From the NCBI GenBank assembly GCA_964487045.1, contig CAZAOT010000001.1, positions 70,745 through 134,744 on the forward strand: a stretch of DNA of 64,000 nucleotides. The letters are read 5' to 3'. The notes beneath the pieces are model-generated. The model did no database searches, was not told where the DNA came from, and worked only from the letters and a program-made list of their open reading frames with translations. The position numbers and the translations under genes were made by a program. Source of the stretch: an uncultured Candidatus Saccharibacteria bacterium (lineage in GTDB: Bacteria > Patescibacteriota > UBA1384 > DTJR01). The first letter of the stretch is position 1, and the number at the start of each line of letters is the position of its first letter. Positions 1 through 64,000 of the stretch are shown here, in pieces.

Positions 1-1
1 C

Positions 2-3000
2 ACCGCTTATGTCGCTGGCATTACTTATGACGAGTCCTCTGGTTATATTTATGCCACAATAAACGCAGGAGCGATCAAAACCAAAATTGATGGAACGGGT
101 TATACCAAGTTAAGTTCTCAGGGCTCGGGCTCTGGATACATTTCTAACACCGCCGGTGGGCTGGTCTATAATACAAACGACAACAAACTATATATTGCCG
201 ATACTGGTAATAGTAGATTGACTGTGTTAAATGTTGGTGATTTCTCTGCACTCGCCGAGTCGTCATCGAGCGGTTTTTCAAAAGGCAGGCTGAATTATCC
301 CCGTGGTTTTTCTTATGATTCCTCAACTGGCTACTTTTATATAGCTGACGCATATAACCACCGAATTGTTAAGACAAAAATAGACGGTACTGGCTGGGAA
401 ACTTTTGGTACTTACGCTTCTAGTAGTAACTTGATAGGGCAATTCAATTATCCTTCGGACGTCTATTACGATTCGGCTAGCGAATATTTATATATAGCTG
501 AATCCGGTGGTTCAAGGATAGTTAAAACAAAATTTAATGGCGCTGGTTGGACGAGCTATGGCTCAAATGGGTCGGGTACTGGAAACTTTAATAATCCGTA
601 TGGAATATGGTACGACTCGGGTTCAGACTACATTTATGTTGCCGACACTAGTAACCGGCGAATTGTCAAAACCAAGATTGACGGCACCGGCTGGACGACT
701 TATGGTAGCTTGGGATCGGGGGTAGGTAATTTTAATAGTCCAAGGGATGTTGTTTTTGATTCTGCTTCTGGAAATTTATATATCGCTGACACTAGTAATT
801 ACCGAATTGTTAAGACACAAATAGACGGCACCGGCTGGACGACGTATGGCAGCGCAGGATCGGGGGCAGGTAATTTTAATAGTCCTACGGGGATTTCTTA
901 CGATTCATCAACGGGGAATATTTATGTCGTAGATTATGGTAATTATCGTGTGGTTCGCACACTGATTGATGGTTCGGGGTGGTCGGAGTTTGGGGTTAAT
1001 CATGGTAATGCCGGAGGTTATATTAGTGGAAGCTTTAATAATTTGACTGGAGGGATTTCATATGACTCTTCAACTGGCACCGTTTGGGTTGCTCAAGGAT
1101 CAAATACAGCACAAAGTTACAGCCAAATTATCGGATTTACAATGGGTGGTGGTTGGACAAGCTATGGCTCAAGCGGGTCGGGAGCGGGTAATTTTTCCAC
1201 GCCGTCGGCGGTGTATTACGACCAGCCTTCCGGTTATTTATATATTGCAGATAAAGACAATGAACGCATTGTAAAAACCAAGATCGACGGCACCGGTTGG
1301 ACGACTTATGGCAGCTCAGGATCGGGGGTAGGTCAGTTCGCTTTAAATACTATGGATGGAATTTGGTATGACGCCGCCACTGAATATATTTACATTGCTG
1401 ACACTGGGAATAACCGTATCGTCAAGACAAAAATAGACGGTACCGGCTGGACAACATATGGCAGTTATGGGACTGGGAATGGAAAATTTTCTAATCCACG
1501 CGGTATTAATTATGACTCTGCCTCTGAATATTTATATATTGCCGATTCTGGGAATAACCGTATCGTCAAGACAAAAATAGACGGCACCGGTTGGACGACT
1601 TATGGAAGTGGTGGCGCGGCGATAGATAAACTATCGTCCCCGTATGATGTTAAATACGACCCTGCCAGCGAATATTTATATATTGCCGACTATGGAAATA
1701 GCCGTGTAATTAAAACAAAAATTGATGGAACAGGGCTGACCTTTTACGGAGGCCCGGGTAACTCGAGTAGCTACAATAAAGGTGTAGGATTTTTAACCGG
1801 AATTACCGGTGTAGATTATGATGCGGCAACCGGCTATGTTTATGCAACCGCTTCGGGGACATCAGCCAATCGTATTTCAAAATTTAAAATGGATGGAAGC
1901 TATTTTGCAGCTCTTGGATCAGACGCTGGCAGTGGGATTGATGTATTTAGCGCACCGAACGGAATTGCTTATGATAGTAGCACTGGCAATTGCTACGTTA
2001 TGGATTCAAGTAATAATCGAGTCGCCAGAGTTAATATTGGCGGAGATAATTGGCAATCGATCGGTAGGGGATCACTAGATTTTAATCGTTATTATGGCAG
2101 AGGCTTTTTCTATGATCAATCAGCGGATGATATATTTTTAACCAATTCTTACCCAGGCACAATTTCTAAGATGAAGTTTGGCAGTGAATCGCGCACAAAT
2201 TATTTTATGACTTCTACCACAGGGCAGACAAAAGTCGGTCAAATTTCGTACCCAATAGATGTGTATTATGATAATGCCAGCGGTTATTTTTATATCCTTG
2301 ATGGGTCCACCAGTCTTATTAAAACAAAAGCAGATGGCACTGGGTGGACAACGCTTGGCAGTCTTTCTTCCCCAAAAAGTGTTTGGTATGATTCTGTCTC
2401 AGATTATATCTATGTAGCAGATACCAGTAACGACAGAATTGTTAAGAGTAAGATTGATGGGACTGGTCGTGTTAATTATGGCACCGCTGGAACTGGAATC
2501 GGCAACTTTAATGATCCTCAAGGCGTGTACTACGATGCCGCCTCTGAATACCTCTATATTGCTGACACTGGGAATAACCGAATTGTCAAAACCAAGATTG
2601 ACGGTACCGGCTGGACAACATATGGCACAACCGGTTCTGGTACAGGAAACTTTAACTCTCCCGGGCGCATATATTACGATGCGTCTTCAGATAATATCTA
2701 TATTGCTGATATTACCAACAACAGGATTGTAAGGACTAAAATTGACGGCACCGACTGGGCAACTTTAAATGTTTTTGATACACCTAATGACGTCCAGTAT
2801 GATTCGTCTACGGGATACTTGTATGTTCCATTAGCAAGAGGAAATGTACTTAAAACAAAATGGGATACATATAGTTCATATTCAACTACCTTATCGGCTA
2901 GCAACAAAGTCTTGCTTCAGTCTCAGGGGGACGGTATGAGGCTTGAGATGGATCCTTTAACTTCAAGGATTGTTTTTTATCCAGTATATAATACGAACAA

Positions 3001-5998
3001 GGATATATATGTCAAATCAGATGCTTTAAACACCTCTGGTGATACTTGGACTAAAATTGATGCTTACTGGAATCAGCCTGCGGGTCAATTGAAACTTGTC
3101 GTTGACGATACCGAATATGTAGGAACGGGAACTTGGGATCTACCGAGTTATGGCGACAATTTTTATGTTGGCTCAAATACAGCTGGCACAGAAACTCTCG
3201 GGGGATCAATTGACAATCTACGACTTATGGATATTTACGAAGATTCGGATATGCCGACCAATCCAACTACTGTTCATGGTTATTCTGCTACAAATAAGTC
3301 AATAGAGTTAACGAATGACCAGTGGTACACCTACACGACCACAGGACCGTATTTCGAGTGGTCGGGGGCGGCTGATGTCGGCTCGGGTATTTCTGGTTAT
3401 TATGTTTATTTTGGAACAAATGGATCTGCTAACCCAATAACACAGGGTACATTTCAAGAGGCGGCGACCTATCAAAACACTACTAACCTAACAACGGGTC
3501 AGACTTATTATTTGCGAGTTTCAGCAAAAGATAACTCCAACCATTCGGCAGTCGGAACAACATTATTTACCTACAAATATGATGTTGATCCTCCAAGTCC
3601 GCCAGACCATGTAGATGTGAATCCGCTTGGATGTTCAACCGCGGCAAGCTACACAATGAGTTGGGATGAGCCTAGCGGCGGTAATTCTGGGGTGATGGGC
3701 TACGAGTATAAAAATGGACCTGACGGAGAAGTAGCATATATTACAGAAAGACAGGCTGTTGTCAGCCATTATCAAGATAATGGTAACTTCTTTTATGTAA
3801 GAACTAAAAATAATGCTGGAAGTGTATCAAACTGGCAATCCGCAACTTATTGTTATGCTACGGATGCTGGGCCACCAACTAATCCGACAACAGTTGAAGG
3901 TAAAAATACCTCTGGTGGATCAGTTACTCTAACTAGTGGAAACTGGTATAATTACTCGAGTCCTTACTTCAGTTGGAATGATGGCACTGATGACACTGGC
4001 ATAGCAGGGTATTATGTATATTTTGGAATTTCTGCTGTTGCCGATCCGGCAACCGACGGAGTTTATCAAGCCGGAAAAACATACACTGCTACAGCCTCAA
4101 GCTCTGGGCAAAACTACTATTTAAGAATAAAAGCAAAGGATCTGGCAGGTAATGCTGCGGCAACGACTTGGGAGGCATTTAATTATCGATATTCGACTGA
4201 AGCGCCTGAAAACCCGACAAATCTAACGGTTTTATCGTCTCAAGGAAGTTCTACAAATTTGACTACTGCTACTTGGTACAATCATGCTCATCCATATTTC
4301 GAATGGTCGGGTGCCGGAGGGGGGCAGGGAGTCCAGGGTTATTATGTTTATTTTGGCACAACCGAAGGAGCGGATCCTCTGAACGATGGAGTATTTCAGG
4401 TTGCCAATACTTATTCGCCGACGACTATGAATTCAGGCTCAACTTATTATTTAAAAATTAAAGCCAAGGATAATGCTGGTAACCCTGCGAGTGCAACTTG
4501 GTCGCCGTTTAATTATAAATATGACGGTACGGCTCCCGAAATCCCCGAATTTATTTCAGTTGATCCTAAAAACTGTTCAACAACAACAAGCTTCACTCTA
4601 AGCTGGGATGCGGTTACTGACGGGCAATCGGGGCTTGCTGGTTATGACTATAAAAAGGGTAGTTCTGGTTCGGTGGTTGAGACAGATGAGCATTCGATAG
4701 CCGTGACTGCCTACCAAGAGGGCGATAACATTTTCTATGCCAGAAGCAAAGATAATGCAGGTAATACATCTTCTTGGCAAACTGGTGTATTTTGCTCGAC
4801 TGGAACTGTTCACGTGACTAGTGGTCCTCAAGCCGAAGCAGGTCCTTCTTCGCTTGAAGTATCGTGGGTAACTGACAAGAAATCAACCTCTTATGTGCAG
4901 GTATATGAAGGTAATACTTATATATCGGAACAAGGTCATACATCGTATTCGACTGCTCACTCAGTGCAAACGGTCGGTCTAAAGCCAGAGAAAGAATATC
5001 GATATAAATTAGTTTGGACAGACGAAAATGGTAATTTAGGTGAAAGTGAGTGGAATACAGCGGATACTGCTATCGCTCCAGTAGTGAAGGAGATCAGAGC
5101 AGACGTAACCGATCCTCGGACAGCACTTGTTTCGTGGCAAACTACATATGTTTCTACTTCAGAATTACAATTTGTGGACGGTACTAGAGAAGCTATAAAA
5201 TCTGGAACTGGTACTGATTTTTCACAAAAAATTGACAATCTCGAACCAGGAAAGAATTATCAAATTAGAATCAAATCCATCTCCGACGATGGAACTGAAT
5301 TTTTTGGTCAAGACGTGATAGAGACTCCACCACTTCCGACAATTTCAAATCTTAGAATGGAGTCAGACAATAAAGGTTCAAGTGTAAAGATTAAGGCTGA
5401 TTGGATTACCAATACTGAAACTACCCAAAGTCTTTTTTACGGATTAAAGGGAGAATCCAAAAAAGAAGTTTCATCTAGCGAGAAAAAGATAGAGCATAGC
5501 CTGGAAATTTCGGGCCTTCAAGATCAGACCGAGTATGAAATATATGTTTCTGGAGCAGATAAGTATGGCAATGTCATCAATTCCGAAGTAAGAACATTTA
5601 CTACTCCTATTGATACTAGACCGCCACAGATTTCCGAAATCACTACTGAGAGCTCAAACGTAGGATTAAACAAACTTGATAAAGCCCAAATAGCTGTATC
5701 GTGGAAGACTGACGAGCCTGCCTCTAGTTATATCGAATATTCTGAAGGCATTAGTGGCGATGATTACTCTAGCAAAACAACCGAGGACAAGAACTACTCC
5801 ACGAGTCGTGTGATTATTATTCCTGACTTAGATCCAAATCGAGCCTATCATATGAGGGTTGTGTCTACTGACAAAGCAGGAAACGTTACTAAATCAGAGG
5901 ATGTTTCGGTTGTTCCTGGAGAAGTACCGCGATCACTCTTGAAAGTATTGTTATCAACTTTTGAGAATGTGTTTGGTTGGTTGGGGAACTTGATTTAA
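2..5998 (+). CDS. Giant surface protein, 5'-truncated at window edge. It has >25 NHL-type beta-propeller repeats (IVKTKIDGTGWTTYGS...NFNSP...YYD...YIYIAD), then 3-4 FN3-like modules (HPYFEWSG...GYYVYFG...YYL..KAKDNAGN), PAP-N/FN3-like domains and a conserved C-terminal tail.
   Basis: Frame 2 is open from nt 2 with the same repeat motif, so the gene starts upstream of the window; the track gives 1926 aa from an internal Met at 218. Repeats and FN3 signatures were read directly from the translation. Confidence 0.8.
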   Translation, partial: TAYVAGITYDESSGYIYATINAGAIKTKIDGTGYTKLSSQGSGSGYISNTAGGLVYNTNDNKLYIADTGNSRLTVLNVGDFSALAESSSSGFSKGRLNYPRGFSYDSSTGYFYIADAYNHRIVKTKIDGTGWETFGTYASSSNLIGQFNYPSDVYYDSASEYLYIAESGGSRIVKTKFNGAGWTSYGSNGSGTGNFNNPYGIWYDSGSDYIYVADTSNRRIVKTKIDGTGWTTYGSLGSGVGNFNSPRDVVFDSASGNLYIADTSNYRIVKTQIDGTGWTTYGSAGSGAGNFNSPTGISYDSSTGNIYVVDYGNYRVVRTLIDGSGWSEFGVNHGNAGGYISGSFNNLTGGISYDSSTGTVWVAQGSNTAQSYSQIIGFTMGGGWTSYGSSGSGAGNFSTPSAVYYDQPSGYLYIADKDNERIVKTKIDGTGWTTYGSSGSGVGQFALNTMDGIWYDAATEYIYIADTGNNRIVKTKIDGTGWTTYGSYGTGNGKFSNPRGINYDSASEYLYIADSGNNRIVKTKIDGTGWTTYGSGGAAIDKLSSPYDVKYDPASEYLYIADYGNSRVIKTKIDGTGLTFYGGPGNSSSYNKGVGFLTGITGVDYDAATGYVYATASGTSANRISKFKMDGSYFAALGSDAGSGIDVFSAPNGIAYDSSTGNCYVMDSSNNRVARVNIGGDNWQSIGRGSLDFNRYYGRGFFYDQSADDIFLTNSYPGTISKMKFGSESRTNYFMTSTTGQTKVGQISYPIDVYYDNASGYFYILDGSTSLIKTKADGTGWTTLGSLSSPKSVWYDSVSDYIYVADTSNDRIVKSKIDGTGRVNYGTAGTGIGNFNDPQGVYYDAASEYLYIADTGNNRIVKTKIDGTGWTTYGTTGSGTGNFNSPGRIYYDASSDNIYIADITNNRIVRTKIDGTDWATLNVFDTPNDVQYDSSTGYLYVPLARGNVLKTKWDTYSSYSTTLSASNKVLLQSQGDGMRLEMDPLTSRIVFYPVYNTNKDIYVKSDALNTSGDTWTKIDAYWNQPAGQLKLVVDDTEYVGTGTWDLPSYGDNFYVGSNTAGTETLGGSIDNLRLMDIYEDSDMPTNPTTVHGYSATNKSIELTNDQWYTYTTTGPYFEWSGAADVGSGISGYYVYFGTNGSANPITQGTFQEAATYQNTTNLTTGQTYYLRVSAKDNSNHSAVGTTLFTYKYDVDPPSPPDHVDVNPLGCSTAASYTMSWDEPSGGNSGVMGYEYKNGPDGEVAYITERQAVVSHYQDNGNFFYVRTKNNAGSVSNWQSATYCYATDAGPPTNPTTVEGKNTSGGSVTLTSGNWYNYSSPYFSWNDGTDDTGIAGYYVYFGISAVADPATDGVYQAGKTYTATASSSGQNYYLRIKAKDLAGNAAATTWEAFNYRYSTEAPENPTNLTVLSSQGSSTNLTTATWYNHAHPYFEWSGAGGGQGVQGYYVYFGTTEGADPLNDGVFQVANTYSPTTMNSGSTYYLKIKAKDNAGNPASATWSPFNYKYDGTAPEIPEFISVDPKNCSTTTSFTLSWDAVTDGQSGLAGYDYKKGSSGSVVETDEHSIAVTAYQEGDNIFYARSKDNAGNTSSWQTGVFCSTGTVHVTSGPQAEAGPSSLEVSWVTDKKSTSYVQVYEGNTYISEQGHTSYSTAHSVQTVGLKPEKEYRYKLVWTDENGNLGESEWNTADTAIAPVVKEIRADVTDPRTALVSWQTTYVSTSELQFVDGTREAIKSGTGTDFSQKIDNLEPGKNYQIRIKSISDDGTEFFGQDVIETPPLPTISNLRMESDNKGSSVKIKADWITNTETTQSLFYGLKGESKKEVSSSEKKIEHSLEISGLQDQTEYEIYVSGADKYGNVINSEVRTFTTPIDTRPPQISEITTESSNVGLNKLDKAQIAVSWKTDEPASSYIEYSEGISGDDYSSKTTEDKNYSTSRVIIIPDLDPNRAYHMRVVSTDKAGNVTKSEDVSVVPGEVPRSLLKVLLSTFENVFGWLGNLI

Positions 5999-6040
5999 TA
6001 TGTTTAGCTAGTTGTTTTCGAATGAGAATAACTTATTGAG

Positions 6041-6673
6041 TTATTTTAATCCATTAATTATAAATCTTACGATATTCTTTTTGTAACTTGTTAAATCATA
6101 TTTTTTCGAGTTAATTTCTAGGAGCATGACCTGAGAAACAATTACGCTGAGTATCAAACCAGCAAATTCCATCGTTTTAAAATCAGTGTGAAATTCTTTT
6201 TTCCTTTGACCTTCGTCCAGTATTTCCTTCAGAGTTCTGTGAAAGTGATTATCCTCCATTTTGCCAATGAGATTGTTTTGTGAAATAGAAAATTCAAAAA
6301 TTGCCAATAATCCTAGCCTCTGATTGTCCATATTGCCATTTACCAGAAGATTAAGAGCTCTCTCGAGTTTAGCCTCAGCAGAAAAAGTATCTTGTATAGA
6401 AGACTCATATATTTGTTTGAATTCTAGACCCAACAAATCCATAACGCTTTTGAAAATATCTTCTTTGGAAGAAAAGTGATGATAAACAGTTCCTTTTACT
6501 ACATTAGCCTTCGCTGCAATCATATCAACGGTTGACCTGTCGAAACCATGCCGAGCAAAAATCCTTTTTGCTCCTAAAAGAATTTTTTTTCTACTGGACT
6601 TATAGATCCTTTTATTCAATTTGGGCATTAGGAAATATATATCATATATTGCATAAATAATAAATATTCCCAT
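6041..6673 (-). CDS. TetR/AcrR-family transcriptional regulator
   Basis: N-terminal HTH signature KKILLGAKRIFARHGFDRSTVDMIAAKANVVKGTVYHHFSSKEDIF. Likely true start is the internal Met (MPKLNKRI, ~6628). Divergent from the giant gene at 6745. Confidence 0.8.
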   Translation of the reverse strand: MGIFIIYAIYDIYFLMPKLNKRIYKSSRKKILLGAKRIFARHGFDRSTVDMIAAKANVVKGTVYHHFSSKEDIFKSVMDLLGLEFKQIYESSIQDTFSAEAKLERALNLLVNGNMDNQRLGLLAIFEFSISQNNLIGKMEDNHFHRTLKEILDEGQRKKEFHTDFKTMEFAGLILSVIVSQVMLLEINSKKYDLTSYKKNIVRFIINGLK

Positions 6674-6710
6674 ATAAAAAAAATAATGAACAGGCGGGGT
6701 AGGGAGTTTG

Positions 6711-6729
6711 CTTATTACCGACTGATAAG
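6711..6729. promoter_or_regulatory. Inverted repeat cttattaccgactgataag (CTTAT-N9-ATAAG) abutting the -10 TATAAT (6730-6735) of the giant-protein gene; candidate TetR operator.
   Basis: Read directly. Lies between divergent TetR (6041-6673) and the 6745 start. TATAAT is only 9 nt upstream of the ATG, so the mRNA is leaderless or has a very short leader. Confidence 0.4.
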
Positions 6730-6744
6730 TATAATATAAACAGA

Positions 6745-9700
6745 ATGGGAGGGCGTATTTATAAGGTTGTTTACAGGACGAAAACTGTTGGCCGTAGGTT
6801 TAGCCGTGCCTTTGGTAATCTTTTTTTTGATGCTATCCAGGTAGTAAAAGTTTTATTCAAAATTAGGCGTTGCCCTGAAAAATTTTTGTCTAAATTTTTA
6901 ATATTAGCATGCCTAATCTCAATGGCTGTTTTAGTTTATGTTTATCCGTCGTCTGCAAATAGCAAATCTTATTCGATAACTACAAAAGAAGATTGGGAGG
7001 GAGGCACTCTTTCTAATCTTATAACTACTGATGCTCCCGGGGATCTTAAACTTGCTTCGGGTGGAACACTTTCTCATCAGGCTTGGCAAGACCCTCCAAA
7101 TACTGTTGGCTCTGGTGCAGCTGCTTCGGATGGGACAGATATTTATTTGCTCCGGGGTAATTACGATATTAATTTTTATAAGTATTCGAGTGCAAAAAAT
7201 ACTTGGTCGACATTGGCTGACGCTCCAGTGCAGGTTGGCCAAAGTAGTGCGCTTACTTATGATAACAGCGGTCATTTTTATGCTTTTTTTGGTAGAAATA
7301 CTCGCCAGTTTTATAAATACACAATCGCAACAAATTCTTGGACTGCTCTGGGTGACTTGCCCGACACGGTTAATATTGGTTCAAATATGGTGTTTACTAA
7401 CGGCAAGTTGTATATCTTGCGCTCAAACGCAACGACTGATTTTTGGTCATATACAATCGAAACAGGCGCTTGGGCAACCCTCAAGGCAACGCCTGCTACA
7501 TTTACAACCGCAAACGGATTTGTGACAGATGGGACTTATATTTATGCCTGTCGAGGTAATACTTTATGGTATAGGTACAACATCGCTTCAAATATTTGGG
7601 AGGCAATGACGACAGTTCTGCCAATTTCTCTAGCAGAGCAAACAGATTTTGTTTTGAGAAATGGAAGTATTTATTTTGCCGCACCCAGCTCTGCAACATA
7701 TTACAAGTGTGAACTTAGTGGTTTGGCTTGTACCGGAAATGCGTGGACAACGGCTACAACACTTCCTGCCGCAACTCGTTATAGCAACGCTGTCTACAAT
7801 GCATCCGATGATTATATTTATATTTTTCGTGGTAATAGTACTTACGATTTTTGGAAATATAGGCCCGGGGAGAGCAAAGTTGCTGGTCCTCAAATTTTTC
7901 CGCAAAACTTTACTACTGGAGGAGATATTGTTTACGGTGGAGGCGACACGGTCTATGGCTTGAAGGGAGCAGCAGCAGCCAATGGTTTTTATTCATATTC
8001 GATTGCCTCAGGCACATGGACACTCAAATCAGTCACTGGCTTGCCAACCCTCAGCAATGATGCAAAGACTGTAAAAGCGGGGGATAAGATTTATACATCA
8101 TCGGCAGCAAGTACTGCCTTCACAGCTTACGACACTACCAATGATGCGGCTGGTTGGGTAGCTAAAGCGGTTTCTCCGGGGGCTTTCGGAGCAGGTACAT
8201 CATTTACGTATCTCGGTGGGGATCTTATCTATGCGATGAGAGGTGCGGGTACTGTAAGTTTCTATGCCTACAGCATTTCAAATAATAACTGGTCAACATT
8301 TGACCCAGCCGATCTGCCAGCTGGTCTCGCACCAAGCATTGGTGCCCGCACTGTGACTAATGGTACTGAAATATTTGCGACAATGGGTAATGGAAGTAGT
8401 AAATTTTATAAGTATGAAGCCCAAAGCAATACTTGGGAAGAGAAGACTCAGCTTCCATTTGGCGCATATTATGGAACGGATCTGACATATTACAACGGAA
8501 AAATTTATGCAATCGATGGAAACTATCGGTCCGGACTATACGAATATGATATTTCAGCAAATAGTTGGAGAAAATTAGCCGACCTTCAGACCAGAACGAA
8601 TCTAAATAATGGAATGTGGTCAGGAAGTTCTATCGAATACGTAGGAAACAATGATCTGATGATCACTTTCGGGGCATCAAATATGGTTTTCTTTTATGAT
8701 GTTGATTCAAATACTTTTGCTTCCAGCGGATCTTACGAGTCAGCTTCAATCGACTTGGGAAATGTTTCAGCTTGGGGCTCGCTAACTGTAGCCAAGACAA
8801 CTCCGAGTGGAACTTCGGTTGTGGTTGAGACCAAAACTAGTGCCGACAACACCAATTGGCCTGAAAATTGGACTGCAGTATCTGGCACAACTATTGGATC
8901 TGACATTAATCGGTATGTAAAAATAAAGATTACTTTGAACGCAAATGGTGATAGAACACTTGCTCCGACAGTCAGCTCTCTAACCTTAAATTATAATCCC
9001 GATGATGTTGATCCAACTAATCCTCAGCAGGGTTCATTCACGGGACTTTCAGCAGAGGGGGGCACTGCGATAACGTCAACGACTGCGTACAGACACGAAC
9101 ATCCTTATTTCAGCTGGTCTGCAGGCGCTGATGCTGATTCTTATGTAGAAGGATATTATGTGTATTTTGGTTCTAATCAATCAGCGGATCCACAAGTAGA
9201 TGGAGTGTATCAAACAGCTACAAATTACAAAGTAAATGACAAGATTGCCGTTGGGAACAACTATTTATTAGTTAAAACCAAGGACCAGGCTGGAAATATT
9301 ACCGATAGTGCTGTCCAAGGGTTTATCTATAATTATATAGGAGCTACGCCTGCTACCTCGACTTTGTCTTCTGACGCGGATTTTAACGCTGGAGACAAAA
9401 CTAACCTTAGTGTCTCATCGGATAGCTTTGCGTTAGAGTCAAAAGCTGGCTTTTGGCAACAACAAAAGCTTTCTGTTTTTCCAGCCACGAGCGCTGCAGG
9501 AGCATCGATTATTAAGAAGGGTAATAAGCTCTATGCTACTCGCGGCTCGACAAATGCTTTTTATTCCTATGATTATGATACAGATACTTGGGCAACACTA
9601 ACGAGTACTAATCTAGGAGCTATGACAACCAACGGAGGCCTGGTCGACGGTCCTGGAAATTATATTTACGCATACCGTGGTAGCACTAGCGCATCATTCT

Positions 9701-12700
9701 ATAGATATGACGTGACAGATGATGCAGCTGGTTGGAGTGATGCCGATGCGGATGATGTGCCTGCTGCGCTAGGCGCTGGCTGCAATTCAACTTATGATGG
9801 CTCTAGATATATTTATATGTTTAAGGGCAACTCAAATGTTTTTTATAGGTTTGATCCTCAGGGCGACTCTAATGGGACCTGGGAATCAATGGAGCCGGTA
9901 AATTTTGGGACAAACACAGCAAATAACACAGTCGCTGACGGAGGCCAGCTTGTCCATGACGGAAGCGGAACTATATATGCAATTCAGGGAGGTCATTATC
10001 CTGGCGGATTTGCCAAATATACTATTTCAAGTGATACATGGACGCCGTTAAACTTTATTCCTGTTGGACCGTCAAGTGGTGCTTCTATGGTATGGGATTC
10101 TACAACTTCAAAAATATTATTAATTCCGGGCTATTCACGTGAATATTTATATAGTTATAACCCAGCAAATTCTTCCTGGACAAAGCTCAGTGATGCCCCG
10201 ATGACTTTTACGACAGGTACATCGGCTACAATTTCAGGCGACTACATGTATGTAATCAAGGGAAATAGCACAGGGTTCTATCGCTATAGAATTTCCAAAA
10301 ATTCATGGGAAATGCCAAGCTTTAATTTATTTGGAACGAATTTTCAGGGTGGATCGTCTTTCGCCTCTATTACGGGCGCGTTTGTTTTAAAAGGTGATGG
10401 CGATAATTTCTATTTAAACAGAGGTAATCTCGATACTAGGTTCATAAGGTATAATTCAAGAACAGGCGCCAGTAACCAAATGCCATCACTTCCAAGTGCT
10501 TCCAACCAATATTCTCTGCAAGTTTATGACGATGATCGAAATGATATATACTATTATTCAACCGCAGACAGTACCTTCTATAAATATGATATTGATACTG
10601 AATCATGGGAGAAGATTGCTACGGATCTTTTGCCGCAAGCGCCAGCAGCTGGATCTTCTTTTGTTTATGACGGCTCTACTTATATATACTATTTTAGAGG
10701 CGGAACAGTTTGGTACAGATATAATATTACTGCCGATGCAGGCTCGAGATGGTCAACAGCACTGCCTACAACCGGAATGTCAACTCTGGGTTACGGTTCA
10801 GATACAGTCATCAAAGATGGGTTTGTTTATGCTAATAGAGGATCGGTTGGAAATCCCAATGAATTTCGAAAGTTTGACCTGAGTCAATTACCTTCAGGTT
10901 CATGGTCCAATTTAACATCGATTCCTTATCCGGTCGGATACGATGGATTTTTAGAGGACGGTGGAAATGGCAAGCTCTATATACTAGCTGCCCATAACAC
11001 TAATAGATTTTACGAGTATACAATTGGTACTGACTCCTGGGCTCAGGTGGCAAATTTTCCAGGAGTTGCATATCAAGGTTCGGCTGGTGCCTCCGATAAA
11101 TTAAGTAAGATCTTTGCAATCTCTGGAAACGGAACTGGTTCGTATGCAGATGGTCTTTATAGCTATGTAATACAATCAGCAACATCTTCGTTTAAAGAAG
11201 AGGGAAATTTCATTTCTCCATCAATCGAACTCTCTGGAGCATACAAATTCGCTAATCTTACGCTAAATTACGAAGAAAAAAATAACACAACCGTCACTGT
11301 GTATACTCAAACTTCGGCAAACGGAGCAAGCTGGAGTGATTGGTCGCAGGCCACTAATATGAAGAGCTATGGCTTATCCGAGTTGGCTCACCAATATCAA
11401 ATTAATTCACCGCTTGCCAGATATATAAAAATAAAAGTTGAGTTAGTTTCTGGCGATGGGGTACTGTCACCGTCAATCAGCCAAATAGATATAAATTACT
11501 ATCAAGACAATACGAAACCAACAAACCCGCAAGCGTTATCGCAGGCAAAATCTGCTAAAGTTTCCGGTAGTGATATTACAAGCGGAATGGATAAATGGTA
11601 CAATTTCCCGTCAGCTTACTTCGCAATGCCAGAATCGGAGGCTGCAAATGGTGCATCAGATGGCGCAAACGGCTCCGGAGTAGCAGGATATTATATATAT
11701 ATGGGAACGAGTTCAGACGCTGTTCCTTCTCAAAGTCGGGGTATCGCCAATCAAGTTGGTGAAGCAAATCTTCATTATCAGACAGATCTTGATCTTGAAT
11801 TATCCGTGGATAGCTCTGCGCTTGAAACAGGTAAAACATATTATCTCTTGACGCAATCTAAGGACGCAGCTGGCAATGTGGCTGAAGCTATAAAAACATT
11901 GTTTATTTATAGATTTGATTCAACTGCTCCTTCAGCGCCGGCATCTGTTAATGCGACACAAAATGATCAAAAAACCCAATTTAACTTTACATGGCCTGCG
12001 CAGGGCGCGGAAGGAGGAGCGGCCGATGTTGATCCAAACGATTCTGACTCTCTGATTAACCCCTCTGGTTTAGCTGGTTATAAATATAAGACTGGAGCTG
12101 CATGGTCGTCATTAATCACTGAGTCAACTGTAAGTATTTCAAATAATCAAAATTTAGCAGGGGAGAATACTTTTCACTTGATAGCAATTGACAATGCAGG
12201 TAACGAATCAAGTGAAGCGACAGTTAAGTTTTATATCGCTCCGACCCAACCGCAAAATTTAAGTGCCTTGCCGGTTACATCGGCTCAAAATCCATCTGAA
12301 ACTAACAACTTTAAGTTTGTCTGGGAAGCTCCAACGTCAATGAATGGCAGTATAAAGCAGTATCGCTATTCGGTTAACGCACCGCCAACCGCTTTGAATA
12401 CCGTTAATCAGGTTATTACAGGTACGACGCTAGGCTGGGGTGCTTACGCAACCCAACAGGGCAAGAACACGCTATATATTGTTGCTGAAGGCGATTGGGG
12501 TGGAAGCAATATTAATTACGATGCCTATGCAACCCTTGATTTTTATATCGAAACGCCCGCACCAAATCCTCCCGAAAACTTATCGGTTACAGACAGCTCT
12601 AACAGATCCAGCTCTGACTATAGATTGACTGTGGTTTGGAGTGAGCCAAAGACTGGCGAGGAGCCAGAAAATTATGTGGTAAAGCGATCAACTGATAATC

Positions 12701-14109
12701 AAAGTTTTTCGGAGGTTGGTACTACTTCTTCAACCGGGTTTCTGGATTCGGACTTGGAAGGAGATAAGACTTATTATTATAAAGTTTTTTCAAAAGATTC
12801 TGCAGGTGCACTTTCTGAAGATCAAGGCTCAAACGGTACGGTATCTAAGAAACCGACCGGAAAATATTCCACTCCACCAACGATCGCAGAATCATCAATT
12901 CATTCAGTAGCAGGAGCATCAACCGTTGAAATTAACTGGGTTACTAATCGTGCATCGGACTCATTTGTTGAATATGGTACAACTGAGGCTCTTGGGCAGA
13001 CTTACGGACAAAGAGAAGAGGTTACGGAACATAAGGTTAAGATTGATGGGCTAAAGGCTGGCAACAAGTATTATTTCAAAGCCCAGAGCTTGGATCCGGG
13101 TGATTTGAGAGACTACTCACAGACAGTTGGATATTCTGAGGTTCATGAGTTTGAAACAACGGCTGCTCCTACATTATCGAGCGTATCTTTCTCGAACATT
13201 ACTACAAGTTCGGCGATTATGAGTTTTGATACTAATAAAACTTCAACTGCGAAAATACAATATGGGACATCGACAGAGTATGGAAAAGAAATTGTTGATT
13301 CGTCAGGATCTGGAACTACTAAGCACACCGTTCTCCTTGAGGATTTACAGGATGGGACAACGTATCAGCTAAAAGTGACAATTACAGATGAAGAAAATAA
13401 TATCGTTGATTCTCCGGGTCATGCTTTTACCACAAGGGCAAAGCCAAAAATTGAGGCAATGAATATTGAGCCGATCAAAGATGCGTCCGATACGTCCGTC
13501 AAAGTCACTTGCGTCGCTAATGTCGAGGTAGCGTTCTCAGTTCAATATAGTCCATCTACTGATTCGGCGAAAAAAGAAGTAGCAACTGCTGAATTTAAGA
13601 AAGTGCACGAATTCACAGTCAATGGCTTGTCTGACCAGAGTAAATATTCTTTTCAGGCAATTGCTAGAGATCAACTTGGGAATGAGGTAAAGTCCGAAGT
13701 CAAAACATTTGATACACCAAACGACTCAAGACCACCTGCCATTACTGATATCTCGACTGAGAGTTCGAATGTGGGTCTTAATAAGCAGGACAAGGCGCAA
13801 ATTGTTGTTGCTTGGAAAACTGATGAGCCTACGACTAGCATGATTGAATATGGCGAAGGAATGTCTGGAACGGATTACAGCCAGAAGACTAAAGAAGACG
13901 CAACCATGACCAATTCCCACCTTGTAATTATTTCAGATCTTGAGCCAAGCCAAGCTTATCACATAAGGATTTCGTCTACGGATAAGGGAGGGAATAATAC
14001 TAAATCAGAGGATATTTCGGTTGTTCCTGGCGAAGTTCCAAAATCTGTCTTACAGATGCTACTTAATACTTTTAAAGATGTTTTTGGATGGATGGGAAAG
14101 TTGATATAG
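6745..14109 (+). CDS. Giant (2454 aa) membrane-anchored surface protein. N-terminal signal/anchor, Kelch-like beta-propeller blades (~50-aa repeats with YxY/FYKY/W motifs), FN3-like modules, PAP-N/FN3 domains, and a conserved C-terminal module shared with the 2-5998 protein.
   Basis: Long ORF. Hydrophobic segment FLILACLISMAVLVYVY near the N-terminus. The C-terminal 130 aa are ~60% identical to the C-terminus of the first giant protein (…SEDISVVPGEVPKSVLQMLLNTFKDVFGWMGKLI). Start uncertain: an in-frame TTG before SKFLILACLIS is possible. Confidence 0.8.
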   Translation: MGGRIYKVVYRTKTVGRRFSRAFGNLFFDAIQVVKVLFKIRRCPEKFLSKFLILACLISMAVLVYVYPSSANSKSYSITTKEDWEGGTLSNLITTDAPGDLKLASGGTLSHQAWQDPPNTVGSGAAASDGTDIYLLRGNYDINFYKYSSAKNTWSTLADAPVQVGQSSALTYDNSGHFYAFFGRNTRQFYKYTIATNSWTALGDLPDTVNIGSNMVFTNGKLYILRSNATTDFWSYTIETGAWATLKATPATFTTANGFVTDGTYIYACRGNTLWYRYNIASNIWEAMTTVLPISLAEQTDFVLRNGSIYFAAPSSATYYKCELSGLACTGNAWTTATTLPAATRYSNAVYNASDDYIYIFRGNSTYDFWKYRPGESKVAGPQIFPQNFTTGGDIVYGGGDTVYGLKGAAAANGFYSYSIASGTWTLKSVTGLPTLSNDAKTVKAGDKIYTSSAASTAFTAYDTTNDAAGWVAKAVSPGAFGAGTSFTYLGGDLIYAMRGAGTVSFYAYSISNNNWSTFDPADLPAGLAPSIGARTVTNGTEIFATMGNGSSKFYKYEAQSNTWEEKTQLPFGAYYGTDLTYYNGKIYAIDGNYRSGLYEYDISANSWRKLADLQTRTNLNNGMWSGSSIEYVGNNDLMITFGASNMVFFYDVDSNTFASSGSYESASIDLGNVSAWGSLTVAKTTPSGTSVVVETKTSADNTNWPENWTAVSGTTIGSDINRYVKIKITLNANGDRTLAPTVSSLTLNYNPDDVDPTNPQQGSFTGLSAEGGTAITSTTAYRHEHPYFSWSAGADADSYVEGYYVYFGSNQSADPQVDGVYQTATNYKVNDKIAVGNNYLLVKTKDQAGNITDSAVQGFIYNYIGATPATSTLSSDADFNAGDKTNLSVSSDSFALESKAGFWQQQKLSVFPATSAAGASIIKKGNKLYATRGSTNAFYSYDYDTDTWATLTSTNLGAMTTNGGLVDGPGNYIYAYRGSTSASFYRYDVTDDAAGWSDADADDVPAALGAGCNSTYDGSRYIYMFKGNSNVFYRFDPQGDSNGTWESMEPVNFGTNTANNTVADGGQLVHDGSGTIYAIQGGHYPGGFAKYTISSDTWTPLNFIPVGPSSGASMVWDSTTSKILLIPGYSREYLYSYNPANSSWTKLSDAPMTFTTGTSATISGDYMYVIKGNSTGFYRYRISKNSWEMPSFNLFGTNFQGGSSFASITGAFVLKGDGDNFYLNRGNLDTRFIRYNSRTGASNQMPSLPSASNQYSLQVYDDDRNDIYYYSTADSTFYKYDIDTESWEKIATDLLPQAPAAGSSFVYDGSTYIYYFRGGTVWYRYNITADAGSRWSTALPTTGMSTLGYGSDTVIKDGFVYANRGSVGNPNEFRKFDLSQLPSGSWSNLTSIPYPVGYDGFLEDGGNGKLYILAAHNTNRFYEYTIGTDSWAQVANFPGVAYQGSAGASDKLSKIFAISGNGTGSYADGLYSYVIQSATSSFKEEGNFISPSIELSGAYKFANLTLNYEEKNNTTVTVYTQTSANGASWSDWSQATNMKSYGLSELAHQYQINSPLARYIKIKVELVSGDGVLSPSISQIDINYYQDNTKPTNPQALSQAKSAKVSGSDITSGMDKWYNFPSAYFAMPESEAANGASDGANGSGVAGYYIYMGTSSDAVPSQSRGIANQVGEANLHYQTDLDLELSVDSSALETGKTYYLLTQSKDAAGNVAEAIKTLFIYRFDSTAPSAPASVNATQNDQKTQFNFTWPAQGAEGGAADVDPNDSDSLINPSGLAGYKYKTGAAWSSLITESTVSISNNQNLAGENTFHLIAIDNAGNESSEATVKFYIAPTQPQNLSALPVTSAQNPSETNNFKFVWEAPTSMNGSIKQYRYSVNAPPTALNTVNQVITGTTLGWGAYATQQGKNTLYIVAEGDWGGSNINYDAYATLDFYIETPAPNPPENLSVTDSSNRSSSDYRLTVVWSEPKTGEEPENYVVKRSTDNQSFSEVGTTSSTGFLDSDLEGDKTYYYKVFSKDSAGALSEDQGSNGTVSKKPTGKYSTPPTIAESSIHSVAGASTVEINWVTNRASDSFVEYGTTEALGQTYGQREEVTEHKVKIDGLKAGNKYYFKAQSLDPGDLRDYSQTVGYSEVHEFETTAAPTLSSVSFSNITTSSAIMSFDTNKTSTAKIQYGTSTEYGKEIVDSSGSGTTKHTVLLEDLQDGTTYQLKVTITDEENNIVDSPGHAFTTRAKPKIEAMNIEPIKDASDTSVKVTCVANVEVAFSVQYSPSTDSAKKEVATAEFKKVHEFTVNGLSDQSKYSFQAIARDQLGNEVKSEVKTFDTPNDSRPPAITDISTESSNVGLNKQDKAQIVVAWKTDEPTTSMIEYGEGMSGTDYSQKTKEDATMTNSHLVIISDLEPSQAYHIRISSTDKGGNNTKSEDISVVPGEVPKSVLQMLLNTFKDVFGWMGKLI

Positions 14110-14142
14110 GTTAGAGGTAAATTTGATATTCTGGTATAATAA

Positions 14143-14859
14143 ATGGGAAATAGGAGGGCTTTGTCTACACACGAAGCAGTTATTGAAGTAAAAGGGCTGG
14201 AAAAAACTTTTAAAGTTGGTCCGAACGAAATAAAAGCTCTTAGAGGGGTTGATTTAACGATTAAATCAACAGAATTTATTATTATATTCGGGCCTTCGGG
14301 CTGTGGTAAGACGACAATGATGAATATTATTGCCGGCATAGATACTCCTACAAAAGGTTCGGTAAAAGTTAGGGGAACTGACATATTTGCACTGAAAGAG
14401 GAAAAGAGAGGGATTTTTAGATCTGAAAAAATCGGAATTATTCACCAGATGGCTTACTGGGCTAAATCGCTAAATGTCCTACAAAACGTAGCTCTTCCTC
14501 TAATTATTGAAGGCCAAAAGGAAAAGATGGCAATAGAGCGAGCCGAGAAAGTTCTTCGAGAGCTTGGACTAGAGGAATTAGCTGGTCAACGACCAACTCA
14601 GCTTTCTGGGGGTCAGCAGCAGAAAATAGGTTTTGCCAGGGCGCTTATTACTAGCCCCTGGATTATTTTTGCAGACGAGCCCACTGGAAACCTAGACTCA
14701 AAGTCGGCTGAAGAAATTATGAAGTTATTTAAAATGTTAAATGAGAAATATAAAAGGACAATTATTCTGGTTACACACAACAAAGACTACTGGGGGCTGG
14801 GGACCAGAAGAATTGAAATGAAAGACGGTGTAATTTCTAAAGACGTGAAGCATGGATAG
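14143..14859 (+). CDS. ABC transporter ATP-binding protein (MacB/LolD/FtsE-like)
   Basis: Walker A GPSGCGKTT, ABC signature LSGGQQQKIGFARAL, Walker B IIFADEPTGNLD. Extended -10 TGgTATAAT (14124-14132) lies 10 nt before the ATG, so the transcript is possibly leaderless. Confidence 0.9.
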   Translation: MGNRRALSTHEAVIEVKGLEKTFKVGPNEIKALRGVDLTIKSTEFIIIFGPSGCGKTTMMNIIAGIDTPTKGSVKVRGTDIFALKEEKRGIFRSEKIGIIHQMAYWAKSLNVLQNVALPLIIEGQKEKMAIERAEKVLRELGLEELAGQRPTQLSGGQQQKIGFARALITSPWIIFADEPTGNLDSKSAEEIMKLFKMLNEKYKRTIILVTHNKDYWGLGTRRIEMKDGVISKDVKHG

Positions 14860-16054
14860 AAAATTTTTAGTTAAATTTGCATTTAAGAATCTGATGATGC
14901 ATAAGTCAAGAACAGTTTTGACTGTGCTTGGTGTGACGGTGGGTATATCAGCGATAGTCTTTTTAGTCGCATTTGCCTTCGGAATCGAAAGGCTGGTTAC
15001 AAGTGAAGTTACTAAGGGAAATGCATATAAGTTGATCGATGTTGGTACTGGAAGCGTGCAAGCGCTTAGAATTAACGAAGAAACTATCAACCAGCTCAAA
15101 CAAATATCTGGAGTCAAGTCGATTGAGCCTACCCTTAATATTGGGGCGAAAGCCAAGGATAAAGATCGTACAACAGATGTCACTTTTTCAGGTACAAGCG
15201 ATAAATATCTCGAATGGAGTGGCCTTGCTACACGTTGGGGAACGGGCTTAGAAAAGACTAAAACCGGTAAGCCGATTTTAGTTAATAGTGCTTTCTTAAA
15301 ATTTATGCCTTCATACAATAATCAGACTATCTTGGGGCAAGAAGTTAGCTTTGATTTAGTGATTCCTAAGGAGCTGACTTCAGAGGATGCCAAGAAAGCC
15401 ACCGACGCAAAATTTACAATTGTTGGTGTTGTACCTGATGGTGCGATTGCGACTGTCTATGCCAGGTACGGCGATGTCTTGGAGCTCGGGGCTAAGAATT
15501 TTTCGCAGATAAAAGTTGAATCTCAAACTGACGATAAGGTTAAAATCGACACAATTAGAAAGCAAATTGAAAACCTTGGTTACAAAACTCAGTACGTAGG
15601 GGATACTGTCGCGCAGATTGAACAAATCTTTCAAATTTTCAAAATTATTTTGGGAAGTTTCGGCCTGATCGCTCTGATTGTCGCTGCACTTGGTATGTTT
15701 AATACTTTGACTATTTCACTTTTGGAAAGAACCAAAGAAGTGGCTCTTCTAAAAATTCTTGGAATGCGCCGAAAAGACATTTCCTCAATATTCTTAACCG
15801 AAGCAATTTCAATTGGCGTCTTTGGCGGCGTGGTCGGTGTATTTACTGGATATTTAATCGGTCTCGGAGCTAACTCCTTGTTTAATTATTTTGCTACTCG
15901 TGCCGGAGGGGAATCAGTAGACGTATTTATGTTCCCAATTTGGTTTATGCTCGCGATTTGGGCTTTTGCGATTTTACTTGGCATAATAACCGGTATCTAT
16001 CCAGCTCGAAGAGCCTCCAAAGTCGATGCTCTTGATGTTCTAAGGTACGAGTAA
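14852..16054 (+). CDS. ABC transporter permease, FtsX/MacB-type (N-terminal TM, large extracytoplasmic domain, C-terminal 3-TM FtsX domain)
   Basis: Starts AFKNLMMHKSRTVLTVLGV as in MacB/LolE. Overlaps the ATPase gene by 8 nt. Hydrophobic C-terminal third. Confidence 0.85.
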   Translation: MDRKFLVKFAFKNLMMHKSRTVLTVLGVTVGISAIVFLVAFAFGIERLVTSEVTKGNAYKLIDVGTGSVQALRINEETINQLKQISGVKSIEPTLNIGAKAKDKDRTTDVTFSGTSDKYLEWSGLATRWGTGLEKTKTGKPILVNSAFLKFMPSYNNQTILGQEVSFDLVIPKELTSEDAKKATDAKFTIVGVVPDGAIATVYARYGDVLELGAKNFSQIKVESQTDDKVKIDTIRKQIENLGYKTQYVGDTVAQIEQIFQIFKIILGSFGLIALIVAALGMFNTLTISLLERTKEVALLKILGMRRKDISSIFLTEAISIGVFGGVVGVFTGYLIGLGANSLFNYFATRAGGESVDVFMFPIWFMLAIWAFAILLGIITGIYPARRASKVDALDVLRYE

Positions 16055-16070
16055 TTTTTATAAAAAAGAA

Positions 16071-16098
16071 GGCGAACGTCCCCGGAGGGTCGTTCGCC
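16071..16098. terminator. GC-rich hairpin ggcgaacg…cgttcgcc between convergent genes (bidirectional terminator candidate); a second hairpin aaggctg-cgtgt-cagcctt follows at 16113-16131.
   Basis: Stem read directly (8 bp plus an inner extension with one mismatch). No downstream T-run on the + strand; A-run upstream (T-run for the minus strand). Confidence 0.5.
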
Positions 16099-16123
16099 TT
16101 AGAAGCGCCCTGAAGGCTGCGTG

Positions 16124-16933
16124 TCAGCCTTTCTTGCCGTACTTGATGTAGTTCGGGCAGAGATGCTGCGGCAGAGTGCCTTCGCGGACCTCTGACTTGT
16201 AACCGTCGCGGAGGCTGCCGTGGTAGCCGTAGTTGCGAAGCAGTAGCAGCCTCGCCTCTGGATCGGCGAGGAGAGTTGCCATCGGGATGGCGTGCTGCCT
16301 GGTGCAGCCCAGGCAGTAAATCGGTACGTCGCCCTCGCCGAAGCAGCCAGTGATCCATGAATCGGTCTGGTCCCAGTACAGGGGTTCGTACCTGTCGCTA
16401 CTCGTCAGATACCGGGTCGCCAGCTTGTAAGGTAGGGCGAATTTCGCGAAGCGCTCAGGCAGAAATGAGAGATCCTGAAAGATGATCGTTTCGTTCATCG
16501 CCGCGATGCCGTTGCCGGCTGCGACGCTGAACTGTCTGAGGCTCGTGAGCACGGTCGTCTCGTTGTCTTGTAGCTCGGCTGAGAGCACAATCGCGCGGCT
16601 CGGCACCGAAAAGTAGGCGCCATCATCGAGAAAGCCCTGACCGATGAAGTATGGTCTCATCGGCCTGCCAGAGAGTCCCATGCAGATCTGAACTGAGTTC
16701 GATGTTAGGTCCTCTCTGAAATGAATGATTGGTGTCGGATCAAGATCAAGAATCTCTTGTGGCACTTCGACTCTTGTCCGGTCATGCCAACCAAAGTCGG
16801 GGATCGGCTCGAAGATCAGCGAGCCCTTAGACGTCTGGTAGCAGATTGTCCCGCGATGCCGATCGCAGACTCCGCGATTCCTGTCCGTCTTGCGAACGTG
16901 CAACTTCATGCTTACTTCCGAGACTTTGTTCAT
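16124..16933 (-). CDS. Hypothetical protein (269 aa) encoded in a GC-rich island; several Cys/His pairs (CDRHRGTIC, GCFGEGDVPIYCLGC). Orphan, probably horizontally acquired.
   Basis: ORF fills the GC-rich island and has a GC3-rich codon pattern unlike its neighbours. SD GGGAGAAG 3 nt before the ATG. Minus-strand promoter TTGATT-17-TAATAT at 17032-17060. Confidence 0.5.
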   Translation of the reverse strand: MNKVSEVSMKLHVRKTDRNRGVCDRHRGTICYQTSKGSLIFEPIPDFGWHDRTRVEVPQEILDLDPTPIIHFREDLTSNSVQICMGLSGRPMRPYFIGQGFLDDGAYFSVPSRAIVLSAELQDNETTVLTSLRQFSVAAGNGIAAMNETIIFQDLSFLPERFAKFALPYKLATRYLTSSDRYEPLYWDQTDSWITGCFGEGDVPIYCLGCTRQHAIPMATLLADPEARLLLLRNYGYHGSLRDGYKSEVREGTLPQHLCPNYIKYGKKG

Positions 16934-17031
16934 ACTTCTCCCTATCCCTTGCGGGAGAGCGGTTTTCGCCGGAGTCGCTCACTCCATATTAAGGTGCGTC
17001 GTGTCCTTGTCTCAAGACAGGGAAACGCTAA

Positions 17032-17060
17032 ATATTATCAAATTATGGATCGAAAATCAA
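17032..17060 (-). promoter_or_regulatory. Sigma70-like promoter (TTGATT-17-TAATAT) for the GC-rich orphan gene 16124-16933
   Basis: Hexamers and spacing read on the minus strand. Confidence 0.4.
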
Positions 17061-17127
17061 GTATCTTAACTGGTAAAAGTAAAGAGAACTTGACAGTCAG
17101 ACGCCAGCTATGATATTTTTGATTCTT

Positions 17128-17170
17128 GGCAGTGTCTCGCCTCGATTTCCCCCTTCGGGCAGACACTGCC
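17128..17170. repeat. Perfect 10-bp inverted repeat ggcagtgtct-N23-agacactgcc in the groES leader
   Basis: Read directly. Lies between a candidate TTGACA (17089) promoter and groES ATG 17308. Does not match the CIRCE consensus. Confidence 0.6.
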
Positions 17171-17307
17171 TATAAACTAAGCAAGTCCCATATATCTCAA
17201 TCTCTTGCAATATTCCTAATCTAGGAAATCTGCAAATAGATATCGATACTACGGGACTTCCGGAATTGCTTCCTGCCTTGGAGCGCAATTCACGGAGCGG
17301 AGGACAT

Positions 17308-19255
<1,948 letters not shown>

Positions 19256-19308
19256 CCTCCTGCGGAGGAATTTCTAAGTTCTAATTCCTAATTTCAAAGT
19301 AAGGAATC

Positions 19309-19336
19309 AAAAAAGCGCCGCAGGGCGCTTTTTTGA
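19309..19336. terminator. Rho-independent terminator downstream of groEL: aaaaaagcgcc-gcag-ggcgctttttt (bidirectional)
   Basis: 6-bp GC stem flanked by an A-run and a T-run. Confidence 0.75.
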
Positions 19337-19350
19337 TAATTAAAGCAAAG

Positions 19351-19385
19351 GGCGCGGATGAGGAGGGAACGTCCTCATCCGCGCC
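19351..19385. repeat. Perfect 14-bp stem hairpin ggcgcggatgagga-gggaacg-tcctcatccgcgcc
   Basis: Read directly; part of a three-hairpin GC-rich cluster after groEL. Confidence 0.6.
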
Positions 19386-19400
19386 AGGAGAGCGAGCAGC

Positions 19401-19420
19401 CCTGCCTGCCGGCAGGCAGG
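19401..19420. repeat. Perfect 20-bp palindrome cctgcctgccggcaggcagg
   Basis: Read directly. Confidence 0.6.
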
Positions 19421-19488
19421 TCGATCAGGAAAAAGGCCCGCTCGAGTAATTCTTCGGTTATTATATTGCTAATTAACTTGTAAGTCAA

Positions 19489-19719
19489 CTATTTGGGTAC
19501 TTTTTGGAAGAGCTCAAAAATTGATAGTCCGATCTGTTTGACCGATGGCCAGGCAGCCGGCAAAAGGAGGATAAATAAAATTATCCAGATGAGGTTTTTT
19601 TTGAAAAAATTTATTAGCGCGAAAACGAGAAATAAGATTATTAAAATGGCTAGCGGTAGGCGATAAACAGCAGGAATTAGTTCTAAAAGTGAATTGTAAT
19701 AGTTAACGATTGTTGTCAT
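19489..19719 (-). CDS. Small hypothetical membrane protein (76 aa, 2 predicted TM)
   Basis: ORF with two hydrophobic helices (LPLAILIILFLVFALINFF / LIWIILFILLLPAAW). No recognisable family. Confidence 0.4.
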   Translation of the reverse strand: MTTIVNYYNSLLELIPAVYRLPLAILIILFLVFALINFFKKNLIWIILFILLLPAAWPSVKQIGLSIFELFQKVPK

Positions 19720-19808
19720 ATGATAATTCTAGCAAAAACTGGGAGCTTAAACCAGAAACCATAAATCCTAAATCCGAACAAAAATCAAATAACAAATCCT
19801 AAATTTAT

Positions 19809-20750
19809 TTATTTGTCATTGGGTATTTTTTCGTCATTCTTGTTTTGGGTTTCGGTTTTTTTATTATGAAACCTTGTATGGACTTCCTTTAAGTGTTCGT
19901 CTGTAACATGAGTGTAAACCTGAGTTGTAGTGACATTGACGTGCCCAAGGAGGCGCTGGACTGAACGAATATCGGCGCCGCCGCGCAAAATGTCTGTCGC
20001 AAATGAGTGGCGCAGAGTGTGGGGAGTGACTTTTTTGACTATTCCGGCTTCTTTGGCGGCGCCTTGGACGATTCTTTCGACTTGCCGAGTAGTTAGGCGC
20101 TGCGTTTCTTTCTCCTGATCTTCTTTGCGCACTGTTAACACTCTGATAAAAACCGCTTCATCTTTATCTTCACGTTTTTTCAAATATTTTTTAAGTGTTT
20201 CACAGGCTGCTTCAGAGAGAAATACAATTCTTCTCTTGCCGCCTTTGCCCAAGACCGAAAATTCCCCACGCTCTAGATTTAATTGATCTATATCCATGTT
20301 CACGAGTTCGGAAACCCTGGTGCCTGTTGAAAATAGGACTTCTAGGATTGCTCTATTCCTAAGGTCCATCAAATCTGATCCGCCGTAGACCTTTAGGATC
20401 CTCTCAACTTCTCCTTTTTCTAAAAATTCAATTTCTCGCTCCGGGGTATCAGCGAGTTCTATCTTTTCTGCTGCTAGAGATTTGATATCGTTTTTGGCTA
20501 AATATTTGAGAAAGCTCCTGATCGAAATCATGTAGTAGTTGAGGGTCTTGTTGGCGAAATTTTTGCGGTGAAGCTCTAATCTCCACTTTTTAATTATCTC
20601 CAAATCTATTTCTTCTACCGATTTAACCCCTTTCTCTTTGGCAAAATCGGCGAACTTATTCAGATATGCGTCGTAGTTTCGAATTGTAAGCTGGGAGTGA
20701 CCGCGCTCTAGTTCGATATATTCTAAAAATTCTCTTATGTATTTGTCCAT
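19809..20750 (-). CDS. Tyrosine site-specific recombinase, XerC/XerD family
   Basis: C-terminal catalytic region HTLRHSFATDILRGGADIRSVQRLLGHVNVTTTQVYTHV (R..H..R..Y). N-terminal SAM-like domain. SD GAGGAAAT before the ATG. Confidence 0.85.
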   Translation of the reverse strand: MDKYIREFLEYIELERGHSQLTIRNYDAYLNKFADFAKEKGVKSVEEIDLEIIKKWRLELHRKNFANKTLNYYMISIRSFLKYLAKNDIKSLAAEKIELADTPEREIEFLEKGEVERILKVYGGSDLMDLRNRAILEVLFSTGTRVSELVNMDIDQLNLERGEFSVLGKGGKRRIVFLSEAACETLKKYLKKREDKDEAVFIRVLTVRKEDQEKETQRLTTRQVERIVQGAAKEAGIVKKVTPHTLRHSFATDILRGGADIRSVQRLLGHVNVTTTQVYTHVTDEHLKEVHTRFHNKKTETQNKNDEKIPNDK

Positions 20751-20842
20751 ATTTCCTCGCTAGATCCTTCGGCTCGCTTTGCTTGCTCAGGATGAAAATG
20801 ATTACATTTTCATTTTACGACATTAGGTGGTTAGAAGCAAAG

Positions 20843-21463
20843 TTAGTCGTTTTTTGAGTGTTTGATATGTCTCCAGATATACCAAACAAGTCCAATGAGA
20901 ATTAAAATGCCTATGGCATAATCGAATTTGTGAAAATAATCTTTAAGTGAGTTCCAATTTTCTCCCAGTTTAAAACCTACCCAGCCTAGGAAATAAGACC
21001 AGATCACCGATCCGATAAATGTCCAAACCGAGAACCAAAACAAGTTAACTCGCGCGATTCCGGCTGGAAAGGAAATGAAAGTTCTAATAACCGGAAGAAG
21101 TCTGCCTACAAAAACTGCTCCCATACCCCATCTACCGAACCACCGGTCTGCAATATCTAGGTCGTGCTTGCTCATCAGGATGTATTTTCCATATTTCTCG
21201 ATCAATGGTCGTCCTCCTTTTGCGCCTACCCAGTAGGACAAAAGAGATCCCCAGAGGCACCCAACTCCACCGGCTATTGCGACCCAAAAAAGATTAAATT
21301 TACCAGTAGAAACTAAATATCCCGAAAAAGGCATGATAACCTCTGAGGGCAGGGGGATGTTGGCGGATTCAATGCCCATTAGAAGAACTATTCCCCAATA
21401 ATCCATTGCTGAGATTGTGTTGATAACGAAATGGCTCAGTGCTGAAAGAATTGTTTCTACCAT
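20843..21463 (-). CDS. DedA/SNARE-associated (TVP38) family membrane protein
   Basis: EKYGKYILMSKHDLDIADRWFGRWGMGAVFVGRLLPVIRTFISFPAGIARVNLFWFSVWTFIGS matches the DedA signature region. Start taken at MVETIL, preceded by AGGAG; the track ORF extends to 21550. Confidence 0.75.
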   Translation of the reverse strand: MVETILSALSHFVINTISAMDYWGIVLLMGIESANIPLPSEVIMPFSGYLVSTGKFNLFWVAIAGGVGCLWGSLLSYWVGAKGGRPLIEKYGKYILMSKHDLDIADRWFGRWGMGAVFVGRLLPVIRTFISFPAGIARVNLFWFSVWTFIGSVIWSYFLGWVGFKLGENWNSLKDYFHKFDYAIGILILIGLVWYIWRHIKHSKND

Positions 21464-21479
21464 AGTGAATACTCCTAAG

Positions 21480-22097
21480 TTATATAAATAGTTCAAATCC
21501 AAATAAATAGAACACGGCTTCGGTAACGGCAAATGCGACCAAGAATCCACCGACGACTTGCCACAGAGTGTGTTTTTTGAGAGTAACCCTTGCCCAACCT
21601 ATGATGGGAATGAGGAGAAAAAGTGGGGCGAAACGAAGTCCTCCTAAAATCGTAATTGCGGTGACTACTGAAGTTGTGACGGCTGTATGGAAGCTAATTT
21701 TCCAATAAAAAGTAATGACAGTAGTAATTATTGTCATACATAATCCAGAGAGGGTATATACGACAAACTTAAGCGGAGCTTTAAGGAAATACAGGATTGC
21801 TAAGGCAGCTACAATTGAACCGATAAAAACAACTAGATACAGCGGTCTGTCCTCTCTGTTAGTTAGGTCTAGGTCATCTACCCAACCTAATTTATAAGTA
21901 ACAGCGAAAAACAAAAGTGGTAGAAATATCAAAAATGGTGCTATAAAAGTGATCCATTTCAAACCTTCGGAAAAATCTGCAGCGTACCAAAAGATTAGAA
22001 ACACAAAGAAAACCGTTGCGACAAGCGGTGGAAAAAACGCCCATGAGATTATCTCAGCTACAAAATGCCTATATCTTTTTTCTGCTACTTGTTTCAT
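21480..22097 (-). CDS. Polytopic membrane protein, degenerate PAP2-like (ISFHTA…ARVTLKKHTLWQV)
   Basis: Six predicted TM helices. Motifs resemble PAP2 PSGH and SRx5Hx3D with substitutions. Overlaps the downstream PAP2 gene by 4 nt. Confidence 0.45.
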   Translation of the reverse strand: MKQVAEKRYRHFVAEIISWAFFPPLVATVFFVFLIFWYAADFSEGLKWITFIAPFLIFLPLLFFAVTYKLGWVDDLDLTNREDRPLYLVVFIGSIVAALAILYFLKAPLKFVVYTLSGLCMTIITTVITFYWKISFHTAVTTSVVTAITILGGLRFAPLFLLIPIIGWARVTLKKHTLWQVVGGFLVAFAVTEAVFYLFGFELFI

Positions 22098-22675
22098 GCA
22101 AACCTAATTTTCTTCAAAAACTTTATCATTGGTTTCCAGACAGCTTTATCAAGTGGCTTTTCGAAAAGCTTTATTAGTCCTATACCAAGAAGTGCCGAAA
22201 CAGCTCCGCCTAGAATATCGAGCGGGAAGTGTATGCCGAGCGTGACTCTGGCAGCGCAGATTATAACTGCAAATAATAGAAACCAGTTGGCCGCTTTTTT
22301 ATATCCAAAGAAATATAATCCAAAGGTTAGGGTAAAGAGGGCTGTGGCGTGATCTGAGGGAAATGAGTAGTCAGGTCTATGGAAAATCAGTTCTTTTGCT
22401 CCGATAAATGCTAAGTCTGGCCTAGGTCTGAACCAGATAGCTGGGACGACATTTTTGGTGATAATGAACCAGCTAATCAGCATGCCGGCAAAGGAAAAAG
22501 CTAAGGCTCTCTGCTCTTTTTTAACTGCAAACCATAATATTAAGAGGACTACCGGTAAAGCATAAACCAGATAAACACCTAAAAAAATAATAATCTTATC
22601 CAAGGCAGTACTTTTCCCGACGAGTGACTCGTTGAGCCAAACCAAAATACTCTGATCAATCGACAATATGTTCAT
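22094..22675 (-). CDS. PAP2-family lipid phosphatase (undecaprenyl-diphosphatase/PgpB-like)
   Basis: Canonical PAP2 motifs: RPRP, PSDHA, ARVTLGIHFPLDILGG. Confidence 0.8.
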   Translation of the reverse strand: MNILSIDQSILVWLNESLVGKSTALDKIIIFLGVYLVYALPVVLLILWFAVKKEQRALAFSFAGMLISWFIITKNVVPAIWFRPRPDLAFIGAKELIFHRPDYSFPSDHATALFTLTFGLYFFGYKKAANWFLLFAVIICAARVTLGIHFPLDILGGAVSALLGIGLIKLFEKPLDKAVWKPMIKFLKKIRFA

Positions 22676-22743
22676 GTGCTAATTGTAGCAATAAACCTAG
22701 ATTGATCAATATTTTTATTGCTAGCTAGGTGTATAATTAAACT

Positions 22744-23259
22744 ATGCTCTTAGAGTTAAGTAAGATCGCTGGTTTATCTGTAGGCTCTTTTGATGAAGGG
22801 GCCTTGGTTGGAAAAATTGTAAAACCAGTTATTAGCTATAAGGAGAAAAAAGTACTTGGGTTTGTAGTTAAGCCAAGCGGTTTTCTCGCTCAAAACAAAG
22901 TCATTTCTATTGAAGATGTAATCGATATCGACCAAAGTGGTCTTGTAGTAAGGTCGGCAGAGAGCTTGATCGATCTGGGTGAAGTTGTTCGCATGTCTGA
23001 AATTATCAAATCAAAATTTAAGCTGATTGGTCTTGGGGTGGAAAGCAAAGAAGGGAAATATCTGGGCAATGTTTATGATGCTTTGGTTGACTCGAGCTCA
23101 GGTGAGATAATTAGAATTTATGTCAGACAATTTTTGTCTGATTACGTTTTTGATCATAGCCAGATTGAGGAGATCACCTTAAAGATGGTAAAACTGCGAA
23201 CAGAAAAAAGACAAAGAGCTAAGAAAACAATCGAATCATTTTCTCAGGCGAAGGCATAG
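22744..23259 (+). CDS. PRC-barrel domain protein (two tandem PRC barrels)
   Basis: Two internally repeated ~75-aa segments (…GKIVKPVISYKEKKVLGFVV… / …GNVYDALVDSSSGEIIRIYV…), typical of PRC-barrel/YlmC-like proteins. Inference from pattern. Confidence 0.5.
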   Translation: MLLELSKIAGLSVGSFDEGALVGKIVKPVISYKEKKVLGFVVKPSGFLAQNKVISIEDVIDIDQSGLVVRSAESLIDLGEVVRMSEIIKSKFKLIGLGVESKEGKYLGNVYDALVDSSSGEIIRIYVRQFLSDYVFDHSQIEEITLKMVKLRTEKRQRAKKTIESFSQAKA

Positions 23260-23291
23260 CGGGATTTTAATAATAATGTTAGCCTTAGAAT

Positions 23292-23513
23292 ATGCAAAAT
23301 ATTTTAATTTGGGCGAGTAATATAGCCATCTTTTCTTCTTATATCGCCTATGAGTGGGCGATGATTAAGGGCAAAGCCAAGCCACATCGCACAACTCGGT
23401 TGGTTATCGCTGTCATTGTTATCTTGGGATTTCTTTCGATGTATGCCCAGGGTGATCGAGTTGTGGTGTGGTTTCTTGGAATTTGTTCGATTCAATCGAT
23501 CGTAATGTTTTGA
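23292..23513 (+). CDS. Small membrane protein (73 aa), possibly the N-terminal part of a frameshifted gene
   Basis: Two hydrophobic helices. Overlaps the next ORF (23468-23860) by 46 nt in a different frame. Confidence 0.35.
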   Translation: MQNILIWASNIAIFSSYIAYEWAMIKGKAKPHRTTRLVIAVIVILGFLSMYAQGDRVVVWFLGICSIQSIVMF

Positions 23514-23860
23514 TGAGTCTTAAGTATGGTATGGGCGGATGGTCTAAAACCGATATTTTGTGTTTAATGTTAGCAGTATTAGGCATAATTCTATGGAAAA
23601 TCACTGATAACCCAGCCTTAGGACTTTACGCTGCTGTGACTGCCGATTTCGCGGGTATGATCCCAGCGCTTGTGAAAACCTATAAAAATCCAGCAACAGA
23701 GCATTATCTGGCATATGCTTTTGATCTTACGGCAATTCTTTTGACGGGCCTAGCGATCCGAAACGGAGGATTCAATGAATATCTTTATCCGGTTTATTTA
23801 TTTTTAATAAATGGGCTGATGATGATTTTTCTGCTTAGAGATAAGCCAGTTTCTAGCTGA
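23468..23860 (+). CDS. Membrane protein (130 aa, 3-4 TM), possibly the C-terminal part of a frameshifted gene
   Basis: GTG start. Frame is open only from 23456. Hydrophobic throughout. Confidence 0.35.
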   Translation: MVSWNLFDSIDRNVLMSLKYGMGGWSKTDILCLMLAVLGIILWKITDNPALGLYAAVTADFAGMIPALVKTYKNPATEHYLAYAFDLTAILLTGLAIRNGGFNEYLYPVYLFLINGLMMIFLLRDKPVSS

Positions 23861-23879
23861 TCGATCAGTCGAGTTACTT

Positions 23880-24554
23880 TTAAGTAGGTCTTTTAATTAT
23901 CAACTCTTGCTCAGGGGATTCGGATAACAGATTTTCAACTATAATCTTTGAAACATAATCGGGATCCATGTAGTCTTTATAGTCAGCCGGTTTTGCCTCA
24001 TCGAATAGCTTGGTTTTCATGCCACCAGGATAAACAGCGATCACTTTGATATTTGATTCCTTGAGCTCTTCCTGAAGTGACTTTGTGAAGCCACTCGCTG
24101 CAAACTTGCTAGCGCAATAAGCAGCCGAATTTGGCCGGCCGGAAAGCGCACTTGTTGAGATAATGTTCAAAATTATTCCTGAATTCTGCCTCCTCATTTC
24201 TCTAAGAGCCGCCTGAGTGCCATAGATTAATCCAAAAACATTTACCTCAAACATTTTTACAAGCCGCTTGGGCTCAATAGATTCAACTGGTGCGTGAGCA
24301 ATCCAAATACCAGCATTATTAATCCAAATATCGATTTTTCCGTGTCGTTTAGCAATCTCTTGAGCAGAATTAGCGACCTTCTCTGGATCAGTGACGTCAC
24401 ATATTTCATATGCTGCACCTAGCTCATTTGCTGTTGCTTTGGTTTTTGGCTCATCGATATCCAAAATAATAATTTTGTTTTGTTTGCTTAGGTTTTTAGC
24501 AATCGCTTTACCTAATCCCTCACCCCCACCAGTAATGACAATTGTTTGTTTCAT
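23880..24554 (-). CDS. Short-chain dehydrogenase/reductase (SDR) family oxidoreductase
   Basis: TGGGEGLGKAIA Rossmann motif, NNAG, and catalytic YCASK (YxxxK). Confidence 0.85.
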   Translation of the reverse strand: MKQTIVITGGGEGLGKAIAKNLSKQNKIIILDIDEPKTKATANELGAAYEICDVTDPEKVANSAQEIAKRHGKIDIWINNAGIWIAHAPVESIEPKRLVKMFEVNVFGLIYGTQAALREMRRQNSGIILNIISTSALSGRPNSAAYCASKFAASGFTKSLQEELKESNIKVIAVYPGGMKTKLFDEAKPADYKDYMDPDYVSKIIVENLLSESPEQELIIKRPT

Positions 24555-24562
24555 AATGTTTT

Positions 24563-25162
24563 TTATATTTGTGGTATATCGGTGCCATTTGTCTCTTGAG
24601 GTTTATTACCTCGAACAGCGAGGGTAATTAGGGCGATTAAGGCAACTCCCGCAACAACGGCGGCAATAATTCCATAAAGCTTGTTTCCTGCGCTTGAAGT
24701 TGTGTCAGTCGCAGCAGTTGTAGCTACAGGGGTTGTTATAACGGCTGGCTGCCCGATAAGTGATTCGTCTGTAGAACCTAGAGGTACTGCAGTTGCAGAA
24801 GTGAGTGATCCAATGGCAGAGTCGGTAGTTGAGCTAGTTTGGTCAGTCGTGGCAGTATCAACCCCGAAGCTATTTACTGATGATTCTGTGTTTGAAGAGC
24901 TAGTTGGTGCGGTTGGGCTAATCACAAAACTCGAATTGGTGCTTGCGCCGGATGAGGAAGTAGAACCACTTGTTTCATTAACTGGTGCGGCTGGGACTGG
25001 TGGTAGTGCGATTGAGCTATTATTTTGCGTAAGAGAGGGAGGAAGCGTATCTGCTGAAATGCTATTTTTCAGAAAATAATAAGAGCTTCCGAGCCCCGCG
25101 ACGACCACTATTGCTAGTGCCGAAAATGTTATAATTCTATTTTTGTTTGACTTTGATGCCAT
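24563..25162 (-). CDS. Ser/Thr-rich surface protein with N-terminal signal/anchor and C-terminal hydrophobic anchor
   Basis: N-terminal TM (ITFSALAIVVVAGLGSSYYF), long S/T/A low-complexity region, C-terminal TM (LYGIIAAVVAGVALIALITLAV). SD GGAGGAAA. Confidence 0.5.
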   Translation of the reverse strand: MASKSNKNRIITFSALAIVVVAGLGSSYYFLKNSISADTLPPSLTQNNSSIALPPVPAAPVNETSGSTSSSGASTNSSFVISPTAPTSSSNTESSVNSFGVDTATTDQTSSTTDSAIGSLTSATAVPLGSTDESLIGQPAVITTPVATTAATDTTSSAGNKLYGIIAAVVAGVALIALITLAVRGNKPQETNGTDIPQI

Positions 25163-25273
25163 TTTCCTCCTTATGTCTTATCTAATTAAATCTCTATCGG
25201 AGGGATTAGTCAATTATCTTATCTATCTCACTTACACCTTTAAATTTATCTGCAAACCTGTTAATATACTCGT

Positions 25274-26452
25274 ATGTCGTTATCTATCGGAATAGTAGGG
25301 CTGCCAAATGTTGGCAAGTCGACGCTGTTTAATGCAATGCTCAAAAGTGAGCTTGCTGAGGCAGCTAATTTTGCGTTTACGACAATCGATCCTAACGTAG
25401 GAATTGTCGATGTGCCCGATAATCGCCTCGAAAAATTATCAGAAATCGAGAATTCTGATCGAATCGTACCTGCAACGGTCAAATTTATTGATATTGCCGG
25501 GATAATTGCCGGAGCACATAAAGGTGAGGGGCTTGGTAATAAATTTCTAGCTAATATTAGAGAAGTTGACGCAATTGCTATGGTTGTTCGAACTTTTGAA
25601 AATAAAGACGTGATGCATGTCTCAGGCGATATCAATCCCAAAAGTGATATTGAGACGATCATGACCGAGCTGGTGCTAGCTGATATGGAAACACTTGAGA
25701 AAAGGATACCTGCAGTTGAGAAAGAAGTAAGGGCAGACGAGAAATCAGCGGCTAAAAAGTTAGAGGCATACCATAAGGTTTCGAAAGTTTTTGAAAATTC
25801 TCGCCCAGCAATTGAGGCGGGGCTTGATGAAGAAGAGAAATTTCTTCTTAAAGAGGCAAATTTTCTGACATTAAAGCCATTTTTATACATATTTAATGTT
25901 TCGGAAGATAAGGTTGGAGAATACCCAGCCGATCTTATCGAGGCATACGAGCTCGAGGGATTGGTCAGGACTTGCCCCGTTAGAGATAGCCGACGCCTTG
26001 ATGGGGGAGAAGAGTCGGGTGCTGTTCGAGAGTCGGCGTCGATCTCTAACGGGGTGAACGCGACCGTTATTTCTGCCAAAATCGAGTCAGAATTAAATTC
26101 TTTGAGCGATATAGATCGAATCGAATATCTTAGCGACCTTGGACTTGAAGAACCAGGACTTAACCGACTAATAGTATCGGCATATAAAACCTTAGGTTTG
26201 GTTTCATTCTTCACTGCAGGTCCGATGGAAGCTAGAGCTTGGACTATCAACGAAGGCGATAAAGCGCCTCGAGCAGCTGGAAAAATTCATCAAGATTTTG
26301 AAAAAAAGTTTATCAAGGCTGAAGTAGTAGCCTACGATGATTTCGTATCTCTTGGTGGCTGGAAGGCTGCTAAAGAGGCTGGTAAAGTAAGGCTCGAAGG
26401 CAAAGAATATCAGGTCAAAGAAGCTGACGTTTTGTTTATTCATCACGGGTAG
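25274..26452 (+). CDS. ychF: Ribosome-binding ATPase YchF (Obg-family GTPase) with a 30-aa in-frame insertion
   Basis: MSLSIGIVGLPNVGKSTLFNAM, …DIAGIIAGAHKGEGLGNKFLANIREVDAI…, C-terminal TGS domain …AGKIHQDFEKKFIKAEVV… collinear with E. coli YchF, except for the extra segment LVRTCPVRDSRRLDGGEESGAVRESASISNG. Confidence 0.9.
   Translation: MSLSIGIVGLPNVGKSTLFNAMLKSELAEAANFAFTTIDPNVGIVDVPDNRLEKLSEIENSDRIVPATVKFIDIAGIIAGAHKGEGLGNKFLANIREVDAIAMVVRTFENKDVMHVSGDINPKSDIETIMTELVLADMETLEKRIPAVEKEVRADEKSAAKKLEAYHKVSKVFENSRPAIEAGLDEEEKFLLKEANFLTLKPFLYIFNVSEDKVGEYPADLIEAYELEGLVRTCPVRDSRRLDGGEESGAVRESASISNGVNATVISAKIESELNSLSDIDRIEYLSDLGLEEPGLNRLIVSAYKTLGLVSFFTAGPMEARAWTINEGDKAPRAAGKIHQDFEKKFIKAEVVAYDDFVSLGGWKAAKEAGKVRLEGKEYQVKEADVLFIHHG
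25975..26054. repeat. GC-rich palindromic element inserted in-frame inside ychF. Arms ccccgttagagatagccgacgcc / ggcgtcgatctctaacgggg, with internal direct repeat agagtcgg.
   Basis: Read directly; ~20-bp inverted-repeat arms. Composition contrasts with the AT-rich host gene. Reading frame is preserved. Confidence 0.7.
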
Positions 26453-26473
26453 GCGAAACAAAATTGTTTTTGG

Positions 26474-26571
26474 TATAATTCTTAGCAGAAAGTAAAGTTT
26501 GTCCCACTCCGCCCCAAGGAGGGCTTCGCGGGACTTTCGGGGCAGTTATACTGCCTCGAAACGGAGGAAAA
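26474..26571 (+). promoter_or_regulatory. Extended -10 promoter (TGgTATAAT, 26471-26479) followed by a structured ~80-nt GC-rich leader with hairpins at 26501-26534 and 26541-26555, upstream of the 26572 CDS
   Basis: Hexamer and hairpins read directly. SD GGAGG at 26563-26567. Confidence 0.4.
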
Positions 26572-27480
26572 ATGACAGGACTAGGCGGACCAGCACAACC
26601 AATAGAATCAAGTGATGGCGTAAAAATCCCAGTGACAACTGGAGAGTTTCCTACTAAAGAACAATCAACGGTTCCTGAAAGAGTTATTAGTGATATCAAA
26701 CCGCCTGAAGCCCCGGCTGCATCTATTCAAGTACCCGTGCAGGGCGAAGATGAAGCGATGCAAACAGCTCTAGGTAATATTGATAAAGTGGCCAAGCAGT
26801 CACAAACTGCTCCTTCGGGTTTGGAAATACGAGAAGAAAATGCTGGAGAGCCAGTTGAGATTAAAACAGATCAAGCCACACAGGATGCAGTTAGCGATTC
26901 GCTAAAAGGTAAGAGCCCGGAAAGTTTAGAGGCGCTTGTTTCAGCCGATGCAGATCCTGGACCATCATCGGAAGAATTACCTCCGGCTATGTCAGCAGAA
27001 GCACCTGCTGAACTACCTCAAGCTCCAATTGAAGCTGCAGCTCCAGAGTCTGCCCCAGTAGCTGCGCCTCCTACGGAAGAACCGGCTCCGGCACCCTTTG
27101 TTTTGCCTCCTGCTCCTACTGAGGAAGTCATAGAAGAAACCCCGCCAGATGCTGCTCCGGTGATTGGTGAACCAAGAAAGATTTCTAGAGCTGAAGAGAA
27201 TCAAGGAGTTGAGAGAGTGATTGCTAACATGCAGGAATATCGAAGGCAGCGAAATCTTGCAATTGATCGCCAAAGACAGATTGCGGATCAAATTCTTGCA
27301 GAAACAGATTCGGAAAAGCAAAAAGCACTTGAGCTTGATCTTCGTCAAGTTACCAGAGAAATTGATGGGTGGAATAATGAATTGAATATATTAGCCGCTA
27401 ATATGGCGTTTTATATTAATTACCGAGTTGGTCCGTCAAACCAAGAGCAGGGCCCTGGTGTGGCAGGAGGAGTAAAATAA
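26572..27480 (+). CDS. Hypothetical Pro/Ala/Glu-rich protein with a C-terminal coiled-coil-like region
   Basis: Low-complexity PAPE repeats. Stop overlaps the next start (TAATG). Confidence 0.5.
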   Translation: MTGLGGPAQPIESSDGVKIPVTTGEFPTKEQSTVPERVISDIKPPEAPAASIQVPVQGEDEAMQTALGNIDKVAKQSQTAPSGLEIREENAGEPVEIKTDQATQDAVSDSLKGKSPESLEALVSADADPGPSSEELPPAMSAEAPAELPQAPIEAAAPESAPVAAPPTEEPAPAPFVLPPAPTEEVIEETPPDAAPVIGEPRKISRAEENQGVERVIANMQEYRRQRNLAIDRQRQIADQILAETDSEKQKALELDLRQVTREIDGWNNELNILAANMAFYINYRVGPSNQEQGPGVAGGVK

Positions 27481-27995
27481 TGGAAACAATTGAAGTTTTA
27501 TATATTATCCTGGGAGCGTGTGTCGTCGTAATCACTGTCACTATAGTTTGGCTTGCCAACGAAACAATGAGATTGGTGCGGTCGCTTCGCAAATCAAGCG
27601 AGGATGTAGAGTTTATGACCAGTGAATTCAAGGAAAAAGTTCTGATGGTAAGCGAGGCCTTGGATCGAGCTGGCTCGGCCGCAACGAATATTATTTCATT
27701 AGTCGAGGACGCGATTGAAGGAATTAAGGAAAAGCGTGATCAGCTTTCTGACTCGATAGGCTTAGTGACGGGAGTAGGCGAGTATTTCAAAAAACGAAAA
27801 GAAAAGTCGGATGAAAAGAAAGAAGAGCCGATAGAAGAAAAACCAAAAAAAGTTGTAAAAAAAATAAATGAACCTGTCCAGGAAAAGGTAAAAAAAGAAG
27901 AACCAGAGGAAGAAATTAAAGAAGAAGAGACTAAAAAAGCTGATGATCTTGAAGATGCCAAGCCAATCAAAAAGGAAGTGGCTGAAAAGAAATAA
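27480..27995 (+). CDS. Membrane-anchored protein (N-terminal TM plus a Lys/Glu-rich coiled-coil tail; DUF948-like architecture)
   Basis: TM YIILGACVVVITVTIVWL, then a charged KE-rich tail. SD GGAGGAG 8 nt upstream. Confidence 0.5.
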   Translation: METIEVLYIILGACVVVITVTIVWLANETMRLVRSLRKSSEDVEFMTSEFKEKVLMVSEALDRAGSAATNIISLVEDAIEGIKEKRDQLSDSIGLVTGVGEYFKKRKEKSDEKKEEPIEEKPKKVVKKINEPVQEKVKKEEPEEEIKEEETKKADDLEDAKPIKKEVAEKK

Positions 27996-28743
27996 TCTGA
28001 TTTGGTTTGTAGTACTAATACTTATAGTTTTTGGCGCAGTGATTGTTTTCCGCAGGATGGATCTAAAATCCACCCAAAAACAGGCTTTGGTTGAGAATGC
28101 CTTGGCGCCTTCTGTTACAAGCACTCCAAGTGAAGCGCCTAGCGTTTTGAATATTTCTGTGCAATCAACCCGAACCATTTCGCCGGAGCTTAATTTAGAC
28201 GTGCCATTTACCTCGCAGGCGCCTACTGCTAACTGGGATGCTCAACATGAAGAGAATTGCGAGGAAGCATCGCTTCTGATGGCCAATCGTTATTTTAGTT
28301 CTAGAGAAATAGATTCAGCCGAAGACGCGGAAAGTGGAATGCAGCAGATTATCGATTGGGAAAATGTTAACTTAGGTGTTTCTGATTCAATTGACGCCGA
28401 GCAAACCTCTAGAATAGTGAAAGAATTTTTAAATTTAAAATCAGAAGTTTTGACTAATCCAAGCGTAGAGCAAATCAAGCAAGCGATTTTTGATGGAAAA
28501 TTAGTTCTTGTACCCGCTAGTGGCCGAGAATTAAAAAACCCATTTTTTAAGCAGCCCGGGCCGCTTTATCACATGCTTGTTATCAAGGGCTACAGTGAGA
28601 ATAAATTTATTACAAATGATCCTGGTACTAGGCGCGGTGAAAACTATGTTTATGACGTAAAAACGATTTTAGACGCCAATCATGAGTGGAATGGTGGCGA
28701 TGTGCTCAGTGGAAAGGCTAAAATAGTTGTCGTTTCTAAGTAA
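27943..28743 (+). CDS. Membrane-anchored papain-like cysteine peptidase, C39-like domain
   Basis: N-terminal TM. Motifs FTSQAPTANWDAQHEENCEEASLLMANRYF (Gln…Cys) and YHMLVIKGY (His) resemble the C39/BtrH-like peptidase fold. Start uncertain; the track start overlaps the previous gene by 53 nt. Confidence 0.5.
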   Translation: MILKMPSQSKRKWLKRNNLIWFVVLILIVFGAVIVFRRMDLKSTQKQALVENALAPSVTSTPSEAPSVLNISVQSTRTISPELNLDVPFTSQAPTANWDAQHEENCEEASLLMANRYFSSREIDSAEDAESGMQQIIDWENVNLGVSDSIDAEQTSRIVKEFLNLKSEVLTNPSVEQIKQAIFDGKLVLVPASGRELKNPFFKQPGPLYHMLVIKGYSENKFITNDPGTRRGENYVYDVKTILDANHEWNGGDVLSGKAKIVVVSK

Positions 28744-28752
28744 CTATTAGCC

Positions 28753-28781
28753 TTGACTAATTGTCCGATAAGGAGTAAAAT
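28753..28781 (+). promoter_or_regulatory. Sigma70-like promoter TTGACT-17-TAAAAT for the GC-rich Cys-rich gene
   Basis: Hexamers and 17-nt spacer read directly. Confidence 0.45.
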
Positions 28782-28823
28782 CTAACCACTTCGTTGTTCA
28801 CACCATTCTCTGGAGGAAGCAAG

Positions 28824-29483
28824 ATGTCGAGTAGTCGATTGTATTTCCGCGAAGAACCGCCGGTTGCGGAGGGTGTCTTGCCGTCGCTTGGCGGATCGGG
28901 CCTGAATATTCCGCCGGATGAGCTGGCGAGACGCCAGCGTTGTCGCGGCAATCACAAGGAGCTACCGAACCCGCAGAAGTACGGGTATCCGGTGAGCCTC
29001 GAGCACTGCGACTGTAACCGCTGCGAGGCGGTTGGGGACTGCAGCGCTCGCCTCGATGCTTTGCGTGCGATCTGCGCTGAAGCAATGGAGTTCGATAAGG
29101 AGACGATGCTCTTCTTCGCTGGATCCGAGGTCTGCCAGTCGTGCCGGTACTTCGCCGAGTGTTCTGCTCGGTCTGAGGCGCGGCGCAGTCACTGCGTTGC
29201 TCCTGAAGAGGAAAAGCCGAAGCCCAAGCGCCGACCTACGATTGAGGAGTGGCATGAGCGACATGCGCCGGCTGGCGGACCCGAGTTCTTCGGCTGGCCC
29301 TTGATCGAGTCATCGCTGGCTTGCCAGTGCTGCCCCGACTTGAAGGGTTGCCTGAAGGAAGTCGCACGCCAGAGCATGTGCGCTGACGGCAAGCCGAAGA
29401 AGGGCGATATTGAGACTCCCTTCGACCCCAGGCACCCTGCGTGTAAGGCATGTGGACACTGCGAAGCGCTTCGCGCAACGTAG
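28824..29483 (+). CDS. Cys-rich hypothetical protein (219 aa) in a GC-rich island; paired-Cys motifs CDCNRC, CQSCRYFAEC, CQCCPDLKGC, CKACGHC (putative metal-binding)
   Basis: SD GGAGGAAG 7 nt before the ATG at 28824; the track TTG start at 28794 is probably an over-extension. GC3-rich codons. Followed by hairpin gggtggc…gccaccc at ~29507-29536. Confidence 0.5.
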   Translation: MSSSRLYFREEPPVAEGVLPSLGGSGLNIPPDELARRQRCRGNHKELPNPQKYGYPVSLEHCDCNRCEAVGDCSARLDALRAICAEAMEFDKETMLFFAGSEVCQSCRYFAECSARSEARRSHCVAPEEEKPKPKRRPTIEEWHERHAPAGGPEFFGWPLIESSLACQCCPDLKGCLKEVARQSMCADGKPKKGDIETPFDPRHPACKACGHCEALRAT

Positions 29484-29596
29484 GTGTGAACAACTAGAGT
29501 CTCCAAGGGTGGCGGGCCGCAAGGTCGGCCACCCGTTTACATTCTGGATATTTATAAAATTTTTGATATGATATCTCAAGTCAAAAGATAAGTTTT

Positions 29597-29640
29597 GGCC
29601 TCATCATCTAGTGGTTAGGATACCATGTGATGATTTTTGA
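29597..29640 (+). other. tRNA-like 5' fragment. The first ~30 nt resemble the 5' half (acceptor + D-arm, ctagtggttagga) of the downstream tRNA-Glu; no anticodon/T-arm/3' acceptor found.
   Basis: Compared by eye with tRNA-Glu at 29748. Folds only as hairpin tcatca…tgatga. Possible tRNA remnant or att-site duplicate. Confidence 0.35.
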
Positions 29641-29747
29641 CAATATTGATAAGTCTGGCGTTCCACCCGCCAGACGCATCCTGGACACTGCGGGATTTTC
29701 GAGGTGGTACTCGAAAATTATTTTAAAAAAATTAAAAAATAGCTGAA

Positions 29748-29822
29748 GGCCCCTTCGTCTAGTGGTTAGGACGTCAGGTTCTCATCCTGGCAACGAGGGT
29801 TCGATTCCCTCAGGGGTCACCA
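29748..29822 (+). tRNA. tRNA-Glu (anticodon CTC), CCA encoded
   Basis: Cloverleaf by hand: acceptor GGCCCCT/AGGGGTC, D-loop AGTGGTTAG, anticodon stem TCAGG/CCTGG with loop TTCTCAT, T-arm GAGGGTTCGATTCCCTC, discriminator A + CCA. Followed by T6. Confidence 0.9.
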
Positions 29823-29897
29823 GCTATTTTTTAATTCAGTCAGCTTGCTCTCCGTGCGGTTTGCGAGTGGAGCGCAAACCTAAATCGCTAAAGAATT

Positions 29898-29918
29898 CAC
29901 CCTAGGGGTGTTTTTTTT
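29898..29918 (+). terminator. Small intrinsic terminator caccc-tag-ggggtg + T8
   Basis: Read directly; a second hairpin ggtttgcg-agtggag-cgcaaacc lies at 29858-29880. Confidence 0.45.
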
Positions 29919-29935
29919 GTTTATAAAATCAAAGC

Positions 29936-29985
29936 GGCCAGGTTCCGACTCTTTTACCCGTGGGTAAAAGAGTCGGAACCTGGCC
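29936..29985. repeat. Perfect 24-bp inverted repeat ggccaggttccgactcttttaccc-gt-gggtaaaagagtcggaacctggcc
   Basis: Arms verified base by base as exact reverse complements. Sits at the boundary of a ~215-bp GC-rich non-coding stretch (29986-30200). Confidence 0.8.
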
Positions 29986-30497
29986 GTGTGTGGGTCCCCA
30001 ATGGCGCCGCTCGTGCATCTCATGCTTGAAGCATCTGCGCGGGCCGCCGGCGCCGGTGTCGCGCGTCTGCTTAACGCGGTCAAAGGTGGGGTTCCGTCGG
30101 AACGACGAGCCGATCGGAGGTCCATACTTCATGCTACCATCTCCTCTTGTGCTCCGGACGAACCGGAGTTAATGGGAACGAACATCCTCGGCTTTGACTA
30201 AGCTAGTCTCAGCTCAAGAATTAGTAGGCATATATTAGCAAAAATGCTCAAAATTGTCAACCCCTATAACTAAAATATATTGTCGCTTTAGCGACCCCGC
30301 TAACAAAAGTCGATTTTGCGCTTCGAGAGGCCGATTCTAGCGAAGCGATTTTCGGAGTGTCTCAGAAAGCAAAATCGTCTTTTGGGCGTGTTAGGGTGAG
30401 GAAAGTTTTGAAAACCTAGGGAATTTGCTCGCAACAAATCCCTGGGTTTTCAAATTGTCTGTTAGCTTTAGCTAACTAATTTGATATAATTAAATTA

Positions 30498-30713
30498 ATG
30501 AAAAATAGGTTGATTTTAGGTAGTAGCTCACTTCTGACAGGACTGGCGTTATTCTTTTTTGCTCTAAAAAGCGACCCATCAGCTCAGGCTGATGTAATTG
30601 CACTTGATCCGATGGCGGCCGCGCGATTTCAAATAGTTCTCTATGGCGGTATTCTGTTAGTGCTTATTTCTTTTGTCTTTTTCGTCTTGGCTGCAACTTC
30701 GTCAAAAGACTAA
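30498..30713 (+). CDS. Small hypothetical membrane protein (71 aa, 2 TM)
   Basis: ORF with two hydrophobic segments; no family recognised. Confidence 0.35.
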   Translation: MKNRLILGSSSLLTGLALFFFALKSDPSAQADVIALDPMAAARFQIVLYGGILLVLISFVFFVLAATSSKD

Positions 30714-31978
30714 AGTCTGTAAAGATAGAACCAAAAAACTGATTTTGCCGGTATAGCTTCCTCTGGGAAGCTAATTTTCTTTAAGGCTACTCCAGATGAA
30801 TTTCCCGAAACGATATAAACTTCGCTAGATGCCTTCTTCTCGATAACTAATTGCCTAATTTTATACTTCTTGGCAAGTGTCTTCCCGTTTGAAAAATTAT
30901 ACTCGGAGTCATCGGTAATTTCCTTGTCTGAAGAATTGTAGAGTAAATTCCAGCCGATTGAAGGAGTAAGCGAGCTTTGTGAGTCAGTTGGGCTTGGGTC
31001 AAGCATTTTTTTGTCTTTATTGGAGCTGTATACGAGCGCGCCAGCATTTTGAGCAAATATTGATTGCGAGTCAGAACTTTTTATCCATTTTCCTCCAAGT
31101 AGCTGGTAAGCATCGAGGTTGTTTGATTCGAATAGATCATTTTTAGAGTTTTTTTCAAAACCAATTACACTCCAGCCCGGATAGAAAGTATATTTGCTAA
31201 TATTTGATAAAGAGGTGACCGAGGGGACTGCACTAGCTGTCTGTGATGGTGAAGGCGTAGACGAAACAGAAGTAGGAGGACTAGCTATAGGCGATGTTTC
31301 GGGGGATCTGGCAATAGAACTAGTGGGAGTGGGAGTCTCCTGAAAGGCTTTTTCTACCGAAAATGGGAGCATATTGCCTGAGGAAGCATCTTGCTCAACC
31401 TTAGGATCCTTTTCTAACTCAATTAGGCTAATACTCGATATATTTATTGTGCTTTCGCCCGAGAGGAAAATATAAAAATAATTGTCTCTAAAATTATCGT
31501 CGATATTAAAATATTTTTCGACTGTCGTTTCGTCTTTAGCTTCAGAGAGGGGATAAATCAGTGCATTTGGAGAAGAAACCCCGTTTTTTTGTATCCCAAA
31601 GTTCAGGATAGAAGATGGCTGAAAAATCGCAGTAGAATAGCTGATTTTTAGATGATAAGTTTTGTCCTTGCTTAAAGCAACTTTCTGGCTCAAAAGAGTA
31701 TAAGCATTGGCTTTATCATCTTGAGCGTTATTCTCAATGCGCAAAGTTGAGCTAACAACCTTAATGGAATTTAGCTCACTATTTGCTTTTTTGATCCATA
31801 CGTTGCTGTTTAATGACTCTTCCTTAAAATTAACATTTTTAAGAATTTGAACTTCAGGAGAAGATATATCAGCTGAGATCAGGCGGGAAATTTGGGGTGA
31901 CAGAAACAAAAGAAGTGCTAGCACACCCAAAATTGCCGCATATACAGGAAAATATTTGTTCAAATCCCGCTCCTTCAA
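30710..31978 (-). CDS. Secreted/anchored hypothetical protein with N-terminal signal anchor and S/T/P-rich linker
   Basis: N-terminal hydrophobic segment VYAAILGVLALLLFL; PTSS-rich segment mid-protein. Confidence 0.55.
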   Translation of the reverse strand: MKERDLNKYFPVYAAILGVLALLLFLSPQISRLISADISSPEVQILKNVNFKEESLNSNVWIKKANSELNSIKVVSSTLRIENNAQDDKANAYTLLSQKVALSKDKTYHLKISYSTAIFQPSSILNFGIQKNGVSSPNALIYPLSEAKDETTVEKYFNIDDNFRDNYFYIFLSGESTINISSISLIELEKDPKVEQDASSGNMLPFSVEKAFQETPTPTSSIARSPETSPIASPPTSVSSTPSPSQTASAVPSVTSLSNISKYTFYPGWSVIGFEKNSKNDLFESNNLDAYQLLGGKWIKSSDSQSIFAQNAGALVYSSNKDKKMLDPSPTDSQSSLTPSIGWNLLYNSSDKEITDDSEYNFSNGKTLAKKYKIRQLVIEKKASSEVYIVSGNSSGVALKKISFPEEAIPAKSVFWFYLYRL

Positions 31979-32054
31979 TCCTTATGCTACAAGAACATTA
32001 TAGCTGATTTTGAGTAATTAATGATAGTTTAAAAATAATTTTTCTAATCTGTTA

Positions 32055-32083
32055 TTGCAAAATCTATCATTTAGATCTAATAT
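32055..32083 (+). promoter_or_regulatory. Sigma70-like promoter TTGCAA-17-TAATAT upstream of the GC-rich basic-protein gene
   Basis: Hexamers and spacer read directly. Confidence 0.4.
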
Positions 32084-32174
32084 AGCGCTTAAGAAGTACG
32101 TTCCTTTAAGGGAGGCGATGTATCCTCAGGTAGCCGCAGCGTTTGACTAGACACTATTTCTACCGAGGTGTGTC

Positions 32175-32600
32175 ATGTCTGGCAGAAGAAAGAAGCCGTT
32201 TGCGCAAACGGGAGGAGAGGTGCTGGTCAGGTTTACTCCACCTGCAAGTGGAGTTCCGAGGACGATTGGCGAGACCGTAGATGGTGACAAGATCGTGGTC
32301 TCGCCGAATGCGATTCGACAGGCCAAAAGGGTCTGTGAACCCAAGGGCATCAGGCCGCCATTCTATCTCTGGCTTTTGAGCGAGTACATGGGCGATAGCC
32401 ACAAGATCAGGCTTCGCGGTTACGCTGTCAAGGTTAAGGCCACCCGAGGCCAGATCGACGACTTTGTCGCGAAGCGAGGCGATCCTCGTCTCCCAGACTA
32501 TCTGTTCGAGAAGCGCTTTGGGCCCAAAGCCGCGATCAGGCGGCGAAAGCGCTCTCGCAAGGCGGACGAGCTTCGCCGGAAGGCGCAGCGCCTTGCGTAG
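32175..32600 (+). CDS. Small basic hypothetical protein (141 aa, Arg/Lys-rich ends; possible nucleic-acid binding) in a GC-rich island
   Basis: SD GAGGTG 6 nt before the ATG. GC3-rich codons. N-terminal RRKKP and C-terminal RRRKRSRKADELRRKAQR. Confidence 0.5.
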   Translation: MSGRRKKPFAQTGGEVLVRFTPPASGVPRTIGETVDGDKIVVSPNAIRQAKRVCEPKGIRPPFYLWLLSEYMGDSHKIRLRGYAVKVKATRGQIDDFVAKRGDPRLPDYLFEKRFGPKAAIRRRKRSRKADELRRKAQRLA

Positions 32601-32617
32601 GGCGTACTGACTTCTTC

Positions 32618-32646
32618 TTGGCCCCGGCAGTATCTGCCGGGGCCAA
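32618..32646. terminator. Perfect 13-bp GC-rich hairpin ttggccccggcag-tat-ctgccggggccaa between convergent genes
   Basis: Arms verified as reverse complements. Confidence 0.6.
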
Positions 32647-32664
32647 CCTCATTATTAGATCTTA

Positions 32665-34158
32665 TTAGGCTGTTTTGGCAAACATATTCCAAATATCTAA
32701 AACGGTACTTCCAACTGAGGGGTTTGAAGTGCCCGATGATTGCTCTTCTGGATGTGTTGTCCTAGCTTCTGACCATTCTTCCGCGGAAGTATCATCAGAT
32801 GTTTCAGGTGGAGCGGAATATTGTTGCAAAAGCGTGCTGTACTCAGGAGAAGCAAAGCTTCTTGTCGCAAGGGTGAGAGCCGCGCCAGAGTTTCTAAATT
32901 TATTATTAAGAGCCTTTTGCCAAGTATCACTCAGGCGAAATAGCCCGGCCAGTTTATCGCTTTTAGAAAGTGCCTCGACAATTTGCGCCGGGGTAGATGT
33001 TTTTGGATCAATGTTGTAACGCTTCATTAACTCTTCTTTTGTGCTAACTCCTTCAGTTTGAAGAATTGTTTCAAAAAGCTGTTCACTATTATATGAAAAA
33101 TATCGTGCTCTAAAATCGATCAGGCTAGATGTGTTTTGTGCACCTTCGAGGAAGTGGGCGGTCATATCGGCCACAATTTCTTGAGCTGCGTGCATTCTAA
33201 GTTCCATTACTTTTTTTGGGTCGGTTTCGCTCTGAGAAGCTACAATTAAATCGCTAATATAGTTCCTAAAAAATGGCTTGGCTATTGTTGGATTAGCAAG
33301 AAGACTCAGAATTTCTTTAAGTTCTGGAGTGTCCGAAAAAGATTCGAGTCCAGAGTGGGGATTTTTAGCCGCTTCAAGAAAGCTAGTATATTTCGGTCCC
33401 CAGATTGAGAAAGCGGCCGCGTGGGCAAATTCGTGTCTAAGTAGGAAAGCCTTATCCGCGCCTTTTTCCTTGAAGAAATTATTATAAATAAAAATATTAA
33501 ATTTATTAGTTTTCTCGTCATAGGCAACATATGAATAAATATCAACGTTTTTATATTTTGCGTCTACTTCATCACCTGGAACGTCTTTGACAATGATCTC
33601 GCCATTTAGTATTCCAAGCATTTTTTCGCTTGATATCCGCTGATTTAAAATCATGCCATAAAAAGCTTCCCTGGCACTTTCAATTGTCTCAGCGGTCTGC
33701 TCAGCATTAATCTTGTTATCTATAAGCTTCTGATGAAGGGGAGCGATCAAGTTTGATTCAACTTGCATAAGTTGCTTAGCTAGTGCCTCGGGATTCTCCA
33801 CTGCAAAAACATCCTGCTTACTTTCGAGGTAGTTAACGAGAACTTCTTGACTGCAGCCGGTGCGGGTGAGCGCCTTGGCTAGATTCCTTGGCTCAAGGAG
33901 AGCAGCTTCGGCCGTACGTCTTTGATTTGCGACTTCTCTTTGGAGAACTCTTTCAAACTGCTCTTCTTGATCAATTTCGGGATCAGGATTAATTCTTTCC
34001 TCGGCTCTGAGCATTCTGAGAGAAAAATCTGATTCTTGGCTGGTTGGGATTGTTTCGATTGGCTGAGGCACTTGGTCTGTGTCATTAACGCCAGGAGACT
34101 CCATCGAAAAATCATCTTTTGAGCTATCTAATGTTGGTTCCTTCTCAGCGTTATCCAT
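32665..34158 (-). CDS. Hypothetical soluble protein with HExxH zinc-metallopeptidase motif (LLRHEFAHAAAF); last gene of the 32665-42999 operon
   Basis: HEFAH read directly; no TM segments. Acidic N-terminal region. Abuts the upstream gene (34159). Confidence 0.55.
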   Translation of the reverse strand: MDNAEKEPTLDSSKDDFSMESPGVNDTDQVPQPIETIPTSQESDFSLRMLRAEERINPDPEIDQEEQFERVLQREVANQRRTAEAALLEPRNLAKALTRTGCSQEVLVNYLESKQDVFAVENPEALAKQLMQVESNLIAPLHQKLIDNKINAEQTAETIESAREAFYGMILNQRISSEKMLGILNGEIIVKDVPGDEVDAKYKNVDIYSYVAYDEKTNKFNIFIYNNFFKEKGADKAFLLRHEFAHAAAFSIWGPKYTSFLEAAKNPHSGLESFSDTPELKEILSLLANPTIAKPFFRNYISDLIVASQSETDPKKVMELRMHAAQEIVADMTAHFLEGAQNTSSLIDFRARYFSYNSEQLFETILQTEGVSTKEELMKRYNIDPKTSTPAQIVEALSKSDKLAGLFRLSDTWQKALNNKFRNSGAALTLATRSFASPEYSTLLQQYSAPPETSDDTSAEEWSEARTTHPEEQSSGTSNPSVGSTVLDIWNMFAKTA

Positions 34159-37100
34159 TTAGGCCTTTTTATTGCCAGCTGAAGATATATCTCCGATTTG
34201 CTGGTCAAATGATTTTCCATCTTTGGTCTCAGCGGATAGGATTGATTGGGCCTGTTTTTGATCGGAATCTATCTGATCAATGGATTTCATCGATTCATCC
34301 TCGTCTGTTTCAGGAACTTCTTTCTGATCATCTGGCTTTAGGGCGCTTGCCGGTTTTGTTACGGCAACTTCAGCGATTTGTCCCTCGATCGTTTTTCCTT
34401 CCTTGGTCTGTCCGGCCAAAATCCCACCAATCTGCTCGCTGATATGCGTGTCGAGTTGCTCTACAGCTTGAGTTGGATTACTTACGACGGTTTGCTCTTT
34501 TATCCCTGCCATCTTCATCTCGTCAATGGTGTTAACAACCTCTTCTCCTTTATCCTTGGTTCTTTCGATGTCTTCTACCGAAGGAGTAGCAGCGCCAGAT
34601 AGTGCCGTTCCTGGTGCGAAACTACTGACCTGCGAAACGGCTTTTTTTGCATCTTGGGGAGATGGGTTAGATGACAATGTTTTGACTGCTTGGGTAAGTT
34701 GGCCTTTTAGATCATCGAAGTTTCGGCTGCTGCCTGACTTGAAACTCTCAGAAACTTTTTGTACGACAGCTTTTCCAATAACTGACTTATCCTCTTTAAG
34801 AGCCTTTGAAATTTGTCCAATTGCATCTTGCGTAATATCCCTTGAATCAACGCTTTGTTTGATGGTGTTAACGATTTCTGGCGTGGCGGTGGTAGGCAGA
34901 TAGCGTTTTATTTGCTCAAACGGCAAACTGGGGTTCTGAGCGATCGCTACCGCAGTCTTGGCTGGAGTACCGGCGACTTGCAGAGTTTTAGCGATCGTCT
35001 CTTTGGACTTATTGTTTGTTTCTTTAAGCCTTTCGATATAGTAAGTCGCATTTTTGTCGAAATAAGTTTGATTTTGAGAATGAAGAGACTCAATAACCTT
35101 GCTAGTATTCTGGGTTGAAGTTGATAGGGGAGCTTGGCTTTCGAGATTAGCTCTGATTGCTGATTTTAAGTCGAGATAGCCAGAAGTGGCATCTTTATTG
35201 TCTTTCTCCATCTCAACTTTAAGCGCATTCTCATCTAGTGGAGATTTTTCAGAAGGTAAACCTCGCTTGAAATTGATGATTTTATTGTAGGCTGCTTCGG
35301 GATTCTTAAAATTAGTTTTTAGGTCTACGGGATTGATAATTCCTTGCTGCAGGGAAAGTTTGAGAACTTCTATTGGTAGCACATCGAGCATGCCTTTTTG
35401 CGCAAGAGACTTAACTGCCTCTGGATGAACGATGCGATTTTGATCTACAACTTTGGCCAAGCTAGTCACTTTGCGGGCGGCATCGGCGCGCATTAGCGCG
35501 CCTTGATTATCAAGAACCTGCCCGTTTTTATTTCTCAGCTCATTTACTATGTTTGTTTCGCGAAACAAAGATTGGTTGCTGGTGTTTAAAATTTTTCTGA
35601 ATGTTTGGGGCTTGATATCAGAAATGGTATTAACCAGCAATCCAGAAGGACGATCTAGGTTTGCTTTGTGAGCTTTAGCGCTGATACTTTCGACTTCGCG
35701 AGCATTTATTCCGCCAGTGCTTCGGTTGACGATTGACGAGAAGGTTCGGGCAAACGATCTTGTTTCTTCCTTGTTTGTCGTATTTGTAACGTTTCGGTTG
35801 AGGTTGCGATTGGTCGGAGCAATAATCGACTGGGCTGCCTTAGACTCCAGGATCTTATCTGTAACTACGCCGGCAGCATTTTGCTGTTTCACTTTTAGTT
35901 CGGCGTTAGCACCTTTGGACAAGCCAAGGTTGGCAGCTAAGGATGATTTGGAGAGGGATAAGCTTAGCTTCTTAATATCATTTTCGATCGTAAATGGCAG
36001 ACGAATTAAAAATATTATTACGGCGCTTTTTACTAAGATGCTTACTGCGAGCATAAGTCCGCCAGCCCCAGTTGGAGCCGAGACAGTATTCATAAGATAA
36101 AAAATAAAGTTTACTGCGGGGGTATAGAAAAGCGCGATTAGCATAATCGTCCACCATTTTCTAAATAATCCTTGGGTTTGCGGCATCACATAGCAAGCAA
36201 AAGCGATTGGTGAGATGACGGTAAGGATACCGACCACAATTGGTCGAAGCGCCAACACATATTCGAAGGCAAAAACGACGACCGAAGGAATGAAAATGAA
36301 AATCGTACCGAGTACGCCAGATACAAGAGAATATTTGTTGTCACTTGCGGCCGAACCCATAACGGTGCCACCAATATTGAAAATTACATTGAGCGCCTCC
36401 TGGCCCGCATTTACTGAATTGTAAACACCATGCAATCCGAGACTAGCTCCACCGCCCATGATGTTATAGAAAGGATGAACAGCGTTATAAGGAGAGAACA
36501 CTTGAAATTGATAGAGAAAATCGACACCACGCGAAAGGATAAAGATCATGTAGATTGCAAGATATCCGCCGATTAGGGCAATGATAAGATTGGGAAGCAT
36601 CCGCTTGACCGTATAGGTATTGATATCGATATGCAGAATATTGGCAAAAGCAATTAAAAATAATAGAATCAAGCCTAGTGAAACGGCGATCCCGCGAACT
36701 ATCCTAAAGCCAGAATTTACCCAGCCACCTGGGCCGCTATTATTTGGCTCTAGGTCGGCAGTTAACTGAGAATAATTTTTATTATCATAAATTCCACTAT
36801 TTGTTCCGGTCGATAGAAGTTTGCCTACACCAAAAATGTTGTTTCCACTGACTTTAAGCGGGCCGCCAGAATTATTTGTTCCGGTGCAAAGTCCTGTTGT
36901 TGATCCAGGTGTGGCGCTAAGCGGAGAGGAAAAAGTTATTGAGTTGTCATAGTTCGACATTCCAACGGCCTGGATAGTACAGGTAGAGTTGGTAGCAAAT
37001 TCGGCGGTTGCGGAGGCGGAGACGGAGATAATAGCGCAAAATGGACCTTGCAAAATATTTTCTTTTTGAAATCTGAACATGTCATTGCAGATTCCTGTAA

Positions 37101-37293
37101 AATCTTTAGAGCTTGTAGAAGTAGGCGCTGATGTAGATCCGGCTAGGGAAGTGGTTGACCAGTCTTTGAAGCCTGCGTTGTTCGCTCCAGCATTGCCCAC
37201 ATTGAACTCTGCTTTAGCTTTGCTGGAGAAAGAAAAAGATAATGCTAAAGCTAACACTAGAAAACTTAAGTATTTTATTTTAATCAAACCCAA
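34159..37293 (-). CDS. Large polytopic membrane protein (1044 aa). Signal peptide, extracytoplasmic N-domain, 6-8 TM core, long hydrophilic C-terminal extension; VirB6/TrbL/TcpH-like architecture.
   Basis: Signal MGLIKIKYLSFLVLALALSFSFSSKAKA, then a multi-TM core (…GLFRKWWTIMLIALFYTPAVNFIFYL…) paralogous to 39383-42349, then a ~550-aa low-complexity hydrophilic tail. Confidence 0.6.
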   Translation of the reverse strand: MGLIKIKYLSFLVLALALSFSFSSKAKAEFNVGNAGANNAGFKDWSTTSLAGSTSAPTSTSSKDFTGICNDMFRFQKENILQGPFCAIISVSASATAEFATNSTCTIQAVGMSNYDNSITFSSPLSATPGSTTGLCTGTNNSGGPLKVSGNNIFGVGKLLSTGTNSGIYDNKNYSQLTADLEPNNSGPGGWVNSGFRIVRGIAVSLGLILLFLIAFANILHIDINTYTVKRMLPNLIIALIGGYLAIYMIFILSRGVDFLYQFQVFSPYNAVHPFYNIMGGGASLGLHGVYNSVNAGQEALNVIFNIGGTVMGSAASDNKYSLVSGVLGTIFIFIPSVVVFAFEYVLALRPIVVGILTVISPIAFACYVMPQTQGLFRKWWTIMLIALFYTPAVNFIFYLMNTVSAPTGAGGLMLAVSILVKSAVIIFLIRLPFTIENDIKKLSLSLSKSSLAANLGLSKGANAELKVKQQNAAGVVTDKILESKAAQSIIAPTNRNLNRNVTNTTNKEETRSFARTFSSIVNRSTGGINAREVESISAKAHKANLDRPSGLLVNTISDIKPQTFRKILNTSNQSLFRETNIVNELRNKNGQVLDNQGALMRADAARKVTSLAKVVDQNRIVHPEAVKSLAQKGMLDVLPIEVLKLSLQQGIINPVDLKTNFKNPEAAYNKIINFKRGLPSEKSPLDENALKVEMEKDNKDATSGYLDLKSAIRANLESQAPLSTSTQNTSKVIESLHSQNQTYFDKNATYYIERLKETNNKSKETIAKTLQVAGTPAKTAVAIAQNPSLPFEQIKRYLPTTATPEIVNTIKQSVDSRDITQDAIGQISKALKEDKSVIGKAVVQKVSESFKSGSSRNFDDLKGQLTQAVKTLSSNPSPQDAKKAVSQVSSFAPGTALSGAATPSVEDIERTKDKGEEVVNTIDEMKMAGIKEQTVVSNPTQAVEQLDTHISEQIGGILAGQTKEGKTIEGQIAEVAVTKPASALKPDDQKEVPETDEDESMKSIDQIDSDQKQAQSILSAETKDGKSFDQQIGDISSAGNKKA

Positions 37294-39004
37294 TATGTAC
37301 CCCTTTTGTATTGGTATCTTTCTTTATTATCTCATTTGGCGAAAGGTCTGGGAAGATCTCCTTGGCGCGTCTCGTCAATGTTTCGCCGATTCCAGACATT
37401 CCAGTTTTCAGATTTGAGTCAAAGTAAAGCGGTGGCACTAAAATTTTCGAGACAGGAAAATCACTCTCTTTTTCGGAATTTTCAGCGCTTTTTCTTAAGA
37501 TCAATTCTCCAACTTCGTATATTTGCTGCTGAGCTGCCTGCGGGCCATAGGTAGCAATATCTCGAAGTGCGAATTCTCCTGGTCCGTACAGCGATGAACC
37601 GAGTGATGTGATTGGGCTTTCCAACTTAGGATAGTAACCTACCGCGCAAAGATAATTTTCAGTTCCTGGAGCGACTACTGAAGGCCAGTTGAAATCGTAT
37701 TCAAGAGAAATTTTTGTTGGAGGTTCGATCTTTTTATTGCTTGTTACATCGGTGCATTTTATTTCACCGGCTGAAGTAATATCAAATTCATACGGCTCAT
37801 TTTCTTTGCCTGTTGCTGGGGAGGGAGAGCCTTTGTAGTGAATGGTGACTTTATATTGTTTTGAAATATCAGTCATAATACGAAGCGATCCTTCTGAAAT
37901 TTGATTTTCATCGATCGCTTTCTGACTGGCCGGATCATCAAAAACAAGAGCTCCAGATGACGTACTATTCTTTAAAAGACTTTTGATTGCTTTAACTGCC
38001 CAGACGGCTGGGTTTAACTGGTATAATTTCTCAACGACATACATCGTGTAGGCGATCGGGATAATCGCTATTATGGCGCAGCAGGCGAGCCATTTGACGC
38101 CTTTTTTGGCGAGTCGATCAGCACTCTCTACGCCTTCTTTTATCTTTACGCCTTCTTTTCCAATTTTGATTGCTGTCTTGGCAACTTTGGGAGCGTTTTT
38201 GGCTACCTCGGTTGCCGCCACTGCGGCTAGAGACACACCAAGAGTTTCAGGGGCGGCGGCAATTTCTGCTCCTTCAGCCGCTGCTACAGCCCCTTCGCCA
38301 ATGGCTTCTGCGCCTTCAACTGCTTTTGCGCCCGCGTTGGCAGCCTGACCTCCGAGCTCAGCTACTTTTTCTCCAGCTCCTACGGCTTTACTGCCTGCGT
38401 CAGCTGCTTTCTCTCCAGCTCCGACTACTTTTCCGCCCGCGTTGGCAGCTTGCTCGGCTCCGTTTGCACCTTCTTGAATTCCTTCTGCGCCACCCGACAC
38501 GGCTTCGCCAGCCGGAGGAGTTTCTCCTGCGGGTGTCCCTGGCTCGGGCGCTCCCTCGGGTGTTTCAGCGTCAGGAGTTTCAGGATTTTCGCCTTGCGTA
38601 TTCCACTCAGGATGCTTTTCTCTAAAAGCCGCTAGGTTTTCGTCGTAGTTTTTATAGTAATCGCCAGCATTAGCCCTGGTCCCGTCGGCATTTCTCATCA
38701 CCTCATCCCTTATTCCTGGTCTTAGCCGTCCGTATTCGTCTTCATTTGGATTTTTGAGCGTTCCATCTTCCCTCTGATTGACTTTCTTCGAGCCATTCTC
38801 TGAATTTGGCTCGTCTGATTTATTTAACCCAAGCTTATCGCGAACAAATTTTTCTCCGCGACCTCGGTTGAAGGTACTATCAACATTTTTTAGATCATCG
38901 ACGCTGTCATATGCATCGCTAATAAAACCGCCATCATCATTATGCCTAGGGCTTCTTGCTTGTGCTTCTTCAAGTTCTCGTTGTCGCTGTTCGTCAACTA
39001 CCAT
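37280..39004 (-). CDS. Bitopic membrane protein (574 aa). Acidic/Pro-rich cytoplasmic N-region, Ala/Gly-rich repeats (GAGEKAADAGSKAVGAGEKVAELGGQAANAGAKAVEGAEAIGEGA), single TM, ~250-aa C-terminal domain.
   Basis: Read from translation; TM WLACCAIIAIIPIAYTMYVV. Overlaps its neighbours by 11 and 14 nt. Confidence 0.6.
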   Translation of the reverse strand: MVVDEQRQRELEEAQARSPRHNDDGGFISDAYDSVDDLKNVDSTFNRGRGEKFVRDKLGLNKSDEPNSENGSKKVNQREDGTLKNPNEDEYGRLRPGIRDEVMRNADGTRANAGDYYKNYDENLAAFREKHPEWNTQGENPETPDAETPEGAPEPGTPAGETPPAGEAVSGGAEGIQEGANGAEQAANAGGKVVGAGEKAADAGSKAVGAGEKVAELGGQAANAGAKAVEGAEAIGEGAVAAAEGAEIAAAPETLGVSLAAVAATEVAKNAPKVAKTAIKIGKEGVKIKEGVESADRLAKKGVKWLACCAIIAIIPIAYTMYVVEKLYQLNPAVWAVKAIKSLLKNSTSSGALVFDDPASQKAIDENQISEGSLRIMTDISKQYKVTIHYKGSPSPATGKENEPYEFDITSAGEIKCTDVTSNKKIEPPTKISLEYDFNWPSVVAPGTENYLCAVGYYPKLESPITSLGSSLYGPGEFALRDIATYGPQAAQQQIYEVGELILRKSAENSEKESDFPVSKILVPPLYFDSNLKTGMSGIGETLTRRAKEIFPDLSPNEIIKKDTNTKGVHIGFD

Positions 39005-39386
39005 TGTTAGCTTTATTTATTTCTTCTTTGAGGGCTTGCTCAAGGTAGATAAAAATATTTATTTGTAGATAAGCGAATATGTCCTTATTATTCTGGTTGG
39101 TAATTGCTTTCAAACAATTATTGACTGTCTTGTCTATAACAGATTCTCTAAACATAACATCTTGGTTAATAAAATAATTCCCATAAGCCAGCTCGAAGTA
39201 TGTTAAGGCCAACGATCGAATCTTTGATTTTAAGCTTCGTTGCTCAAGTATTTTTATAGAACCAAAATCTGTCCATCCAGCTCGTAAATATTCAGCATAA
39301 TCACATAATCTTGCAGTCTGCCGCGCTGCAATCTCTTCAAGGGCTATCCTATGCTGCAAAAGGTTTTTATCAGTTATTATTTTCAT
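38994..39386 (-). CDS. Small cytoplasmic hypothetical protein (130 aa)
   Basis: ORF translationally coupled in the operon (4-nt overlap upstream, 11-nt overlap downstream). Confidence 0.45.
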   Translation of the reverse strand: MKIITDKNLLQHRIALEEIAARQTARLCDYAEYLRAGWTDFGSIKILEQRSLKSKIRSLALTYFELAYGNYFINQDVMFRESVIDKTVNNCLKAITNQNNKDIFAYLQINIFIYLEQALKEEINKANNGS

Positions 39387-42349
39387 ATATTTCTTTCATT
39401 TGGGTTTCTTATTGTTGCAGCAGAGATTGCCCGTTTTAGTTCTTCAATAACTGGCCTATCAATTTCAGATCCATTTGGTAATCCAGCTATTTGGGCAGCG
39501 ATGAAGTCTTTAGCTTGCTTTAATTCTTCGGGGGGGACACTACTTGGATCCGTAGAATGTCTATCGAAAGTTTCGACAGACTTAATAATTTGTGGTACAG
39601 AGGCTCCTTGATTGATGGATAGTTTGCCGGCAATTCTAAGCACAGCTTGATTATCATCTTTTGCATGTGATGATCCCATGACTTTAATTGAAGCTGCTGA
39701 AACACCCAGGATTCGGTCTTCAAGTTCCTTGTCAATATTTCCATCAGGGTAAAACTCTTGCTTTACTTTTGTAAGTATTTCAGGAGCATTTGTTCCTCGC
39801 GATGCTTCGAGATCTTGTACGAGTTTTGATATCTCAGCCTTTTTGGATGGGTCTTTTCTGGTTAAAATGTTTCCTATTTCTGCTAATCCGATTTCAGTTT
39901 CATTATTTAAGCTGTCGATGTCTTCGGGCGATAGGTTATTTGATTGTTGAGCGCCTAGTAAACTCCTTATTCTTTCCAGGGGGTTACCTGTAGTAACTCT
40001 AAGTTGTGTTTTTAATCCACCTAAAGAATCGTTGATTTCTCTTAAATGTTGAGACACACCCGACAAACCTTCGGCAACCTCTGCTCCGTAGTCTTCTGGG
40101 ATATCAGCCCCTGGGCCGTCGCCGGAATAAAAATCCTGAAGGCTTGGGCCTCGACCGCCATTGGGCGCTCCGCTTGGTCCACCTGAAGTGGGTCCGCTAG
40201 CTCCTCCTGGGGGCGTTCCTCCTCCTTGCGGCCTAGGTCTTCTAGGTGTGGTTGGTGGGGTCGGAGATCCGTTATCTCCTAATATATATTCAACAACCTT
40301 TCTATTTACGAGAGCCTGCTGTGTCTCAATAGGAACGTGACTTCTAGCTTCCCTGGCTAATAATTTCTGAAGCTGATCAAAAAGAGGTTTCGCTAAGTTT
40401 AGGTTGTCTTCAAAAGTTCTTGCTTGTCCTCCAGCTTTCCATCTTTCACCCCTTTCGTTCTTGTTCCAATTTTTTCTCATTGCTGCAAAAACTCTTTGAT
40501 AGCCTGGCATATTGTCATCATTAACTCGTTCTTTTTGTAAAAGCTTAGTCATAAAATCAAATGCTTTTGCTTGTCTATCTGGATCATTTGCTGGGGCTAT
40601 TTCTCGTTCTATATTTCTAAGCAGGTTGACCAAAGCATATTTATACTCCTCTAGGTCGGATGATTTTTCAGTATGGGACAGATCGGAACCTAATCGTTCT
40701 ACCTCTGATTTAGTTCTTGCATAAGGACTAGCAAATCTCTTAAACGCCCAGTTCGTTCTTCTGCGCGCCTTATCCTCTTCTTTAGCATCTGATTCTGCAG
40801 ATTCTTTTATTGCACCCGCCCATCCAGAGATTAAACTTGCGGGGCCATACTGCTCAAGTGCAAACAAGGTTTTGTAAGGTAAGCTTCCTTGCAAATTATC
40901 GCTTAGCTGTTTCTCCCTAGATTCTTCTGCTTGAGTATAATAAGTTCGCAGTAATCCCGCTTCGGATGTATTCCTTACCTCATCTTCATTCTCGGAAAAA
41001 AATCGATTGGCTTCTATATCATCATGTTGATTTGGTTCCAGAGCATTGTTTTGGTATCTGTCGTAATATTCTTCTATTTGCTCATCCGAGATATTGCCTA
41101 TCGGAATATTCGCACCGAACATGTTCGTTCTGGCATTATCATCCTCGGCAAGTCTTTGCCTAAATCCTGAAATTTGATATTGACGGAGCGCTGCCTGGCC
41201 TTCATTACTCTGCAGTTTATCTCTTGCCGCATTATCGAATTTTCCTGCACTTCGTTCTTTCATCATGGTTGTACTAATACCTGCTTCCAAGCCGCGTCTT
41301 CTTTCGTATAATGCTCTTGGAATTTTCTTAGAATAATCTGCAACCGCAAGGCCTTTTTTGTATCCCGATGTTACTTGACCAGGAAGGGCAGCTATTGCTC
41401 CGCTAACATCTTTTTCCCACGTAAATGGTGCTCTGACTGCGAAGGCAAATAGAGCGATTTTTAAAACCATCGGTATTAGATTTCCAATTAAGCTCGACAG
41501 GAAGCCATCCCCGACTGCTCCTGCCATAGAAGGAATTAGTTTAGCTAGATAATAAATGACGGCGAGTAGTAGTGGATAATAAATCCAAAAAACAAGTATT
41601 TTCCACCATTTTTTAAACACCCCTTCGGTTTCAGGAAGAGCTGATAGGCCGACTGCAACTGGTCCAAAGGCAACGGCAAGTAGTACGATCCAAGGTCTTA
41701 GAGAATGAAATAAACCAAGCATTAAAAGTGCGCCTACTAAGAATATATTCATAATAACAGGCACAAGTGCTAGCAAACTACCGATGGCAAAGTTGAGAAA
41801 CATTGTTAGGAATCCCAGGATTGTGCTTCCCCCTGATGTTACAGCTAAGCCTCCGCCCACCATACTAATCCAATCCCACGAACCTGGTGGGTGGAAGATT
41901 GGTACGGCACTTTGGAGCGCATCGAGAATTGATGACATGATTGTAGCGATCGGGAGAAGTAAGTTTCCCAGGAACGCGGCAAAGATTAATTTGGGAATAA
42001 TTTTTTTAATCGCATAAGTTTCGATATTCAAATTGAGGATATTTCTGAAGGCTACATATATTAAAAATAGAAAAAGGCAGATATTAAGCAGCCCTCGTGA
42101 GAAGGAGTAGAGTCTAAAAAACCATTCGTTTGAAAGTTTACCAGTTGATACATTGATATTAGTGCCATTTAGCATTTTGGTCAGGAATTGCGGATCAGCA
42201 GCATAGGTTATGGATGGCCCGCTGCTAATAGCAATTGATTCACTGGAGTTTGCTTTTATATCAATTGAAATAAAATTCCAGGCCGCTAGAGCAATAATAA
42301 TAAATAGTAGTGAATATATCTTTTTCATTTTCGATCGATAATTAAGCAT
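39383..42349 (-). CDS. Large polytopic membrane protein (988 aa), paralog of 34159-37293; VirB6/TrbL-like core with a Gly/Pro-rich segment (PRRPRPQGGGTPPGGASGPTSGGPSGAPNGG) and a long C-terminal hydrophilic domain
   Basis: Signal peptide MKKIYSLLFIIIALAAW. TM core with conserved …ALPETEGVFKKWWKILVFWIYYP… (compare VMPQTQGLFRKWWTIMLIALFYTP in the paralog). Gly/Pro-rich tracts are typical of TrbL C-termini. Confidence 0.6.
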   Translation of the reverse strand: MLNYRSKMKKIYSLLFIIIALAAWNFISIDIKANSSESIAISSGPSITYAADPQFLTKMLNGTNINVSTGKLSNEWFFRLYSFSRGLLNICLFLFLIYVAFRNILNLNIETYAIKKIIPKLIFAAFLGNLLLPIATIMSSILDALQSAVPIFHPPGSWDWISMVGGGLAVTSGGSTILGFLTMFLNFAIGSLLALVPVIMNIFLVGALLMLGLFHSLRPWIVLLAVAFGPVAVGLSALPETEGVFKKWWKILVFWIYYPLLLAVIYYLAKLIPSMAGAVGDGFLSSLIGNLIPMVLKIALFAFAVRAPFTWEKDVSGAIAALPGQVTSGYKKGLAVADYSKKIPRALYERRRGLEAGISTTMMKERSAGKFDNAARDKLQSNEGQAALRQYQISGFRQRLAEDDNARTNMFGANIPIGNISDEQIEEYYDRYQNNALEPNQHDDIEANRFFSENEDEVRNTSEAGLLRTYYTQAEESREKQLSDNLQGSLPYKTLFALEQYGPASLISGWAGAIKESAESDAKEEDKARRRTNWAFKRFASPYARTKSEVERLGSDLSHTEKSSDLEEYKYALVNLLRNIEREIAPANDPDRQAKAFDFMTKLLQKERVNDDNMPGYQRVFAAMRKNWNKNERGERWKAGGQARTFEDNLNLAKPLFDQLQKLLAREARSHVPIETQQALVNRKVVEYILGDNGSPTPPTTPRRPRPQGGGTPPGGASGPTSGGPSGAPNGGRGPSLQDFYSGDGPGADIPEDYGAEVAEGLSGVSQHLREINDSLGGLKTQLRVTTGNPLERIRSLLGAQQSNNLSPEDIDSLNNETEIGLAEIGNILTRKDPSKKAEISKLVQDLEASRGTNAPEILTKVKQEFYPDGNIDKELEDRILGVSAASIKVMGSSHAKDDNQAVLRIAGKLSINQGASVPQIIKSVETFDRHSTDPSSVPPEELKQAKDFIAAQIAGLPNGSEIDRPVIEELKRAISAATIRNPNERNI

Positions 42350-42999
42350 GCTCCACCTTTGTATTCGTATTTCAGGTCATTGTTGTAGTTGGTCTGCAAT
42401 GCTGAGGCGTGAAAGGAGCAGGCGAGTTGTGCCAGAGGCTCCATAATCTTAGTTGTAATGAAGTTAGTAGCATCGCAAGTCATTTTCTCAATCGAATTTG
42501 ACCAGCTGCTGGAGAGTCCGGCCATTTCGCAAACGGTTTTGTTATTGTATGGACTATTGCGAGTGTCAACGATAGTCAATTCGTTGTTTGTAACTGTCCA
42601 GTCGAGAGGCCCGGCATTTGGTGCGGGAGTAATTGTGACCTTGTACCACCTAACGCCATTTTGGTCGACTGTCGAGACAGGTGTGCGGGCAGTCGATGGC
42701 GTCGTTAGGGTTGATGTGCCAGATTGAGTCGCACCTGGCGTTTTTGACTCTAGTGTATCAGCCGAGTCTGAAGAGGTGGGGCTTACTAGATCTCCAATTG
42801 GAAGCCCTGCGCCGGCGCTATTGTCAGCGCCCGGCTGCTCGGTGAAGAAACCGTCTATTGGAGAAGAGTCAGTTATTGGGCTTTCAGACGGGAGGGTAAC
42901 ATTGTCGCTTTTGCGAGAGTTAAGGTATACAAACACAACAGCGATTATCAAAATCACTGCCAATCCTAGAGCAATTTTTGCTTTATTAGATAGCTGCAA
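42325..42999 (-). CDS. Membrane-anchored secreted protein (224 aa). N-terminal TM, S/T-rich linker, C-terminal 4-Cys globular domain; first gene of the operon.
   Basis: TTG start preceded by GGGAGGGG. TM ALGLAVILIIAVVFVYL. Confidence 0.55.
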   Translation of the reverse strand: MQLSNKAKIALGLAVILIIAVVFVYLNSRKSDNVTLPSESPITDSSPIDGFFTEQPGADNSAGAGLPIGDLVSPTSSDSADTLESKTPGATQSGTSTLTTPSTARTPVSTVDQNGVRWYKVTITPAPNAGPLDWTVTNNELTIVDTRNSPYNNKTVCEMAGLSSSWSNSIEKMTCDATNFITTKIMEPLAQLACSFHASALQTNYNNDLKYEYKGGACLIIDRK

Positions 43000-43089
43000 A
43001 ACCCCTCCCTAAGTTACTTACTAATTTTACCATACAAATAGGACAAGAAAAACCGCATTTTATTCAAAATAACTGACTATAGGCCTCGG

Positions 43090-43119
43090 TTTACAATCTT
43101 GTCGAAATTGGACTAAAAT
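43090..43119 (+). promoter_or_regulatory. Candidate sigma70 promoter TTTACA-18-TAAAAT for the glycan-locus operon
   Basis: Hexamers read directly in the divergent intergenic region. Confidence 0.35.
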
Positions 43120-43166
43120 AGGTCAAACTCTTTAATTCTCTTCCTATATATAGTAATCTTTAGCAG

Positions 43167-44642
43167 ATGAGTTACACAAAAAAAGTTGCTTTTAGCACAG
43201 CATCCCAGTTTGTCGGTAAATTCGCTGGGATAGCGATCTCTCTGGTTACAATTGGAATTTTATTTAGATTTTTAGGAGTCGAGGGATCGGGAAAGTACAC
43301 TACTACATTTGCCTTTACCTCATTTTTCGCTTTATTTGCCGATATAGGGCTTGGCTGGACTCTGCTTCGAGAACTCTCAATCAAGCAGACGAAAGAAGAA
43401 AAGAGTAAGGTTTTTAAGAATATCTTTACCTTAAGAATCATCTTAGGTATTGCGGTCTATGCAATTGCTTCAGCTTTGGTCTGGGCTTTTAATTATCCGA
43501 CAGACGTAAAAATGGCAGTTGGAGTTTTGGCGATCGCTTGGTTTTTCCAGTCACTAACTTCGAGCGTTGTTCAGATCTACCTCAATACTTATCGAATGGA
43601 TATTGCCGTTATGGGAGAAGTGGTAGGCAAGGCGTTCATATTGCTCTTTGTCTATCTCGCCTCAACTTCAGGGGGCAACCTAATTTCGGTCATGTTCGCT
43701 TATTTAGTGGGATGTTTTGTAAATTTTGTGATCGTTTGGCTCTTAGCTGGTAGATTCATTCCCACCGGGCTGGCTTTCGACAAAACCTATTGGCGCTATG
43801 CCCTGCGTCAGGCTATTCCGATTGGGATTACTTTGGTCTTTGGCTATGTTTATTACAAAGTTGACTCCCTGATGCTCTCTCTTCTTAAAGGAATGACCGA
43901 TGTAGGAATTTATGGCGCCCCTTACAAATTACTTGAAGTATTGCAAATGTTTCCCGCGCTATTTTTGGGAGCTTCATTCTCGCTTATAACCAAATACGTG
44001 ACCGATAAAGATGAGCGTGTAAACTCAGCTTTTCAGAAACAATTTGATTTTCTTTCGACAATTGCCTGGCCAGTTGTGATTGGAACTTTCGTGCTGGCTC
44101 TGCCGATAATTAAATTTATAACGGGCTCGGATGGCCAATTTGTAGACGCTTCGACAGTTACCATCCTCGGACTGCCTATGACTTCGGTAATATGTCTTAA
44201 GATCTTAATTTTCTCAGTTGGTGTCAATTTCTTCAGTTCGCTTTATAATTTTATGATCGTATCACTCGGTAAGCAAAAACAAATGGTCTGGCCGACAATC
44301 GGTTTTGCGCTTTTTAATGTAGCTTTGAACTGGTTCTTAATTCCAAGATACAGCTATATTGGAGCATCGGCAGCGACACTTCTGACTGAGGGCATGGTTC
44401 TCCTGACGACCTACTTTATTGCCAAGAAAAATATTTTTCTGCCGCTTCAATTTAATAATTTTGTTAAAATTGCTCTTAGCGCCATTGCGATGGGAATTGC
44501 GACCCACTACACTTATCAGTTGACCGGAGGATTATTCTTAAGTATTGTTGCCGCGCTTGTCGTCTATGGAGTGTTGGCGCTTGCTCTTGGCATAGTCCCA
44601 CAGGAGTTATTAAATAAAGTATTTAAATTTAAAAAATCATGA
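43167..44642 (+). CDS. Polysaccharide biosynthesis flippase (Wzx-like, MOP superfamily)
   Basis: ~12-14 predicted TM helices over 491 aa, MOP-flippase-like organisation. First gene of the glycosyltransferase cluster. Confidence 0.75.
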   Translation: MSYTKKVAFSTASQFVGKFAGIAISLVTIGILFRFLGVEGSGKYTTTFAFTSFFALFADIGLGWTLLRELSIKQTKEEKSKVFKNIFTLRIILGIAVYAIASALVWAFNYPTDVKMAVGVLAIAWFFQSLTSSVVQIYLNTYRMDIAVMGEVVGKAFILLFVYLASTSGGNLISVMFAYLVGCFVNFVIVWLLAGRFIPTGLAFDKTYWRYALRQAIPIGITLVFGYVYYKVDSLMLSLLKGMTDVGIYGAPYKLLEVLQMFPALFLGASFSLITKYVTDKDERVNSAFQKQFDFLSTIAWPVVIGTFVLALPIIKFITGSDGQFVDASTVTILGLPMTSVICLKILIFSVGVNFFSSLYNFMIVSLGKQKQMVWPTIGFALFNVALNWFLIPRYSYIGASAATLLTEGMVLLTTYFIAKKNIFLPLQFNNFVKIALSAIAMGIATHYTYQLTGGLFLSIVAALVVYGVLALALGIVPQELLNKVFKFKKS

Positions 44643-45730
44643 AAGTAGCAATTGATATTCAAACGACTCTAGGCAAGCCAACTGGCTTTGGTTTCTACGT
44701 ATCCAATCTAGTGGAAGCTTTAAAGAAGAGGACTGATAAGGATTTGGAGCTGGAGCTTATCAGTCCAAACTATGACCGCGATTTCTCTACACCACAGAGA
44801 TTTTACTGGGACCAATTTACTTATCCAAAAATCGCTAGAGCCAAGAAAGTCGATATTTTGCACCAACCTTGCTTCTCGGCGCCGCTTTCTTTCAATAAAC
44901 CGGTGGTTGTAACCATCCACGACATCATCAGCCTACTTTTTCCCGAGACCATTCCGTTTGCCTCTAGAATGTTTTATTCCAAATGGATGCCTTTTTCCTA
45001 CCGGAAAGCTTCTAAAATTATCACAATCTCTCAGTCTACGAAGCGAGACATTGTAAGAGTTTTAGGAATTCCCGAGAGTAAAATTACGGTTATTCCGCTT
45101 GGCTTTGATAAAAAAATGGAGGAGCGTCAGAGCAAAAATAAGATCGAGGAAGTGAAGAAGAAATATCACCTACCTCAAAATTATCTTCTCCACATTGGTA
45201 CTCTAGAGCCGCGAAAAAACCTCGATTTCTTAATTGATGTTTTTGCTGAAGTAATTCAAAAGGATGATAAAAATGATCTTCATCTTGTGATCACTGGCAA
45301 GAAGGGCTGGTATTATGAGGGCTTGTTTGAAAAGGTTAAAAATTTGTCTTTAGAGAAGAGGGTTATCTTTACCGGATATATTGACGAGGAAGATAAGGCG
45401 GCCATCTATCAGGGTGCTCGAATATTTACTTTCCCGTCGATTTATGAGGGCTTTGGTTTGCCACCACTTGAGGCGATGGCCGCCGGAATTCCGGTAATTT
45501 CTTCTAATACATCATCGATGCCCGAGGTAATTGGTGACGCTGGAATTTTGATCTCGCCATATGATAAATCGGCTTGGGTGAAGGCAATTTGCGACGTTGA
45601 TTCAAGTGAAAAACTGCGATCCGAGATGATAAGGAAAAATCTTGACCAAGTTAAAAAATTTTCGTGGGATAAAACCGCAGAAAAAACAATCGAAATATAT
45701 ACAAAGGTGTTCAATGAGCAAAAAGCCTAA
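44639..45730 (+). CDS. Glycosyltransferase family 4 (GT-B fold)
   Basis: C-terminal EX7E region …[36 protein letters not shown]…. Confidence 0.85.
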
Positions 45731-46802
45731 AATTATATTCATTTCCGAATCTATCAGGCGAGACTCCCATGCTCCAATGAGATTTTTTAAAGAGCTTGAA
45801 GTTGTCCATCTCTATCTAAATGCTCCTTATGGCGATATGTCGCAAGATGACCTTGAAGGTGCAAGACAAGTGAAAATCGAAAATTTATTGCAAGAATTGA
45901 TCGCTGAGAAACCAGACATTATCCAAGGCGCTGAACCATTTGGCTCAAGGCTAAGTCTAAAGCTTGCGAATATTTGCCTTAAAGCTTGCCAAAAGACAGG
46001 AGCAAAACTGGTTGTGCCAATTCTAGAAAATCGGCCACTTAGCGAGAGATTTAATTTGGTTCAACGAGCAGTGCTTAGAGCTTTCTGTCCTGGCTATTTC
46101 AAATTTGCTAGTGCGGTGGTTGTCTTGAACAAAGGCGCGAAAGTCAATGTCAAAGCTTACGCCAAAAATGCCAAAATAATTGAAGGAATTGTTTGGGGGG
46201 TGTGGGGAGTTGATACAGATCTTTTCAAAAAAATTGCAGAAAAAGAGAAGAATAGTTTGATCTATGTGGGGCGCTTGGTAGAGGACAAGGGGCTAAAGTA
46301 TATGCTCGAGGGTTTTGCAAAATCTTGTGAAAAAATATCAGATTTAAAGCTTAGGCTGGCTGGACGAGGGGACTATGAAGAGCAGATGCGCAGTTTTATC
46401 AAAGAAAGAAATTTAGAGTCAAATGTGAAATTCTTAGGCTTAGTCAAAAATACCGAATTGCCAAAATATTTCTCAAAAGCGGAGCTTTGTATCTATCCTT
46501 CGATTACAATGAAGCGTTGGGAAGAACAGGTTGGCACGGTTAATTTTCAGGCAATGGCCTGTGAGACGCCAGTCGTGACGACTAAAAGTGGCGCAATTCC
46601 TGAATACATAAAGGACGGTGAGGGAGCATTTCTTGTCAAAGAAAAAAGTGCGGAAGCGATTAGCGTAGCAGTCTTAGATTATTTTTCAGATCGAAAGCGG
46701 ATGCTGGAGGTGCAGAAGCGAGCCAGAAATTTTGTGATGAGATATGATATAAGAAGCGAGATTGCCAAAGCGGAAAAATTATTACTTGAAATAATAAAGT
46801 GA
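45714..46802 (+). CDS. Glycosyltransferase family 4 (second paralog)
   Basis: …[18 protein letters not shown]…[20 protein letters not shown]… Start taken at MSKKPKIIF, preceded by AAGGTG; the track start is 45642. Confidence 0.75.
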
Positions 46803-48232
46803 AGAATAATATTGTTATTTTTTCGGTAAGTTTACTGGTCGCACTTGTGGTCGGTTTTTTGATGTCAAGTGTTGTCAAAGTCGGTGTGCCGCTGGCAATC
46901 GGTATTGGCGCAATAATATTTTTGATACCGCTTTTATTTCAAAATCCACAGCTCGGGCTTGGTCTAATAGCATTTTTCCTGCCATTTGAAAGAATCCCTT
47001 CGTTTGAGGTTGCCGGCGCATCAGTCAAAATAAATTATATTTTGATTGCAGTGGTGTTCTTTGTATATTTCTTGACGAAACTTGCCTCGGGGGAGTTGAA
47101 GATCCCGAAAGATCCTAGCAGATATATCGTGGCGCTCTTTATTGCCAGTTTAACTTTTTCATTTTCCCAGGCCCTAAATTTCGAGCGATCAATTATGGTC
47201 TTGTTGTTCATGATTTTGATGTTTGTAGTTTATCTAACGGTTACATTTATGGTTCAGGACAAAAAGGCACTCAGTTATGTTCTCTATGGCTTAGTTTATG
47301 GAGCAATTTTCTCAGCAGTTCTCGGGCTTTTCCAGTTTGCTGGAGACGCAGTTGGCTTGCCAACACAAATTACGCTTCTTAAAGAAGGTTATGACAAATC
47401 AACTTTCGGATTTGCCAGGGTTCAAGGAACAGCGATTGAGCCACTTTATTTCGCAAATTATATCTTTATTCCATTATTTTTAATGTTGGTTCTTTTAGTA
47501 CGTGGTCAAGCTGAGAAATTAATTAATAAAAACCTCGCTTATGCATTGGCGGTGGGGCTACTTCTAAATTTTGTTCTCACGGTTTCGCGCGGTGCATATC
47601 TCGGGCTCGCTGGGGCAGGTCTTGTTTTGATCATTAGCCAAGCGAAGCTGATCTTAAGAGCTAAAACTATTATTACGACCGTTATGATTGGCCTGATTGT
47701 GATCGTTGGGGCATATCTTGCGCTAGTTAAAAGTGAACCGCGAGCGATTGATGAATTTATCGGACACGTGATGGTCAATGACCGTGATGACGGTGAATCG
47801 GTTGTCTCGAGAGTAAGTGCGACCAAAGAAGCATTTATGATGTGGCAAGAGCATCCAATTTTCGGTGTTGGTCTTGGTAATTACGGTCCGCTAGTCCAGG
47901 GAGATACCAAGGATACTCCGGAGGGAGGATGGTTCATCGTCAACAATGAATATGTAGAATTGCTGGCTGAAAATGGCATTGTTGGTCTTGGGATGTTTGT
48001 AGGCCTTCTCGTGCTTGTTTTCCTGCGAGCCTTGGCAGCAATTCGCAAAACAACCGATCAATTTTTGAAATCCGTCATGATCTCATTGACTTTGGCTCTT
48101 TTGGCGGTTTTGATTCAATATGCGTCGTTTTCGACCATTTATATTTTCCACATTTGGTTCTTGATCGCGCTTGTAAGTAGCGTGAGCGCCATAATCTTAT
48201 CTAAAAATGAAAATCGACAAAATATTAATTAA
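46799..48232 (+). CDS. O-antigen ligase/polymerase-like membrane protein (Wzy_C domain)
   Basis: ~10 TM helices. Conserved LTVSRGAYLGLAGAGLVLI segment and a large external loop. GTG start overlapping the previous stop. Confidence 0.65.
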   Translation: MKNNIVIFSVSLLVALVVGFLMSSVVKVGVPLAIGIGAIIFLIPLLFQNPQLGLGLIAFFLPFERIPSFEVAGASVKINYILIAVVFFVYFLTKLASGELKIPKDPSRYIVALFIASLTFSFSQALNFERSIMVLLFMILMFVVYLTVTFMVQDKKALSYVLYGLVYGAIFSAVLGLFQFAGDAVGLPTQITLLKEGYDKSTFGFARVQGTAIEPLYFANYIFIPLFLMLVLLVRGQAEKLINKNLAYALAVGLLLNFVLTVSRGAYLGLAGAGLVLIISQAKLILRAKTIITTVMIGLIVIVGAYLALVKSEPRAIDEFIGHVMVNDRDDGESVVSRVSATKEAFMMWQEHPIFGVGLGNYGPLVQGDTKDTPEGGWFIVNNEYVELLAENGIVGLGMFVGLLVLVFLRALAAIRKTTDQFLKSVMISLTLALLAVLIQYASFSTIYIFHIWFLIALVSSVSAIILSKNENRQNIN

Positions 48233-49331
48233 GCTAATAATTCTTGCCCTTCCATTTTATTTTATCCGTTTTTCGATTGGGCCGATTCCTACAACTTTAT
48301 TTGAAGTTTTAGTATATGTTGTTTTCCTGATACTTCTTTTTGGCAAAAAAATTTCTTGGCCGAAAAATTCAAAAATTATTACTCCAGCTTTGATTTTTGT
48401 TGGCGCAGGCTTACTTGGTGCATTTGTTGATCCAAATTTAGCTGATGGGCTTGGGTTGTGGAAAGCTTTTTTCTTTGATGGCTTCTTGATTTTTCTGATG
48501 ATCGTGAGTTCAAGAGAAGAGGAGGATTATGCTCCAATATTATTTTATAGCGGAGTGTTAGTTTCTCTTCTGTGCTTACTTATTTTCTATGTTAGTGGTG
48601 GCACGACAGATGGAAGGATACTTGATCTGGATCGGCTAAGTCCAAATTATCTAGCTATGTTTTTGACTCCGCTTCTAGCAATTGGAATGTATGAGGTTTA
48701 TCGCAAGAGAACTTTGGCGAACATCATTGGCTCTTTCGTGATTGCTTTTGCGCTTGTGCTAACACAGTCGCGAGGGGCGCTTGTTGGCTTAGCGGGGGCG
48801 CTAATTGGAGCAATATATTTCTATCTCTCTAAGAGAAAAGTTTCTTATAAGAACTGGGCTTTGCTTGGAATGATTGTCGTTTTTATTGTCGGCGGATATT
48901 TAGTTTTTAAACCGGATTGGTCTGACCATGCTAGAAAGTCTACCAGTTCAAATATAAGGTATTATATCTGGACAACATCGCTTGAAGTAATTGGCAAGAG
49001 TCCTGTCCTTGGAGTTGGAATATCTAATTACCAGAATTATTTTTCTACGATGACATCAGATCGTGTTAATTACCCAGAATTTATTTCGCCACAAGCTTTG
49101 ACTGCCCATAACATCTATCTTCAATTTCTTGCGACAACTGGACTTGTCGGCTTGATAGCATTCATCTATCTTCTTATAAAGTCAAAATTTATTAGGAAAA
49201 ATGGTGCGATAGGACTAGCGATATTTGCACTTCTTGCCTATGGGCTTGTGGATACTCCGTTTTTTAGAAATGATTTAGCGGCATTATTCTGGATATTGAT
49301 CGCAATTACTAATATAAGAAGAGATGACTGA
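48207..49331 (+). CDS. O-antigen ligase/polymerase-like membrane protein (second Wzy_C paralog)
   Basis: LTQSRGALVGLAGALIGAIYF motif; polytopic. Confidence 0.6.
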   Translation: MKIDKILIKLIILALPFYFIRFSIGPIPTTLFEVLVYVVFLILLFGKKISWPKNSKIITPALIFVGAGLLGAFVDPNLADGLGLWKAFFFDGFLIFLMIVSSREEEDYAPILFYSGVLVSLLCLLIFYVSGGTTDGRILDLDRLSPNYLAMFLTPLLAIGMYEVYRKRTLANIIGSFVIAFALVLTQSRGALVGLAGALIGAIYFYLSKRKVSYKNWALLGMIVVFIVGGYLVFKPDWSDHARKSTSSNIRYYIWTTSLEVIGKSPVLGVGISNYQNYFSTMTSDRVNYPEFISPQALTAHNIYLQFLATTGLVGLIAFIYLLIKSKFIRKNGAIGLAIFALLAYGLVDTPFFRNDLAALFWILIAITNIRRDD

Positions 49332-50799
49332 GCGGGTGGAAAGCTTTGTAAAGAATAGAAAAAAACTATTTTTCTGCTTGATTTTCTTAGTTTCATTTAT
49401 TGTCACCTCGATTGGCATTAATCAGACGGGTGAGACCTGGGATGAAATACCTTATTACAATGCGGCCAAGCAATATGCCTCCAATATAAAACATTTCCGC
49501 ACTAAGGGTGAAGATTGGGCGGCCAATAAAGAACATCCTCCGGTAGCTAAATATGTCTACATGGTAGCATCTGCGTTTGAAATGCAAAAAGAAGGTGAGA
49601 ATTACACCGGAGGAAGATTGGCTAGTGCGGCAATGATTAGTCTTACAATTTCACTGACCTTTTTACTTACATTGGAATTGTTCGGGGCTTTAGCTGGGTT
49701 GCTCGCTGCTATTGTGCTCTTATTAACCCCACCTTTTATTGGATTTGGCCGAGTGCTTGGTATGGACTCGCCAACCGCCCTTGCAATCACGCTAATTGGA
49801 ATAAGTTTTTATAAATTTGCTAATTCTAAGGCGATGCCGAAAGACTATATCATTCCTGCGCTAGTTTTTTCACTTGGCATCGCTACGAGATACAATATAG
49901 TCCTTTCAGGCTTATTTTTGCCCGTTGCGGTTCTTCTTTTTTCTTCCTGGCGTTTTGAACTAAAGAAGTGGCTTAGCTTTTTTATATTTCCAATTGCGGC
50001 AGTACTGATTTTTTATTTAGTTTGGCCGTTTTTGTGGCAGGATCCTATCGGGGGAATTGACAAAAGCATCGGTCATTGGGGGCAGGTAAAAGAATGGTAC
50101 TTTGGGGTATCGAATGCTACATTGCCAAATTCTTATTTTCTATCGTATTTCTTTTATGTGACTCCAGCAGTAGTATTGATACTCTCTGCGCTGGGGCTGA
50201 TAATTAAACCTTGGAATAACAAAAAATTATATATTCTTGCTCTACTGCTTGTTCCTTTTATAAATAGCGTGGTGGGGATTAAGCAGGGCGGGGTGCGCTA
50301 TCTACTTTTTGTGTTCGTGCCTCTGGCAATTTTTTCTGGATTAGGCCTGAGCTTTTTAATTAAGAAAGTTAAATATTTATGGCTGCAAATCATCTTAATA
50401 CTCTCGTTAATCGTTTATATGTCTTTTGTAATGGTGAGCTACTATCCATACTATATTGATTACTATAATGAATTTATGGGTGGTGCAAAAGGCAACTATG
50501 AGAAAAAGGCTTTACAGCTAGGCTGGTGGGGAGAGGGGGGCAAGAGATCGGCAGATTATCTGAACAATAATGCTCCAATTGGGTCAACTATATTCAATAA
50601 TATGAAACCAGAACATACCCTTGATAATCTACGGGCTGATTTAGTAATGGTTAAATCAACTGAGAATCCAGATTACATTGTTTACAATACCCTCTGGGCG
50701 TGGGGAAGCGGATATGAGGTAAGCCCAGAATATACGATAGTTCACCAAGAAAAAGCAGCAGGTGCTCCTATAGTGACGGTTGCAAAGAAAATTAAATAA
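49324..50799 (+). CDS. GT-C fold glycosyltransferase, PMT/ArnT-like (family 39/83)
   Basis: First extracytoplasmic loop with acidic DE motif (GETWDEIPYYNAAKQY); ~11 TM. Confidence 0.65.
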   Translation: MTERVESFVKNRKKLFFCLIFLVSFIVTSIGINQTGETWDEIPYYNAAKQYASNIKHFRTKGEDWAANKEHPPVAKYVYMVASAFEMQKEGENYTGGRLASAAMISLTISLTFLLTLELFGALAGLLAAIVLLLTPPFIGFGRVLGMDSPTALAITLIGISFYKFANSKAMPKDYIIPALVFSLGIATRYNIVLSGLFLPVAVLLFSSWRFELKKWLSFFIFPIAAVLIFYLVWPFLWQDPIGGIDKSIGHWGQVKEWYFGVSNATLPNSYFLSYFFYVTPAVVLILSALGLIIKPWNNKKLYILALLLVPFINSVVGIKQGGVRYLLFVFVPLAIFSGLGLSFLIKKVKYLWLQIILILSLIVYMSFVMVSYYPYYIDYYNEFMGGAKGNYEKKALQLGWWGEGGKRSADYLNNNAPIGSTIFNNMKPEHTLDNLRADLVMVKSTENPDYIVYNTLWAWGSGYEVSPEYTIVHQEKAAGAPIVTVAKKIK

Positions 50800-50943
50800 G
50801 TTATCTGCTCGCTAGCGAAATCTAATAAATTCGATCTCTAGACGATTTTTTTCTTAAAGCGAGTTTTTCTAAACTTGCATTTTTTTGCAGCTTAAGCTTC
50901 AATCAAAATATATTATTACAGGTTTATTAATATTAATATTTTA

Positions 50944-53900
50944 ATGAATAAAAGCGCAAAAACTATTTCGATAATCTTTCCTGCTTACAACGAAGAAAAG
51001 AATATCAAAAAAACGGTAAACGAAGCTTATAAATTTGCTGAAAAAGCATTTAAAGATTTCGAAATTATTGTAGTTGATGACGGATCTGTAGATAATACAG
51101 CAACAATTGTCGAAGAAATTTCTAATACAAAAAAGAAAGTAAAACTTTTAAAAAATGGCAGAAATTTGGGATATGGCGCGACTGTTTGGAAGGGTTTGAA
51201 GGCAGCCAAGAAAAAACTAATTTTCTTCTCTGATGCTGATCGTCAATTTGATCTAAGAGAAATCGCAAGTATCTTAGAGCATGTGGGGGAGTACGATGTG
51301 GTGATCGGTTATAGACGCAAGCGAAAAGATCCTTTTCTAAGAAAACTGAATGCCTGGGGTTGGAAACTCTTGTTGCGCTTAGTTTTAAATTTAAAAGTAC
51401 GTGACATAGATTGCGCTTTTAAGTTATTTAGGCGTGATGTTGTAGAGAAAGTATCGGTTAAGTCGACTGGTGCGACATTCTCAGCTGAACTAATTTACAA
51501 CATCAAGAAAAAGGGCTTTAGAATTAAAGAAGTCGGCGTGGGCCACTATCCGCGAGTTGCAGGTAGCCCCACCGGTGCAAAGCTATCTGTGATCAAGAAG
51601 GCATTCGTCGAACTTTGGCGTTTTTATAGGCAGGATAAAGATCTAGTGAGGCAGAAGAGTCGATTCGTGTACTTTGGTGGCGCCATAATACTATTTTTAT
51701 CGAGAATATTACTGCGATCCAATTCTATGGATTTTTTTGACTCTAGTGAATATGCCTGGAGGACGAATGACGCTTCTTTTCTAGGCGCGCTAGCAACTGG
51801 GCATGCACCTTTTCATCCCCTGTATGTTTTCTTCAGCTGGTTGCTTCACAGTCTTCCATTTAAGCCAAGTGAAATTACTTCGCTGGAGATAACATCGGCT
51901 TTGATGGGAAGTCTATCGATCGTCTTCCTATTCTTATTTGTAAAAAAATTATTCAATTCTCGTGTTGCATGGTTGTCTGCAACTATTTTTAGTTTGCTGC
52001 CATTTGTCTGGGTAAGTCAAACAACAATTTTAGTGGATGCTTCTGAACACACTTTTTATTTCTTAAGTTTGTTTTTATGGTTAATAGCATTGCAAAGTCA
52101 GAATTTAAATGGAAAGATTTACGCTCTTTGCGCTGGTTTGTCATTTGGCTTGGCCGCATTTGCCCATACTCAGGTTGCTATCTGGATAGTAAGTATTTTA
52201 GCTATGCCAATACTAACTACAGAATTTAAACGTAAATCGCTCCTTGATCTACTTTACAAATTTTTATTATTCTTCTTGGGTGGTTCGTTCTTTATATACT
52301 TATATTTAGAGTTACTGCTTTATTCTCACTCAATCGGTTGGCACGAACCTAGCACTAGCTACAAAGCCGCTCTTAAGTATCTATTGTTTGGCAATATTGG
52401 AGATCGTGATCCGATTGAAATTAAAAAAACTATATACTATCTGGTTAGCCTTGCTTCAAGTGTTGTCGTTCTAACAGGTCTTTTTGGTGCTATCAAGATG
52501 TTTTTACAAGAGAAGCGAAAATTGTTGTTTGTGTTTTTATGGTTTATTCCTTTTGTTATTGGCTCGACATATATTTATGAAAATTTATATGCTAGGACGC
52601 TGATAATAGGTCTAGCAGCAATTGCAGTTTGTAGCGCTTATTTTTTACTTAATATAAAAAAATTCAAAAGTATTTGGATTGGTTTGGTCTTGGCGCAACT
52701 CATAATATTAAGCGTTCCCGTAGTGGCAAGATACCATAATTATCCATCTCCAATTGAAAATATAAAATCATTCATTTCCACCGTTGAGCCTGATGGGATA
52801 TTCATTTCATCAAATGTTACAAAGACGATGGCTAATTCTGCGTATAAAGGTGAATATGTAAATTTCGGAGATGTGGGATACGGTGCAGGTTTTGTACAGG
52901 ATAAGACCAAGCAGGCCCTAGCTGATGGCAAACCTGTTTTCGTTCTGTCTGACGCTTTGATTTCGCCATACAGAAGATATGATGGTTCTTATTACGACCT
53001 CAGGTCTGTTGGGACTGGCAACGGCTCTAGTCATGGCACTGAGCTAGAAAACTTATTTAAAAACTTTAATATCTATCTCAGGAAGGTAGAGAGCTATTCA
53101 TTTAGACGGGCACTATATCAGGTTAGTAATAATTTTGATGATGATGTTTTGAATAATATTGAGTCGGAGGCCAAAAAATCACCAATTGTTTTTGGCAGAC
53201 TAGTTTCTAATCAGGAGGCCGTATCTGGAGCGATTATTAATAATTATAATAAGAATTTGTGTGGCACAGTTAAAGAAAATATAACTCGTTTAGACTTTGG
53301 ACTATGTCTAATAAGAAATTTCAGAAAAGAACCAGAAAACTGGACCTTTACGGATAAAGATGGTCGGTTCTACTTGCCATCAGATAAACCAAGCATAAAT
53401 TTAGCGATTGGAACAAACCCGGGTCAGACCAGAGTATCTTCTTTGGATGGGCAGTTTGCCAAAGAAGAGGTTATCTATCCGCAGGCTAAATATCGAGCTG
53501 AATACACAAGCCTGGAGGAGCTCAAAAGTATAATTTCTGATATCGATAGGTCTTATTATGTTGTTTCTTACGAAAAGGACGGACAAATTCGTCTTAGGCT
53601 TTATACATACGAATTCAGTTTATCTAAGACAAACACAATCGATGCAAAAAATATAGTTGCTGAGGCCGGGAAGATAGTAAAGGATGGGGTCTTATCAAAG
53701 AAAGTTCGTGTTTCCGACGAGAGAGCAGGATATATGGCTTCTGGTCCATATATGGATTTGGCTGAAGGCAAGTATATTGCGGTTTTCAGCCTAAGAAAGA
53801 GTAGCCAAAGTAAAGGAGCAGTACTGCTTGATGTTTCAGGTGATTATGGGCGGATTGATCTTGGCAAAGTGGAGAAGAATATTAGCGAGCTGTCTAGTGA

Positions 53901-54024
53901 TAAATATAAAAAAATAGAACTGCCGTTTGTATTACAGGCGGGAACCGGAGGAGTTGAGTTTAGGGTTAAAGCAGAGCCTAATAGTGGAATTTATTTAGAA
54001 TCGATTGAGATAAAAAAGAACTAG
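50944..54024 (+). CDS. Fusion protein (1026 aa): N-terminal Dpm1-like GT2 (polyprenol-phosphate sugar synthase type) + polytopic GT-C/PMT-like membrane domain + ~450-aa C-terminal extracytoplasmic domain
   Basis: GT2 motifs IIFPAYNEEKNI, VVDDGSVDNT, FSDADRQFD; then >10 TM helices; then a hydrophilic C-terminus. Confidence 0.7.
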   Translation: MNKSAKTISIIFPAYNEEKNIKKTVNEAYKFAEKAFKDFEIIVVDDGSVDNTATIVEEISNTKKKVKLLKNGRNLGYGATVWKGLKAAKKKLIFFSDADRQFDLREIASILEHVGEYDVVIGYRRKRKDPFLRKLNAWGWKLLLRLVLNLKVRDIDCAFKLFRRDVVEKVSVKSTGATFSAELIYNIKKKGFRIKEVGVGHYPRVAGSPTGAKLSVIKKAFVELWRFYRQDKDLVRQKSRFVYFGGAIILFLSRILLRSNSMDFFDSSEYAWRTNDASFLGALATGHAPFHPLYVFFSWLLHSLPFKPSEITSLEITSALMGSLSIVFLFLFVKKLFNSRVAWLSATIFSLLPFVWVSQTTILVDASEHTFYFLSLFLWLIALQSQNLNGKIYALCAGLSFGLAAFAHTQVAIWIVSILAMPILTTEFKRKSLLDLLYKFLLFFLGGSFFIYLYLELLLYSHSIGWHEPSTSYKAALKYLLFGNIGDRDPIEIKKTIYYLVSLASSVVVLTGLFGAIKMFLQEKRKLLFVFLWFIPFVIGSTYIYENLYARTLIIGLAAIAVCSAYFLLNIKKFKSIWIGLVLAQLIILSVPVVARYHNYPSPIENIKSFISTVEPDGIFISSNVTKTMANSAYKGEYVNFGDVGYGAGFVQDKTKQALADGKPVFVLSDALISPYRRYDGSYYDLRSVGTGNGSSHGTELENLFKNFNIYLRKVESYSFRRALYQVSNNFDDDVLNNIESEAKKSPIVFGRLVSNQEAVSGAIINNYNKNLCGTVKENITRLDFGLCLIRNFRKEPENWTFTDKDGRFYLPSDKPSINLAIGTNPGQTRVSSLDGQFAKEEVIYPQAKYRAEYTSLEELKSIISDIDRSYYVVSYEKDGQIRLRLYTYEFSLSKTNTIDAKNIVAEAGKIVKDGVLSKKVRVSDERAGYMASGPYMDLAEGKYIAVFSLRKSSQSKGAVLLDVSGDYGRIDLGKVEKNISELSSDKYKKIELPFVLQAGTGGVEFRVKAEPNSGIYLESIEIKKN

Positions 54025-54025
54025 T

Positions 54026-55183
54026 TTATTGGTGCTCGGCAATAAATTTTTTATAAACTTCAAAAGCAGGTTTGTTTTTAGTTGCATTAACTTTTCCGGC
54101 TTTGTCAATTTCGGCACCAACTAACCCGAAGTGACTGTCGTTCTCGTTACCGATAATTTTATTAACCGGGTTGTCAAAGAGGGTATAAACAATTACTCCT
54201 TTAAAGTAGCCAGAAGAATATACATTCGTTAGGAAGCGGCTAAAAAATTCTGCTTGGTACTGTTCCCCTTGGCTCTCACTCATATTTTCACCCTTGCTTC
54301 CACCGCTCGCATTTGTTTCAACTAGCCAGACATCCTTTTTTATTGATTTTAGCTTTTCGGCTAGGTTCATATAGCTACCGTAATTATATTCACGACTAGT
54401 TGGGTCTGTCCCGTCGCTCGAATACCAGCTCCAGCCCAAGATATCGAAGTCAGCCCCATCAGCAATAAAGCGAGGAAAAATATCATATAGAATCCAATGT
54501 CCACTCAGGACAATCTTAGCGTTAGGATCGTTTTGTCTGATTCCTTTCGACATTCCCTTGATCCACTCGAGAGTTGTATTGTACATATCTTGAGAATAAT
54601 CAATTCCATTTTCTCCCTTGATAATTTCGCCGCTGGTGTCTGCTTTTTTGACGATTGTGCCACTTATCTCGTTTGCAATCTGGTAGTATTTGACCTTCCC
54701 CTTATAACGTTTTGATGCATAGGACCCCATCCTGTAGCCCTCTTCATAATAATCAGCCTTGCCAACCGTAGCAGGAATGTTGGGGTCTAATACAAGCAAA
54801 AGATCCAAACCAGAGCTAGATATACTATTAATAAATTGGTCATTATCACTTTCTAAATAATTAATTTTAAATGGCGAATCTATTTTTCCTATTTCTAGAT
54901 TAGCTCTAATTAAATTCAGGCCAAGCTCCTTGGCTTTAGCTATTTGTAGATCTGCATGCTCTTGAAAAAATCCCTCATTAAGATTGTTGAGGGTGTAGGC
55001 CCCTCCCTGTGCACCCCAGACAAATGATTTATTCAAATTGGCGACTGGAGAGGGAGACGGGGTTGGTGTTTGAGCAACTTTAGTTCGGTTCGTTGAAGCC
55101 TTAATTTTCAAAATATTTCCGGTGATTAAGCCGACTACTATTGCTAGGGCCAATATTAAAAAAGCATTGGTGTATTTTTGCAC
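54026..55183 (-). CDS. Secreted/anchored TIM-barrel glycoside hydrolase (GH5-like; family assignment tentative)
   Basis: N-terminal anchor. Motifs YQIANEISG and VWLVETNASGG (possible acid/base and nucleophile Glu). GTG start. Confidence 0.45.
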   Translation of the reverse strand: MQKYTNAFLILALAIVVGLITGNILKIKASTNRTKVAQTPTPSPSPVANLNKSFVWGAQGGAYTLNNLNEGFFQEHADLQIAKAKELGLNLIRANLEIGKIDSPFKINYLESDNDQFINSISSSGLDLLLVLDPNIPATVGKADYYEEGYRMGSYASKRYKGKVKYYQIANEISGTIVKKADTSGEIIKGENGIDYSQDMYNTTLEWIKGMSKGIRQNDPNAKIVLSGHWILYDIFPRFIADGADFDILGWSWYSSDGTDPTSREYNYGSYMNLAEKLKSIKKDVWLVETNASGGSKGENMSESQGEQYQAEFFSRFLTNVYSSGYFKGVIVYTLFDNPVNKIIGNENDSHFGLVGAEIDKAGKVNATKNKPAFEVYKKFIAEHQ

Positions 55184-55259
55184 TATTTATAAGATATCTT
55201 CTTTTTACCTTAGTCGCAAATTGTTTACTTTTAAGAAGAAAAATTGTACATTGAGAGCA

Positions 55260-56378
55260 ATGAAAGATGTTTTAATTGTCGTTCCAACCTTTAACGAAAA
55301 AGAGAATATCTCCAATCTTATTTTAGAAATTCGCAAAGCTAAAGTAGACGCGGATATTTTGGTTGTGGATGATAATTCTCCTGATGGAACTGGCAAAATC
55401 GTTGAAGATCTCAGAAAGAGCGATAAGGGTTTGTTTGTTTTGCACCGCAAGGAAAAAGCTGGCTTAGGTAAGGCCTATGTAGCTGGTTTTTCATGGGGAT
55501 TAGAACATGGCTATAAAAAACTAATTTCCATGGATGCTGATTTTTCGCATCCGGTTAGCTCGCTAAATTCACTTATTAACCTATGTTCGAAGAAATCTGT
55601 GGCAATTGGCTCGCGATATATAAAAGGCGGGAAAATTGTTGGCTGGAAGTGGAATCGATATGCAAATTCCTGGGGAGCAAACTATGTCACAAGGGCTCTC
55701 CTTAGGATAAAAGCCAAAGACTCTACCGCTGGCTTTAAGTGCTATCCAGCAGAATTTTTGCGTGAGGTAAATTTAGAAACGATCCAGGCGGCAGGCTATG
55801 CTTTTCAGGTAGAGATGCTTCTTCGGGCCCAGGAGCTTGGTTATAAATTACTCGAAACACCTATTACTTTCGTAGATCGAACTGCCGGAGAGAGCAAAAT
55901 CCAGGGAGAATTAAAGAAATCTGCTAAGACTGTTATGCAACTCGCGGTGTCCAAAAAGTCATATCGACAATTTGTGAAATTCGCCATTGTGGGGGCATCT
56001 TGCGCTCTGGTCGATTGGGCTGTTTTTTATCTAGTAAAATTAATATATAGCAATTATTTCTCATCTGTAGAGCTACAGATGGCAAGACAGATCGCTAAGG
56101 CAGTTTCTTTTATTTTTTCCGCTAGTGTGAATTATTACTTCAATCGTATTTGGACTTTTAAATCGAAGGATAAGGCTGTTGCTTCTCAGGCTACAAAGTT
56201 CTTTCTCGTCGCGTCGATTGGATTATTATTCAACTCAGTAATCTTCTACGCGGTAACTGCCAAACTAAATTGGCGAGATATTTTTGGCCTGATTATCGCT
56301 ACTGCGCTTGTAACTCTCTGGAATTTTTTCATCAATCGAATTTGGACTTTCAAGGAAGATGAAAAAATCAAATCTTAA
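55260..56378 (+). CDS. Dpm1/ArnC-like GT2 (polyprenol-monophosphate sugar synthase) fused to a C-terminal GtrA-like 4-TM domain
   Basis: VVPTFNEKENI, VVDDNSPDGT, MDADFSHP; C-terminus FVKFAIVGASCALVDWAVFYLV…YYFNRIWTFK (GtrA-like). Start at MKDVLIVVP; the track start is 55122. Confidence 0.8.
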   Translation: MKDVLIVVPTFNEKENISNLILEIRKAKVDADILVVDDNSPDGTGKIVEDLRKSDKGLFVLHRKEKAGLGKAYVAGFSWGLEHGYKKLISMDADFSHPVSSLNSLINLCSKKSVAIGSRYIKGGKIVGWKWNRYANSWGANYVTRALLRIKAKDSTAGFKCYPAEFLREVNLETIQAAGYAFQVEMLLRAQELGYKLLETPITFVDRTAGESKIQGELKKSAKTVMQLAVSKKSYRQFVKFAIVGASCALVDWAVFYLVKLIYSNYFSSVELQMARQIAKAVSFIFSASVNYYFNRIWTFKSKDKAVASQATKFFLVASIGLLFNSVIFYAVTAKLNWRDIFGLIIATALVTLWNFFINRIWTFKEDEKIKS

Positions 56379-57849
56379 ATGGTTGATTCTGATATTAGCT
56401 GGACTTATTACGAGATTTTTATTTTTAGGGATTAGGCCGCTTGAGGGAGACGAGGGGATTGTTCTTAAAATCGCCAGTAGCGCCGATTTAAAATCATTAT
56501 TTAATGCGGTTAGCCACGATGTTCATCCGCCCCTTTTTCATTTCTTGCAATTTATAACTCTCAAGCTTTGGCCACTTTCTGAGTATTCGGCGCGAGTGGT
56601 AAGTGCCATTGCAGGTTTTGTAGCAATATATTTTATTTATAAAGTTTTCGAGAAAATCAGCAATCAAAAAGTTGCTTTCTGGGTAGCGCTATTGTCAATT
56701 TTTAATCCAGTTCTAACTTATCATTTTGCCGAGGCCAGGCCGTACGGAGTGTTGGTAATGCTGATTTTTGCTCAATTATTTGTATTTTTGCAGTTAATTG
56801 AAAGTAAAAAGAAGCGACACTTGTTTGGGTTTTTCGCGTTATCCACACTGTTAGTTTTAACCCAATATATTTCATTTGTGTTTTTATTCGGAGAGCTAGC
56901 CTATTTGATTTTATTAAAACGAAAAATGATCACTTGGCAAAAAGTAGTAAGCGGACTTCTGGCTATTGCTATGTTTGGTGCTTTGTGGGGAAAGGTATTT
57001 ATCTCGCAGGTTCAAGGACGTTCCCTTGAGCAGTCACAGGCGCTCAACATCAAGGATAATTTAATAGGCGTTTTTAATGGAATCTATCGCTTCTTTGCTG
57101 GGAGATTATTTTTGGACCTCGATCCTTCAATCTCTAGAAATTTGAGTTTTGCCAAAGATAACCCAGTCTTGTTTATTGTTTTTATTCTTTCAATTGTCAT
57201 TCCATTAGGACTTTTGGTGTGGGGTATTATTGATCTTAAGAAGAGAAATAAAGACAATCTATATCTGTTGCTAATAATTTTTACCCCAAGCATTTTAGCA
57301 GCCTTGCTCTCTAGTGAAATTGGTCCTCGCGCAGTCAGATATTTACTCTTTTTGGTGCCGGTTTGTCTTTATATAATAGTAGAGCTGTATTTTTCTAAAA
57401 AGACGCTTGCTAAGAATATTGTGTTCTCTGCATTTATGGTGATATATCTTGGTGCATTTGTTTCAGGATTTTATTTTGAGAGAACTAAGCCGGGGGTTAA
57501 TGCAATCGCAACTTATTTGTTAAGAAACGCTGACCCTGGAGATAAGGTCGTCGTAAGAGGTGGCTTCGGCGGCGGGGAAAGATTTGTGCTCAAATATTAC
57601 TTGGGAGATGAGAGTGGAGTTGAAATATTTGATTTGTACGGCGATTACCAAGTGGGGAATTTAGATAAAATAAAATCAAGAGACTCTTTCAAATATATTA
57701 AAAATATTAAAGCTCTCGATAATAAAAAAAATGTTTGGTTTTATGATATGACTTATAATTTTGATGAAACTACTATTGTGGGGAATTTTGAAAAGTTTGG
57801 TCTTGGAAAAGATAAAGAAAACAAAGAGCTGATGCTCTATAAGTTCTAA
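56359..57849 (+). CDS. GT-C fold glycosyltransferase, PMT/ArnT-like (family 39/83)
   Basis: Loop-1 DE motif (GIRPLEGDEGIVLKIAS); ~11 TM. Overlaps the upstream Dpm1-like gene by 20 nt. Confidence 0.7.
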   Translation: MKKSNLKWLILILAGLITRFLFLGIRPLEGDEGIVLKIASSADLKSLFNAVSHDVHPPLFHFLQFITLKLWPLSEYSARVVSAIAGFVAIYFIYKVFEKISNQKVAFWVALLSIFNPVLTYHFAEARPYGVLVMLIFAQLFVFLQLIESKKKRHLFGFFALSTLLVLTQYISFVFLFGELAYLILLKRKMITWQKVVSGLLAIAMFGALWGKVFISQVQGRSLEQSQALNIKDNLIGVFNGIYRFFAGRLFLDLDPSISRNLSFAKDNPVLFIVFILSIVIPLGLLVWGIIDLKKRNKDNLYLLLIIFTPSILAALLSSEIGPRAVRYLLFLVPVCLYIIVELYFSKKTLAKNIVFSAFMVIYLGAFVSGFYFERTKPGVNAIATYLLRNADPGDKVVVRGGFGGGERFVLKYYLGDESGVEIFDLYGDYQVGNLDKIKSRDSFKYIKNIKALDNKKNVWFYDMTYNFDETTIVGNFEKFGLGKDKENKELMLYKF

Positions 57850-57856
57850 GCTAAAC

Positions 57857-57906
57857 TTGATCTCTACTCTTGCTGGTGCTATATTGTCCTGATCTGAATA
57901 TTCAGA
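57857..57906 (+). promoter_or_regulatory. Sigma70-like promoter TTGATC-17-TATATT (57857-57885) followed by the perfect 14-bp palindrome tctgaatattcaga (57893-57906) at the predicted transcription start
   Basis: Hexamers, spacing and palindrome read directly; candidate operator. Confidence 0.45.
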
Positions 57907-57927
57907 CGATCCTTGAGGAGGCAGGAA

Positions 57928-58608
57928 ATGCTTCAGACAGTCGTATCGGCGTCAGCGGGCTTAATGACTACCTACCACGTAGAACGTGCTGGGGTCATTA
58001 GTCTTGGATCACTCGGGAGAGGACTAGTTGTGGTCAGTCGCAACATCTTCTGCCGTTACCTCATATCTCCAGAAGGCGAGATGGGGTTCTTCGATCAGCA
58101 GTGTCTCGCAAGTTCGCGCATGAATAACACCCTTGTCGGCGGAAAGATTGACTTGGCTGCCTATATGGCAGGTGCCTTCAAGGGATTGTGCACTAACTGC
58201 ATCGAGGGAACGGCGAGTGTTGTATCGCGAGATTTTCTCGCCCAGGTACTGCCAACTCTCGACCTGTCTATTCTGAAGGTGGAGCGGTTCTCACTGGTGA
58301 TAACAACGCTTCAAAGTGCCGACAAGGCCTGCAGCTTCATGATGAGACGTCGTATCCAAGGCTTTCCGGAGTATTTGACCGGCGCCTACACTCTGCCTAC
58401 TGATCTGCTACACGAGGCAGGTAAGCTGTTCAGATCATCCTGGCTTCAGGGCAACCTGGATTCGATCGATGCTCTGGTCAGGTCAACTGGAGAGACGCCT
58501 CAGCTCAGAGGGGCAGGTTCAGCTGGTATACTTTCGAGTCCACTTCGCGCGAATTTGATGAAGTGGTTCAAGGGAATCACGTGTCACGAAGCTATCTCTC
58601 TAGAATGA
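57928..58608 (+). CDS. Hypothetical protein (226 aa) in a GC-rich island; orphan
   Basis: SD GAGGAGG 6 nt before the ATG at 57928; the track TTG start at 57913 is probably an over-extension. Codon usage richer in GC than neighbours. Confidence 0.45.
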   Translation: MLQTVVSASAGLMTTYHVERAGVISLGSLGRGLVVVSRNIFCRYLISPEGEMGFFDQQCLASSRMNNTLVGGKIDLAAYMAGAFKGLCTNCIEGTASVVSRDFLAQVLPTLDLSILKVERFSLVITTLQSADKACSFMMRRRIQGFPEYLTGAYTLPTDLLHEAGKLFRSSWLQGNLDSIDALVRSTGETPQLRGAGSAGILSSPLRANLMKWFKGITCHEAISLE

Positions 58609-58628
58609 GCGTCTTTTGCTTTATCTCT

Positions 58629-58658
58629 AGGCCGCTGCGCCATCTGACGCAGCGGCCT
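58629..58658 (+). terminator. Perfect 11-bp GC-rich hairpin aggccgctgcg-ccatctga-cgcagcggcct followed by a T-rich tract
   Basis: Arms verified as reverse complements; ttgtcttttt downstream. Confidence 0.6.
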
Positions 58659-58695
58659 ATTGTCTTTTTAGGAGTAAAAATGTATTTTTTAAGTA

Positions 58696-59844
58696 ATGGA
58701 AAACCAAAAAACAATTCTTTTTGACGGAAGATTTCTGGCTCTTTCTAATGCTGGCCTCGGCCGGTATTCTTCCGAGGTTTTAAAAAATATGCTTTCTCTT
58801 TCTGGCGATGACCTAAAGTTTATTATTTTAGTCATGCCAAAGACTAAATTTTCCGATGACCTGAAGGAAGCAATTTCCAAAAAAGAATCATTGGTTGAGG
58901 TTATCGAATTTGACGCTAAGCACTATTCATATAGAGAACAAACAGCGCTAAAAAAATTACTTGATGAAATCAAACCTGATTTGGTTCATTTCACCAATCT
59001 AAATCATCCGGTTTTTTATAAAGGTAAGTTTGTGGTTACTATTCATGACTTAACTCTGTTTGATTATGCCGAGCGTGCAAGCGCCTTTAAGAAGTTTGCT
59101 TATAGCTATGTGATTAAAAAAGCCGCTCAAAATTCACAAAAAATTCTTACTGTCAGCGAATTTGCGAAGCGCCAAATGGTCAAAAAATTTGCCATCAATG
59201 CTAGCAAGGTGGTGGTTACCTATAATGGTATTGATGATAAGTTCAAAAAAATTACCAACCCACGAACTCTTCTCCAGGGTGAAAAATATGGGCTAGATAA
59301 GCCGTACTATTTATATGTCGGTCAGTGGAGAAGCCATAAGAACCTACTTGTTTTGGTCCGCGCTTTTGCGCAGCTGATGCAAAAGGGACTTCAGGGAAAA
59401 GTAGAGCTGGTTTTTGCTGGTAAAATCGATAAGAAATATCCAGAGCTTACCAGTGAAGTAGAAAAATTAGGGCTAAAAAACGATGTTAAATTTACTGGCT
59501 TTGTAGAGGATGCAGATTTGCCGATAATTTATAATAATGCTCTCGCTTTTGTCTTTCCCTCGCTTTCCGAAGGATTTGGCTTACCGGCCCTAGAAGCTCA
59601 GGCTTGCGCAACGCCAGTTGTTTCCAGCGATAAGACTTCGCTTCCGGAGGTTTTAGGGGATGGCGCGGTTTACTTTAATGCGACAAGTGTATCTGATTTA
59701 ACCAAGAAGATGATCGATGTTCTTCAGGACGAAAAGCTTAGAAATAAGCTGATCGATGAGGGTCTCGAAAACGCGAAAAGGTTCACTTGGAAGCAAACAG
59801 CCCAGAAAACTCTTGAAGTTTACTCTGATTTATTGTATAAATAG
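58696..59844 (+). CDS. Glycosyltransferase family 4
   Basis: …FPSLSEGFGLPALEAQACATPVVSSDKTSLPEVLGD… (EX7E motif). Confidence 0.85.
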   Translation: MENQKTILFDGRFLALSNAGLGRYSSEVLKNMLSLSGDDLKFIILVMPKTKFSDDLKEAISKKESLVEVIEFDAKHYSYREQTALKKLLDEIKPDLVHFTNLNHPVFYKGKFVVTIHDLTLFDYAERASAFKKFAYSYVIKKAAQNSQKILTVSEFAKRQMVKKFAINASKVVVTYNGIDDKFKKITNPRTLLQGEKYGLDKPYYLYVGQWRSHKNLLVLVRAFAQLMQKGLQGKVELVFAGKIDKKYPELTSEVEKLGLKNDVKFTGFVEDADLPIIYNNALAFVFPSLSEGFGLPALEAQACATPVVSSDKTSLPEVLGDGAVYFNATSVSDLTKKMIDVLQDEKLRNKLIDEGLENAKRFTWKQTAQKTLEVYSDLLYK

Positions 59845-59877
59845 CTAATTTAGTAAATATATTTGGAGGACATGAGT

Positions 59878-61863
59878 ATGGAAAATATGGCAATTTATTT
59901 TGCACTTGCGAGCGCGCTTGTCGCAATTGTTTATGGACTGCTTGTCAGTCGATGGATTTTGAAAAAAGAGGTGGGGAATAAAAAGATGGTTGAAATTGCT
60001 CAAGCAATTCAACAGGGTGCTTCTGCGTATATGAATCGACAGTATAAGACCGTTGCTGTTGTAGCAGTAATTTTAGCGGTCGTTTTATATTTTGCTCTTG
60101 GCATTTATTCAGCTATTGGATTCTTAATAGGAGCAATTTTGTCGGCTTTGGCCGGATATATCGGAATGTTTGTTTCGGTGAGAGCAAATATCAGAGTTGC
60201 CGAAGCTGCGCGAACTGGTATTAAAGAGGCCATGGACGTCGCATTTAAGGGTGGCTCGGTTACCGGTCTTTTGGTAGTCGGACTTGGACTTCTAGGTGTA
60301 GCTGGATTTTACGCTCTTACTAGAGATCCTAAGGCTCTTATCGGACTAGGTTTTGGAGGTTCGCTAATTTCAGTTTTTGCTAGACTTGGCGGAGGAATTT
60401 TTACTAAGGCTGCGGACGTAGGGGCTGACTTAGTCGGAAAAGTTGAAAAAGACATTCCTGAAGATGATCCAAGAAACCCAGCTGTTATTGCCGATAACGT
60501 CGGAGATAATGTAGGAGACTGCGCTGGAATGGCTGCAGACTTGTTTGAAACTTATGCAGTAACTGCAGTTGCAACAATGTTGCTTGGAACTTTGATTTTC
60601 CGAGACAGTAATGTTGGTGTAATTTTCCCGCTAGTTCTTGGAGGAATTTCAATTCTCTCATCGGTTGTCGGTAGCTTCTTCGTAAGACTATCTGGAACTA
60701 AGATTATGGGCGCTCTGTATAAGGGGTTAATTGCTTCCGGAGTTATTTCTGCCGTAGCATTTTATTTTGCCTCCCAGTACATGATGGCTGACTATCAACC
60801 ACTTAATTTGTTCTATTGTTCGCTTATCGGTCTTGGTGTAACCGCAGGTATGTTCATTATTACCGAATACTTTACCTCAACGATCTACAATCCTGTTAAG
60901 TCGATCGCTAAAGCTTCGACCACCGGACACGGGACTAACATTATCACTGGACTTGCTGTTTCGATGAAGGCAACCATCCTACCGGTCTTGTTAATTGCTG
61001 CTGGTACGCTTGGAGCTTATGCGCTATCTGACATTTATGGAGTCGCTATCGCAGCTTTCGCAATGCTTTCGATGACAGGTATTGTCGTTGCAATTGATGC
61101 TTATGGACCAATTACAGACAACGCTGGCGGAATCGCTGAGATGGCTGGTCTTCCACAAAAGGTTAGAGATGTTACTGATCCGCTCGATGCGGTTGGAAAC
61201 ACGACCAAGGCTGTGACAAAGGGTTATGCTATTGCTTCAGCAGGACTAGCCGCAATCGTATTATTTTCTTCTTACACTGAAGAGATAAGAAATCTTGGCG
61301 TAAATCTAGATTTTTCACTTTCTGATCCTAAGGTTTTGATCGGATTGTTTATCGGTGGTCTTCTACCTTATTGGTTTGGTGCGCTCTCAATGGAAGCAGT
61401 TGGAAAAACTGCCGGAGCAGTTGTCGAAGAGGTAAGACGACAATTCAGGACTATCAAGGGAATTATGGAAGGAACCGCTAAGCCTGACTATACAAGAAGC
61501 GTTGATATTGTAACCAAGGCAGCTATCAAGCAAATGATTTATCCTGCGCTTATTCCAGTTATCGTTCCGATTTTAGTCGGATTCTTGCTCGGACCAGTTG
61601 CACTTGGAGGTGTTCTGGTTGGTTCGATTGTCACCGGGATCTTTGTCGCTATCTCAATGACCTCAGGCGGAGCAGCTTGGGATAATGCTAAGAAGTATAT
61701 CGAGCTTGGTAATTATGGTGGAAAGGGCTCAGACGCTCACAAGGCAGCTGTGACCGGAGACACCGTTGGTGATCCTTACAAAGACACTGCTGGACCAGCC
61801 ATCAACCCTATGATCAAAATCTTGAACATTATTGCTCTTTTGATCGTATCGTTCATTATATAA
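59878..61863 (+). CDS. hppA: Membrane-bound H+/Na+-translocating pyrophosphatase
   Basis: Conserved [21 protein letters not shown] and GG…DAxGN motifs; 15-16 TM. SD GGAGGA 7 nt before the chosen ATG; the track start is 59863. Confidence 0.9.
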
Positions 61864-61869
61864 TCAAAA

Positions 61870-62118
61870 ATGATTAACAAATCTCTTATTGTGGCTGAGA
61901 AGCCACTTAAGATTAGGGTAGGTAAGCTTTCTCCTTCGATTGTAAAGCTGATTCTGAGCGACAATCAGTCATTCGAGATAAATCGAAAGTATCTACCCGC
62001 TAGTGCGAAGACAGGGGACGAGCTATACTTGAATTTGATAGACGAAGAATCGTTTGGCTCAACTAAGAAAGAAATAGCTCAAGAGCTACTTGAGCAAATC
62101 CTATCCAAGGATGACTAA
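61870..62118 (+). CDS. Small hypothetical protein (82 aa)
   Basis: ORF immediately after hppA; no family recognised. Confidence 0.4.
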   Translation: MINKSLIVAEKPLKIRVGKLSPSIVKLILSDNQSFEINRKYLPASAKTGDELYLNLIDEESFGSTKKEIAQELLEQILSKDD

Positions 62119-63925
62119 AGAAAAGAAAACTAAAGATAAGAAGCTTGGGTTTAATCCGTATGCTATTATTTTTGGTTCTATAGCAGTAATTCTGCTTTTG
62201 GCACTCGCAATCTTTGCATATGGCTATGCTTACTCGGATAAAGTTTTGCTTAATTCATATCTGCAAGGTAGCAATGTCTCATCTCAAACTAGGGATGAAC
62301 TTAAGTCTGAAATTGATCAAATCAACAATGACTATACTGACAAAAAGATAGTTGTCACATTTGAGGACAAGAAATGGGAGATTAGTTATGAAGATATGGC
62401 CTGGTCTCTCGAGAGAGAAAAGACGCTAGATTCAATCTTTTCGTATGGACACTCGGAAAAATTCCAAAATAAATATTTCGATCTGCTCCGTTCTGTCGTC
62501 AAAAAGAAAGATTTTAATCTCGAATATAAGTTTAATGAAATGGTTGTGCTGGACTGGGTTAATGGAATAAATAGTGAGATCGGTCAACCCAAGCAAGAAA
62601 CAAATATTGTTATAAAGAAGGGTGAAGCAAAAATTACCGATTCGAATACCGGGAAAAAAATAAATGACGAGTTTATAAAATCGGCGATTTTAGAACGTCT
62701 CTCTCTGAAGGCGAAGGGTGATATCAAGGCTGAATTAATAGAAGACCAGAGTGTGATTAGCAGAAGCGAGGCTGAAGCGTTAGTACAGAAGGCTAAAGAT
62801 CTTGTCCAAAATGATGTCCAAATAGTTGGGCCCAATGAATCAATCACGCTAAGTAAGGATAGGCTTGGGTCAATAATTGAGCTTAAGAAAAGAGAGAAAA
62901 AAGGATTTTTCAAAAGCGAGCTTGGTGATGCATATGTATCTTTTGATGCCGAAAAAATAAAGTCATTTTTACAAGAAAACTTAAATGAATTAAATAACCA
63001 AGCGGTTGATGCAAAGTTCACAATCTCATCCGGCCAAATAACTCTGACTTCGCCATCGCAAGCAGGTAAAGAGATAAAAATGGATGAGTCGGTAAGTAGA
63101 ATTGTTGGTGGGCTTGAGCAGGGAGAGCAAAAAATTAATTTGCCAACCAAGATTCAAGAGCCTTCTATCTCGGCCCAAACTAGTGAAGATATTAAAAAAA
63201 TCGGTATTAAGGAATTGATTGGTACTGCTACAACAGATTTCAAAAAATCTCCGGCTAATAGAATTCACAATATCGAAACAGGACTAAAATATATTTCTGG
63301 AGCGATTGTAAAACCTGGCGAAGAATTTTCGACAGTTAAAAGGCTTGGCAGCATTGATCAATCTGGGGGTTATTTACCTGAGCTGGTCATCAAGGAAAAC
63401 GAGACGGTTCCTGAGTTTGGCGGTGGTTTGTGCCAAGTTTCTTCAACTCTATTTAGAGCGGCTATGCAATCGGGTCTTAAGATAACGGAAAGACAGAATC
63501 ACTCTTATCGAGTTAGCTATTATGAGCCACCAGTTGGCATGGATGCGACTATTTATTCACCAAGACCGGACTTTAAATTTAGAAACGATACTGATTCATA
63601 TATCTTGATTTATGGTCATATCGAAGGGACTAAAATAACCTTTGATATTTACGGGACGAAAGATGGTCGCGAAGTATCGATTACAGATCCTATCGTCTAT
63701 GACATAACGGATCCGCCTGAGCCAATTTATGTAGATGATCCTAGCTTGGAGCCAGGAGAAATTAAGCAAACCGACAAGGCCCATCCTGGGGCAAAAGCAT
63801 CTTTTCGATATGTAGTTAAGAAAAATGGTAAAATTTTGAGTGAAGAAAAATTTGTTTCTTCTTATGTGCCTTGGGCGGCAAAATATTTGAGAGGGCCTCA
63901 GGTGGAGAGCTCTCCTACTCCATAA
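62111..63925 (+). CDS. VanW-family protein (N-terminal TM anchor, central domain, C-terminal VanW domain)
   Basis: C-terminal VanW-like segment …GGGLCQVSSTLFRAAMQSGLKITERQNHSYRVSYYEPPVGMDATIYSP…; TM IIFGSIAVILLLALAIFAY. Start taken at the ATG; the track TTG start is 62090. Confidence 0.7.
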   Translation: MTKEKKTKDKKLGFNPYAIIFGSIAVILLLALAIFAYGYAYSDKVLLNSYLQGSNVSSQTRDELKSEIDQINNDYTDKKIVVTFEDKKWEISYEDMAWSLEREKTLDSIFSYGHSEKFQNKYFDLLRSVVKKKDFNLEYKFNEMVVLDWVNGINSEIGQPKQETNIVIKKGEAKITDSNTGKKINDEFIKSAILERLSLKAKGDIKAELIEDQSVISRSEAEALVQKAKDLVQNDVQIVGPNESITLSKDRLGSIIELKKREKKGFFKSELGDAYVSFDAEKIKSFLQENLNELNNQAVDAKFTISSGQITLTSPSQAGKEIKMDESVSRIVGGLEQGEQKINLPTKIQEPSISAQTSEDIKKIGIKELIGTATTDFKKSPANRIHNIETGLKYISGAIVKPGEEFSTVKRLGSIDQSGGYLPELVIKENETVPEFGGGLCQVSSTLFRAAMQSGLKITERQNHSYRVSYYEPPVGMDATIYSPRPDFKFRNDTDSYILIYGHIEGTKITFDIYGTKDGREVSITDPIVYDITDPPEPIYVDDPSLEPGEIKQTDKAHPGAKASFRYVVKKNGKILSEEKFVSSYVPWAAKYLRGPQVESSPTP

Positions 63926-63935
63926 GTTACAAAAA

Positions 63936-64000
63936 TGTCTAAAAAGCATAAAGCCAATATCACACTGATAATTTTAGCTGTCGTTAGCGCGATAATTGTT
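63936..64000 (+). CDS. Start of a membrane protein (MSKKHKANITLIILAVVSAIIV…), truncated by the window end
   Basis: ATG followed by a hydrophobic stretch; only 21 codons visible. Confidence 0.3.

Follow-up and report, generated by a model that had tools for sequence, protein, structure and literature searches.

A conserved C-terminal module of Patescibacteria surface proteins is frequently encoded beside a MacB-like ABC transporter

Two giant genes, with a regulator gene between them and a pair of ABC transporter genes behind them, lie near the start of the window, by which we mean the whole 64,000-nucleotide stretch of DNA, from a Berkelbacteria-like ultrasmall bacterium, that was analysed (Table 1). 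At base 2 the reading frame of giant 1 is already open, its gene extending beyond the window on the 5′ side; the full-length protein is P0123, of 2338 aa. Pfam recognized NHL, fn3 and Pur_ac_phosph_N domains in giant 1, whereas giant 2 matched Kelch, an Attractin-type propeller, fn3 and Pur_ac_phosph_N, in agreement with the first-pass annotation, which had described different N-terminal propellers on the two proteins. The TetR regulator, the ABC ATPase and the FtsX/MacB-type permease that it had named were likewise all recognized by Pfam. No TetR gene was present among the called genes of the related loci examined, and the location of this gene between the giants is probably incidental.

Table 1. 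Features of the locus, with positions in the window.
Feature	Position	Strand	Description
Giant 1, partial	2..5998	+	NHL-repeat propellers, then FN3-like array, then tail; 5′ end outside the window
FN3-array core of giant 1, ~500 aa	4499..5995	+	Homologous to the C-terminal core of giant 2
Terminal module of giant 1	5570..5995	+	Last FN3 domain, PGEVP linker, C-terminal helix
41-nt tract	5887..5927	+	38/41 identical to 13998-14038
Predicted amphipathic helix of giant 1, SLLKVLLSTFENVFGWLGN	5936..5992	+	AlphaFold model residues 123-141
TetR-family regulator	6041..6673	-	Between both giants; Pfam TetR_N, TetR_C_4
Giant 2, 2454 aa	6745..14109	+	N-terminal signal/anchor sequence, Kelch-type propellers, FN3-like array, tail
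FN3-array core of giant 2	12526..14106	+	BLASTP to giant 1
Terminal module of giant 2	13681..14106	+	Last FN3 domain, linker, helix
Predicted amphipathic helix of giant 2, SVLQMLLNTFKDVFGWMGK	14047..14103	+	Aligned to the modelled helix of giant 1
ABC ATPase, 238 aa, LolD/FtsE/MacB type	14143..14859	+	Pfam ABC_tran
Type VII (MacB-like) ABC permease	14852..16054	+	Pfam MacB_PCD + FtsX

The two giants had been proposed to share a common C-terminal tail, and translation of 5570-5998 and 13681-14109 returned exactly the tails that had been quoted. The 142-aa modules are 65% identical, and the BLASTP comparison of the whole proteins gave E = 9e-84. The shared end was thereby borne out, but the ~130 aa originally assigned to it do not mark the limit of the similarity: collinear homology, with 37% identity between residues 1428-1926 of giant 1 and residues 1928-2454 of giant 2, spans the last ~530 aa and takes in four to five FN3-like domains. 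The upstream part has ~30% identity, and not until the last FN3 domain plus the tail does the value reach ~70%. The last ~260 aa of giant 2 also align in order with the C-terminal half of ~520-aa minimal tail proteins from other Patescibacteria. In the AlphaFold model of the giant 1 module, one FN3 domain is followed by the PGEVP linker and a 19-residue helix. Profiles and fold agree that the last globular domain is FN3: Pfam fn3 matched with E = 1.7e-15 (best stretch, residues 1820-1898 of giant 1), the PDB profile matches were FN3 domains of Dscam and PTPRD, and the model is an all-beta FN3 sandwich (pLDDT ~90) whose top Foldseek matches were FN3 domains. At the position of VPGEVP, other clades have LTPxxK.

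Across the tails the helix comprises 19-22 residues and follows the motif S-[IV]-x-[QD]-[IL]-I-x3-[FL]-x3-F-G-W. Its hydrophobic moment is 0.49 in giant 1, with a mean hydrophobicity of 0.29 that is below transmembrane level, and 0.51 in giant 2; the tail helices as a set have moments of 0.40-0.51 and means of 0.22-0.36, the high moment and moderate hydrophobicity expected of an amphipathic in-plane anchor. The highest Kyte-Doolittle mean over any 19 residues is 0.5-1.2, which falls short of a transmembrane segment.

The tail is not private to this locus. The profile search was exhaustive, and among its best 150 matches ~63 were proteins of 616-6321 aa (median ~2260) that end in the tail. It was also found at 70 genome loci, essentially all from Patescibacteria and often with several copies per genome; in the 67 tail ORFs from these loci the motif ends 0-6 residues before the stop codon. 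Because the genome-scan tails (57 distinct, 67 ORFs) were retrieved by a pattern including NFE..FGW, which biases their counts, conservation was judged from the other two tail sets. In the 42 permease-anchored tails, which were collected without any tail pattern, S was kept in 83%, I in 88%, [LF] in 92%, [FL] in 95%, G in 92% and W in 90%. Even very distant tail sequences keep S, [QD], N, E, F, G and W, polar residues included. Tail proteins range from minimal forms of ~520 aa (signal peptide, four FN3 domains and tail) to giants of 6000 aa, whose N-terminal part carries propellers and other ectodomains in addition. The tail falls outside all Pfam and NCBIfam models, and no published description of it was found in the literature. 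In both giants this conserved module, found phylum-wide at the C-terminus, makes up the final ~140 residues. The suggestion that the module behaves as a terminal signal rather than a private duplication has held up, since the motif occurs family-wide, strictly at the C-terminus of many otherwise different Patescibacteria proteins, and the terminal helix is conserved across genomes as well; the module is neither confined to the two giants nor a plain FN3 domain without terminal conservation.

The first-pass annotation had also noted DNA-level similarity of the two 3′ ends and had taken it to suggest recent duplication or gene conversion. The stretch it quoted is real, with 38/41 identical positions, but it is only a 41-nt island; orthologues of this tract in other species match at ≤27/41, and it is possibly a micro gene-conversion tract. 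Over the module as a whole, the DNA of the two giants is only ~66% identical, and identical residues use the same codon in 30-57% of cases, which does not exceed the share in the weakly conserved part upstream; synonymous sites are near saturation, and the 41-nt tract alone looks converted. Neither recent duplication nor gene conversion is supported for the module as a whole. Because identity rises while synonymous sites stay no more conserved, purifying selection is indicated on the last FN3 domain and the tail. We give almost no credence to the explanation that the similarity is merely a recent partial duplication or gene conversion of neighbours and that the tail is functionally meaningless. 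The 41-nt tract would suit it, as would several genes with identical 3′ ends in other MAGs, but as the sole explanation it is refuted by the codon divergence, by the wide distribution of the same tail in many distant proteins and genomes, and by the reciprocal synteny described below.

Among tail genes with enough downstream sequence, an ABC ATPase lies directly downstream in 37/62, usually together with a MacB_PCD/FtsX permease, and both ATPase and permease are present in 33/58; the pair lies directly upstream of four further tail genes. The independent loci L001, L003 and L004 have the same tail gene-ABC arrangement. In the reverse direction, a tail gene was found just upstream of the ATPase at 25/26 informative metagenome loci with close permease orthologues, and look-ups started from the permease found an upstream tail gene in 3/3; at loci with more distant permeases, an adjacent tail gene was present in 12/29. 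The link to an ABC ATPase and an FtsX/MacB permease that was first noted in the window is thus a conserved gene neighbourhood, seen both forwards and in reverse.

The transporter encoded at 14143-16054 belongs to the type VII (MacB/FtsX/LolCE) ABC superfamily. Its permease has four transmembrane helices and a MacB-type extracytoplasmic domain (MacB_PCD, residues 21-241; FtsX, residues 269-391), with ABC_tran in the upstream gene, and the closest solved chains to the permease are 5xu1, YtrF, MacB and LolC/E/F. The best NCBIfam matches of the ATPase were LolD, FtsE and MacB, all under the cut-off. Identity as LolCDE, FtsEX or MacB proper was rejected, given that every equivalog score lay under its cut-off (in bits, lolCE 76.9 versus 362, MacB 69 versus 966, FtsX 37-38 versus 225-255, LolD 204 versus 308 and FtsE 185 versus 265). 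Type VII ABC transporters work by mechanotransmission and are not known to have a transmembrane substrate channel; few roles have been established for them, namely cell division, lipoprotein release, efflux and lipid hydrolysis. In FtsEX-EnvC, a type VII ABC transporter has a co-encoded extracytoplasmic partner that reaches the permease via a coiled coil or helices (PMC7668044), and YbbAP-TesA is a type VII ABC-partner complex recognized from co-location and co-evolution (PMC12646458). The tail gene-transporter pair shows the co-location expected of such FtsEX-EnvC-like complexes.

We give an even chance to the proposal that the tail keeps surface proteins at the membrane after their export by Sec, either because it docks to the type VII ABC machine or because that machine handles it. 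The module would then form the membrane-proximal end of Sec-exported Patescibacteria surface proteins. Sec would export the tail protein and the signal peptide would be removed, leaving the C-terminal helix as the sole element to keep the protein at the cell; the helix would dock to, or be picked from the outer leaflet by, the MacB/Lol/FtsEX-like ABC machine encoded directly downstream. The FN3 array would act as a stalk through the wall, with the propellers shown distally, and one tail type together with one transporter would serve several proteins per genome. Recognition of the tail by the transporter is suggested by synteny and conservation, and we further infer that the signal peptide is cleaved, that the helix contacts the permease, and that ATP hydrolysis anchors, extracts or hands on the protein.

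Docking is supported by precedent, because type VII ABC transporters form complexes with co-encoded extracytoplasmic partners. The tail helix, which is predicted to be amphipathic and not transmembrane, also counts in its favour, as do the N-terminal signal sequences with AXA sites in giant 2 (..FLILACLISMAVLVYVYPSSA/NS in the translation) and in the minimal tail proteins, the family-wide terminal motif with its conserved residues, the reciprocal synteny, and the several tail genes per genome, of which no more than one was observed beside the transporter. Against docking count the moderate model confidence of the helix (pLDDT ~63-66), the ~1/3 of tail genes that are unlinked to a transporter, and the ~60% of distant-permease loci without an adjacent tail gene; no N-terminal signal peptide was seen in P0123, the full-length call of giant 1, which counts against it too, but the start of P0123 may be mis-called. 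The synteny may also mean that tail protein and transporter are more loosely connected in function.

The C-terminal anchor of E. coli PBP5 is an amphipathic helix that has been reported to bind lipid on its own. By analogy, a helix with the values of the tail could bind lipid unaided, which counts against docking, and the tail may be an autonomous in-plane anchor in the outer leaflet of the cytoplasmic membrane, PBP5/6-like and independent of the transporter, with the ABC genes serving another purpose or acting through the FN3 domains. We consider this alternative unlikely. A hydrophobic moment of 0.45-0.51 and a mean of ~0.27 are indeed near those of the PBP5 anchor and far from transmembrane values, the predicted helix is not packed against the FN3 domain, and the tail genes unlinked to a transporter would fit. 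Many tails end in KK/R, which favours anionic lipids, but the two tails of the window have no basic end. Moreover, lipid-binding helices usually keep a pattern, whereas the tails keep the identities S, [QD], N, E, F, G and W, and among close permease orthologues the synteny holds in both directions and is almost obligate (25/26).

It is also improbable, in our estimate, that the helix is an oligomerisation element, a coiled coil or helix bundle through which the FN3 stalks of one or several kinds of tail protein would be joined as dimers or trimers, possibly to match the dimeric transporter. The hydrophobic residues of the tail have heptad-like spacing, and genomes that encode a minimal ~540-aa tail protein beside the transporter and giant paralogues with the same tail type elsewhere would fit co-assembly; however, a helix of ~19 residues is short to form a stable coiled coil, an invariant G-W and an aromatic end are not typical of such structures, and oligomerisation alone leaves the synteny with the ABC genes unexplained.

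The T9SS CTD, PEP-CTERM and LPXTG had been named as examples of comparable signals, and the tail belongs to none of them. TIGR04183 (Por_Secre_tail), for the T9SS type A CTD, gave no match for the tails even at E ≤ 10; as a positive control, the CTDs of other FN3-array proteins scored 36.7-43 bits against a cut-off of 23. An LPXTG/sortase signal was rejected on the lack of an LPXTG motif, a transmembrane segment and an NCBIfam match in the tails, and no sortase or exosortase was found among the window ORFs scanned. PEP-CTERM was rejected as well, VPGEVP being only superficially PEP-like, with no transmembrane helix and no NCBIfam match. Equivalent FN3-array proteins from other phyla terminate with a T9SS sorting domain (by pattern match, 24 of the top 150), and 3/4 of those tested passed the TIGR04183 cut-off; docking gains support from these proteins because they carry the T9SS CTD at the same position. 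Export of the giant by the adjacent ABC transporter, with the tail as a C-terminal secretion signal in the manner of type 1 secretion, is highly improbable. A C-terminal, apparently uncleaved signal on giant repeat-rich proteins beside an ABC transporter would suit it, but giant 2 and most complete family members have Sec-type N-terminal signal sequences, the transporter, a MacB/FtsX-type one whose ATPase is a separate protein, is not an HlyB-type exporter, no membrane-fusion protein gene was present among the conserved neighbours of tail genes and no outer-membrane component nearby, and type VII ABC transporters are mechanotransmissive machines not known to have a transmembrane substrate channel.

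Returning to docking, the conserved MacB-type gene pair beside the tail gene suggests that these presumed adhesins are anchored or handled in a manner not described before. As a possible but tentative extension, we propose a so far unrecognized sorting and anchoring pathway of Patescibacteria, in which a dedicated MacB-like type VII ABC transporter would recognize the C-terminal amphipathic helix S-x2-[QD]-x-I-x3-[FL]-x3-F-G-W on FN3-stalked surface proteins exported by Sec and, by ATP-driven mechanotransmission, extract, hold or present them. If true, such a pathway would in effect parallel the Lol pathway, with a peptide as the anchor, and would govern the display of giant adhesins that are probably used for host contact. 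Much of bacterial diversity belongs to the Patescibacteria (the Candidate Phyla Radiation), most of whose members are believed to live as episymbionts. A role in host attachment is routinely suggested for their giant surface proteins (PMC13059738, PMC11809585). Being short and searchable, a C-terminal motif with a conserved ABC partner would offer a criterion for listing the displayed surface proteins of each genome in these lineages, and the tail proteins would add a new partner class for type VII ABC transporters. The compact three-gene cassette, with a ~520-aa tail protein, an ATPase and a permease, could be expressed and tested outside the uncultivable hosts.

Like the T9SS CTD, LPXTG and PEP-CTERM signals, the module is strictly C-terminal and occurs on otherwise unrelated large surface proteins, several per genome; unlike them, it has neither a ~70-aa beta-sandwich CTD nor their motifs, and its candidate machine is an ABC transporter. 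The in-plane anchors of E. coli PBP5 and PBP6 are similar in that a Sec-exported protein ends in a short amphipathic helix with a similar moment, but the tail keeps specific residues, polar ones included, and has a conserved ABC neighbour. With LolCDE the likeness would be that a MacB-type machine picks the helix from the outer leaflet, if the helix first lies there, and the best NCBIfam matches of the ATPase and permease include LolD and LolC/E; the anchor here would differ in being a C-terminal peptide helix and not an N-terminal lipid, with no LolA or LolB evident. Finally, the locus resembles type VII ABC-partner complexes in its permease with MacB_PCD and a four-helix FtsX, its separate LolD/FtsE-like ATPase and the adjoining gene for an extracytoplasmic protein. 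In contrast to FtsEX-EnvC/PcsB/CwlO/RipC, YbbAP-TesA, LolCDE-LolA and MacAB, the candidate partner is an FN3-array surface protein of up to thousands of residues that would present a short C-terminal helix, and is not a hydrolase activator, esterase, chaperone or adaptor; and several different candidate partners per genome share one common tail.

Translation of the regions encoding the ends of the two giant surface proteins reproduced both C-terminal tails quoted in the first-pass annotation, and the close likeness claimed for the modules (the last FN3 domain, a PGEVP linker and the terminal helix, or tail) was confirmed at 65% identity across 142 aa. As had been stated, the N-terminal parts differ, with Pfam NHL repeats in giant 1, which ends at 5998, and Kelch and Attractin-type propellers in giant 2. 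The shared end proved longer than the ~130 aa first described: identity is highest there, but homology extends over the last ~530 residues (four to five FN3-like domains), where identity is 37% and reaches ~70% only in the last FN3 domain and tail (whole-protein BLASTP, E = 9e-84). The giant 1 frame is open from base 2 and extends past the window edge; its full form is the 2338-aa database protein P0123. The P0123 start (MDGTGWTTYG..) falls within an NHL repeat, without a signal peptide; probably either this start was mis-called or the gene is interrupted. In AlphaFold models of the module, an FN3 sandwich (pLDDT ~90) is followed by the PGEVP linker and a helix of ~19 residues, the latter modelled with moderate confidence (pLDDT ~63-66), and Foldseek and PDB sequence searches matched the module to generic FN3 domains only.

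Positions of the features discussed, in the window or in related loci where a locus is named
Feature	Position	Strand	Remark
Giant 1, translated C-terminal end	5570-5998		
41-nt tract, giant 1	5887-5927		
TetR gene	6041-6673	-	Pfam; between the giants
Giant 2	6745-14109	+	2454 aa
Giant 2, translated C-terminal end	13681-14109	+	
41-nt tract, giant 2	13998-14038	+	
ABC ATPase	14143-14859	+	Pfam; Berkelbacteria-type
MacB_PCD/FtsX permease	14852-16054	+	Pfam
ORF without Pfam match	16124-16933	-	269 aa; just downstream of the permease
Uncharacterised 10-kb block	32665-42999	-	six consecutive ORFs
Surface glycan / protein-glycosylation cluster	43167-59844		
ATPase with C-terminal extension, L004	420-1733		
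ATPase with C-terminal extension, L040	10613-11974		
Tail-less giant gene, L064	231-8531		Falkowbacteria-type locus

Word-indexed protein searches returned only two short fragments for the 142-aa module and only 14 fragments for an alignment of 57 tails; because such searches seem to miss giant proteins, an exhaustive profile search was needed. Among 1.84 billion representative proteins, this search gave 13,821 matches, mostly owed to common FN3 repeats; however, ~63 of the best 150 were proteins of 616-6321 aa (median ~2260) with the same tail at their end, and 70 tail-bearing loci emerged when one genome per species was scanned with a pattern. The module is thus not restricted to the two giants, a possibility that the first-pass annotation had raised, and many proteins and genomes carry the tail. 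A further 24 of the best 150 matches fitted the pattern for a T9SS-type C-terminal end, and three of the four tested passed the TIGR04183 cut-off. The genome-scan alignment was narrow, and its locus set and counts are biased towards NFE..FGW tails. Over 165 distinct tails, the motif reads S-[IV]-[ILF]-[DQ]-[IL]-I-[ILV]-x-N-[FL]-E-x-[TS]-F-G-W, and in every tail ORF of the scan it ends 0-6 residues before the stop codon. The core of the motif held in 42 tails reached via the permease, without any tail pattern (S 83%, I 88%, [LF] 92%, [FL] 95%, G 92%, W 90%). No model in Pfam or NCBIfam, including those of known sorting signals, matched the tail, and a literature search found no account of it or of its link to a MacB-type transporter in these bacteria.

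Little taxonomy is attached to the protein libraries; the locus names in the scan include Moraniibacteriota, Falkowbacteria, Parcubacteria and 'Patescibacteria group', and the window is nearest Candidatus Berkelbacteria, with permease homologues so named at 50-78% identity. Several genomes hold three or four tail copies; the source genome was viewed through one 64-kb window. The cassette of tail gene, ATPase and permease also appeared in MAGs labelled Bathyarchaeia, Bdellovibrionales or Gammaproteobacteria (L006, L007, L009, L025, L028, L039, L042, L050, L052, L059, L062, L064-L066). Given that 12 of the 13 permeases compared from these MAGs share 55-86% identity with those of Patescibacteria-labelled MAGs (46% for L042), the MAGs are probably mislabelled.

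The similarity of the 3' ends at the DNA level had been taken to suggest recent duplication or gene conversion, which may hold for one short tract only. Identity between the giants across the module is about 66% at the DNA level, and the same codon is used at only 30-57% of identical amino acids, a range equal to that of the weakly conserved upstream region, indicating that the sequence is old and that purifying selection accounts for its high protein identity. On this codon usage, recent duplication or conversion of the whole module was rejected, and a mere recent duplication is barely credible as the source of the similarity. The exception is a 41-nt tract identical at 38 of 41 positions; it is not a conserved nucleotide element, since orthologues in other species match at no more than 27 of 41, and it is possibly a micro gene-conversion tract. 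In several MAGs, separate contigs start within the C-terminal module, are identical there over 75-111 residues or more, and diverge downstream (L014/L015/L017, L019-L021 and L004/L005). This pattern suggests that a genome may hold several genes whose 3' ends are identical and break assemblies; it therefore seems that paralogues of the tail family do undergo homogenisation at the 3' end.

A minimal tail protein of ~520-600 aa adjoins the transporter in many lineages: behind a signal peptide that has an AXA site (..PAAA/EE) come a single FN3 domain, an acidic helical linker, another three FN3 domains and the tail. Over its last ~260 residues this protein is collinear with the C-terminal end of giant 2, and the first FN3 domain aligns farther upstream, indicating that the window giants comprise a conserved core to which propellers and other domains were added N-terminally. 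L040 (8600-13243) is an example of a minimal cassette. Falkowbacteria-type loci (for example, L064) carry an extra giant gene, encoding >2700 aa without the tail, directly upstream of a ~520-aa tail protein; related ORFs occur in 33 loci, in a cluster that includes shorter ones (median 614 aa).

The TetR gene, ABC ATPase and MacB_PCD/FtsX permease named as neighbours in the first-pass annotation were all recovered with Pfam, and the gene neighbourhood bore out the suggested co-occurrence with a transporter. Where 1.5 kb or more of sequence was available downstream (62 tail genes), an ABC ATPase directly follows in 37, and where 3.2 kb or more was available (58 tail genes), both ATPase and permease follow in 33; in four more, the pair lies directly upstream. 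The independent loci L001, L003 and L004 share the tail gene-ATPase-permease arrangement, and transporter-unlinked copies are mostly extra paralogues of multi-copy genomes. The association also held in the reverse direction: a tail gene lies upstream of the ATPase in all three permease homologues on long contigs, and in a metagenome scan seeded with permease sequences alone, close orthologues (280 bits or more) had a tail ORF just upstream at 25 of 26 informative loci, and more distant permeases at 12 of 29. In all, 69 tail-permease pairs were gathered. The TetR gene does lie between the giants, but no TetR gene was called in any of the related loci examined, and the gene was judged not to belong to the system. 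Apart from the ATPase and permease, no gene recurs broadly in the tail neighbourhoods, in particular no membrane-fusion protein, sortase or protease; the remaining clusters that recur consist of antisense ORF artefacts or of surface proteins specific to a lineage. An ORF equal in size and position to the 269-aa ORF downstream of the permease occurs in L076 and L077, both contigs from the window organism; L078 has a 256-aa ORF without a Pfam match in the same position.

The ATPase and permease are members of the type VII (MacB/Lol/FtsEX) ABC superfamily but fall far under all equivalog cut-offs for LolCDE, FtsEX and MacB; among solved structures, the nearest chains are those of YtrF, MacB, LolC/E/F and the MacAB-like permease of S. 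pneumoniae (5xu1). ATPase length tracks the tail end: Berkelbacteria-type ATPases of 232-238 aa accompany FGW[LM]G.. ends, and Moraniibacteriota- and Falkowbacteria-type ATPases, which reach ~437-454 aa through a helical extension at the C-terminus, accompany FGWxKK.. ends, a correlation that may be purely phylogenetic. According to published work, type VII ABC transporters act by mechanotransmission on a partner outside the cytoplasm, commonly one encoded alongside them, as in FtsEX-EnvC, where the partner is bound through a coiled coil (PMC7668044), and YbbAP-TesA (PMC12646458).

A strictly C-terminal, selectively conserved FN3-plus-helix module and a single type VII ABC pair in reciprocal synteny with it form the basis for a model to which we give about an even chance. 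The protein would be exported by Sec and its signal peptide cleaved, leaving the tail as the sole element able to retain it; the tail would then dock to the ABC machine, or the machine would pick it up from the outer leaflet, and the FN3 array would form a stalk with the propellers facing outward. Sec-type N-terminal signal or anchor sequences are present in giant 2 and most complete relatives, and a type-1-like secretion signal, despite the terminal position of the tail, is very unlikely. With a hydrophobic moment of ~0.5 and a mean hydrophobicity of ~0.27, values similar to those of the E. coli PBP5 anchor, the tail helix is predicted to be amphipathic, not transmembrane, and it could act as an autonomous lipid anchor, an unlikely though not negligible alternative; that particular polar and aromatic residues are conserved speaks for a putative protein partner rather than plain lipid binding. 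A role as an oligomerisation helix is considered improbable.

Elsewhere in the window, the six consecutive ORFs of the uncharacterised block (496, 1043, 573, 129, 987 and 223 aa) gave no hit to Pfam at E <= 1e-5. The glycan cluster encodes a Polysacc_synt flippase, three GT4, two Wzy_C (O-antigen ligase-like) proteins, three proteins with PMT_2 domains (one as a fusion with GT2) and a GT2-GtrA protein, and may modify the cell surface bearing the giants.

The tail system is of interest for the cell biology of these bacteria and for how wide the functions of type VII ABC transporters may be. The tail system works in like manner to C-terminal sorting or anchoring signals, and it failed all four tests of membership, for the T9SS CTD, LPXTG, PEP-CTERM and type 1 secretion. 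[quoted passage not shown] The system resembles type VII ABC-partner complexes, whereas its partners differ in being FN3-stalked giants that end in a short terminal helix and occur several per genome.

What the first reader, a model, noticed from the sequence alone, without database searches (positions are those of the whole stretch)
16060..17250. GC-rich single-gene expression cassette 1 of 4: orphan 269-aa protein with its own promoter, SD and hairpin terminators between the ABC transporter and groESL
A ~900-bp island of clearly higher GC than its surroundings is almost exactly filled by one minus-strand ORF. The ORF is GC3-rich and has Cys/His clusters (CDRHRGTIC, GCFGEGDVPIYCLGC).

It has its own minus-strand promoter (TTGATT-17-TAATAT) and SD (GGGAGAAG). 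It is bracketed by GC-rich perfect hairpins at 16071-16098, 16113-16131 and 17128-17170.

Three more such cassettes occur at 28.8-29.5 kb, 32.2-32.6 kb and 57.9-58.6 kb. They encode unrelated proteins, yet each has the same architecture: AT-rich consensus promoter, GGAGG SD, GC-rich ORF, strong perfect-stem terminator.

The pattern suggests repeated acquisition of individual genes from a higher-GC donor, for example a high-GC host of an epibiont, or a common cassette-capture mechanism. No integrase, transposase or direct repeats mark the boundaries.
Basis: partly seen in the sequence, partly recalled or inferred. Interest (0 to 1): 0.6.

Follow-up and report, generated by a model that had tools for sequence, protein, structure and literature searches.

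The report
Resident GC-rich orphan gene with conserved leader
The GC-rich island is a real, independently transcribed orphan gene of a Berkelbacteria-like bacterium, but it has sat beside the chaperonin genes, and stayed GC-rich, for a very long time rather than arriving recently, and it carries a previously undescribed, perfectly conserved RNA leader.

Summary
Window 16060-17000 is 56.7% GC against a 41% background. One minus-strand ORF (16124-16933, 269 aa, GC3 0.71 vs 0.27-0.47 for backbone genes) fills most of it, with its own promoter, SD and terminator. Four further GC-rich units exist, and independent assemblies carry the same junctions, so it is not a chimera.

The recent-transfer reading fails for islands 1 and 3. 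Both have orthologues in the same slot in related lineages (GroEL 88% identical), with conserved promoters. Synonymous sites are saturated in flanks and island alike, yet island GC3 stays 0.71-0.79 in four lineages. The protein evolves 2.5-7 times faster than its neighbours and tracks the host tree. Other slots gain, lose or swap GC-rich genes, so turnover is also real. No shared boundary motif or mobility gene was found.

New here: all four family lineages share an invariant 5' leader core (16945-16987, minus strand), absent from Rfam. It is consistent with a hairpin, pseudoknot and SD-proximal hairpin. The family sits beside groES in three lineages and hsp20 in one. The protein has conserved Cys/His residues and no known family or fold match. 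What keeps these genes GC-rich is unresolved.

The parts
16056..16100 (-). Intrinsic terminator of the island gene: hairpin AAGGCGAACGaCCC-UCCG-GGGaCGUUCGCCUU followed by CUUUUUU
   Evidence: Inverted repeat I4. RNA fold z = -4.35. An orthologous hairpin with a different stem sequence sits at the same distance from the ABC permease stop in L008, and one follows the gene in L014.
16113..16132 (-). Small hairpin overlapping the stop codon
   Evidence: RNA fold.
16124..16933 (-). Protein-coding gene, 269 aa, GC3 0.715, no known family. Invariant residues include C84, C207-x2-C210-x3-H214 and C259.
   Evidence: pN 0.38 < pS 0.72 against the L008 orthologue. No Pfam, PHROG, PADLOC or NCBIfam hit.
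16935..16942 (-). Shine-Dalgarno GGGAGAAG
   Evidence: Read from the sequence. An SD-like site occupies the same place in the orthologues.
16945..16987 (-). Invariant leader core AUGGAGUGAGCGACUCCG-nnn-AAAACCGCUCUCCC-loop-GGGA. Proposed pairing: P1 GGAGU/ACUCC, pseudoknot GAGCG:CGCUC, P3 UCCC-loop-GGGA.
   Evidence: Identical in four lineages except the 3-nt linker and the P3 loop. Occurs once in the window, none expected by chance. No Rfam match. P1 and P3 are predicted in all four leaders.
16996..17028 (-). 5' leader hairpin P0; its sequence varies between lineages but a hairpin is kept
17032..17060 (-). Promoter: -35 TTGATT, 17-nt spacer, extended -10 TGaTAATAT
   Evidence: Read from the sequence. 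Conserved as TTGATT-17-TGtTAGAAT in L008 and TGtTAGTAT in L014.
17090..17170 (+). groES promoter-like site (TTGACA, 17090-17119) and 5' leader stem-loop (17128-17170). This belongs to the neighbour, not to the island gene.
   Evidence: z = -5.4.
28753..29534 (+). Cassette 2: promoter TTGACT-17-TAAAAT, ORF from the ATG at 28824 to 29483 (219 aa, Cys-rich; GC3 0.69 measured on the 28794-29483 frame), terminator hairpin 29507-29534
29929..30132 (-). Fifth, small GC-rich unit (67-aa ORF) ending in a 25-bp-stem hairpin at 29933-29985
   Evidence: The hairpin and the GC-rich slot are conserved in L095.
32055..32646 (+). Cassette 3: promoter TTGCAA-17-TAATAT, ORF 32175-32600 (141 aa, GC3 0.67), hairpin 32618-32646
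   Evidence: Orthologue in L095 with 51% identity, GC3 0.72 and a conserved promoter.
57857..58659 (+). Cassette 4: promoter TTGATC-17-TATATT, ORF 57928-58608 (226 aa, GC3 0.56), hairpin 58628-58659
   Evidence: Both junctions are present in independent assemblies.

Best explanation
Island 1 is a long-resident, vertically inherited, monocistronic accessory gene of a Berkelbacteria-like (CPR/Patescibacteria) lineage. It is not a recent insertion.

Shown. It is transcribed divergently from groES from a conserved extended -10 promoter-like element, and it ends at its own intrinsic terminator next to the ABC-permease stop codon. It encodes a fast-evolving protein of about 265 aa under purifying selection, with an invariant Cys/His set (C84, C207-x2-C210-x3-H214, C259) and no detectable relative outside four lineages. 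The whole transcribed unit (leader, ORF, terminator) sits in a GC-rich, C3-preferring, Arg-rich compositional regime. Unrelated cassettes elsewhere in these genomes share that regime. It has persisted through saturating synonymous divergence.

Inferred. Translation is gated by the invariant leader of about 45 nt. The CGCUC(UCCC) segment can pair with the loop of hairpin P1 (pseudoknot). Alternatively it can pair with the GGGA/SD region just upstream of the start codon. A bound ligand or protein that stabilises one state would set SD access.

Inferred, weaker. The product is a zinc-binding stress- or proteostasis-linked accessory protein, because the family sits beside groESL in three lineages and beside hsp20 in the fourth.

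Inferred, unresolved. The GC-richness is held by a gene-specific force. I favour selection acting at the RNA or codon level on weakly constrained proteins, with ancient foreign origin as the ultimate source. Single-gene turnover in neighbouring slots adds and removes similar units.
For: Not a chimera: five independent Logan assemblies carry the gene joined to the permease.

Synteny: P0002 lies between the MacB-type permease and groES in L008/L009. P0003 lies divergently upstream of groES in L014.

Divergence, window vs L008 (tblastn gives 85.5% for the ATPase): GroEL 88%, GroES 86%, ATPase 87%, permease 69%, island protein 42%. pS is 0.74-0.87 in the flanks and 0.65-0.74 in the island. GC3 is 0.71-0.79 in the island against 0.34-0.51 in the flanks. 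dN is 0.54 against 0.08-0.23. The island tree matches the GroEL tree (L008 and L014 are closest in both). At strain level the island and the permease differ by similar amounts.

Promoter, leader and terminator are positionally orthologous.

Leader: invariant core. P0, P1 and P3 are predicted in all four leaders. In three of four leaders the P1 loop is free (unpaired probability 0.86-0.90), CGCUC is mostly paired downstream and the SD is about half-sequestered.

Shared codon regime among unrelated cassettes: r = 0.4-0.75.

Island 3 behaves the same way.

hsp20 context of P0004.
Against: Only four lineages are known, and three of them share one ancestral groES context, so the chaperone link rests on two independent placements.

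P1 and the pseudoknot are invariant, so there is no covariation for them. The invariance could equally mark a protein- or DNA-level site.

Predicted SD accessibility hardly changes between 25 and 45 C.

Zinc binding is inferred from residues only. The AF2 model is moderate (pLDDT 71, pTM 0.62) and has no significant fold match.

The L011/L014 orthologue has an in-frame TAG, so the gene may be dispensable there.

No mechanism is known that would hold one gene at GC3 0.7 next to genes at 0.36. Recurrent replacement from an unsampled GC-rich pool is not excluded.
Confidence: 0.6

Rival explanations
1. Recent horizontal acquisition of a single gene from a higher-GC donor, for example the host of an epibiont, not yet ameliorated.
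For: Strongly atypical GC, GC3, codon usage and amino-acid composition. ORFan status. GC-rich genes are present or absent at other slots between relatives. HGT in Patescibacteria is documented in general (PMC12455944).
Against: Orthologues occupy the same slot, with the same junctions, promoter and leader, in lineages whose synonymous sites are saturated. GC3 is equal (0.71-0.79) in four lineages. No donor homologue exists among 1.84 billion representatives. There are no mobility genes, flanking repeats or shared boundary motif.
Confidence: 0.08
2. Recurrent allelic replacement. The family really lives in an unsampled GC-rich gene pool (plasmid, phage, or GC-rich Berkelbacteria such as the roughly 60%-GC genome behind L029). 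Chromosomal copies are repeatedly overwritten at the same slot by recombination through the conserved promoter/leader and backbone flanks. This keeps them GC-rich.
For: Unrelated cassettes in different lineages share one codon regime. Cassette content differs between lineages at the same slot, as in the island-2 slot, the extra 291-aa gene in L008 and the extra 125-aa gene in L012. GC-rich Berkelbacteria exist (L029 median GC 0.60). A truncated tRNA-Glu copy beside island 2 points to past integration or recombination.
Against: No copy in a GC-rich context was found in any collection. The island tree agrees with the host tree and strain-level divergence equals that of the flanks. The AT-rich promoter is part of the conserved unit.
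Confidence: 0.22
3. Local GC-biased process, either biased gene conversion at recombination-prone accessory loci or a transcription-linked repair bias, rather than selection or foreign origin.
For: All three codon positions, the leader and the terminator are GC-shifted, and amino-acid usage follows (Arg 10% vs 3.4%). That pattern resembles a mutational or conversion pressure. The GC-rich segment coincides with the transcribed unit.
Against: The boundaries are sharp at gene scale while adjacent backbone genes are unaffected. A GC3 difference of 0.35 is far larger than I know to have been attributed to biased gene conversion in bacteria (my own knowledge, not checked here). Promoter and terminator composition is dictated by function anyway.
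Confidence: 0.08
4. Artefact: a chimeric assembly, or a spurious ORF in GC-rich non-coding sequence.
For: GC-rich DNA carries long chance ORFs. Several overlapping ORFs are seen in island 2.
Against: Identical junctions appear in independent assemblies from several runs. Homologues are conserved at the protein level with pN < pS. The codon periodicity GC3 > GC1 > GC2 is clear. An open frame this long arose in 2 of 2000 shuffles.
Confidence: 0.02

Closest known systems
Horizontally acquired genomic islets and prophage 'morons' (autonomous single-gene units with their own promoter and terminator and atypical GC)
   Same: One gene with its own promoter, SD and terminator, sitting between unrelated genes. 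Composition differs sharply from the surroundings. Similar units are present or absent between related genomes.
   Different: The unit lies in a housekeeping backbone, not a prophage. There is no mobility gene or repeat. It is orthologous and equally GC-rich in lineages with saturated synonymous divergence, so it is neither recent nor ameliorating.
Integron gene cassettes and Xer-dependent dif modules (small gene modules moved by site-specific recombination without their own integrase)
   Same: Single-gene modules with hairpin-forming DNA at the 3' end and no integrase inside the module.
   Different: The cassettes are dispersed rather than arrayed, and each has its own promoter. The 3' hairpins are perfect GC-rich stems with T-runs, differ in sequence, and share no core site. 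No intI or attI was seen.
Small H-type pseudoknot riboswitches that gate the SD (e.g. preQ1-II, SAM-II) and protein-binding translational operators
   Same: A compact, highly conserved element of about 45 nt immediately upstream of the SD. A hairpin loop is complementary to a downstream segment, an A-rich linker lies between them, and an alternative pairing with the SD region is possible.
   Different: No sequence or structure match to any Rfam family. The helices are invariant, so no covariation is available. The ligand is unknown and the downstream gene is an ORFan.
Heat-shock gene control elements (HrcA-CIRCE, ROSE and fourU RNA thermometers)
   Same: Genomic association with groESL and hsp20. 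The SD is partly sequestered in the predicted ensemble.
   Different: No CIRCE in the window. Predicted SD accessibility is nearly temperature-independent between 25 and 45 C. Such strict sequence invariance is not typical of RNA thermometers (my own knowledge).

Membership tests
Recently acquired genomic island (HGT) | Atypical base composition and codon usage | tested here: met
   GC 0.567 vs 0.41. GC3 0.715 vs 0.27-0.47. RSCU anticorrelated with the backbone.
Recently acquired genomic island (HGT) | Absent from the same locus in close relatives | tested here: not met
   Orthologues lie in the same slot in L008/L009 and L014, where GroEL is 88% identical. They are absent near groESL in more distant GTDB Berkelbacteria, where GroEL is at most 81% identical.
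Recently acquired genomic island (HGT) | Composition decaying towards the host (amelioration), or an identifiable donor | tested here: not met
   GC3 is 0.71-0.79 in four lineages despite pS of 0.65-0.74. No donor homologue was found.
Recently acquired genomic island (HGT) | Mobility genes, a tRNA target or flanking direct repeats | tested here: not met
   None for island 1. The Xer-type gene 2.9 kb away is a backbone gene. Island 2 does lie beside tRNA-Glu and a truncated tRNA copy.
Integron gene cassette | Promoterless ORF followed by an attC site, in an array next to intI/attI | tested here: not met
   The cassette has its own conserved promoter. The cassettes are dispersed over 42 kb. The 3' hairpins are unrelated terminator-like stems with no shared motif. 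I did not run a dedicated attC model.
Cis-regulatory leader RNA (riboswitch-like) | Conserved element at a fixed position in the 5' UTR of homologous genes | tested here: met
   The invariant core ends 8-20 nt upstream of the start codon in all four lineages.
Cis-regulatory leader RNA (riboswitch-like) | Secondary structure supported by covariation | tested here: inconclusive
   P0 and the P3 stem/loop change while hairpins are kept. P1 and the pseudoknot strands are invariant, so they give no evidence either way. Only four distinct sequences exist.
Cis-regulatory leader RNA (riboswitch-like) | Membership of a described RNA family | tested here: not met
   Rfam 15 at gathering threshold over the whole window gave only a tRNA. 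A search of 16850-17320 at E <= 10 gave only chance matches outside the motif.
Cis-regulatory leader RNA (riboswitch-like) | Ligand- or protein-dependent switch of SD access | not testable with these tools
   Needs in-line probing or SHAPE, and reporter assays.
RNA thermometer | SD-sequestering helix that melts over the physiological temperature range | tested here: not met
   Mean unpaired probability of the SD region changes by at most 0.05 between 25 and 45 C in all four leaders. This is a nested-structure prediction only.
HrcA-CIRCE heat-shock regulon | CIRCE inverted repeat TTAGCACTC-N9-GAGTGCTAA | tested here: not met
   No match with up to 3 mismatches in the window.
Any described protein family or fold | Significant profile or structure match | tested here: not met

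The most novel reading that the evidence does not exclude
These Berkelbacteria-like genomes stably keep two compositional compartments. One is an AT-rich housekeeping backbone. The other is a dispersed set of GC-rich, C3-preferring, Arg-rich, fast-evolving orphan transcription units. The second set's composition would be actively maintained by a gene-specific force (RNA-level selection, or a targeted GC-biased process) rather than being a fading trace of transfer. Island 1 would be one such unit, controlled by a new class of pseudoknot leader (riboswitch or protein operator) and encoding a new zinc-binding partner of the chaperone system.
Probability: 0.25. Interest if true: 0.8.

Novelty: new variant of a known kind. 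Interest (0 to 1): 0.55.

Why it matters
Atypical GC is routinely read as recent gene transfer. Here two adjacent gene classes keep GC3 near 0.36 and near 0.72 through saturating divergence. If that generalises, composition-based HGT calls in CPR genomes are misleading, and some unknown force shapes a whole class of orphan genes in these reduced, probably symbiotic bacteria.

The invariant leader is a concrete, testable candidate for a new regulatory RNA. The orphan protein's repeated placement next to chaperone genes gives a first handle on its function.

Tried and rejected
- **Family libraries.** Pfam, PHROGs, PADLOC and NCBIfam on all cassette proteins gave nothing.
- **Word-indexed protein searches.** Both the single-sequence and the profile search found only the 99% copy and P0004. 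The full HMMER search was needed to find P0002-P0004.
- **Motif scans.** GTDB representatives gave 0 hits, JGI metagenomes gave 1 (L014), and viral contigs gave 0.
- **Viral contigs, phage records and plasmids.** No relatives of the cassette proteins that were queried; islands 3 and 4 were checked only against viral contigs.
- **Exact GroES look-ups.** Both attempts failed.
- **CIRCE.** Absent.
- **Thermometer idea.** Not supported.
- **Shared boundary motif.** Only AT-rich low-complexity matches were found (13 observed; shuffles gave 0-14, mostly 1-7).
- **P2 hairpin.** The GGCG/CGCU hairpin predicted in the window is not conserved (the linker is GCU or AUG elsewhere), so I rejected it.
- **38-kb GC rise.** It is a low-complexity Ala/Gly region, not a cassette.
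- **Errors of mine.** One search was a malformed request. One search used a wrong frame for island 4, corrected.
- **Literature.** Three searches found no description of GC-rich orphan cassettes in Berkelbacteria or CPR.
Full report
**1. The observation**

The window averages 41.8% GC. The two 500-bp windows covering 16001-17000 are 56.6% and 55.4% GC. Region 16060-17000 is 56.7% GC, with a robust z of 5.5 against all 900-bp windows.

One minus-strand ORF fills most of it: 16124-16933, 269 aa. Its GC1/GC2/GC3 values are 0.55/0.43/0.715. The ABC transporter genes, groES, groEL and the Xer gene have GC3 of 0.36-0.44. An open frame this long arose in 2 of 2000 shuffles of the island sequence.

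A greedy gene call over the whole window gives a bimodal GC3 distribution. Backbone genes lie at 0.27-0.47. The outliers are island 1 (0.71), 28794-29483 (0.69), 32175-32600 (0.67), 57913-58608 (0.56) and a small ORF at 29.9-30.1 kb (0.57). A GC rise at 38 kb is only an Ala/Gly-rich stretch of a backbone protein.

I read the equivalent parts of the other cassettes directly, and their hairpins fold strongly (z = -3.7 to -4.9).

- The hairpin at 17128-17170 lies upstream of the island's own promoter and just downstream of a groES promoter-like site at 17090-17119. It belongs to the groES leader, not to this gene.

**2. Not an artefact**

The exact 269-aa product is encoded on independent Logan assemblies from SRR11845623, -24, -25 and SRR29243449. 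A 99% variant is in SRR26844649. The longer of these contigs also carry the ABC permease.

Three of these contigs all stop at window position 17280. The variant strain has a 118-bp indel in the groES leader (17181-17298), which would create an assembly bubble there.

Island 4 is likewise flanked on both sides in independent assemblies.

The strain variant differs from the window by about 1.2% in the permease gene and about 0.7% in the island ORF. The island therefore diverges together with its flanks.

**3. The organism**

GroEL is 81% identical to a Candidatus Berkelbacteria MAG and 73-79% identical to other Berkelbacteria-like MAGs. The window is from a CPR/Patescibacteria genome.

**4. The protein family**

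No Pfam, PHROG, PADLOC or NCBIfam model matches any of the cassette proteins.

A full HMMER search of 1.84 billion representatives found four clusters:

| Cluster | Identity to the window protein | Length |
|---|---|---|
| P0001 (near-identical copy) | 99% | 269 aa |
| P0002 | 43% | 263 aa |
| P0003 | 45% | 193-aa call |
| P0004 | 33% | 259 aa |

Nothing was found in viral contigs, phage records or plasmids.

An AlphaFold model built on the five-sequence alignment is moderate (pLDDT 71, pTM 0.62). It has no significant match in the PDB or BFVD. A PDB sequence-profile search also gave nothing.

The invariant residues C207-x2-C210-x3-H214 lie on a predicted beta-hairpin followed by a helix, and C259 lies next to a short C-terminal helix. 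That arrangement suggests a zinc site. This is an inference, not a result.

**5. Context of the homologues**

This is the key result.

- **P0002** lies in L008/L009 between the MacB-type permease and groES-groEL. That is the same slot and orientation as in the window. An extra GC-rich 291-aa gene sits between it and groES.
- **P0003** lies in L014 (a JGI metagenome contig) divergently upstream of groES-groEL.
- **P0004** lies in a GC-rich two-gene islet next to an hsp20 gene.

In every case the gene is GC-rich against a lower-GC background.

None of 80 groEL loci from GTDB species representatives contains a homologue. The family is therefore confined to a small clade plus one outlier.

**6. 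Age and composition**

| Comparison, window vs L008 | Amino-acid identity |
|---|---|
| GroEL | 88% |
| GroES | 86% |
| ABC ATPase | 87% (85.5% by tblastn) |
| Permease | 69% |
| Island protein | 42% |

- Synonymous differences are saturated in the flanks (pS 0.74-0.87) and in the island gene (pS 0.65-0.74).
- GC3 is 0.71, 0.73, 0.79 and 0.71 in the four island lineages. It is 0.34-0.51 in the flanking genes.
- pN is below pS (0.38 vs 0.72), so the protein is under purifying selection.
- Its dN (0.54) is 2.5-7 times that of its neighbours (0.08-0.23).
- L008 and L014 are each other's closest relatives both for GroEL (92%) and for the island protein (58%), so the island tracks the host tree.

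The promoter, the leader and the position of the terminator relative to the permease stop codon are orthologous between lineages.

Under the classical amelioration model (Lawrence and Ochman 1997, as cited in PMC12455944), a transferred gene should drift towards the host's composition at the synonymous rate. That has not happened here. Island 1 is an old resident, and its GC-richness is being maintained.

**7. The other cassettes**

L095 (NCBI GCA_041890195.1) is collinear with window 20.8-32.6 kb.

- **Island 3** has an orthologue there: 51% identity, GC3 0.72, and a conserved TTGCAA-17-TAATAT promoter.
- **The island-2 slot** (C39 peptidase to tRNA-Glu) holds an unrelated GC-rich 98-aa ORF.
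- **The slot after tRNA-Glu** is GC-rich in both genomes and shares a long hairpin.
- **Extra cassettes in L095:** GC-rich genes of 285, 100 and 79 aa sit between backbone genes. The 285-aa gene lies between two genes (PAP2 and PRC) that are adjacent in the window.

GC3-outlier ORFs also flank groESL in other Berkelbacteria-like loci (L016, L019, L020, L022, L025). They are rare in more distant CPR loci.

Unrelated cassettes from different lineages share one codon regime:

- RSCU correlations among them are 0.4-0.75, and -0.1 to -0.6 against the backbone.
- Third-position C is 0.40-0.56 in the island-1 family and the cassettes sampled from L008, L095 and L096; islands 2 and 3 carry more G than C at that position.
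- Arg is 10% against 3.4% in the backbone; Asn is 1.7% against 5.2%.

(Island 4 was in the wrong frame in that run. Its corrected values are.)

So there is a dispersed class of GC-rich orphan units. Some are conserved in place. Others are gained, lost or replaced.

I found no shared boundary motif, no flanking repeats and no associated mobility gene. The one exception is a truncated tRNA-Glu copy beside island 2.

**8. The leader**

Aligning the upstream regions showed an invariant core in all four lineages:

AUGGAGUGAGCGACUCCG-nnn-AAAACCGCUCUCCC-(loop)-GGGA

In the window this is 16945-16987 on the minus strand. Only the 3-nt linker and the final loop vary. The surrounding leader and the coding sequence have diverged heavily.

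- It occurs once in the window, with none expected by chance.
- Among all fetched loci it occurs only upstream of this family.
- It has no Rfam counterpart.

Each leader is predicted to form three hairpins:

- a 5' hairpin (P0) whose sequence differs between lineages;
- hairpin P1, GGAGU-GAGCG-ACUCC;
- hairpin P3, UCCC-loop-GGGA, with loops GCAA, GAAA and UUAGUAU, or an extended stem.

The P1 loop GAGCG is exactly complementary to the downstream CGCUC (duplex energy -6.2 kcal/mol). Apart from the leading AUG, the G before the variable linker and the AAAAC linker, every invariant base can therefore be placed in P1, a pseudoknot or P3.

In nested-structure ensembles of three of the four leaders:

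- the P1 loop is free (unpaired probability 0.86-0.90);
- CGCUC is mostly paired with downstream bases;
- the SD is about half-sequestered;
- almost nothing changes between 25 and 45 C.

I infer a translational switch in which pseudoknot formation competes with SD sequestration. It would be set by a ligand or a protein rather than by temperature.

The invariance gives no covariation for P1 or the pseudoknot. A protein- or DNA-level recognition site therefore remains possible.

**9. Function**

The family sits beside groESL in three lineages (one ancestral event) and beside hsp20 in the fourth. No CIRCE element is present in the window.

I commit, with low confidence, to a zinc-binding accessory protein linked to stress or proteostasis. 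Its synthesis would be gated by the leader.

**10. What keeps it GC-rich**

This is unresolved. The options I considered are:

- gene-specific selection at the RNA or codon level on weakly constrained proteins (my preference);
- repeated overwriting from an unsampled GC-rich pool;
- a local GC-biased conversion or repair process.

Recent transfer and assembly artefact are effectively excluded for islands 1 and 3.

**11. Verdict**

The recent-acquisition and cassette-capture interpretation is only partly supported.

The finding is a new variant of a known kind: a compositionally atypical orphan islet with two unusual properties. Its GC-rich composition persists through saturating divergence. 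It also carries a new, invariant leader RNA.

The evidence base is thin. There are four lineages, the contigs are short, and there are no expression data. I found no published description of this pattern in three literature searches.

Noticed in passing
window 29597-29625 and 29748-29822: A truncated 5' half of a tRNA-Glu gene (GGCCTCATCATCTAGTGGTTAGGATACCA) lies about 120 nt upstream of the intact tRNA-Glu(CTC). The fragment resembles the tRNA-Glu of the relative L095 more closely than the intact copy does. This looks like a scar of integration or gene replacement at the tRNA, right beside GC-rich island 2.
   Followed up: partly
window 29929-30200; L095 11385-12100: A GC-rich segment downstream of tRNA-Glu starts with a 25-bp-stem hairpin (29933-29985). 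The hairpin is conserved in L095 (72% identity over about 100 nt), but the body differs in length: about 270 bp with a 67-aa minus-strand ORF here, about 650 bp with no called gene in L095. It could be a fifth cassette or a structured RNA.
   Followed up: partly
window 17181-17298: The strain variant in SRR26844649 (L005) differs from the window by a 118-bp indel in the groES 5' leader. This explains why three Logan contigs all end at 17280.
   Followed up: yes
window 17079-17119; L008 about 2905-2950; L014 about 1105-1150: The groES promoter region carries a conserved GTAAAG placed 4-5 nt upstream of the -35 box (CTTTACA or CTTGACA). In two lineages it forms an inverted repeat with the -35 box. 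No CIRCE is present. This may be an operator for chaperonin control in this clade.
   Followed up: no
L011 161-163; L014 about 876-878: The P0003 orthologue has an in-frame TAG where P0002 has Trp (FP*PNS vs FPWLNS). Two independent assemblies (ENA and JGI) show it. It is either a pseudogene or read-through, while the leader and promoter remain intact.
   Followed up: no
window 28824-29483: The island-2 protein (219 aa) contains four repeats of a C-x2-C-x5/6-C type cysteine motif (e.g. CDCNRCEAVGDC, CQSCRYFAEC, CQCCPDLKGC, CKACGHC). It may bind metal or an Fe-S cluster. It has no family match.
   Followed up: no
window 32119-32151: The island-3 leader holds a 10-codon upstream ORF (MYPQVAAAFD*) behind a GGGAGG SD. 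The SD-like GGGAGG is conserved in L095 but the upstream ORF is not.
   Followed up: partly
L008 7057-7650: An IS200/IS605-type Y1 transposase gene (AT-rich, GC3 0.36) sits next to the ABC ATPase gene in the relative. It is absent at that place in the window.
   Followed up: no
window 16979-16987 (minus strand): The invariant leader core begins with AUG GAG UGA, a two-codon start-stop mini-ORF conserved in all four lineages. This may be coincidental.
   Followed up: no
window 218-14109: Two very large ORFs of 1926 and 2454 aa with repetitive sequence occupy a fifth of the window upstream of the ABC transporter; the 2454-aa product has a hydrophobic stretch near its N-terminus, so it may be a surface protein.
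   Followed up: no

Follow-up and report, generated by a model that had tools for sequence, protein, structure and literature searches.

The window, that is, the whole 64-kb stretch of DNA that was analysed, carries a ychF gene whose reading frame holds an 80-nt palindromic element (Table 1). The ychF product matches the structure of the Haemophilus influenzae YchF protein (1JAL) with E = 1e-111, with the alignment broken at query residues 214-251.

Table 1. Features of the ychF locus and of the element inserted in it (positions are those of the window).
Feature	Position	Strand	Basis
ychF gene (392 aa), host of the insertion	25274-26452	+	ORF; Pfam MMR_HSR1 and YchF-GTPase_C; match to 1JAL; confident AF2 fold beyond the insert
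Hairpin element of 80 nt without ORF, probable copy of a MITE-like family; in-frame translation ..CPVRD..ISNG..	25975-26054		Inverted repeats; fold; absence from orthologs P0002 and P0003; ends common to at least 119 loci
5' terminal repeat CCCCGTTAGAGAT, read as P-V-R-D	25975-25987	+	Identical 13-mer ends the ychF insert of P0012, short copies and GIY-YIG units
3' terminal repeat ATCTCTAACGGGG, read as I-S-N-G	26042-26054	+	Fully complementary to the 5' repeat; pairing maintained in the family by compensatory changes
Inner arm CGACGCC, hairpin extension beyond the 3-nt bulge	25991-25997	+	Sequence, repeat search, fold
Inner arm GGCGTCG, partner of 25991-25997	26035-26041	+	Sequence, repeat search, fold
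Interior with direct repeat AGAGTCGG twice (26011-26018, 26029-26036)	26011-26036	+	Repeat search
Upstream flank 4-mer CTTG	25971-25974	+	Position of the TNNA/YNNR duplication in family members
Downstream flank 4-mer TGAA	26055-26058	+	TG alone common with upstream CTTG; no clean 4-nt duplication
Segment GTCAGGACTTG, site of a probable -1 deletion	25964-25974	+	First 8 nt GTCAGGAC equal the 9 nt GTCAAGGAC of the orthologs less one A (codon-level comparison with P0003 and P0002 DNA)

A palindromic element within ychF

The first-pass annotation of this DNA described a GC-rich palindrome placed in frame within ychF, with near-perfect arms and an internal direct repeat, and most of this description is borne out by the sequence. 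The arms (25975-25998 and 26031-26054) are 24 nt long each, 83% complementary, and separated by 32 nt in an inverted-repeat search. Their outer 13 nt (CCCCGTTAGAGAT and ATCTCTAACGGGG) pair perfectly and are followed by a 3-nt bulge and then by a second perfect block of 7 bp; the two units of the direct repeat are also present. The GC content is indeed above that of the gene, locally 0.55-0.59 compared with 0.42 for the window, but it is not extreme. A single-stranded fold of the 111-nt region reaches -50.5 kcal/mol (z = -3.9), a stability equalled by none of 200 shuffled sequences, and inverted repeats of a like size class number only four in the window. No second copy of the element is found in the 64 kb with up to 3 mismatches per end. 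A half-site with 2 mismatches at 25190-25202 is at chance level.

The nearest YchF orthologs (365 aa; for example P0002 and P0003) lack the segment, being 83-84% identical to the window protein overall and 88-90% over the aligned columns, and in their DNA the insertion site is uninterrupted. The net excess of the window protein over these close orthologs is 27 aa (81 nt) and not the 30 aa initially reported. Neither does the insert lie at the border with the TGS domain, as had been annotated; ortholog alignment and the AlphaFold (AF2) model place it inside the G domain, after the helix that follows the NxxE motif and before the strand leading to the SAK motif. In the model, residues 234-259 form a disordered loop at the surface, with helix 218-224 ahead of it and strand 263-266 behind it, and they are the only residues in the second half of the protein with a pLDDT below 50, the remaining YchF fold being confident. 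The segment is not an artefact, given that three sequencing runs, each assembled separately, yielded contigs that encode one and the same 392-aa protein.

At the insertion site, the window residues LVR align with LVK of the orthologs. A 1-nt deletion just ahead of the element has probably set it in its open frame, changing LVKD to LVRT, as judged from the codon-level comparison with the orthologs. The net length of the window copy (+81) requires an additional change of 1 or 3 nt, and a model with a 4-nt target duplication would require the further loss of 3 nt. The best-fitting model for this copy would be a 2-nt (TG) duplication together with the -1 deletion.

Loss of an intein, which was raised in the first-pass annotation, is not supported: the locus contains nothing intein-like, and the ends are inverted repeats at the DNA level common to intergenic copies. 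Inteins and group I or group II introns were rejected as identities of the segment, which measures 80 nt, has no Rfam match, and adds no protein domain besides YchF.

A dispersed family with co-varying ends

The ends CCCCGTTAGAGAT...ATCTCTAACGGGG are found by a genome scan in at least 119 other genome stretches, both genic and intergenic, including two other ychF genes of CPR bacteria. Together with the orthologs devoid of the segment, the concordant assemblies, and the surface-loop position of the insert, this dispersal supports the selfish palindromic element that the first reading of the sequence had proposed; none of the refuting conditions named in that reading was borne out. The hosts are mostly Patescibacteria, and the remainder are assigned to Omnitrophota, Planctomycetota, Elusimicrobiota, and Nitrospirota, with phylum labels that derive from metagenome bins. 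Members of the family range from 29 to 136 bp and have a 13-bp terminal stem, (C/T)CCCGTTAGAGAT...ATCTCTAACGGG(G/A), while their interiors vary and frequently contain one or two hairpins. Visual inspection of the copies with a three-way junction revealed no hammerhead or twister-like cores. An integron attC site (RYYYAAC at 5', GTTRRRY at 3') was considered as well and rejected because the GTT and AAC boxes are in the wrong order here (GTTAGAG at 5', CTCTAAC at 3'); no cassette array or integrase is present among the inspected neighbors of the loci.

An exact 4-nt direct repeat, with the consensus T-N-N-A, flanks 86 of the 124 short copies among the matches listed. These 4-mers differ between copies of one genome, as expected for a target duplication. 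Independent insertions have also occurred in ychF itself, at sites other than that of the window: the gene of P0012 (locus L004) holds a copy with identical 13-nt ends that adds 69 nt (65 + 4), and that of locus L115 holds one that adds 72 nt (68 + 4). A search of viral contigs retrieved a single short copy and a single GIY-YIG gene, the latter distant, so phages are no evident vector. Searching the literature with the end sequences returned chance primer matches only.

The two ends co-vary and stay complementary. Across the family, 99.2% of the cells in the terminal stem are paired, and 6 of its 13 pairs show double-sided changes, which amount to 36 cells as against 6.1 in shuffles, a value reached by none of 500 shuffles. 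Compensatory changes are also present in the inner hairpins.

The dimensions of the copies are related to the reading frame of their hosts. Among the matches listed, the length modulo 3 is 2 in 81 of 141 copies (33 and 27 in the other two classes), and an element of 3n+2 nt plus its 4-nt duplication adds whole codons and keeps the frame. When a copy is defined as intragenic by an open frame of at least 150 nt on both sides, all 17 clearly intragenic copies are 3n+2 long and in frame, and 12% of copies pass this test, in comparison with 57% of random positions. Two of the three frames are open through both ends on either strand (PVRD...ISNG or PLEI...SLTG), which, added to the gain of whole codons, allows insertions in permissive loops to survive. 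In the 59-nt subfamily, intragenic copies show only the hydrophilic, purine-rich orientation. Host genes of intragenic copies include those for a DHO dehydrogenase, a Mur ligase, and an Rnf-type Fe-S protein; another host resembles FtsZ by eye. The 80-nt segment of the window is probably one more gene-less copy of this mobile hairpin family; it would have entered ychF in this lineage and would now be translated into a disordered loop that does no harm.

The unit encoding a GIY-YIG nuclease

The short copies are linked to a longer unit with a single gene. Locus L066 holds a 272-nt copy containing an ORF of 85 aa that corresponds to a GIY-YIG domain (Pfam E = 1e-14). This protein has thousands of homologs that are 74-86% identical, most commonly 86 aa long, with GIY-YIG as their sole domain and, in most of those inspected, with a C terminus ...FLSLTG. 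In 74 of 81 loci, which were fetched independently by protein similarity alone, the 86-codon gene is bracketed by both ends of the element, forming a unit with a modal length of 279 bp. The last four codons of the gene (S-L-T-G) are the 3' end of the element itself, and the 5' end is located about 8 nt ahead of the ATG. On the 3' side, most units are followed by TGAA or TAAA, which provides the stop codon of the gene. On the contigs of GIY-YIG units, 13 short copies are also found.

Clean 4-nt duplications accompany just 12 of 71 gene-bearing units, suggesting that their insertion mode may differ or that many of them may be old and have been passed on vertically. The contigs with an identical protein (P0135) share one genomic context and carry no information on recent transposition of the gene-bearing unit. 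The flank pair CTTG...TGAA of the window copy occurs at 5 GIY-YIG units too. Literature searches on MITEs in CPR bacteria, and on GIY-YIG proteins with terminal inverted repeats, target duplications, or transposons, found nothing. The family in several phyla, its defined 13-bp stem, the 4-nt duplication, and the GIY-YIG-encoding parent all go beyond the first-pass annotation.

Related systems and a candidate mechanism

Classical bacterial MITEs (Correia, ERIC, RUP, and others) derive from parent insertion sequences that encode DDE transposases, and their families are usually lineage-restricted. The present elements resemble them in being small and non-coding, with many copies, occasional in-frame fusions, and terminal inverted repeats, which are perfect over 13 nt in the window and have matching ends in the 124 short copies. 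As to target duplications, the likeness extends to most short copies but not clearly to the window copy or to most gene-bearing units. However, the sole gene of the longer unit encodes a GIY-YIG nuclease and not a recognized transposase, and the ends are conserved and co-vary across phyla. REP/REPIN with RAYT and IS200/IS605 with PATE involve HUH (Y1) transposases that act through covalent intermediates and leave no target duplication. There, hairpins are spread by an enzyme recognizing folded single-stranded DNA, as is proposed here, and the gene lies between its own repeats; in the present family, though, the only associated protein is the GIY-YIG nuclease, and the short copies do have a 4-nt duplication.

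The closest known system is that of the Ssn nucleases, which are single-domain GIY-YIG, site-specific nucleases (CDD cd10448) that cut single-stranded DNA adjoining their cognate hairpin repeats, known as NTS/SRM (Chenal et al. 2025, PMC11893778). The authors of that study described the layout of gene and repeats as insertion-sequence-like, suggested that these are mobile elements, and found NTS repeats to be rarely intragenic (2%). Both systems have a GIY-YIG-only protein of around 90 aa and a gene bracketed on both sides by an inverted-repeat motif that is also dispersed as gene-less hairpins, here on the same contigs. In an hhalign comparison, the GIY-YIG protein matches an SRM-flanked Ssn homolog from Azospirillum with a probability of 95.4%, E = 1.7e-8, and 29% identity, but it matches structures of the sister group UPF0213 equally well (1zg2, E = 8e-9). 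The motif itself is unrelated, with a CCCCGTTAGAGAT stem here and CGTCATTCCCGCG..GCGGGAATC in Ssn, and the element does not conform to the NTS/SRM consensus CGTCATTCCCGCGMAVGCGGGAATCYRG; true NTS-type copies were found at other loci for comparison. A Sphingomonas plasmid with NTS copies has no GIY-YIG gene in 40 kb. Further differences are that the flank of the gene is here half a hairpin, with the gene in the loop, whereas Ssn genes are flanked by complete hairpins; that in the present family clear target duplications of 4 nt, and orthologous sites that are empty, indicate transposition; that its copies are read in frame inside essential genes; and that its hosts belong mainly to uncultivated phyla absent from the discussion in PMC11893778.

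The first-pass annotation had compared the element with Rickettsia palindromic elements (RPEs), an apt analogy for its behavior as a tolerated, in-frame, selfish palindrome. RPEs, as summarized in PMC10969869 (Ogata et al. 2000, 2002), are about 100-150 bp long and confined to Rickettsia. As far as this summary describes them, the likeness extends to short palindromes lying in frame in unrelated housekeeping genes, with a tolerated peptide, as in the low-pLDDT surface loop of ychF and the 17 intragenic copies, and to short copies without a transposase gene. The same description sets them apart from the present family by its size (29-136 bp), its 13-bp stem, its 4-nt duplication, its gene-bearing parent, and its hosts, which are CPR bacteria and other uncultivated phyla.

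By analogy with the probably related Ssn nucleases, the GIY-YIG protein may be the mobilizing enzyme of the family, and its substrate would be folded single-stranded DNA. In a parent unit of about 279 bp, with both ends placed around the single-domain nuclease gene, the nuclease would recognize the stem in its folded form and cleave the base of it, and excision and insertion would be brought to completion by repair or ligation in the host. Against this reading, the GIY-YIG domain is not known to carry out strand transfer or ligation. We tentatively propose that the unit could be an autonomous transposon representing a new mechanistic class, whose sole protein would be a nuclease recognizing the folded stem of its own element. 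Its gene-less derivatives would have evolved open frames and a length of 3n+2, compatible with the 4-nt duplication, and in many uncultivated phyla these features would have let them colonize essential genes, ychF among them.

The classical signature of a cut-and-paste transposon, namely terminal inverted repeats with a 4-nt duplication, could also correspond to an ordinary MITE moved in trans by a conventional transposase, for instance of the DDE type with 4-bp duplications, with the GIY-YIG gene as a passenger or an unrelated selfish colonizer. The scarcity of clean duplications at gene-bearing units agrees with this, and we take the 13-bp end beginning with CCC and the 4-bp TNNA target to be reminiscent of piggyBac/IS1380. 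Nevertheless, all-against-all clustering of 1,838 ORFs from 119 loci around short copies showed no recurrent neighbor: each family is present in at most 7 loci, and those inspected are housekeeping. A piggyBac/IS1380-type DDE parent was rejected because about 0.9 Mb of neighboring DNA contains no such neighbor and no transposase in the inspected families; the scan for end pairs covered elements shorter than 1-2 kb. Lone end-like matches are also present in the loci. The gene-bearing unit always consists of the ends and the GIY-YIG gene alone, in some 279 bp, and the ORF terminates inside the 3' end, which points to tight integration and not to cargo. Two independent transposase-binding sites, moreover, would need no compensatory covariation. 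A conventional transposase is, for these reasons, an unlikely source of the mobility.

That covariation could alternatively be due to a stem formed by the mRNA around the nuclease gene, and the strong fold, the compensatory changes in both the 13-bp stem and the inner hairpins, and the proximity of the 5' end to the ATG, where the ribosome-binding region could be hidden once the two ends pair, would all suit a function as RNA. The stem and hairpins would then stabilize mRNA, act like a terminator, control translation, or form an undescribed motif, and the ychF copy would have been retained for its function. Yet no Rfam family matched the element at gathering score, the scan of the window plus ten loci yielding only tRNAs and a c-di-GMP riboswitch; orthologous ychF genes function without the element; the constraints on frame and hydrophilicity show intragenic copies to be translated as protein and not selected as RNA; and the target-like 4-nt duplications vary from copy to copy, pointing to DNA insertion. 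We regard an RNA role as decidedly improbable. Least credible of all is a lineage-specific loop formed by an ordinary indel or duplication, with a coincidental palindrome, or an assembly error. Other YchF orthologs from CPR lineages likewise have extra residues in or near the same loop, but those insertions are themselves palindromic repeat elements, the identical 13-nt ends recur in the ychF gene of a related genome, at a different site, and in the other stretches, and the three assemblies agree.

The ychF copy extends RPE-like behavior, selfish DNA within essential proteins, outside Rickettsia and, unlike RPEs, the present family comes with an attached candidate enzyme. The suggestion of the 2025 Ssn study that such systems are mobile elements is supported here by duplicated targets, by orthologous sites that lack the element, and by insertions that have struck the ychF family three times independently. 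If the 86-aa nuclease truly drives mobility, it would represent a new transposition chemistry and would enlarge the Ssn toolbox by a compact DNA nuclease specific for hairpins, and the unit of about 279 bp, if an autonomous transposon, would be the smallest known. Proteins from metagenome-assembled genomes contain many odd PVRD...ISNG or ...SLTG segments, and N-terminal extensions, that are copies of the element and not lineage-specific features.

Insertion of a hairpin element into ychF

The YchF protein encoded in the window aligns with 1JAL, the structure of H. influenzae YchF, at E = 1e-111, the alignment being broken at query residues 214-251, and its best named matches put the organism within CPR/Patescibacteria, near Berkelbacteria. 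The nearest orthologs (P0002-P0011) share 78-84% identity overall and, for those aligned, 84-90% over aligned columns; their length is 356-368 aa (mostly 363-365), and they lack the extra segment. Where the orthologs read LVKDYEATVISA, the window protein reads LVR[TCPVRDSRRLDGGEESGAVRESASISNG]VNATVISA. The DNA of the ortholog P0003 runs uninterrupted through the site (GTC AAG GAC TAT GAG GCG ACC, against GTC AGG ACT TG[80 nt]TG AAC GCG ACC in the window), so the segment is lineage-specific, as the first-pass annotation had proposed. That annotation also had its existence right, but the 30 residues and the boundary between the G and TGS domains that it gave do not hold: the net gain over P0003 is 81 nt, and the insert lies inside the G domain. 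An assembly artefact is ruled out, since the identical 392-aa protein is encoded on contigs of three sequencing runs, each assembled separately.

Coordinates of ychF and of the hairpin element within it
Feature	Position	Strand	Remarks
ychF, 392 aa	25274-26452	+	ORF; Pfam MMR_HSR1 and YchF-GTPase_C
Hairpin element, 80 nt	25975-26054		
Outer 5' arm CCCCGTTAGAGAT, 13 nt	25975-25987		perfect pairing with ATCTCTAACGGGG at 26042-26054
Inner arm CGACGCC	25991-25997		after a 3-nt bulge; pairs with GGCGTCG at 26035-26041

The interior of the element contains AGAGTCGG twice, the hairpin region has a predicted fold of -50.5 kcal/mol (z = -3.9), and the GC content around it is 0.55-0.59, against 0.42 for the whole window. 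Judging from the 8 nt that precede the flanking TTG, which equal the ortholog's 9 nt less one A, the most economical history would be that the 80-nt element inserted with a 2-nt duplication (TG) and that a -1 deletion came afterward. This deletion would have shifted the element from a closed frame (CCC CGT TAG) to the open frame C CCC GTT AGA GAT, which encodes PVRD. With the ortholog alignment as input, AlphaFold2 predicts the YchF fold confidently, and in this model residues 234-259, which come after helix 218-224 and before strand 263-266, have a pLDDT below 50. The insert is thus predicted to be a disordered loop within the G domain, located after the NxxE motif and ahead of SAK.

Other YchF proteins also carry palindromic inserts. 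In P0012, from a related Berkelbacteria genome, 23 aa are inserted elsewhere in the protein, in its C-terminal domain, and the DNA of this insert reads CA|CCCCGTTAGAGAT-39 nt-ATCTCTAACGGGG|CA. The third, independent copy of the family in a YchF gene, from a Candidatus Sungbacteria MAG (L115 5443-5510), came from an unbiased DNA scan and not via YchF; it adds 72 nt (68+4) and is read in the PLEI...SLTG frame, between ...LRESGL and LDQLIR....

Different repeats are found in frame in further CPR YchF genes, in or near the loop that is interrupted in the window. P0077, from a CPR metagenome contig (L224 2240-2320), holds an in-frame inverted doublet of the canonical Neisseria-type NTS core GTCATTCCCGCGCAGGCGGGAATCCAG, encoding HVIPAQAGIQ...RLRGNDK about 15 residues upstream of the site of the window copy, with two further NTS-like cores downstream in that locus; P0079 and P0103-P0105 have more insertions in the same region. 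P0028 (L129 10001-11203) and P0031 (L130 4867-6024) have a common GC-rich palindromic insert (GTCATCGCGAG...GAGATTGCTTCG...CGCAATG[A/G]CGG) in the loop where the window copy also sits. This region of YchF is hit repeatedly by different repeat families, and repeat insertions appear to be tolerated recurrently in the stretch that starts just after NxxE and runs up to the strand preceding SAK.

Other structured stretches occur in the window. The GC-rich segment 26495-26565, between ychF and the next gene, forms two hairpins (-34 kcal/mol, z = -2.3), and the spacer downstream of ychF measures 119 nt, whereas that of the orthologous loci L126 and L127 is about 50 nt long; the segment may be another inserted element, and the window contains no second copy of it. 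A 25-nt inverted repeat (29730-29836, 88% complementary) surrounds the tRNA-Glu(CTC) gene (29748-29822), and its arms reach 14-18 nt past both gene ends, which places the tRNA within a longer A/T-rich stem. A perfect 25-nt palindrome, CGGCCAGGTTCCGACTCTTTTACCC / GGGTAAAAGAGTCGGAACCTGGCCG, its arms 2 nt apart (29935-29986), follows about 110 nt downstream of the gene. Two very long ORFs (218-5998 and 6745-14109; 1,926 and 2,454 aa) take up the window's first 14 kb.

A dispersed family compatible with the reading frame

A DNA scan of one genome per GTDB species with the pattern CCGTTAGAGAT-N30-60-ATCTCTAACGG returned matches in at least 119 genome stretches. These matches, among them the L115 ychF copy, show with the copy in the P0012 gene that the arm sequence recurs elsewhere, as the selfish element of the first-pass annotation requires. 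By their metagenome-bin labels, most matches listed belong to many classes of Patescibacteria, and others to Omnitrophota, Planctomycetota, Elusimicrobiota, Nitrospirota, Ignavibacteriales, one Methanosarcinales bin, and one Gammaproteobacteria bin. Some genomes are rich in copies; among the matches listed, one Nealsonbacteria MAG has them on eight contigs, with up to 4 copies per 8 kb.

In 124 copies among the matches listed, covariation is seen in the pair that adjoins the searched 11-mer on its outer side (CC..GG in 81, TC..GA in 32), and a 4-nt repeat with the consensus T-N-N-A lies directly outside the ends, exact in 86. Since this repeat is direct, not inverted, and its 4-mers differ among the copies of one genome, it behaves as a target-site duplication should: the short elements insert at new sites with a 4-nt duplication. 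Their interiors are variable, many of them having two hairpins that yield a three-way junction, and eight 65-nt copies from different phyla show compensatory changes in 10 of 14 inner pairs. The interior of a 59-nt subfamily is polypurine/polypyrimidine, and the minimal member, of 29 nt (L042 714-742), consists of both ends (variant CCCCGTTAGAAAT) and a 3-nt loop.

Copy lengths among the matches listed peak at 59, 62, 65, and 68 nt, and 81 of 141 copies are of length 3n+2, versus 33 and 27 in the other two classes; with the 4-nt duplication, such copies add whole codons. In these, either strand can be read across both ends without a stop in two frames (PVRD...ISNG and PLEI...SLTG), and the third is closed by TAG and TAA. 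The element family is built to be translated. Taking as intragenic those copies flanked on each side by an open frame of 150 nt or more, 17 of 140 among the matches listed qualify, versus 57% of random positions, so evidently most insertions into genes do not persist. The 17 are without exception 3n+2 and in frame, and those of the 59-nt subfamily are found only in the purine-rich, hydrophilic orientation.

Hosts confirmed by Pfam are dihydroorotate dehydrogenase, a Mur ligase, an Rnf-type Fe-S protein, CcdA, a UPF0102 protein, the L115 YchF, and a PMT_2 glycosyltransferase whose ORF holds two in-frame copies (L092 5435-5493 and 6131-6189); a host judged by eye to be FtsZ-like has a copy in its C-terminal linker (L023 1671-1729). 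Copies located exactly at gene starts supply the start codon (L011 7337-7403, L079 923-992, L027 3694-3772, L008 1643-1721, and L118 41-119), and proteins starting inside the element begin with element-encoded residues (...KSLTG or ...ISNG). By eye, the genes with 5'-end copies look like those for IleRS, ValRS, and FtsW.

Units bearing a GIY-YIG gene

At locus L066, the same ends and a TTAA duplication surround 272 nt with an 85-aa ORF holding a GIY-YIG domain (Pfam E = 1.1e-14), and a 230-nt copy at L101 retains the apparent decayed start of such an ORF. A protein search with this ORF gave 5,769 matches, the best 120 of which show 74-86% identity and a commonest length of 86 aa; an exhaustive profile search gave 2,788 clusters at 50% identity (E <= 1e-10). 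Most of 22 inspected homologs end in ...FLSLTG, the 3' end read in frame, and over-called N-termini place ..PVRD.. a few codons ahead of the Met. In 80 metagenome loci chosen by protein similarity alone, plus L131, both ends bracket the gene in 74 of 81 cases, forming units of 274-306 bp (mode 279 bp) with the ATG about 8 nt past the 5' end.

The end-to-end 13-bp stem is 99.2% paired over 56 distinct units, in which the core CGTTAGA is almost invariant, with one exception at G. Double-sided changes affect 6 of 13 stem pairs (36 cells versus 6.1 in shuffles, a value reached by 0 of 500 shuffles); the two ends have been selected to pair. Within 193 kb flanking the units, 13 short copies were found. 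Among viral contigs and plasmids of cultured bacteria, short copies and GIY-YIG units are almost absent.

A clean 4-nt duplication is rare in gene-bearing units (12 of 71), many of whose loci may be orthologous. The flank on the 3' side, mostly TGAA or TAAA, supplies the stop codon of the GIY-YIG gene, and the flank pair of the window copy, CTTG...TGAA, also occurs at five of them. In loci L139-L218, the 3' flank is often TGA followed by ATG within 1-3 nt (TGAATG, TGAACATG), which suggests that the units sit directly upstream of the host gene's start codon.

Known systems and proposed mechanism

A literature search found no paper on these end sequences or on a GIY-YIG element with inverted-repeat ends in these phyla. 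In its behavior the ychF insert is RPE-like, being an in-frame, tolerated, selfish palindrome, and the comparison with Rickettsia palindromic elements made in the first pass is borne out by the in-frame insertion, the large family, and the tolerated loop. Among described systems, the closest is the Ssn family of single-domain GIY-YIG proteins (about 94 aa), which bind NTS/SRM hairpin repeats in single-stranded DNA only and cleave next to them. These repeats, dispersed in hundreds of copies, also flank the genes for the proteins, a layout that the authors of the study liken to an insertion sequence and compare with IS200/IS605 and REP/RAYT (PMC11893778). The family consensus aligns with an SRM-flanked Azospirillum Ssn homolog, whose gene lies between sufB and sufC and is bordered on either side by NTS-like hairpin pairs, at an hhalign probability of 95.4% and 29% identity, UPF0213 structures matching about equally well. 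The machinery resembles Ssn/SRM, but the motif sequence and the hosts differ, the gene sits inside the hairpin, and the elements show explicit target duplications and an in-frame design.

The short elements have the same ends as a unit whose only gene encodes a small GIY-YIG nuclease. From the likeness to Ssn, the common ends, and the paired stem, we infer by analogy that this nuclease would recognize the folded stem in single-stranded DNA and cut at its base, and that host functions would finish excision and insertion. On the boldest reading, the element family may constitute a new class of transposon.

Follow-up and report, generated by a model that had tools for sequence, protein, structure and literature searches.

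The stretch of DNA analysed here, referred to throughout as the window, comprises 64,000 nucleotides with a GC content of 41.8%. It encodes GroEL, YchF, a XerC/D-type recombinase, FtsX and an H+-pyrophosphatase, together with many large proteins matching no Pfam family. Its YchF shares 75-78% identity with the YchF of a Candidatus Berkelbacteria MAG and of one further MAG, and several homologues of its C39-like peptidase carry the name Berkelbacteria, which places the organism close to Berkelbacteria within the CPR/Patescibacteria. The same strain is present in three Logan assemblies (SRR11845623-25). Two Logan contigs end ~13 nt before the 25-bp hairpin described below (window 29922-29923) and one ends ~10 nt after it (29996), with a fourth starting at 30399, just ahead of the second hairpin of the spacer module. 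Syntenic loci in relatives, given here by their L numbers, were collected by a YchF-based genome scan and from C39-peptidase homologues with contig look-ups. They provide a comparison set of three full copies (the window, L085 and L089) and one partial copy (L008) of the unit with which this analysis is mainly concerned. C39-peptidase identity is 62-65% among the first three and 52-53% for L008.

The 675 bp following the tRNA-Glu gene (29823-30497) had been described in a first-pass annotation as one hairpin-dense non-coding region, a candidate structured RNA or mobile-element scar. The region is not one element but a composite of four separate parts, ordinary tRNA and promoter signals among them, set out below with the features they contain.

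29748-29822, plus strand: tRNA-Glu(CUC), from ARAGORN and the Rfam tRNA model (60.8 bits).
29812-29836, plus strand: tRNA 3' end and trailer, pairing with the leader at 29730-29754 and extending the acceptor stem.
29823-29918, plus strand: first part, the tRNA-Glu trailer and canonical terminator.
29858-29880, plus strand: small trailer hairpin, GGTTTGCG-AGTGGAG-CGCAAACC, by direct reading.
29898-29918, plus strand: canonical intrinsic terminator of the tRNA-Glu transcript, CACCCTAGGGGTG followed by T8, from a terminator scan.
30260 to ~29925, minus strand: second part, a predicted independent transcription unit (the minus-strand unit).
30232-30260, minus strand: sigma-70 promoter, TTGACA-17-(TGC)TAATAT, with an extended -10 element (10/12 matches, TG present).
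30184-30221, minus strand: 5'-UTR hairpin P1, its 5' strand AUUCUUGAGCU identical in the window, L085 and L089.
30152-30168, minus strand: 5'-UTR hairpin P2, CUCCGG-UUCGU-CCGGAG.
30140-30145, minus strand: Shine-Dalgarno site AGGAGA, 7 nt ahead of the AUG at 30132, by direct reading.
29929-30132, minus strand: short ORF of 67 codons (the mini-ORF), with its AUG at 30132 and its end at 29929; predicted peptide MKYGPPIGSSFRRNPTF...
29987-30030, minus strand: remaining 3' module, conserved ahead of the hairpin and including GGCGCCAUUG (plus-strand caatggcgcc, 29999-30008).
29925-29986, minus strand: predicted terminator of the unit, a 25-bp perfect hairpin (29935-29986) with the U-rich tail GCUUUGAUUUUAU.
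30282-30476, either strand: third part, a hairpin module variable among lineages, consisting of GTCGC-TTTA-GCGAC, a long imperfect hairpin (30304-30384), a hairpin (30407-30454) and GTTAGC-TTTA-GCTAAC.
30485-30490, plus strand: fourth part, the promoter of the next gene, a TATAAT box 7 nt before the ATG of a gene for a 71-aa two-helix membrane protein (30498-30713).

The individual features reported by the first-pass annotation were all recovered where it had placed them. These include the trailer hairpin, the mini-terminator, the stems ctccgg/ccggag (30152-30168) and gttccg/cggaac, and the further hairpins at 30304-30328/30360-30384 and 30407-30425/30436-30454. The GC-rich block is equally real, with 57-60% GC over 29905-30204 against 41.8% for the window. 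The inverted repeat, given as 24 bp, is perfect but spans 25 bp (29935-29959 with 29962-29986). Hairpin density was assessed by a GC-corrected scan of all 120-nt windows across the 64 kb, in which the 25-bp hairpin ranks first for local stability (z = -6.9), the hairpin at 30391 fifth and the 30271 region eleventh. These ranks place the hairpin density above chance, and the description of the region as hairpin-dense therefore holds quantitatively.

The first part belongs to tRNA-Glu. Leader and trailer make up an inverted repeat (I2) of 25 nt with 88% complementarity, and in L008 a compensatory C>T / G>A change preserves the resulting helix. The small trailer hairpin is not conserved in L008. 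Terminators equivalent to that at 29898-29918 follow tRNA-Glu in L085, L008 and L007. Upstream, at 29598, lies a truncated 5' half of tRNA-Glu that is closer to the functional tRNA-Glu of L085 than to that of the window itself; three such pieces are present in L008 and one in L089. The tRNA-Glu orientation is different in L089, and the slot between the C39 gene and tRNA-Glu harbours a different GC-rich gene in each lineage (window, L008, L085, L089 and L093). In the window this is the site of a 60% GC island (28824-29483) that represents a real protein gene, and self-comparison found the GC islands of the window to be mutually unrelated. A 12-nt perfect inverted repeat flanking the island (28794-29483) was considered and rejected, being at about chance level (~0.5 expected in 4.2 kb). 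The neighbourhood of tRNA-Glu is plastic, which makes a history as a recombination hotspot plausible for this locus.

Facing the tRNA-Glu gene, the minus-strand unit begins with a near-consensus promoter, TTGACA-17-TGCTAATAT, and has a predicted start near 30225. L085 and L089 share with it the conserved pattern TTGACA-N17-TGCTA(A/G)TAT. The two hairpins that follow are both retained, in different ways. In P1 the 5' strand is invariant, the opposite 3' strand differs by G-U and A-U exchanges, and the apex is variable both in length and in sequence. P2 recurs in all three genomes, each time with another sequence, and four of its pairs have changed on both strands and still pair. A purine-rich Shine-Dalgarno site and an AUG are kept in 3/3 genomes (window, L089 and L085), followed in the window and L085 by a CCUCC sequence resembling an anti-Shine-Dalgarno. 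The absence of a credible protein gene, as claimed initially, consequently needs qualifying by the 67-codon minus-strand ORF (29929-30132) with its good Shine-Dalgarno site. Only its first ~33 codons (30034-30132) align with the relatives, where the ORF has 29-35 codons, and in the window it runs through the 25-bp hairpin, a point against its translation.

That hairpin, composed of two perfect 25-bp arms separated by a 2-nt loop, is the longest perfect hairpin in the 64-kb window. Further copies of the arms, suggested earlier as something to look for, are lacking within the 64 kb beyond the two arms themselves, with 0 matches expected from 100 shuffles. Rather than a separate curiosity, the inverted repeat constitutes the predicted terminator of the minus-strand unit. 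The terminator scan calls it on the minus strand only, with >=20 pairs, 10 of them GC, and the tail CGCTTTGATT. There, a GC-rich stem-loop stands directly before a U-rich tract, as in an intrinsic terminator; on the plus strand no U-tract follows the hairpin. The hairpin base GGCCAGG/CCUGGCC and a U-rich tail are common to the window, L085 and L008, the hairpin being imperfect in L085 and having a different, still paired, interior sequence in L008. At the equivalent place L089 carries a different hairpin with a U-rich tail. Including the hairpin, the 3' module is 75% identical between the window and L085 over 68 nt, and its GGCGCCAUUG motif also occurs in L008.

Comparison of homologous regions in related genomes, one of the checks proposed for the region, supports the unit. 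In L085 (identical to L090) it is flanked, as in the window, by tRNA-Glu and the gene for the 71-aa membrane protein; in L089 it adjoins tRNA-Glu. It also adjoins tRNA-Glu in L008, where only its 3' end is present before the contig stops. The ends of the unit are kept at the same position in these three other Berkelbacteria-like lineages (for L008, the 3' end). Intergenic DNA is not normally alignable at such divergence. Over its 5' 224 nt the unit of the window nevertheless matches that of L089 at 71% identity, and L085 shares 75-77% identity with the window both in the promoter with P1 and in the 3' hairpin module. The window holds the minimal version, in which the 5' module directly abuts the 3' module. 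In the relatives an insert of ~470 nt (L085) or ~560 nt (L089), hairpin-rich and of ~60% GC, separates the two, for a whole-unit length of 790-860 nt. These inserts are unalignable with each other and without a long ORF. The L085 body shows no period-3 signal, and a gene caller reports nothing across the 1.3-kb region in L085 and calls a different frame in L089. L007 and L093 have no unit, tRNA-Glu lying directly before an ABC-transporter gene, and L006 possesses a GC-rich mini-gene of similar layout and different sequence near tRNA-Glu. A covariance model of the 5' module, run over 200 kb of related loci, matched its three training sequences only.

The unit keeps its ends across genus-level divergence at a GC content ~20 points above that of the genome and, as judged from these alignments, is under selection for something. 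The region very probably contains an unannotated RNA gene on the minus strand, equipped with its own conserved predicted promoter. To this extent the proposal of a structured RNA candidate stands, but the GC-rich block is not thermodynamically structured. With dinucleotide shuffles as the null (-77.3 +/- 4.4 kcal/mol), the minus-strand RNA 29990-30228 (239 nt, big hairpin excluded) has a folding energy of -81.7 kcal/mol, z = -1.0. In the GC-corrected 120-nt scan the GC-rich core (29971-30061) has no structure beyond its composition (z = +0.5 to +2.4). The strong scores of the whole stretch (z = -6.5 and -6.9) are due to the one 25-bp hairpin, and beyond this terminator the unit of the window does not fold better than its shuffles. 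The initial argument from the GC-rich island to a structured RNA therefore fails, since the core is unstructured and the neighbouring 60% GC island is a protein gene; a GC-rich intergenic island is not necessarily a structured RNA.

Folding differs in the relatives, where whole units reach z = -6.8 (L085) and -5.6 (L089), and the bodies without the terminal hairpin still give z = -3.3 to -4.6, though the two bodies share no homology. In P2 and the terminal hairpin both strands have changed with pairing kept, and P1 shows one-sided G-U/A-U exchanges among three sequences. The covariation term of RNAalifold, from these 3 sequences only, is ~0 or unfavourable, and covariation is underpowered with three full and one partial independent homologues. 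A search of the window and relatives against Rfam 15, at gathering and permissive thresholds, passed the tRNA alone. The GC-rich block matches no family, and no match arose even at E <= 10 (window) or E <= 1 (relatives). The best non-tRNA model, Scr3202, scored 32.8 bits against a threshold of 52 and was driven by the hairpin.

Upstream of the promoter of the unit, the hairpin module (30282-30476) folds well below expectation on both strands (z = -5.9 plus, -5.8 minus). L085 lacks it and has 21 nt between the two promoters, and L089 keeps the first ~60 nt, with GTCGC-loop-GCGAC and CAAAAGNCGATTTT, up to the contig end. The module may represent inserted DNA or another small RNA. GCTAAC...GTTAGC (~30298-30466) was considered as an attC-like element and rejected, as the motifs are just 6 nt long and no integron integrase is present. 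The segment 30286-30475 was likewise rejected as a 5' leader of the 71-aa gene, given its absence from L085 and the TATAAT 7 nt before the ATG. The identical TATAAT/ATG arrangement, TATAATTAAATTAATG, recurs in L085, and with so short a distance between box and start codon the sequence suggests a leaderless mRNA for the 71-aa membrane-protein gene.

Whether the mini-ORF is coding was approached from composition, substitution pattern and homology. In all three genomes GC3 in its frame is 0.78-0.86 vs 0.5-0.7 for GC1/GC2 (pooled chi-square p = 5e-4), with neighbouring GC-rich genes at 0.63-0.78 and the two core genes examined, C39 and the 71-aa gene, at 0.37-0.38. When a codon model is trained on the GC-rich neighbour genes, the mini-ORF frame scores best of six, by small margins, and the antisense frame shares a comparable period-3 signal. 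In a hand codon alignment whole-codon gaps suffice, and a shared aligned TAG closes the L085 and L089 mini-ORFs, which comprise 29 and 35 codons. Codon changes divide into synonymous and non-synonymous ones as 4:20, 0:24 and 1:19, so that no purifying selection on amino acids is detected. Amino-acid identity is ~39%, about what 70% nucleotide identity yields by chance. Word-based and HMMER searches of 5.8 billion and 1.84 billion proteins gave no real homologue of the 67-aa ORF, the sole match, P0123, being a translated satellite repeat and hence spurious. Exact look-ups of the 67-aa, 71-aa and 66-aa ORFs found none on record, and Pfam, NCBIfam, PHROGs and PADLOC gave no match for any candidate ORF in the window or relatives.

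Taken together, we consider it about an even chance (a probability near 0.5) that the minus-strand unit is an mRNA-like small RNA with a translated, fast-evolving micro-protein. Its signals, conservation and position are directly observed; from the signals and the four homologues we infer transcription, translation, termination and any function. The near-consensus extended -10 promoter would fire toward tRNA-Glu to give an RNA from ~30225 to ~29925, opening with two hairpins, of which P1 would lie ~8 nt from the 5' end. Such a 5'-proximal position is usual for a 5' stabiliser. The Shine-Dalgarno site and AUG would then open a short GC3-rich frame, followed by a GC-rich body, with the 25-bp hairpin and U-rich tail ending the RNA as putative intrinsic terminator and 3' exonuclease block. 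The unit would thereby meet the separately terminated tRNA-Glu transcript head-on. The predicted peptide would have 29-35 aa in the relatives and 67 aa in the window, the latter owing to the missing ancestral stop. By analogy with dual-function RNAs, the unit might in addition act at the RNA level.

The main rival, possible but distinctly less probable, takes the same minus-strand unit as a purely non-coding structured RNA in which the Shine-Dalgarno site, AUG and ORF are an untranslated RNA motif. In the relatives this would be a hairpin-dense RNA of 790-860 nt. It accounts for conservation at the nucleotide level without synonymous excess, for the compensatory changes that maintain P1 and P2, for ORF-less bodies in L085 and L089 that fold better than shuffles, for the missing period-3 in the L085 body and for the CCUCC sequence past the AUG. 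However, a body that is unalignable between L085 and L089 and absent from the window cannot carry a conserved tertiary fold. The body of the window is itself unstructured, no Rfam family matches, and the GC3 and codon signals favour the mini-ORF frame. A wider proposal, more tentative again, is that the unit represents the first of a class of GC-rich RNAs specific to the Berkelbacteria-like clade of CPR bacteria, in which a conserved 5' module (promoter, P1, P2 and mini-ORF) and a conserved 3' hairpin module would bracket a variable, hairpin-dense cargo of 0-560 nt. If true, this would amount to a new large non-coding RNA, or to an RNA locus accepting variable inserts. The genome may also contain several such GC-rich mini-units terminated by long perfect hairpins, with another candidate noted at 19342-19488 on the minus strand.

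It is unlikely that the unit is a non-functional remnant, that is, a scar or pseudogene of GC-rich DNA acquired horizontally at a tRNA-Glu recombination hotspot. The setting fits such an origin, with its truncated tRNA pieces, the changed tRNA orientation in L089 and the dissimilar GC-rich islands that five lineages carry between C39 and tRNA-Glu, as do a body length varying from 0 to ~560 nt and a GC3 of 0.7-0.85 against 0.37 in the core genes checked. Neutral DNA, on the other hand, would not keep a perfect -35, an extended -10, P1, a Shine-Dalgarno site, an AUG and a terminator at 62-65% protein identity, and would drift toward 42% GC. The unit is too well conserved to be a scar. The mobile-element scar of the first-pass annotation also found no backing in direct searches: blastn of the region against phages and plasmids gave no match, as did scans of viral contigs with the junction pattern and the promoter/P1 pattern. 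Metagenome scans with the junction-plus-hairpin and pseudo-tRNA patterns returned 0 matches each, in a collection that is incomplete for this clade, since L089, a JGI contig with the pseudo-tRNA pattern, was not recovered. Regarding an IS, MITE or prophage end, there is no similarity to a known element, no second copy in the 64 kb, no terminal repeat or target duplication seen and no integrase, transposase or other recombinase alongside. The XerC/D-like gene (19809-20750) lies 9 kb off and is syntenic in relatives.

Two further readings concern the coding product. That the true gene is the plus-strand ORF 29986-30201 (71 aa), with the minus-strand signals coincidental, is very improbable. Its third-position changes (14 vs 8 and 8), its larger share of synonymous codon changes (8:16, window vs L089), its G-rich first codon position and its comparable positional score are outweighed by several features. 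It has no promoter and no Shine-Dalgarno site, a start inside or right after the hairpin, and start and stop positions that differ in every genome. It is conserved only where it overlaps the mini-ORF, scores below the minus frame by codon usage in all three genomes, and is without a Pfam or NCBIfam match or an entry in the record of called genes. Least probable of all is a precursor of a bacteriocin or RiPP whose double-glycine leader the nearby C39-like peptidase would remove after GAGG, leaving a cationic Trp-/His-rich peptide: a Peptidase_C39_2 gene does lie 1.2 kb upstream and the window peptide does hold ...TGAGG|PRRCFKHEMHERRHWGP..., but the L085 and L089 ORFs stop where the core would begin and so have no core peptide, a leader of the LSxxELxxIxGG type and a fused or adjacent ABC exporter are missing, and the C39_2 (YvpB-like) gene is syntenic and present also without the unit (L007 and L093).

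The preferred reading, a small RNA with a translated mini-ORF, describes a unit that gene callers and Rfam have both missed, and which is at present an annotation gap, not a surprise. CPR/Patescibacteria have small genomes, and to our knowledge next to nothing is known of their small RNAs or micro-proteins. If expressed, the unit would be among the first conserved sRNA or micro-protein loci described for the group, and would supply a concrete case for the persistence of GC-rich islands in AT-rich CPR genomes.

Several known systems resemble the locus in part. ROOL and GOLLD are large, ornate non-coding RNAs often found near tRNA genes; the unit similarly sits beside a tRNA gene and in relatives reaches 790-860 nt with many hairpins, but matches no Rfam model, and its long body is unconserved between lineages and missing from the window. 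Searches of the GC-IGR/DIMPL type are reported to use a long GC-rich intergenic region in an AT-rich genome as their criterion (PMC6429828, PMC8723152, PMC11109978). The locus shares that feature, and the reasoning is the same as in the first-pass annotation, but its GC core is unstructured and has a coding-like periodicity, and the neighbouring GC island is a protein gene. At its 3' end the unit resembles convergent, back-to-back Rho-independent terminators, with a GC-rich stem-loop and U-rich tract beside the terminator of a converging tRNA gene. Unlike usual terminators, its stem is perfect over 25 bp and far longer, with a loop of 2-4 nt and an interrupted U-tract (GCUUUGAUUUU), and the stem base GGCCAGG/CCUGGCC is conserved across lineages with the interior changing.

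A likeness in overall layout is found among the dual-function, ORF-bearing bacterial sRNAs, represented by RNAIII/delta-haemolysin, SR1/SR1P and SgrS/SgrT. The unit has no sequence or Rfam relationship to them and its body is hypervariable between lineages, but it would share with them stable hairpins, an ORF (~26-45 codons) near the 5' end and a stand-alone layout, a few hundred nt long, with predicted promoter and terminator. On these sequence features it is best filed as a putative, unannotated gene for a small RNA that bears an ORF and has a terminator hairpin of unusual length.

The 25-bp hairpin, a perfect inverted repeat (29935-29959/29962-29986) and the putative terminator of the proposed minus-strand GC-rich small RNA unit converging on tRNA-Glu, is real and fragments de Bruijn assemblies, because it is reproduced exactly in L003, a Logan contig of the same strain, and contig ends gather around the hairpins of this region. 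Two independent same-strain assemblies stop at 29922-29923, some 13 nt short of the hairpin, and one same-strain Logan contig stops at 29996, approximately 10 nt past it, while a fourth begins at 30399, immediately ahead of the second hairpin of the neighbouring module (30407-30454).

The opposite flank, around tRNA-Glu (29748-29822, plus strand), contains two further features, with additional pieces resembling this tRNA in related CPR genomes:

29730-29754 / 29812-29836: tRNA-Glu helix formed by leader-trailer pairing.
29598-29722, plus strand: disrupted tRNA-Glu-like piece, a 5' half GGCCTCATCATCTAGTGGTTAGGATACC followed by three hairpins.
Locus L008 of a related genome, 4012-4160: two more tandem pieces resembling the tRNA-Glu 5' half.

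Pairing of leader and trailer lengthens the tRNA-Glu acceptor stem by about 16 bp and is preserved in L008 through a compensatory change, from TAGCTGAA/CCAGCTA to TAGTTGAA/CCAACTA, which together suggest a processing helix in the pre-tRNA.

The disrupted piece has a 5' half closer to the functional tRNA-Glu of L085, another related locus, than to that of the window, and it returns no call from ARAGORN and none from Rfam. Sequence comparison shows it to be kept in L008, where its hairpin GTCTGGCG-TTCCACC-CGCCAGAC takes the form GTCGCAAG...CTTGCGAC, with four compensatory pairs. It may be either a duplicate that has decayed or a tRNA-derived RNA that is functional. The tandem pieces of L008, one of which has 40 extra nt inserted in its D-loop region, lie upstream of the L008 homologue of this piece, and in the related locus L089 a single 5'-half-like piece adjoins the tRNA-Glu.

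Four other features lie elsewhere in the window:

28824-29483, plus strand: GC island (60% GC) that is a real protein gene, 219 aa.
32175-32646, plus strand: third GC-rich island (57% GC), with a basic ORF of 141 aa.
17090-17170, plus strand: promoter-like site TTGACA-16-GATATT, then a long imperfect hairpin.
19342-19488, minus strand: second GC-rich mini-unit, converging on groEL, similar in style to the unit facing tRNA-Glu.

The 219-aa gene, with a GC3 of 0.70, is preceded by a promoter (TTGACT-17-TAAAAT) and an SD sequence (GGAGG), and its product contains four CxxCx5C repeats, with no family match in Pfam, NCBIfam, PHROG or PADLOC. In the related locus L093 the same slot is occupied by a 106-aa relative, which shares LPSLGG with it and has a CxxxCx5C motif resembling its repeats; other lineages carry unrelated small GC-rich ORFs there. 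The 141-aa ORF, with a GC3 of 0.67, is likewise without a family match and is followed 3' by a perfect GC-rich 13-bp hairpin (32618-32646) with a poor U-tract.

Near groEL (17606), the imperfect hairpin (approximately 17128-17170) lies some 440 nt upstream of the gene, its site ranking third in a structure scan of 120-nt windows across the 64 kb; identity with CIRCE was rejected on inspection of the sequence by eye. The mini-unit, second in the same scan and with no plausible ORF, has a predicted promoter (TTGACT-17-TATAAT, 11/12 matches) and a body of approximately 70 nt, within which lies a perfect palindrome of 20 nt (19401-19420). It also has a perfect 14-bp hairpin (19351-19385) with the tail CUUUGCUUUA.
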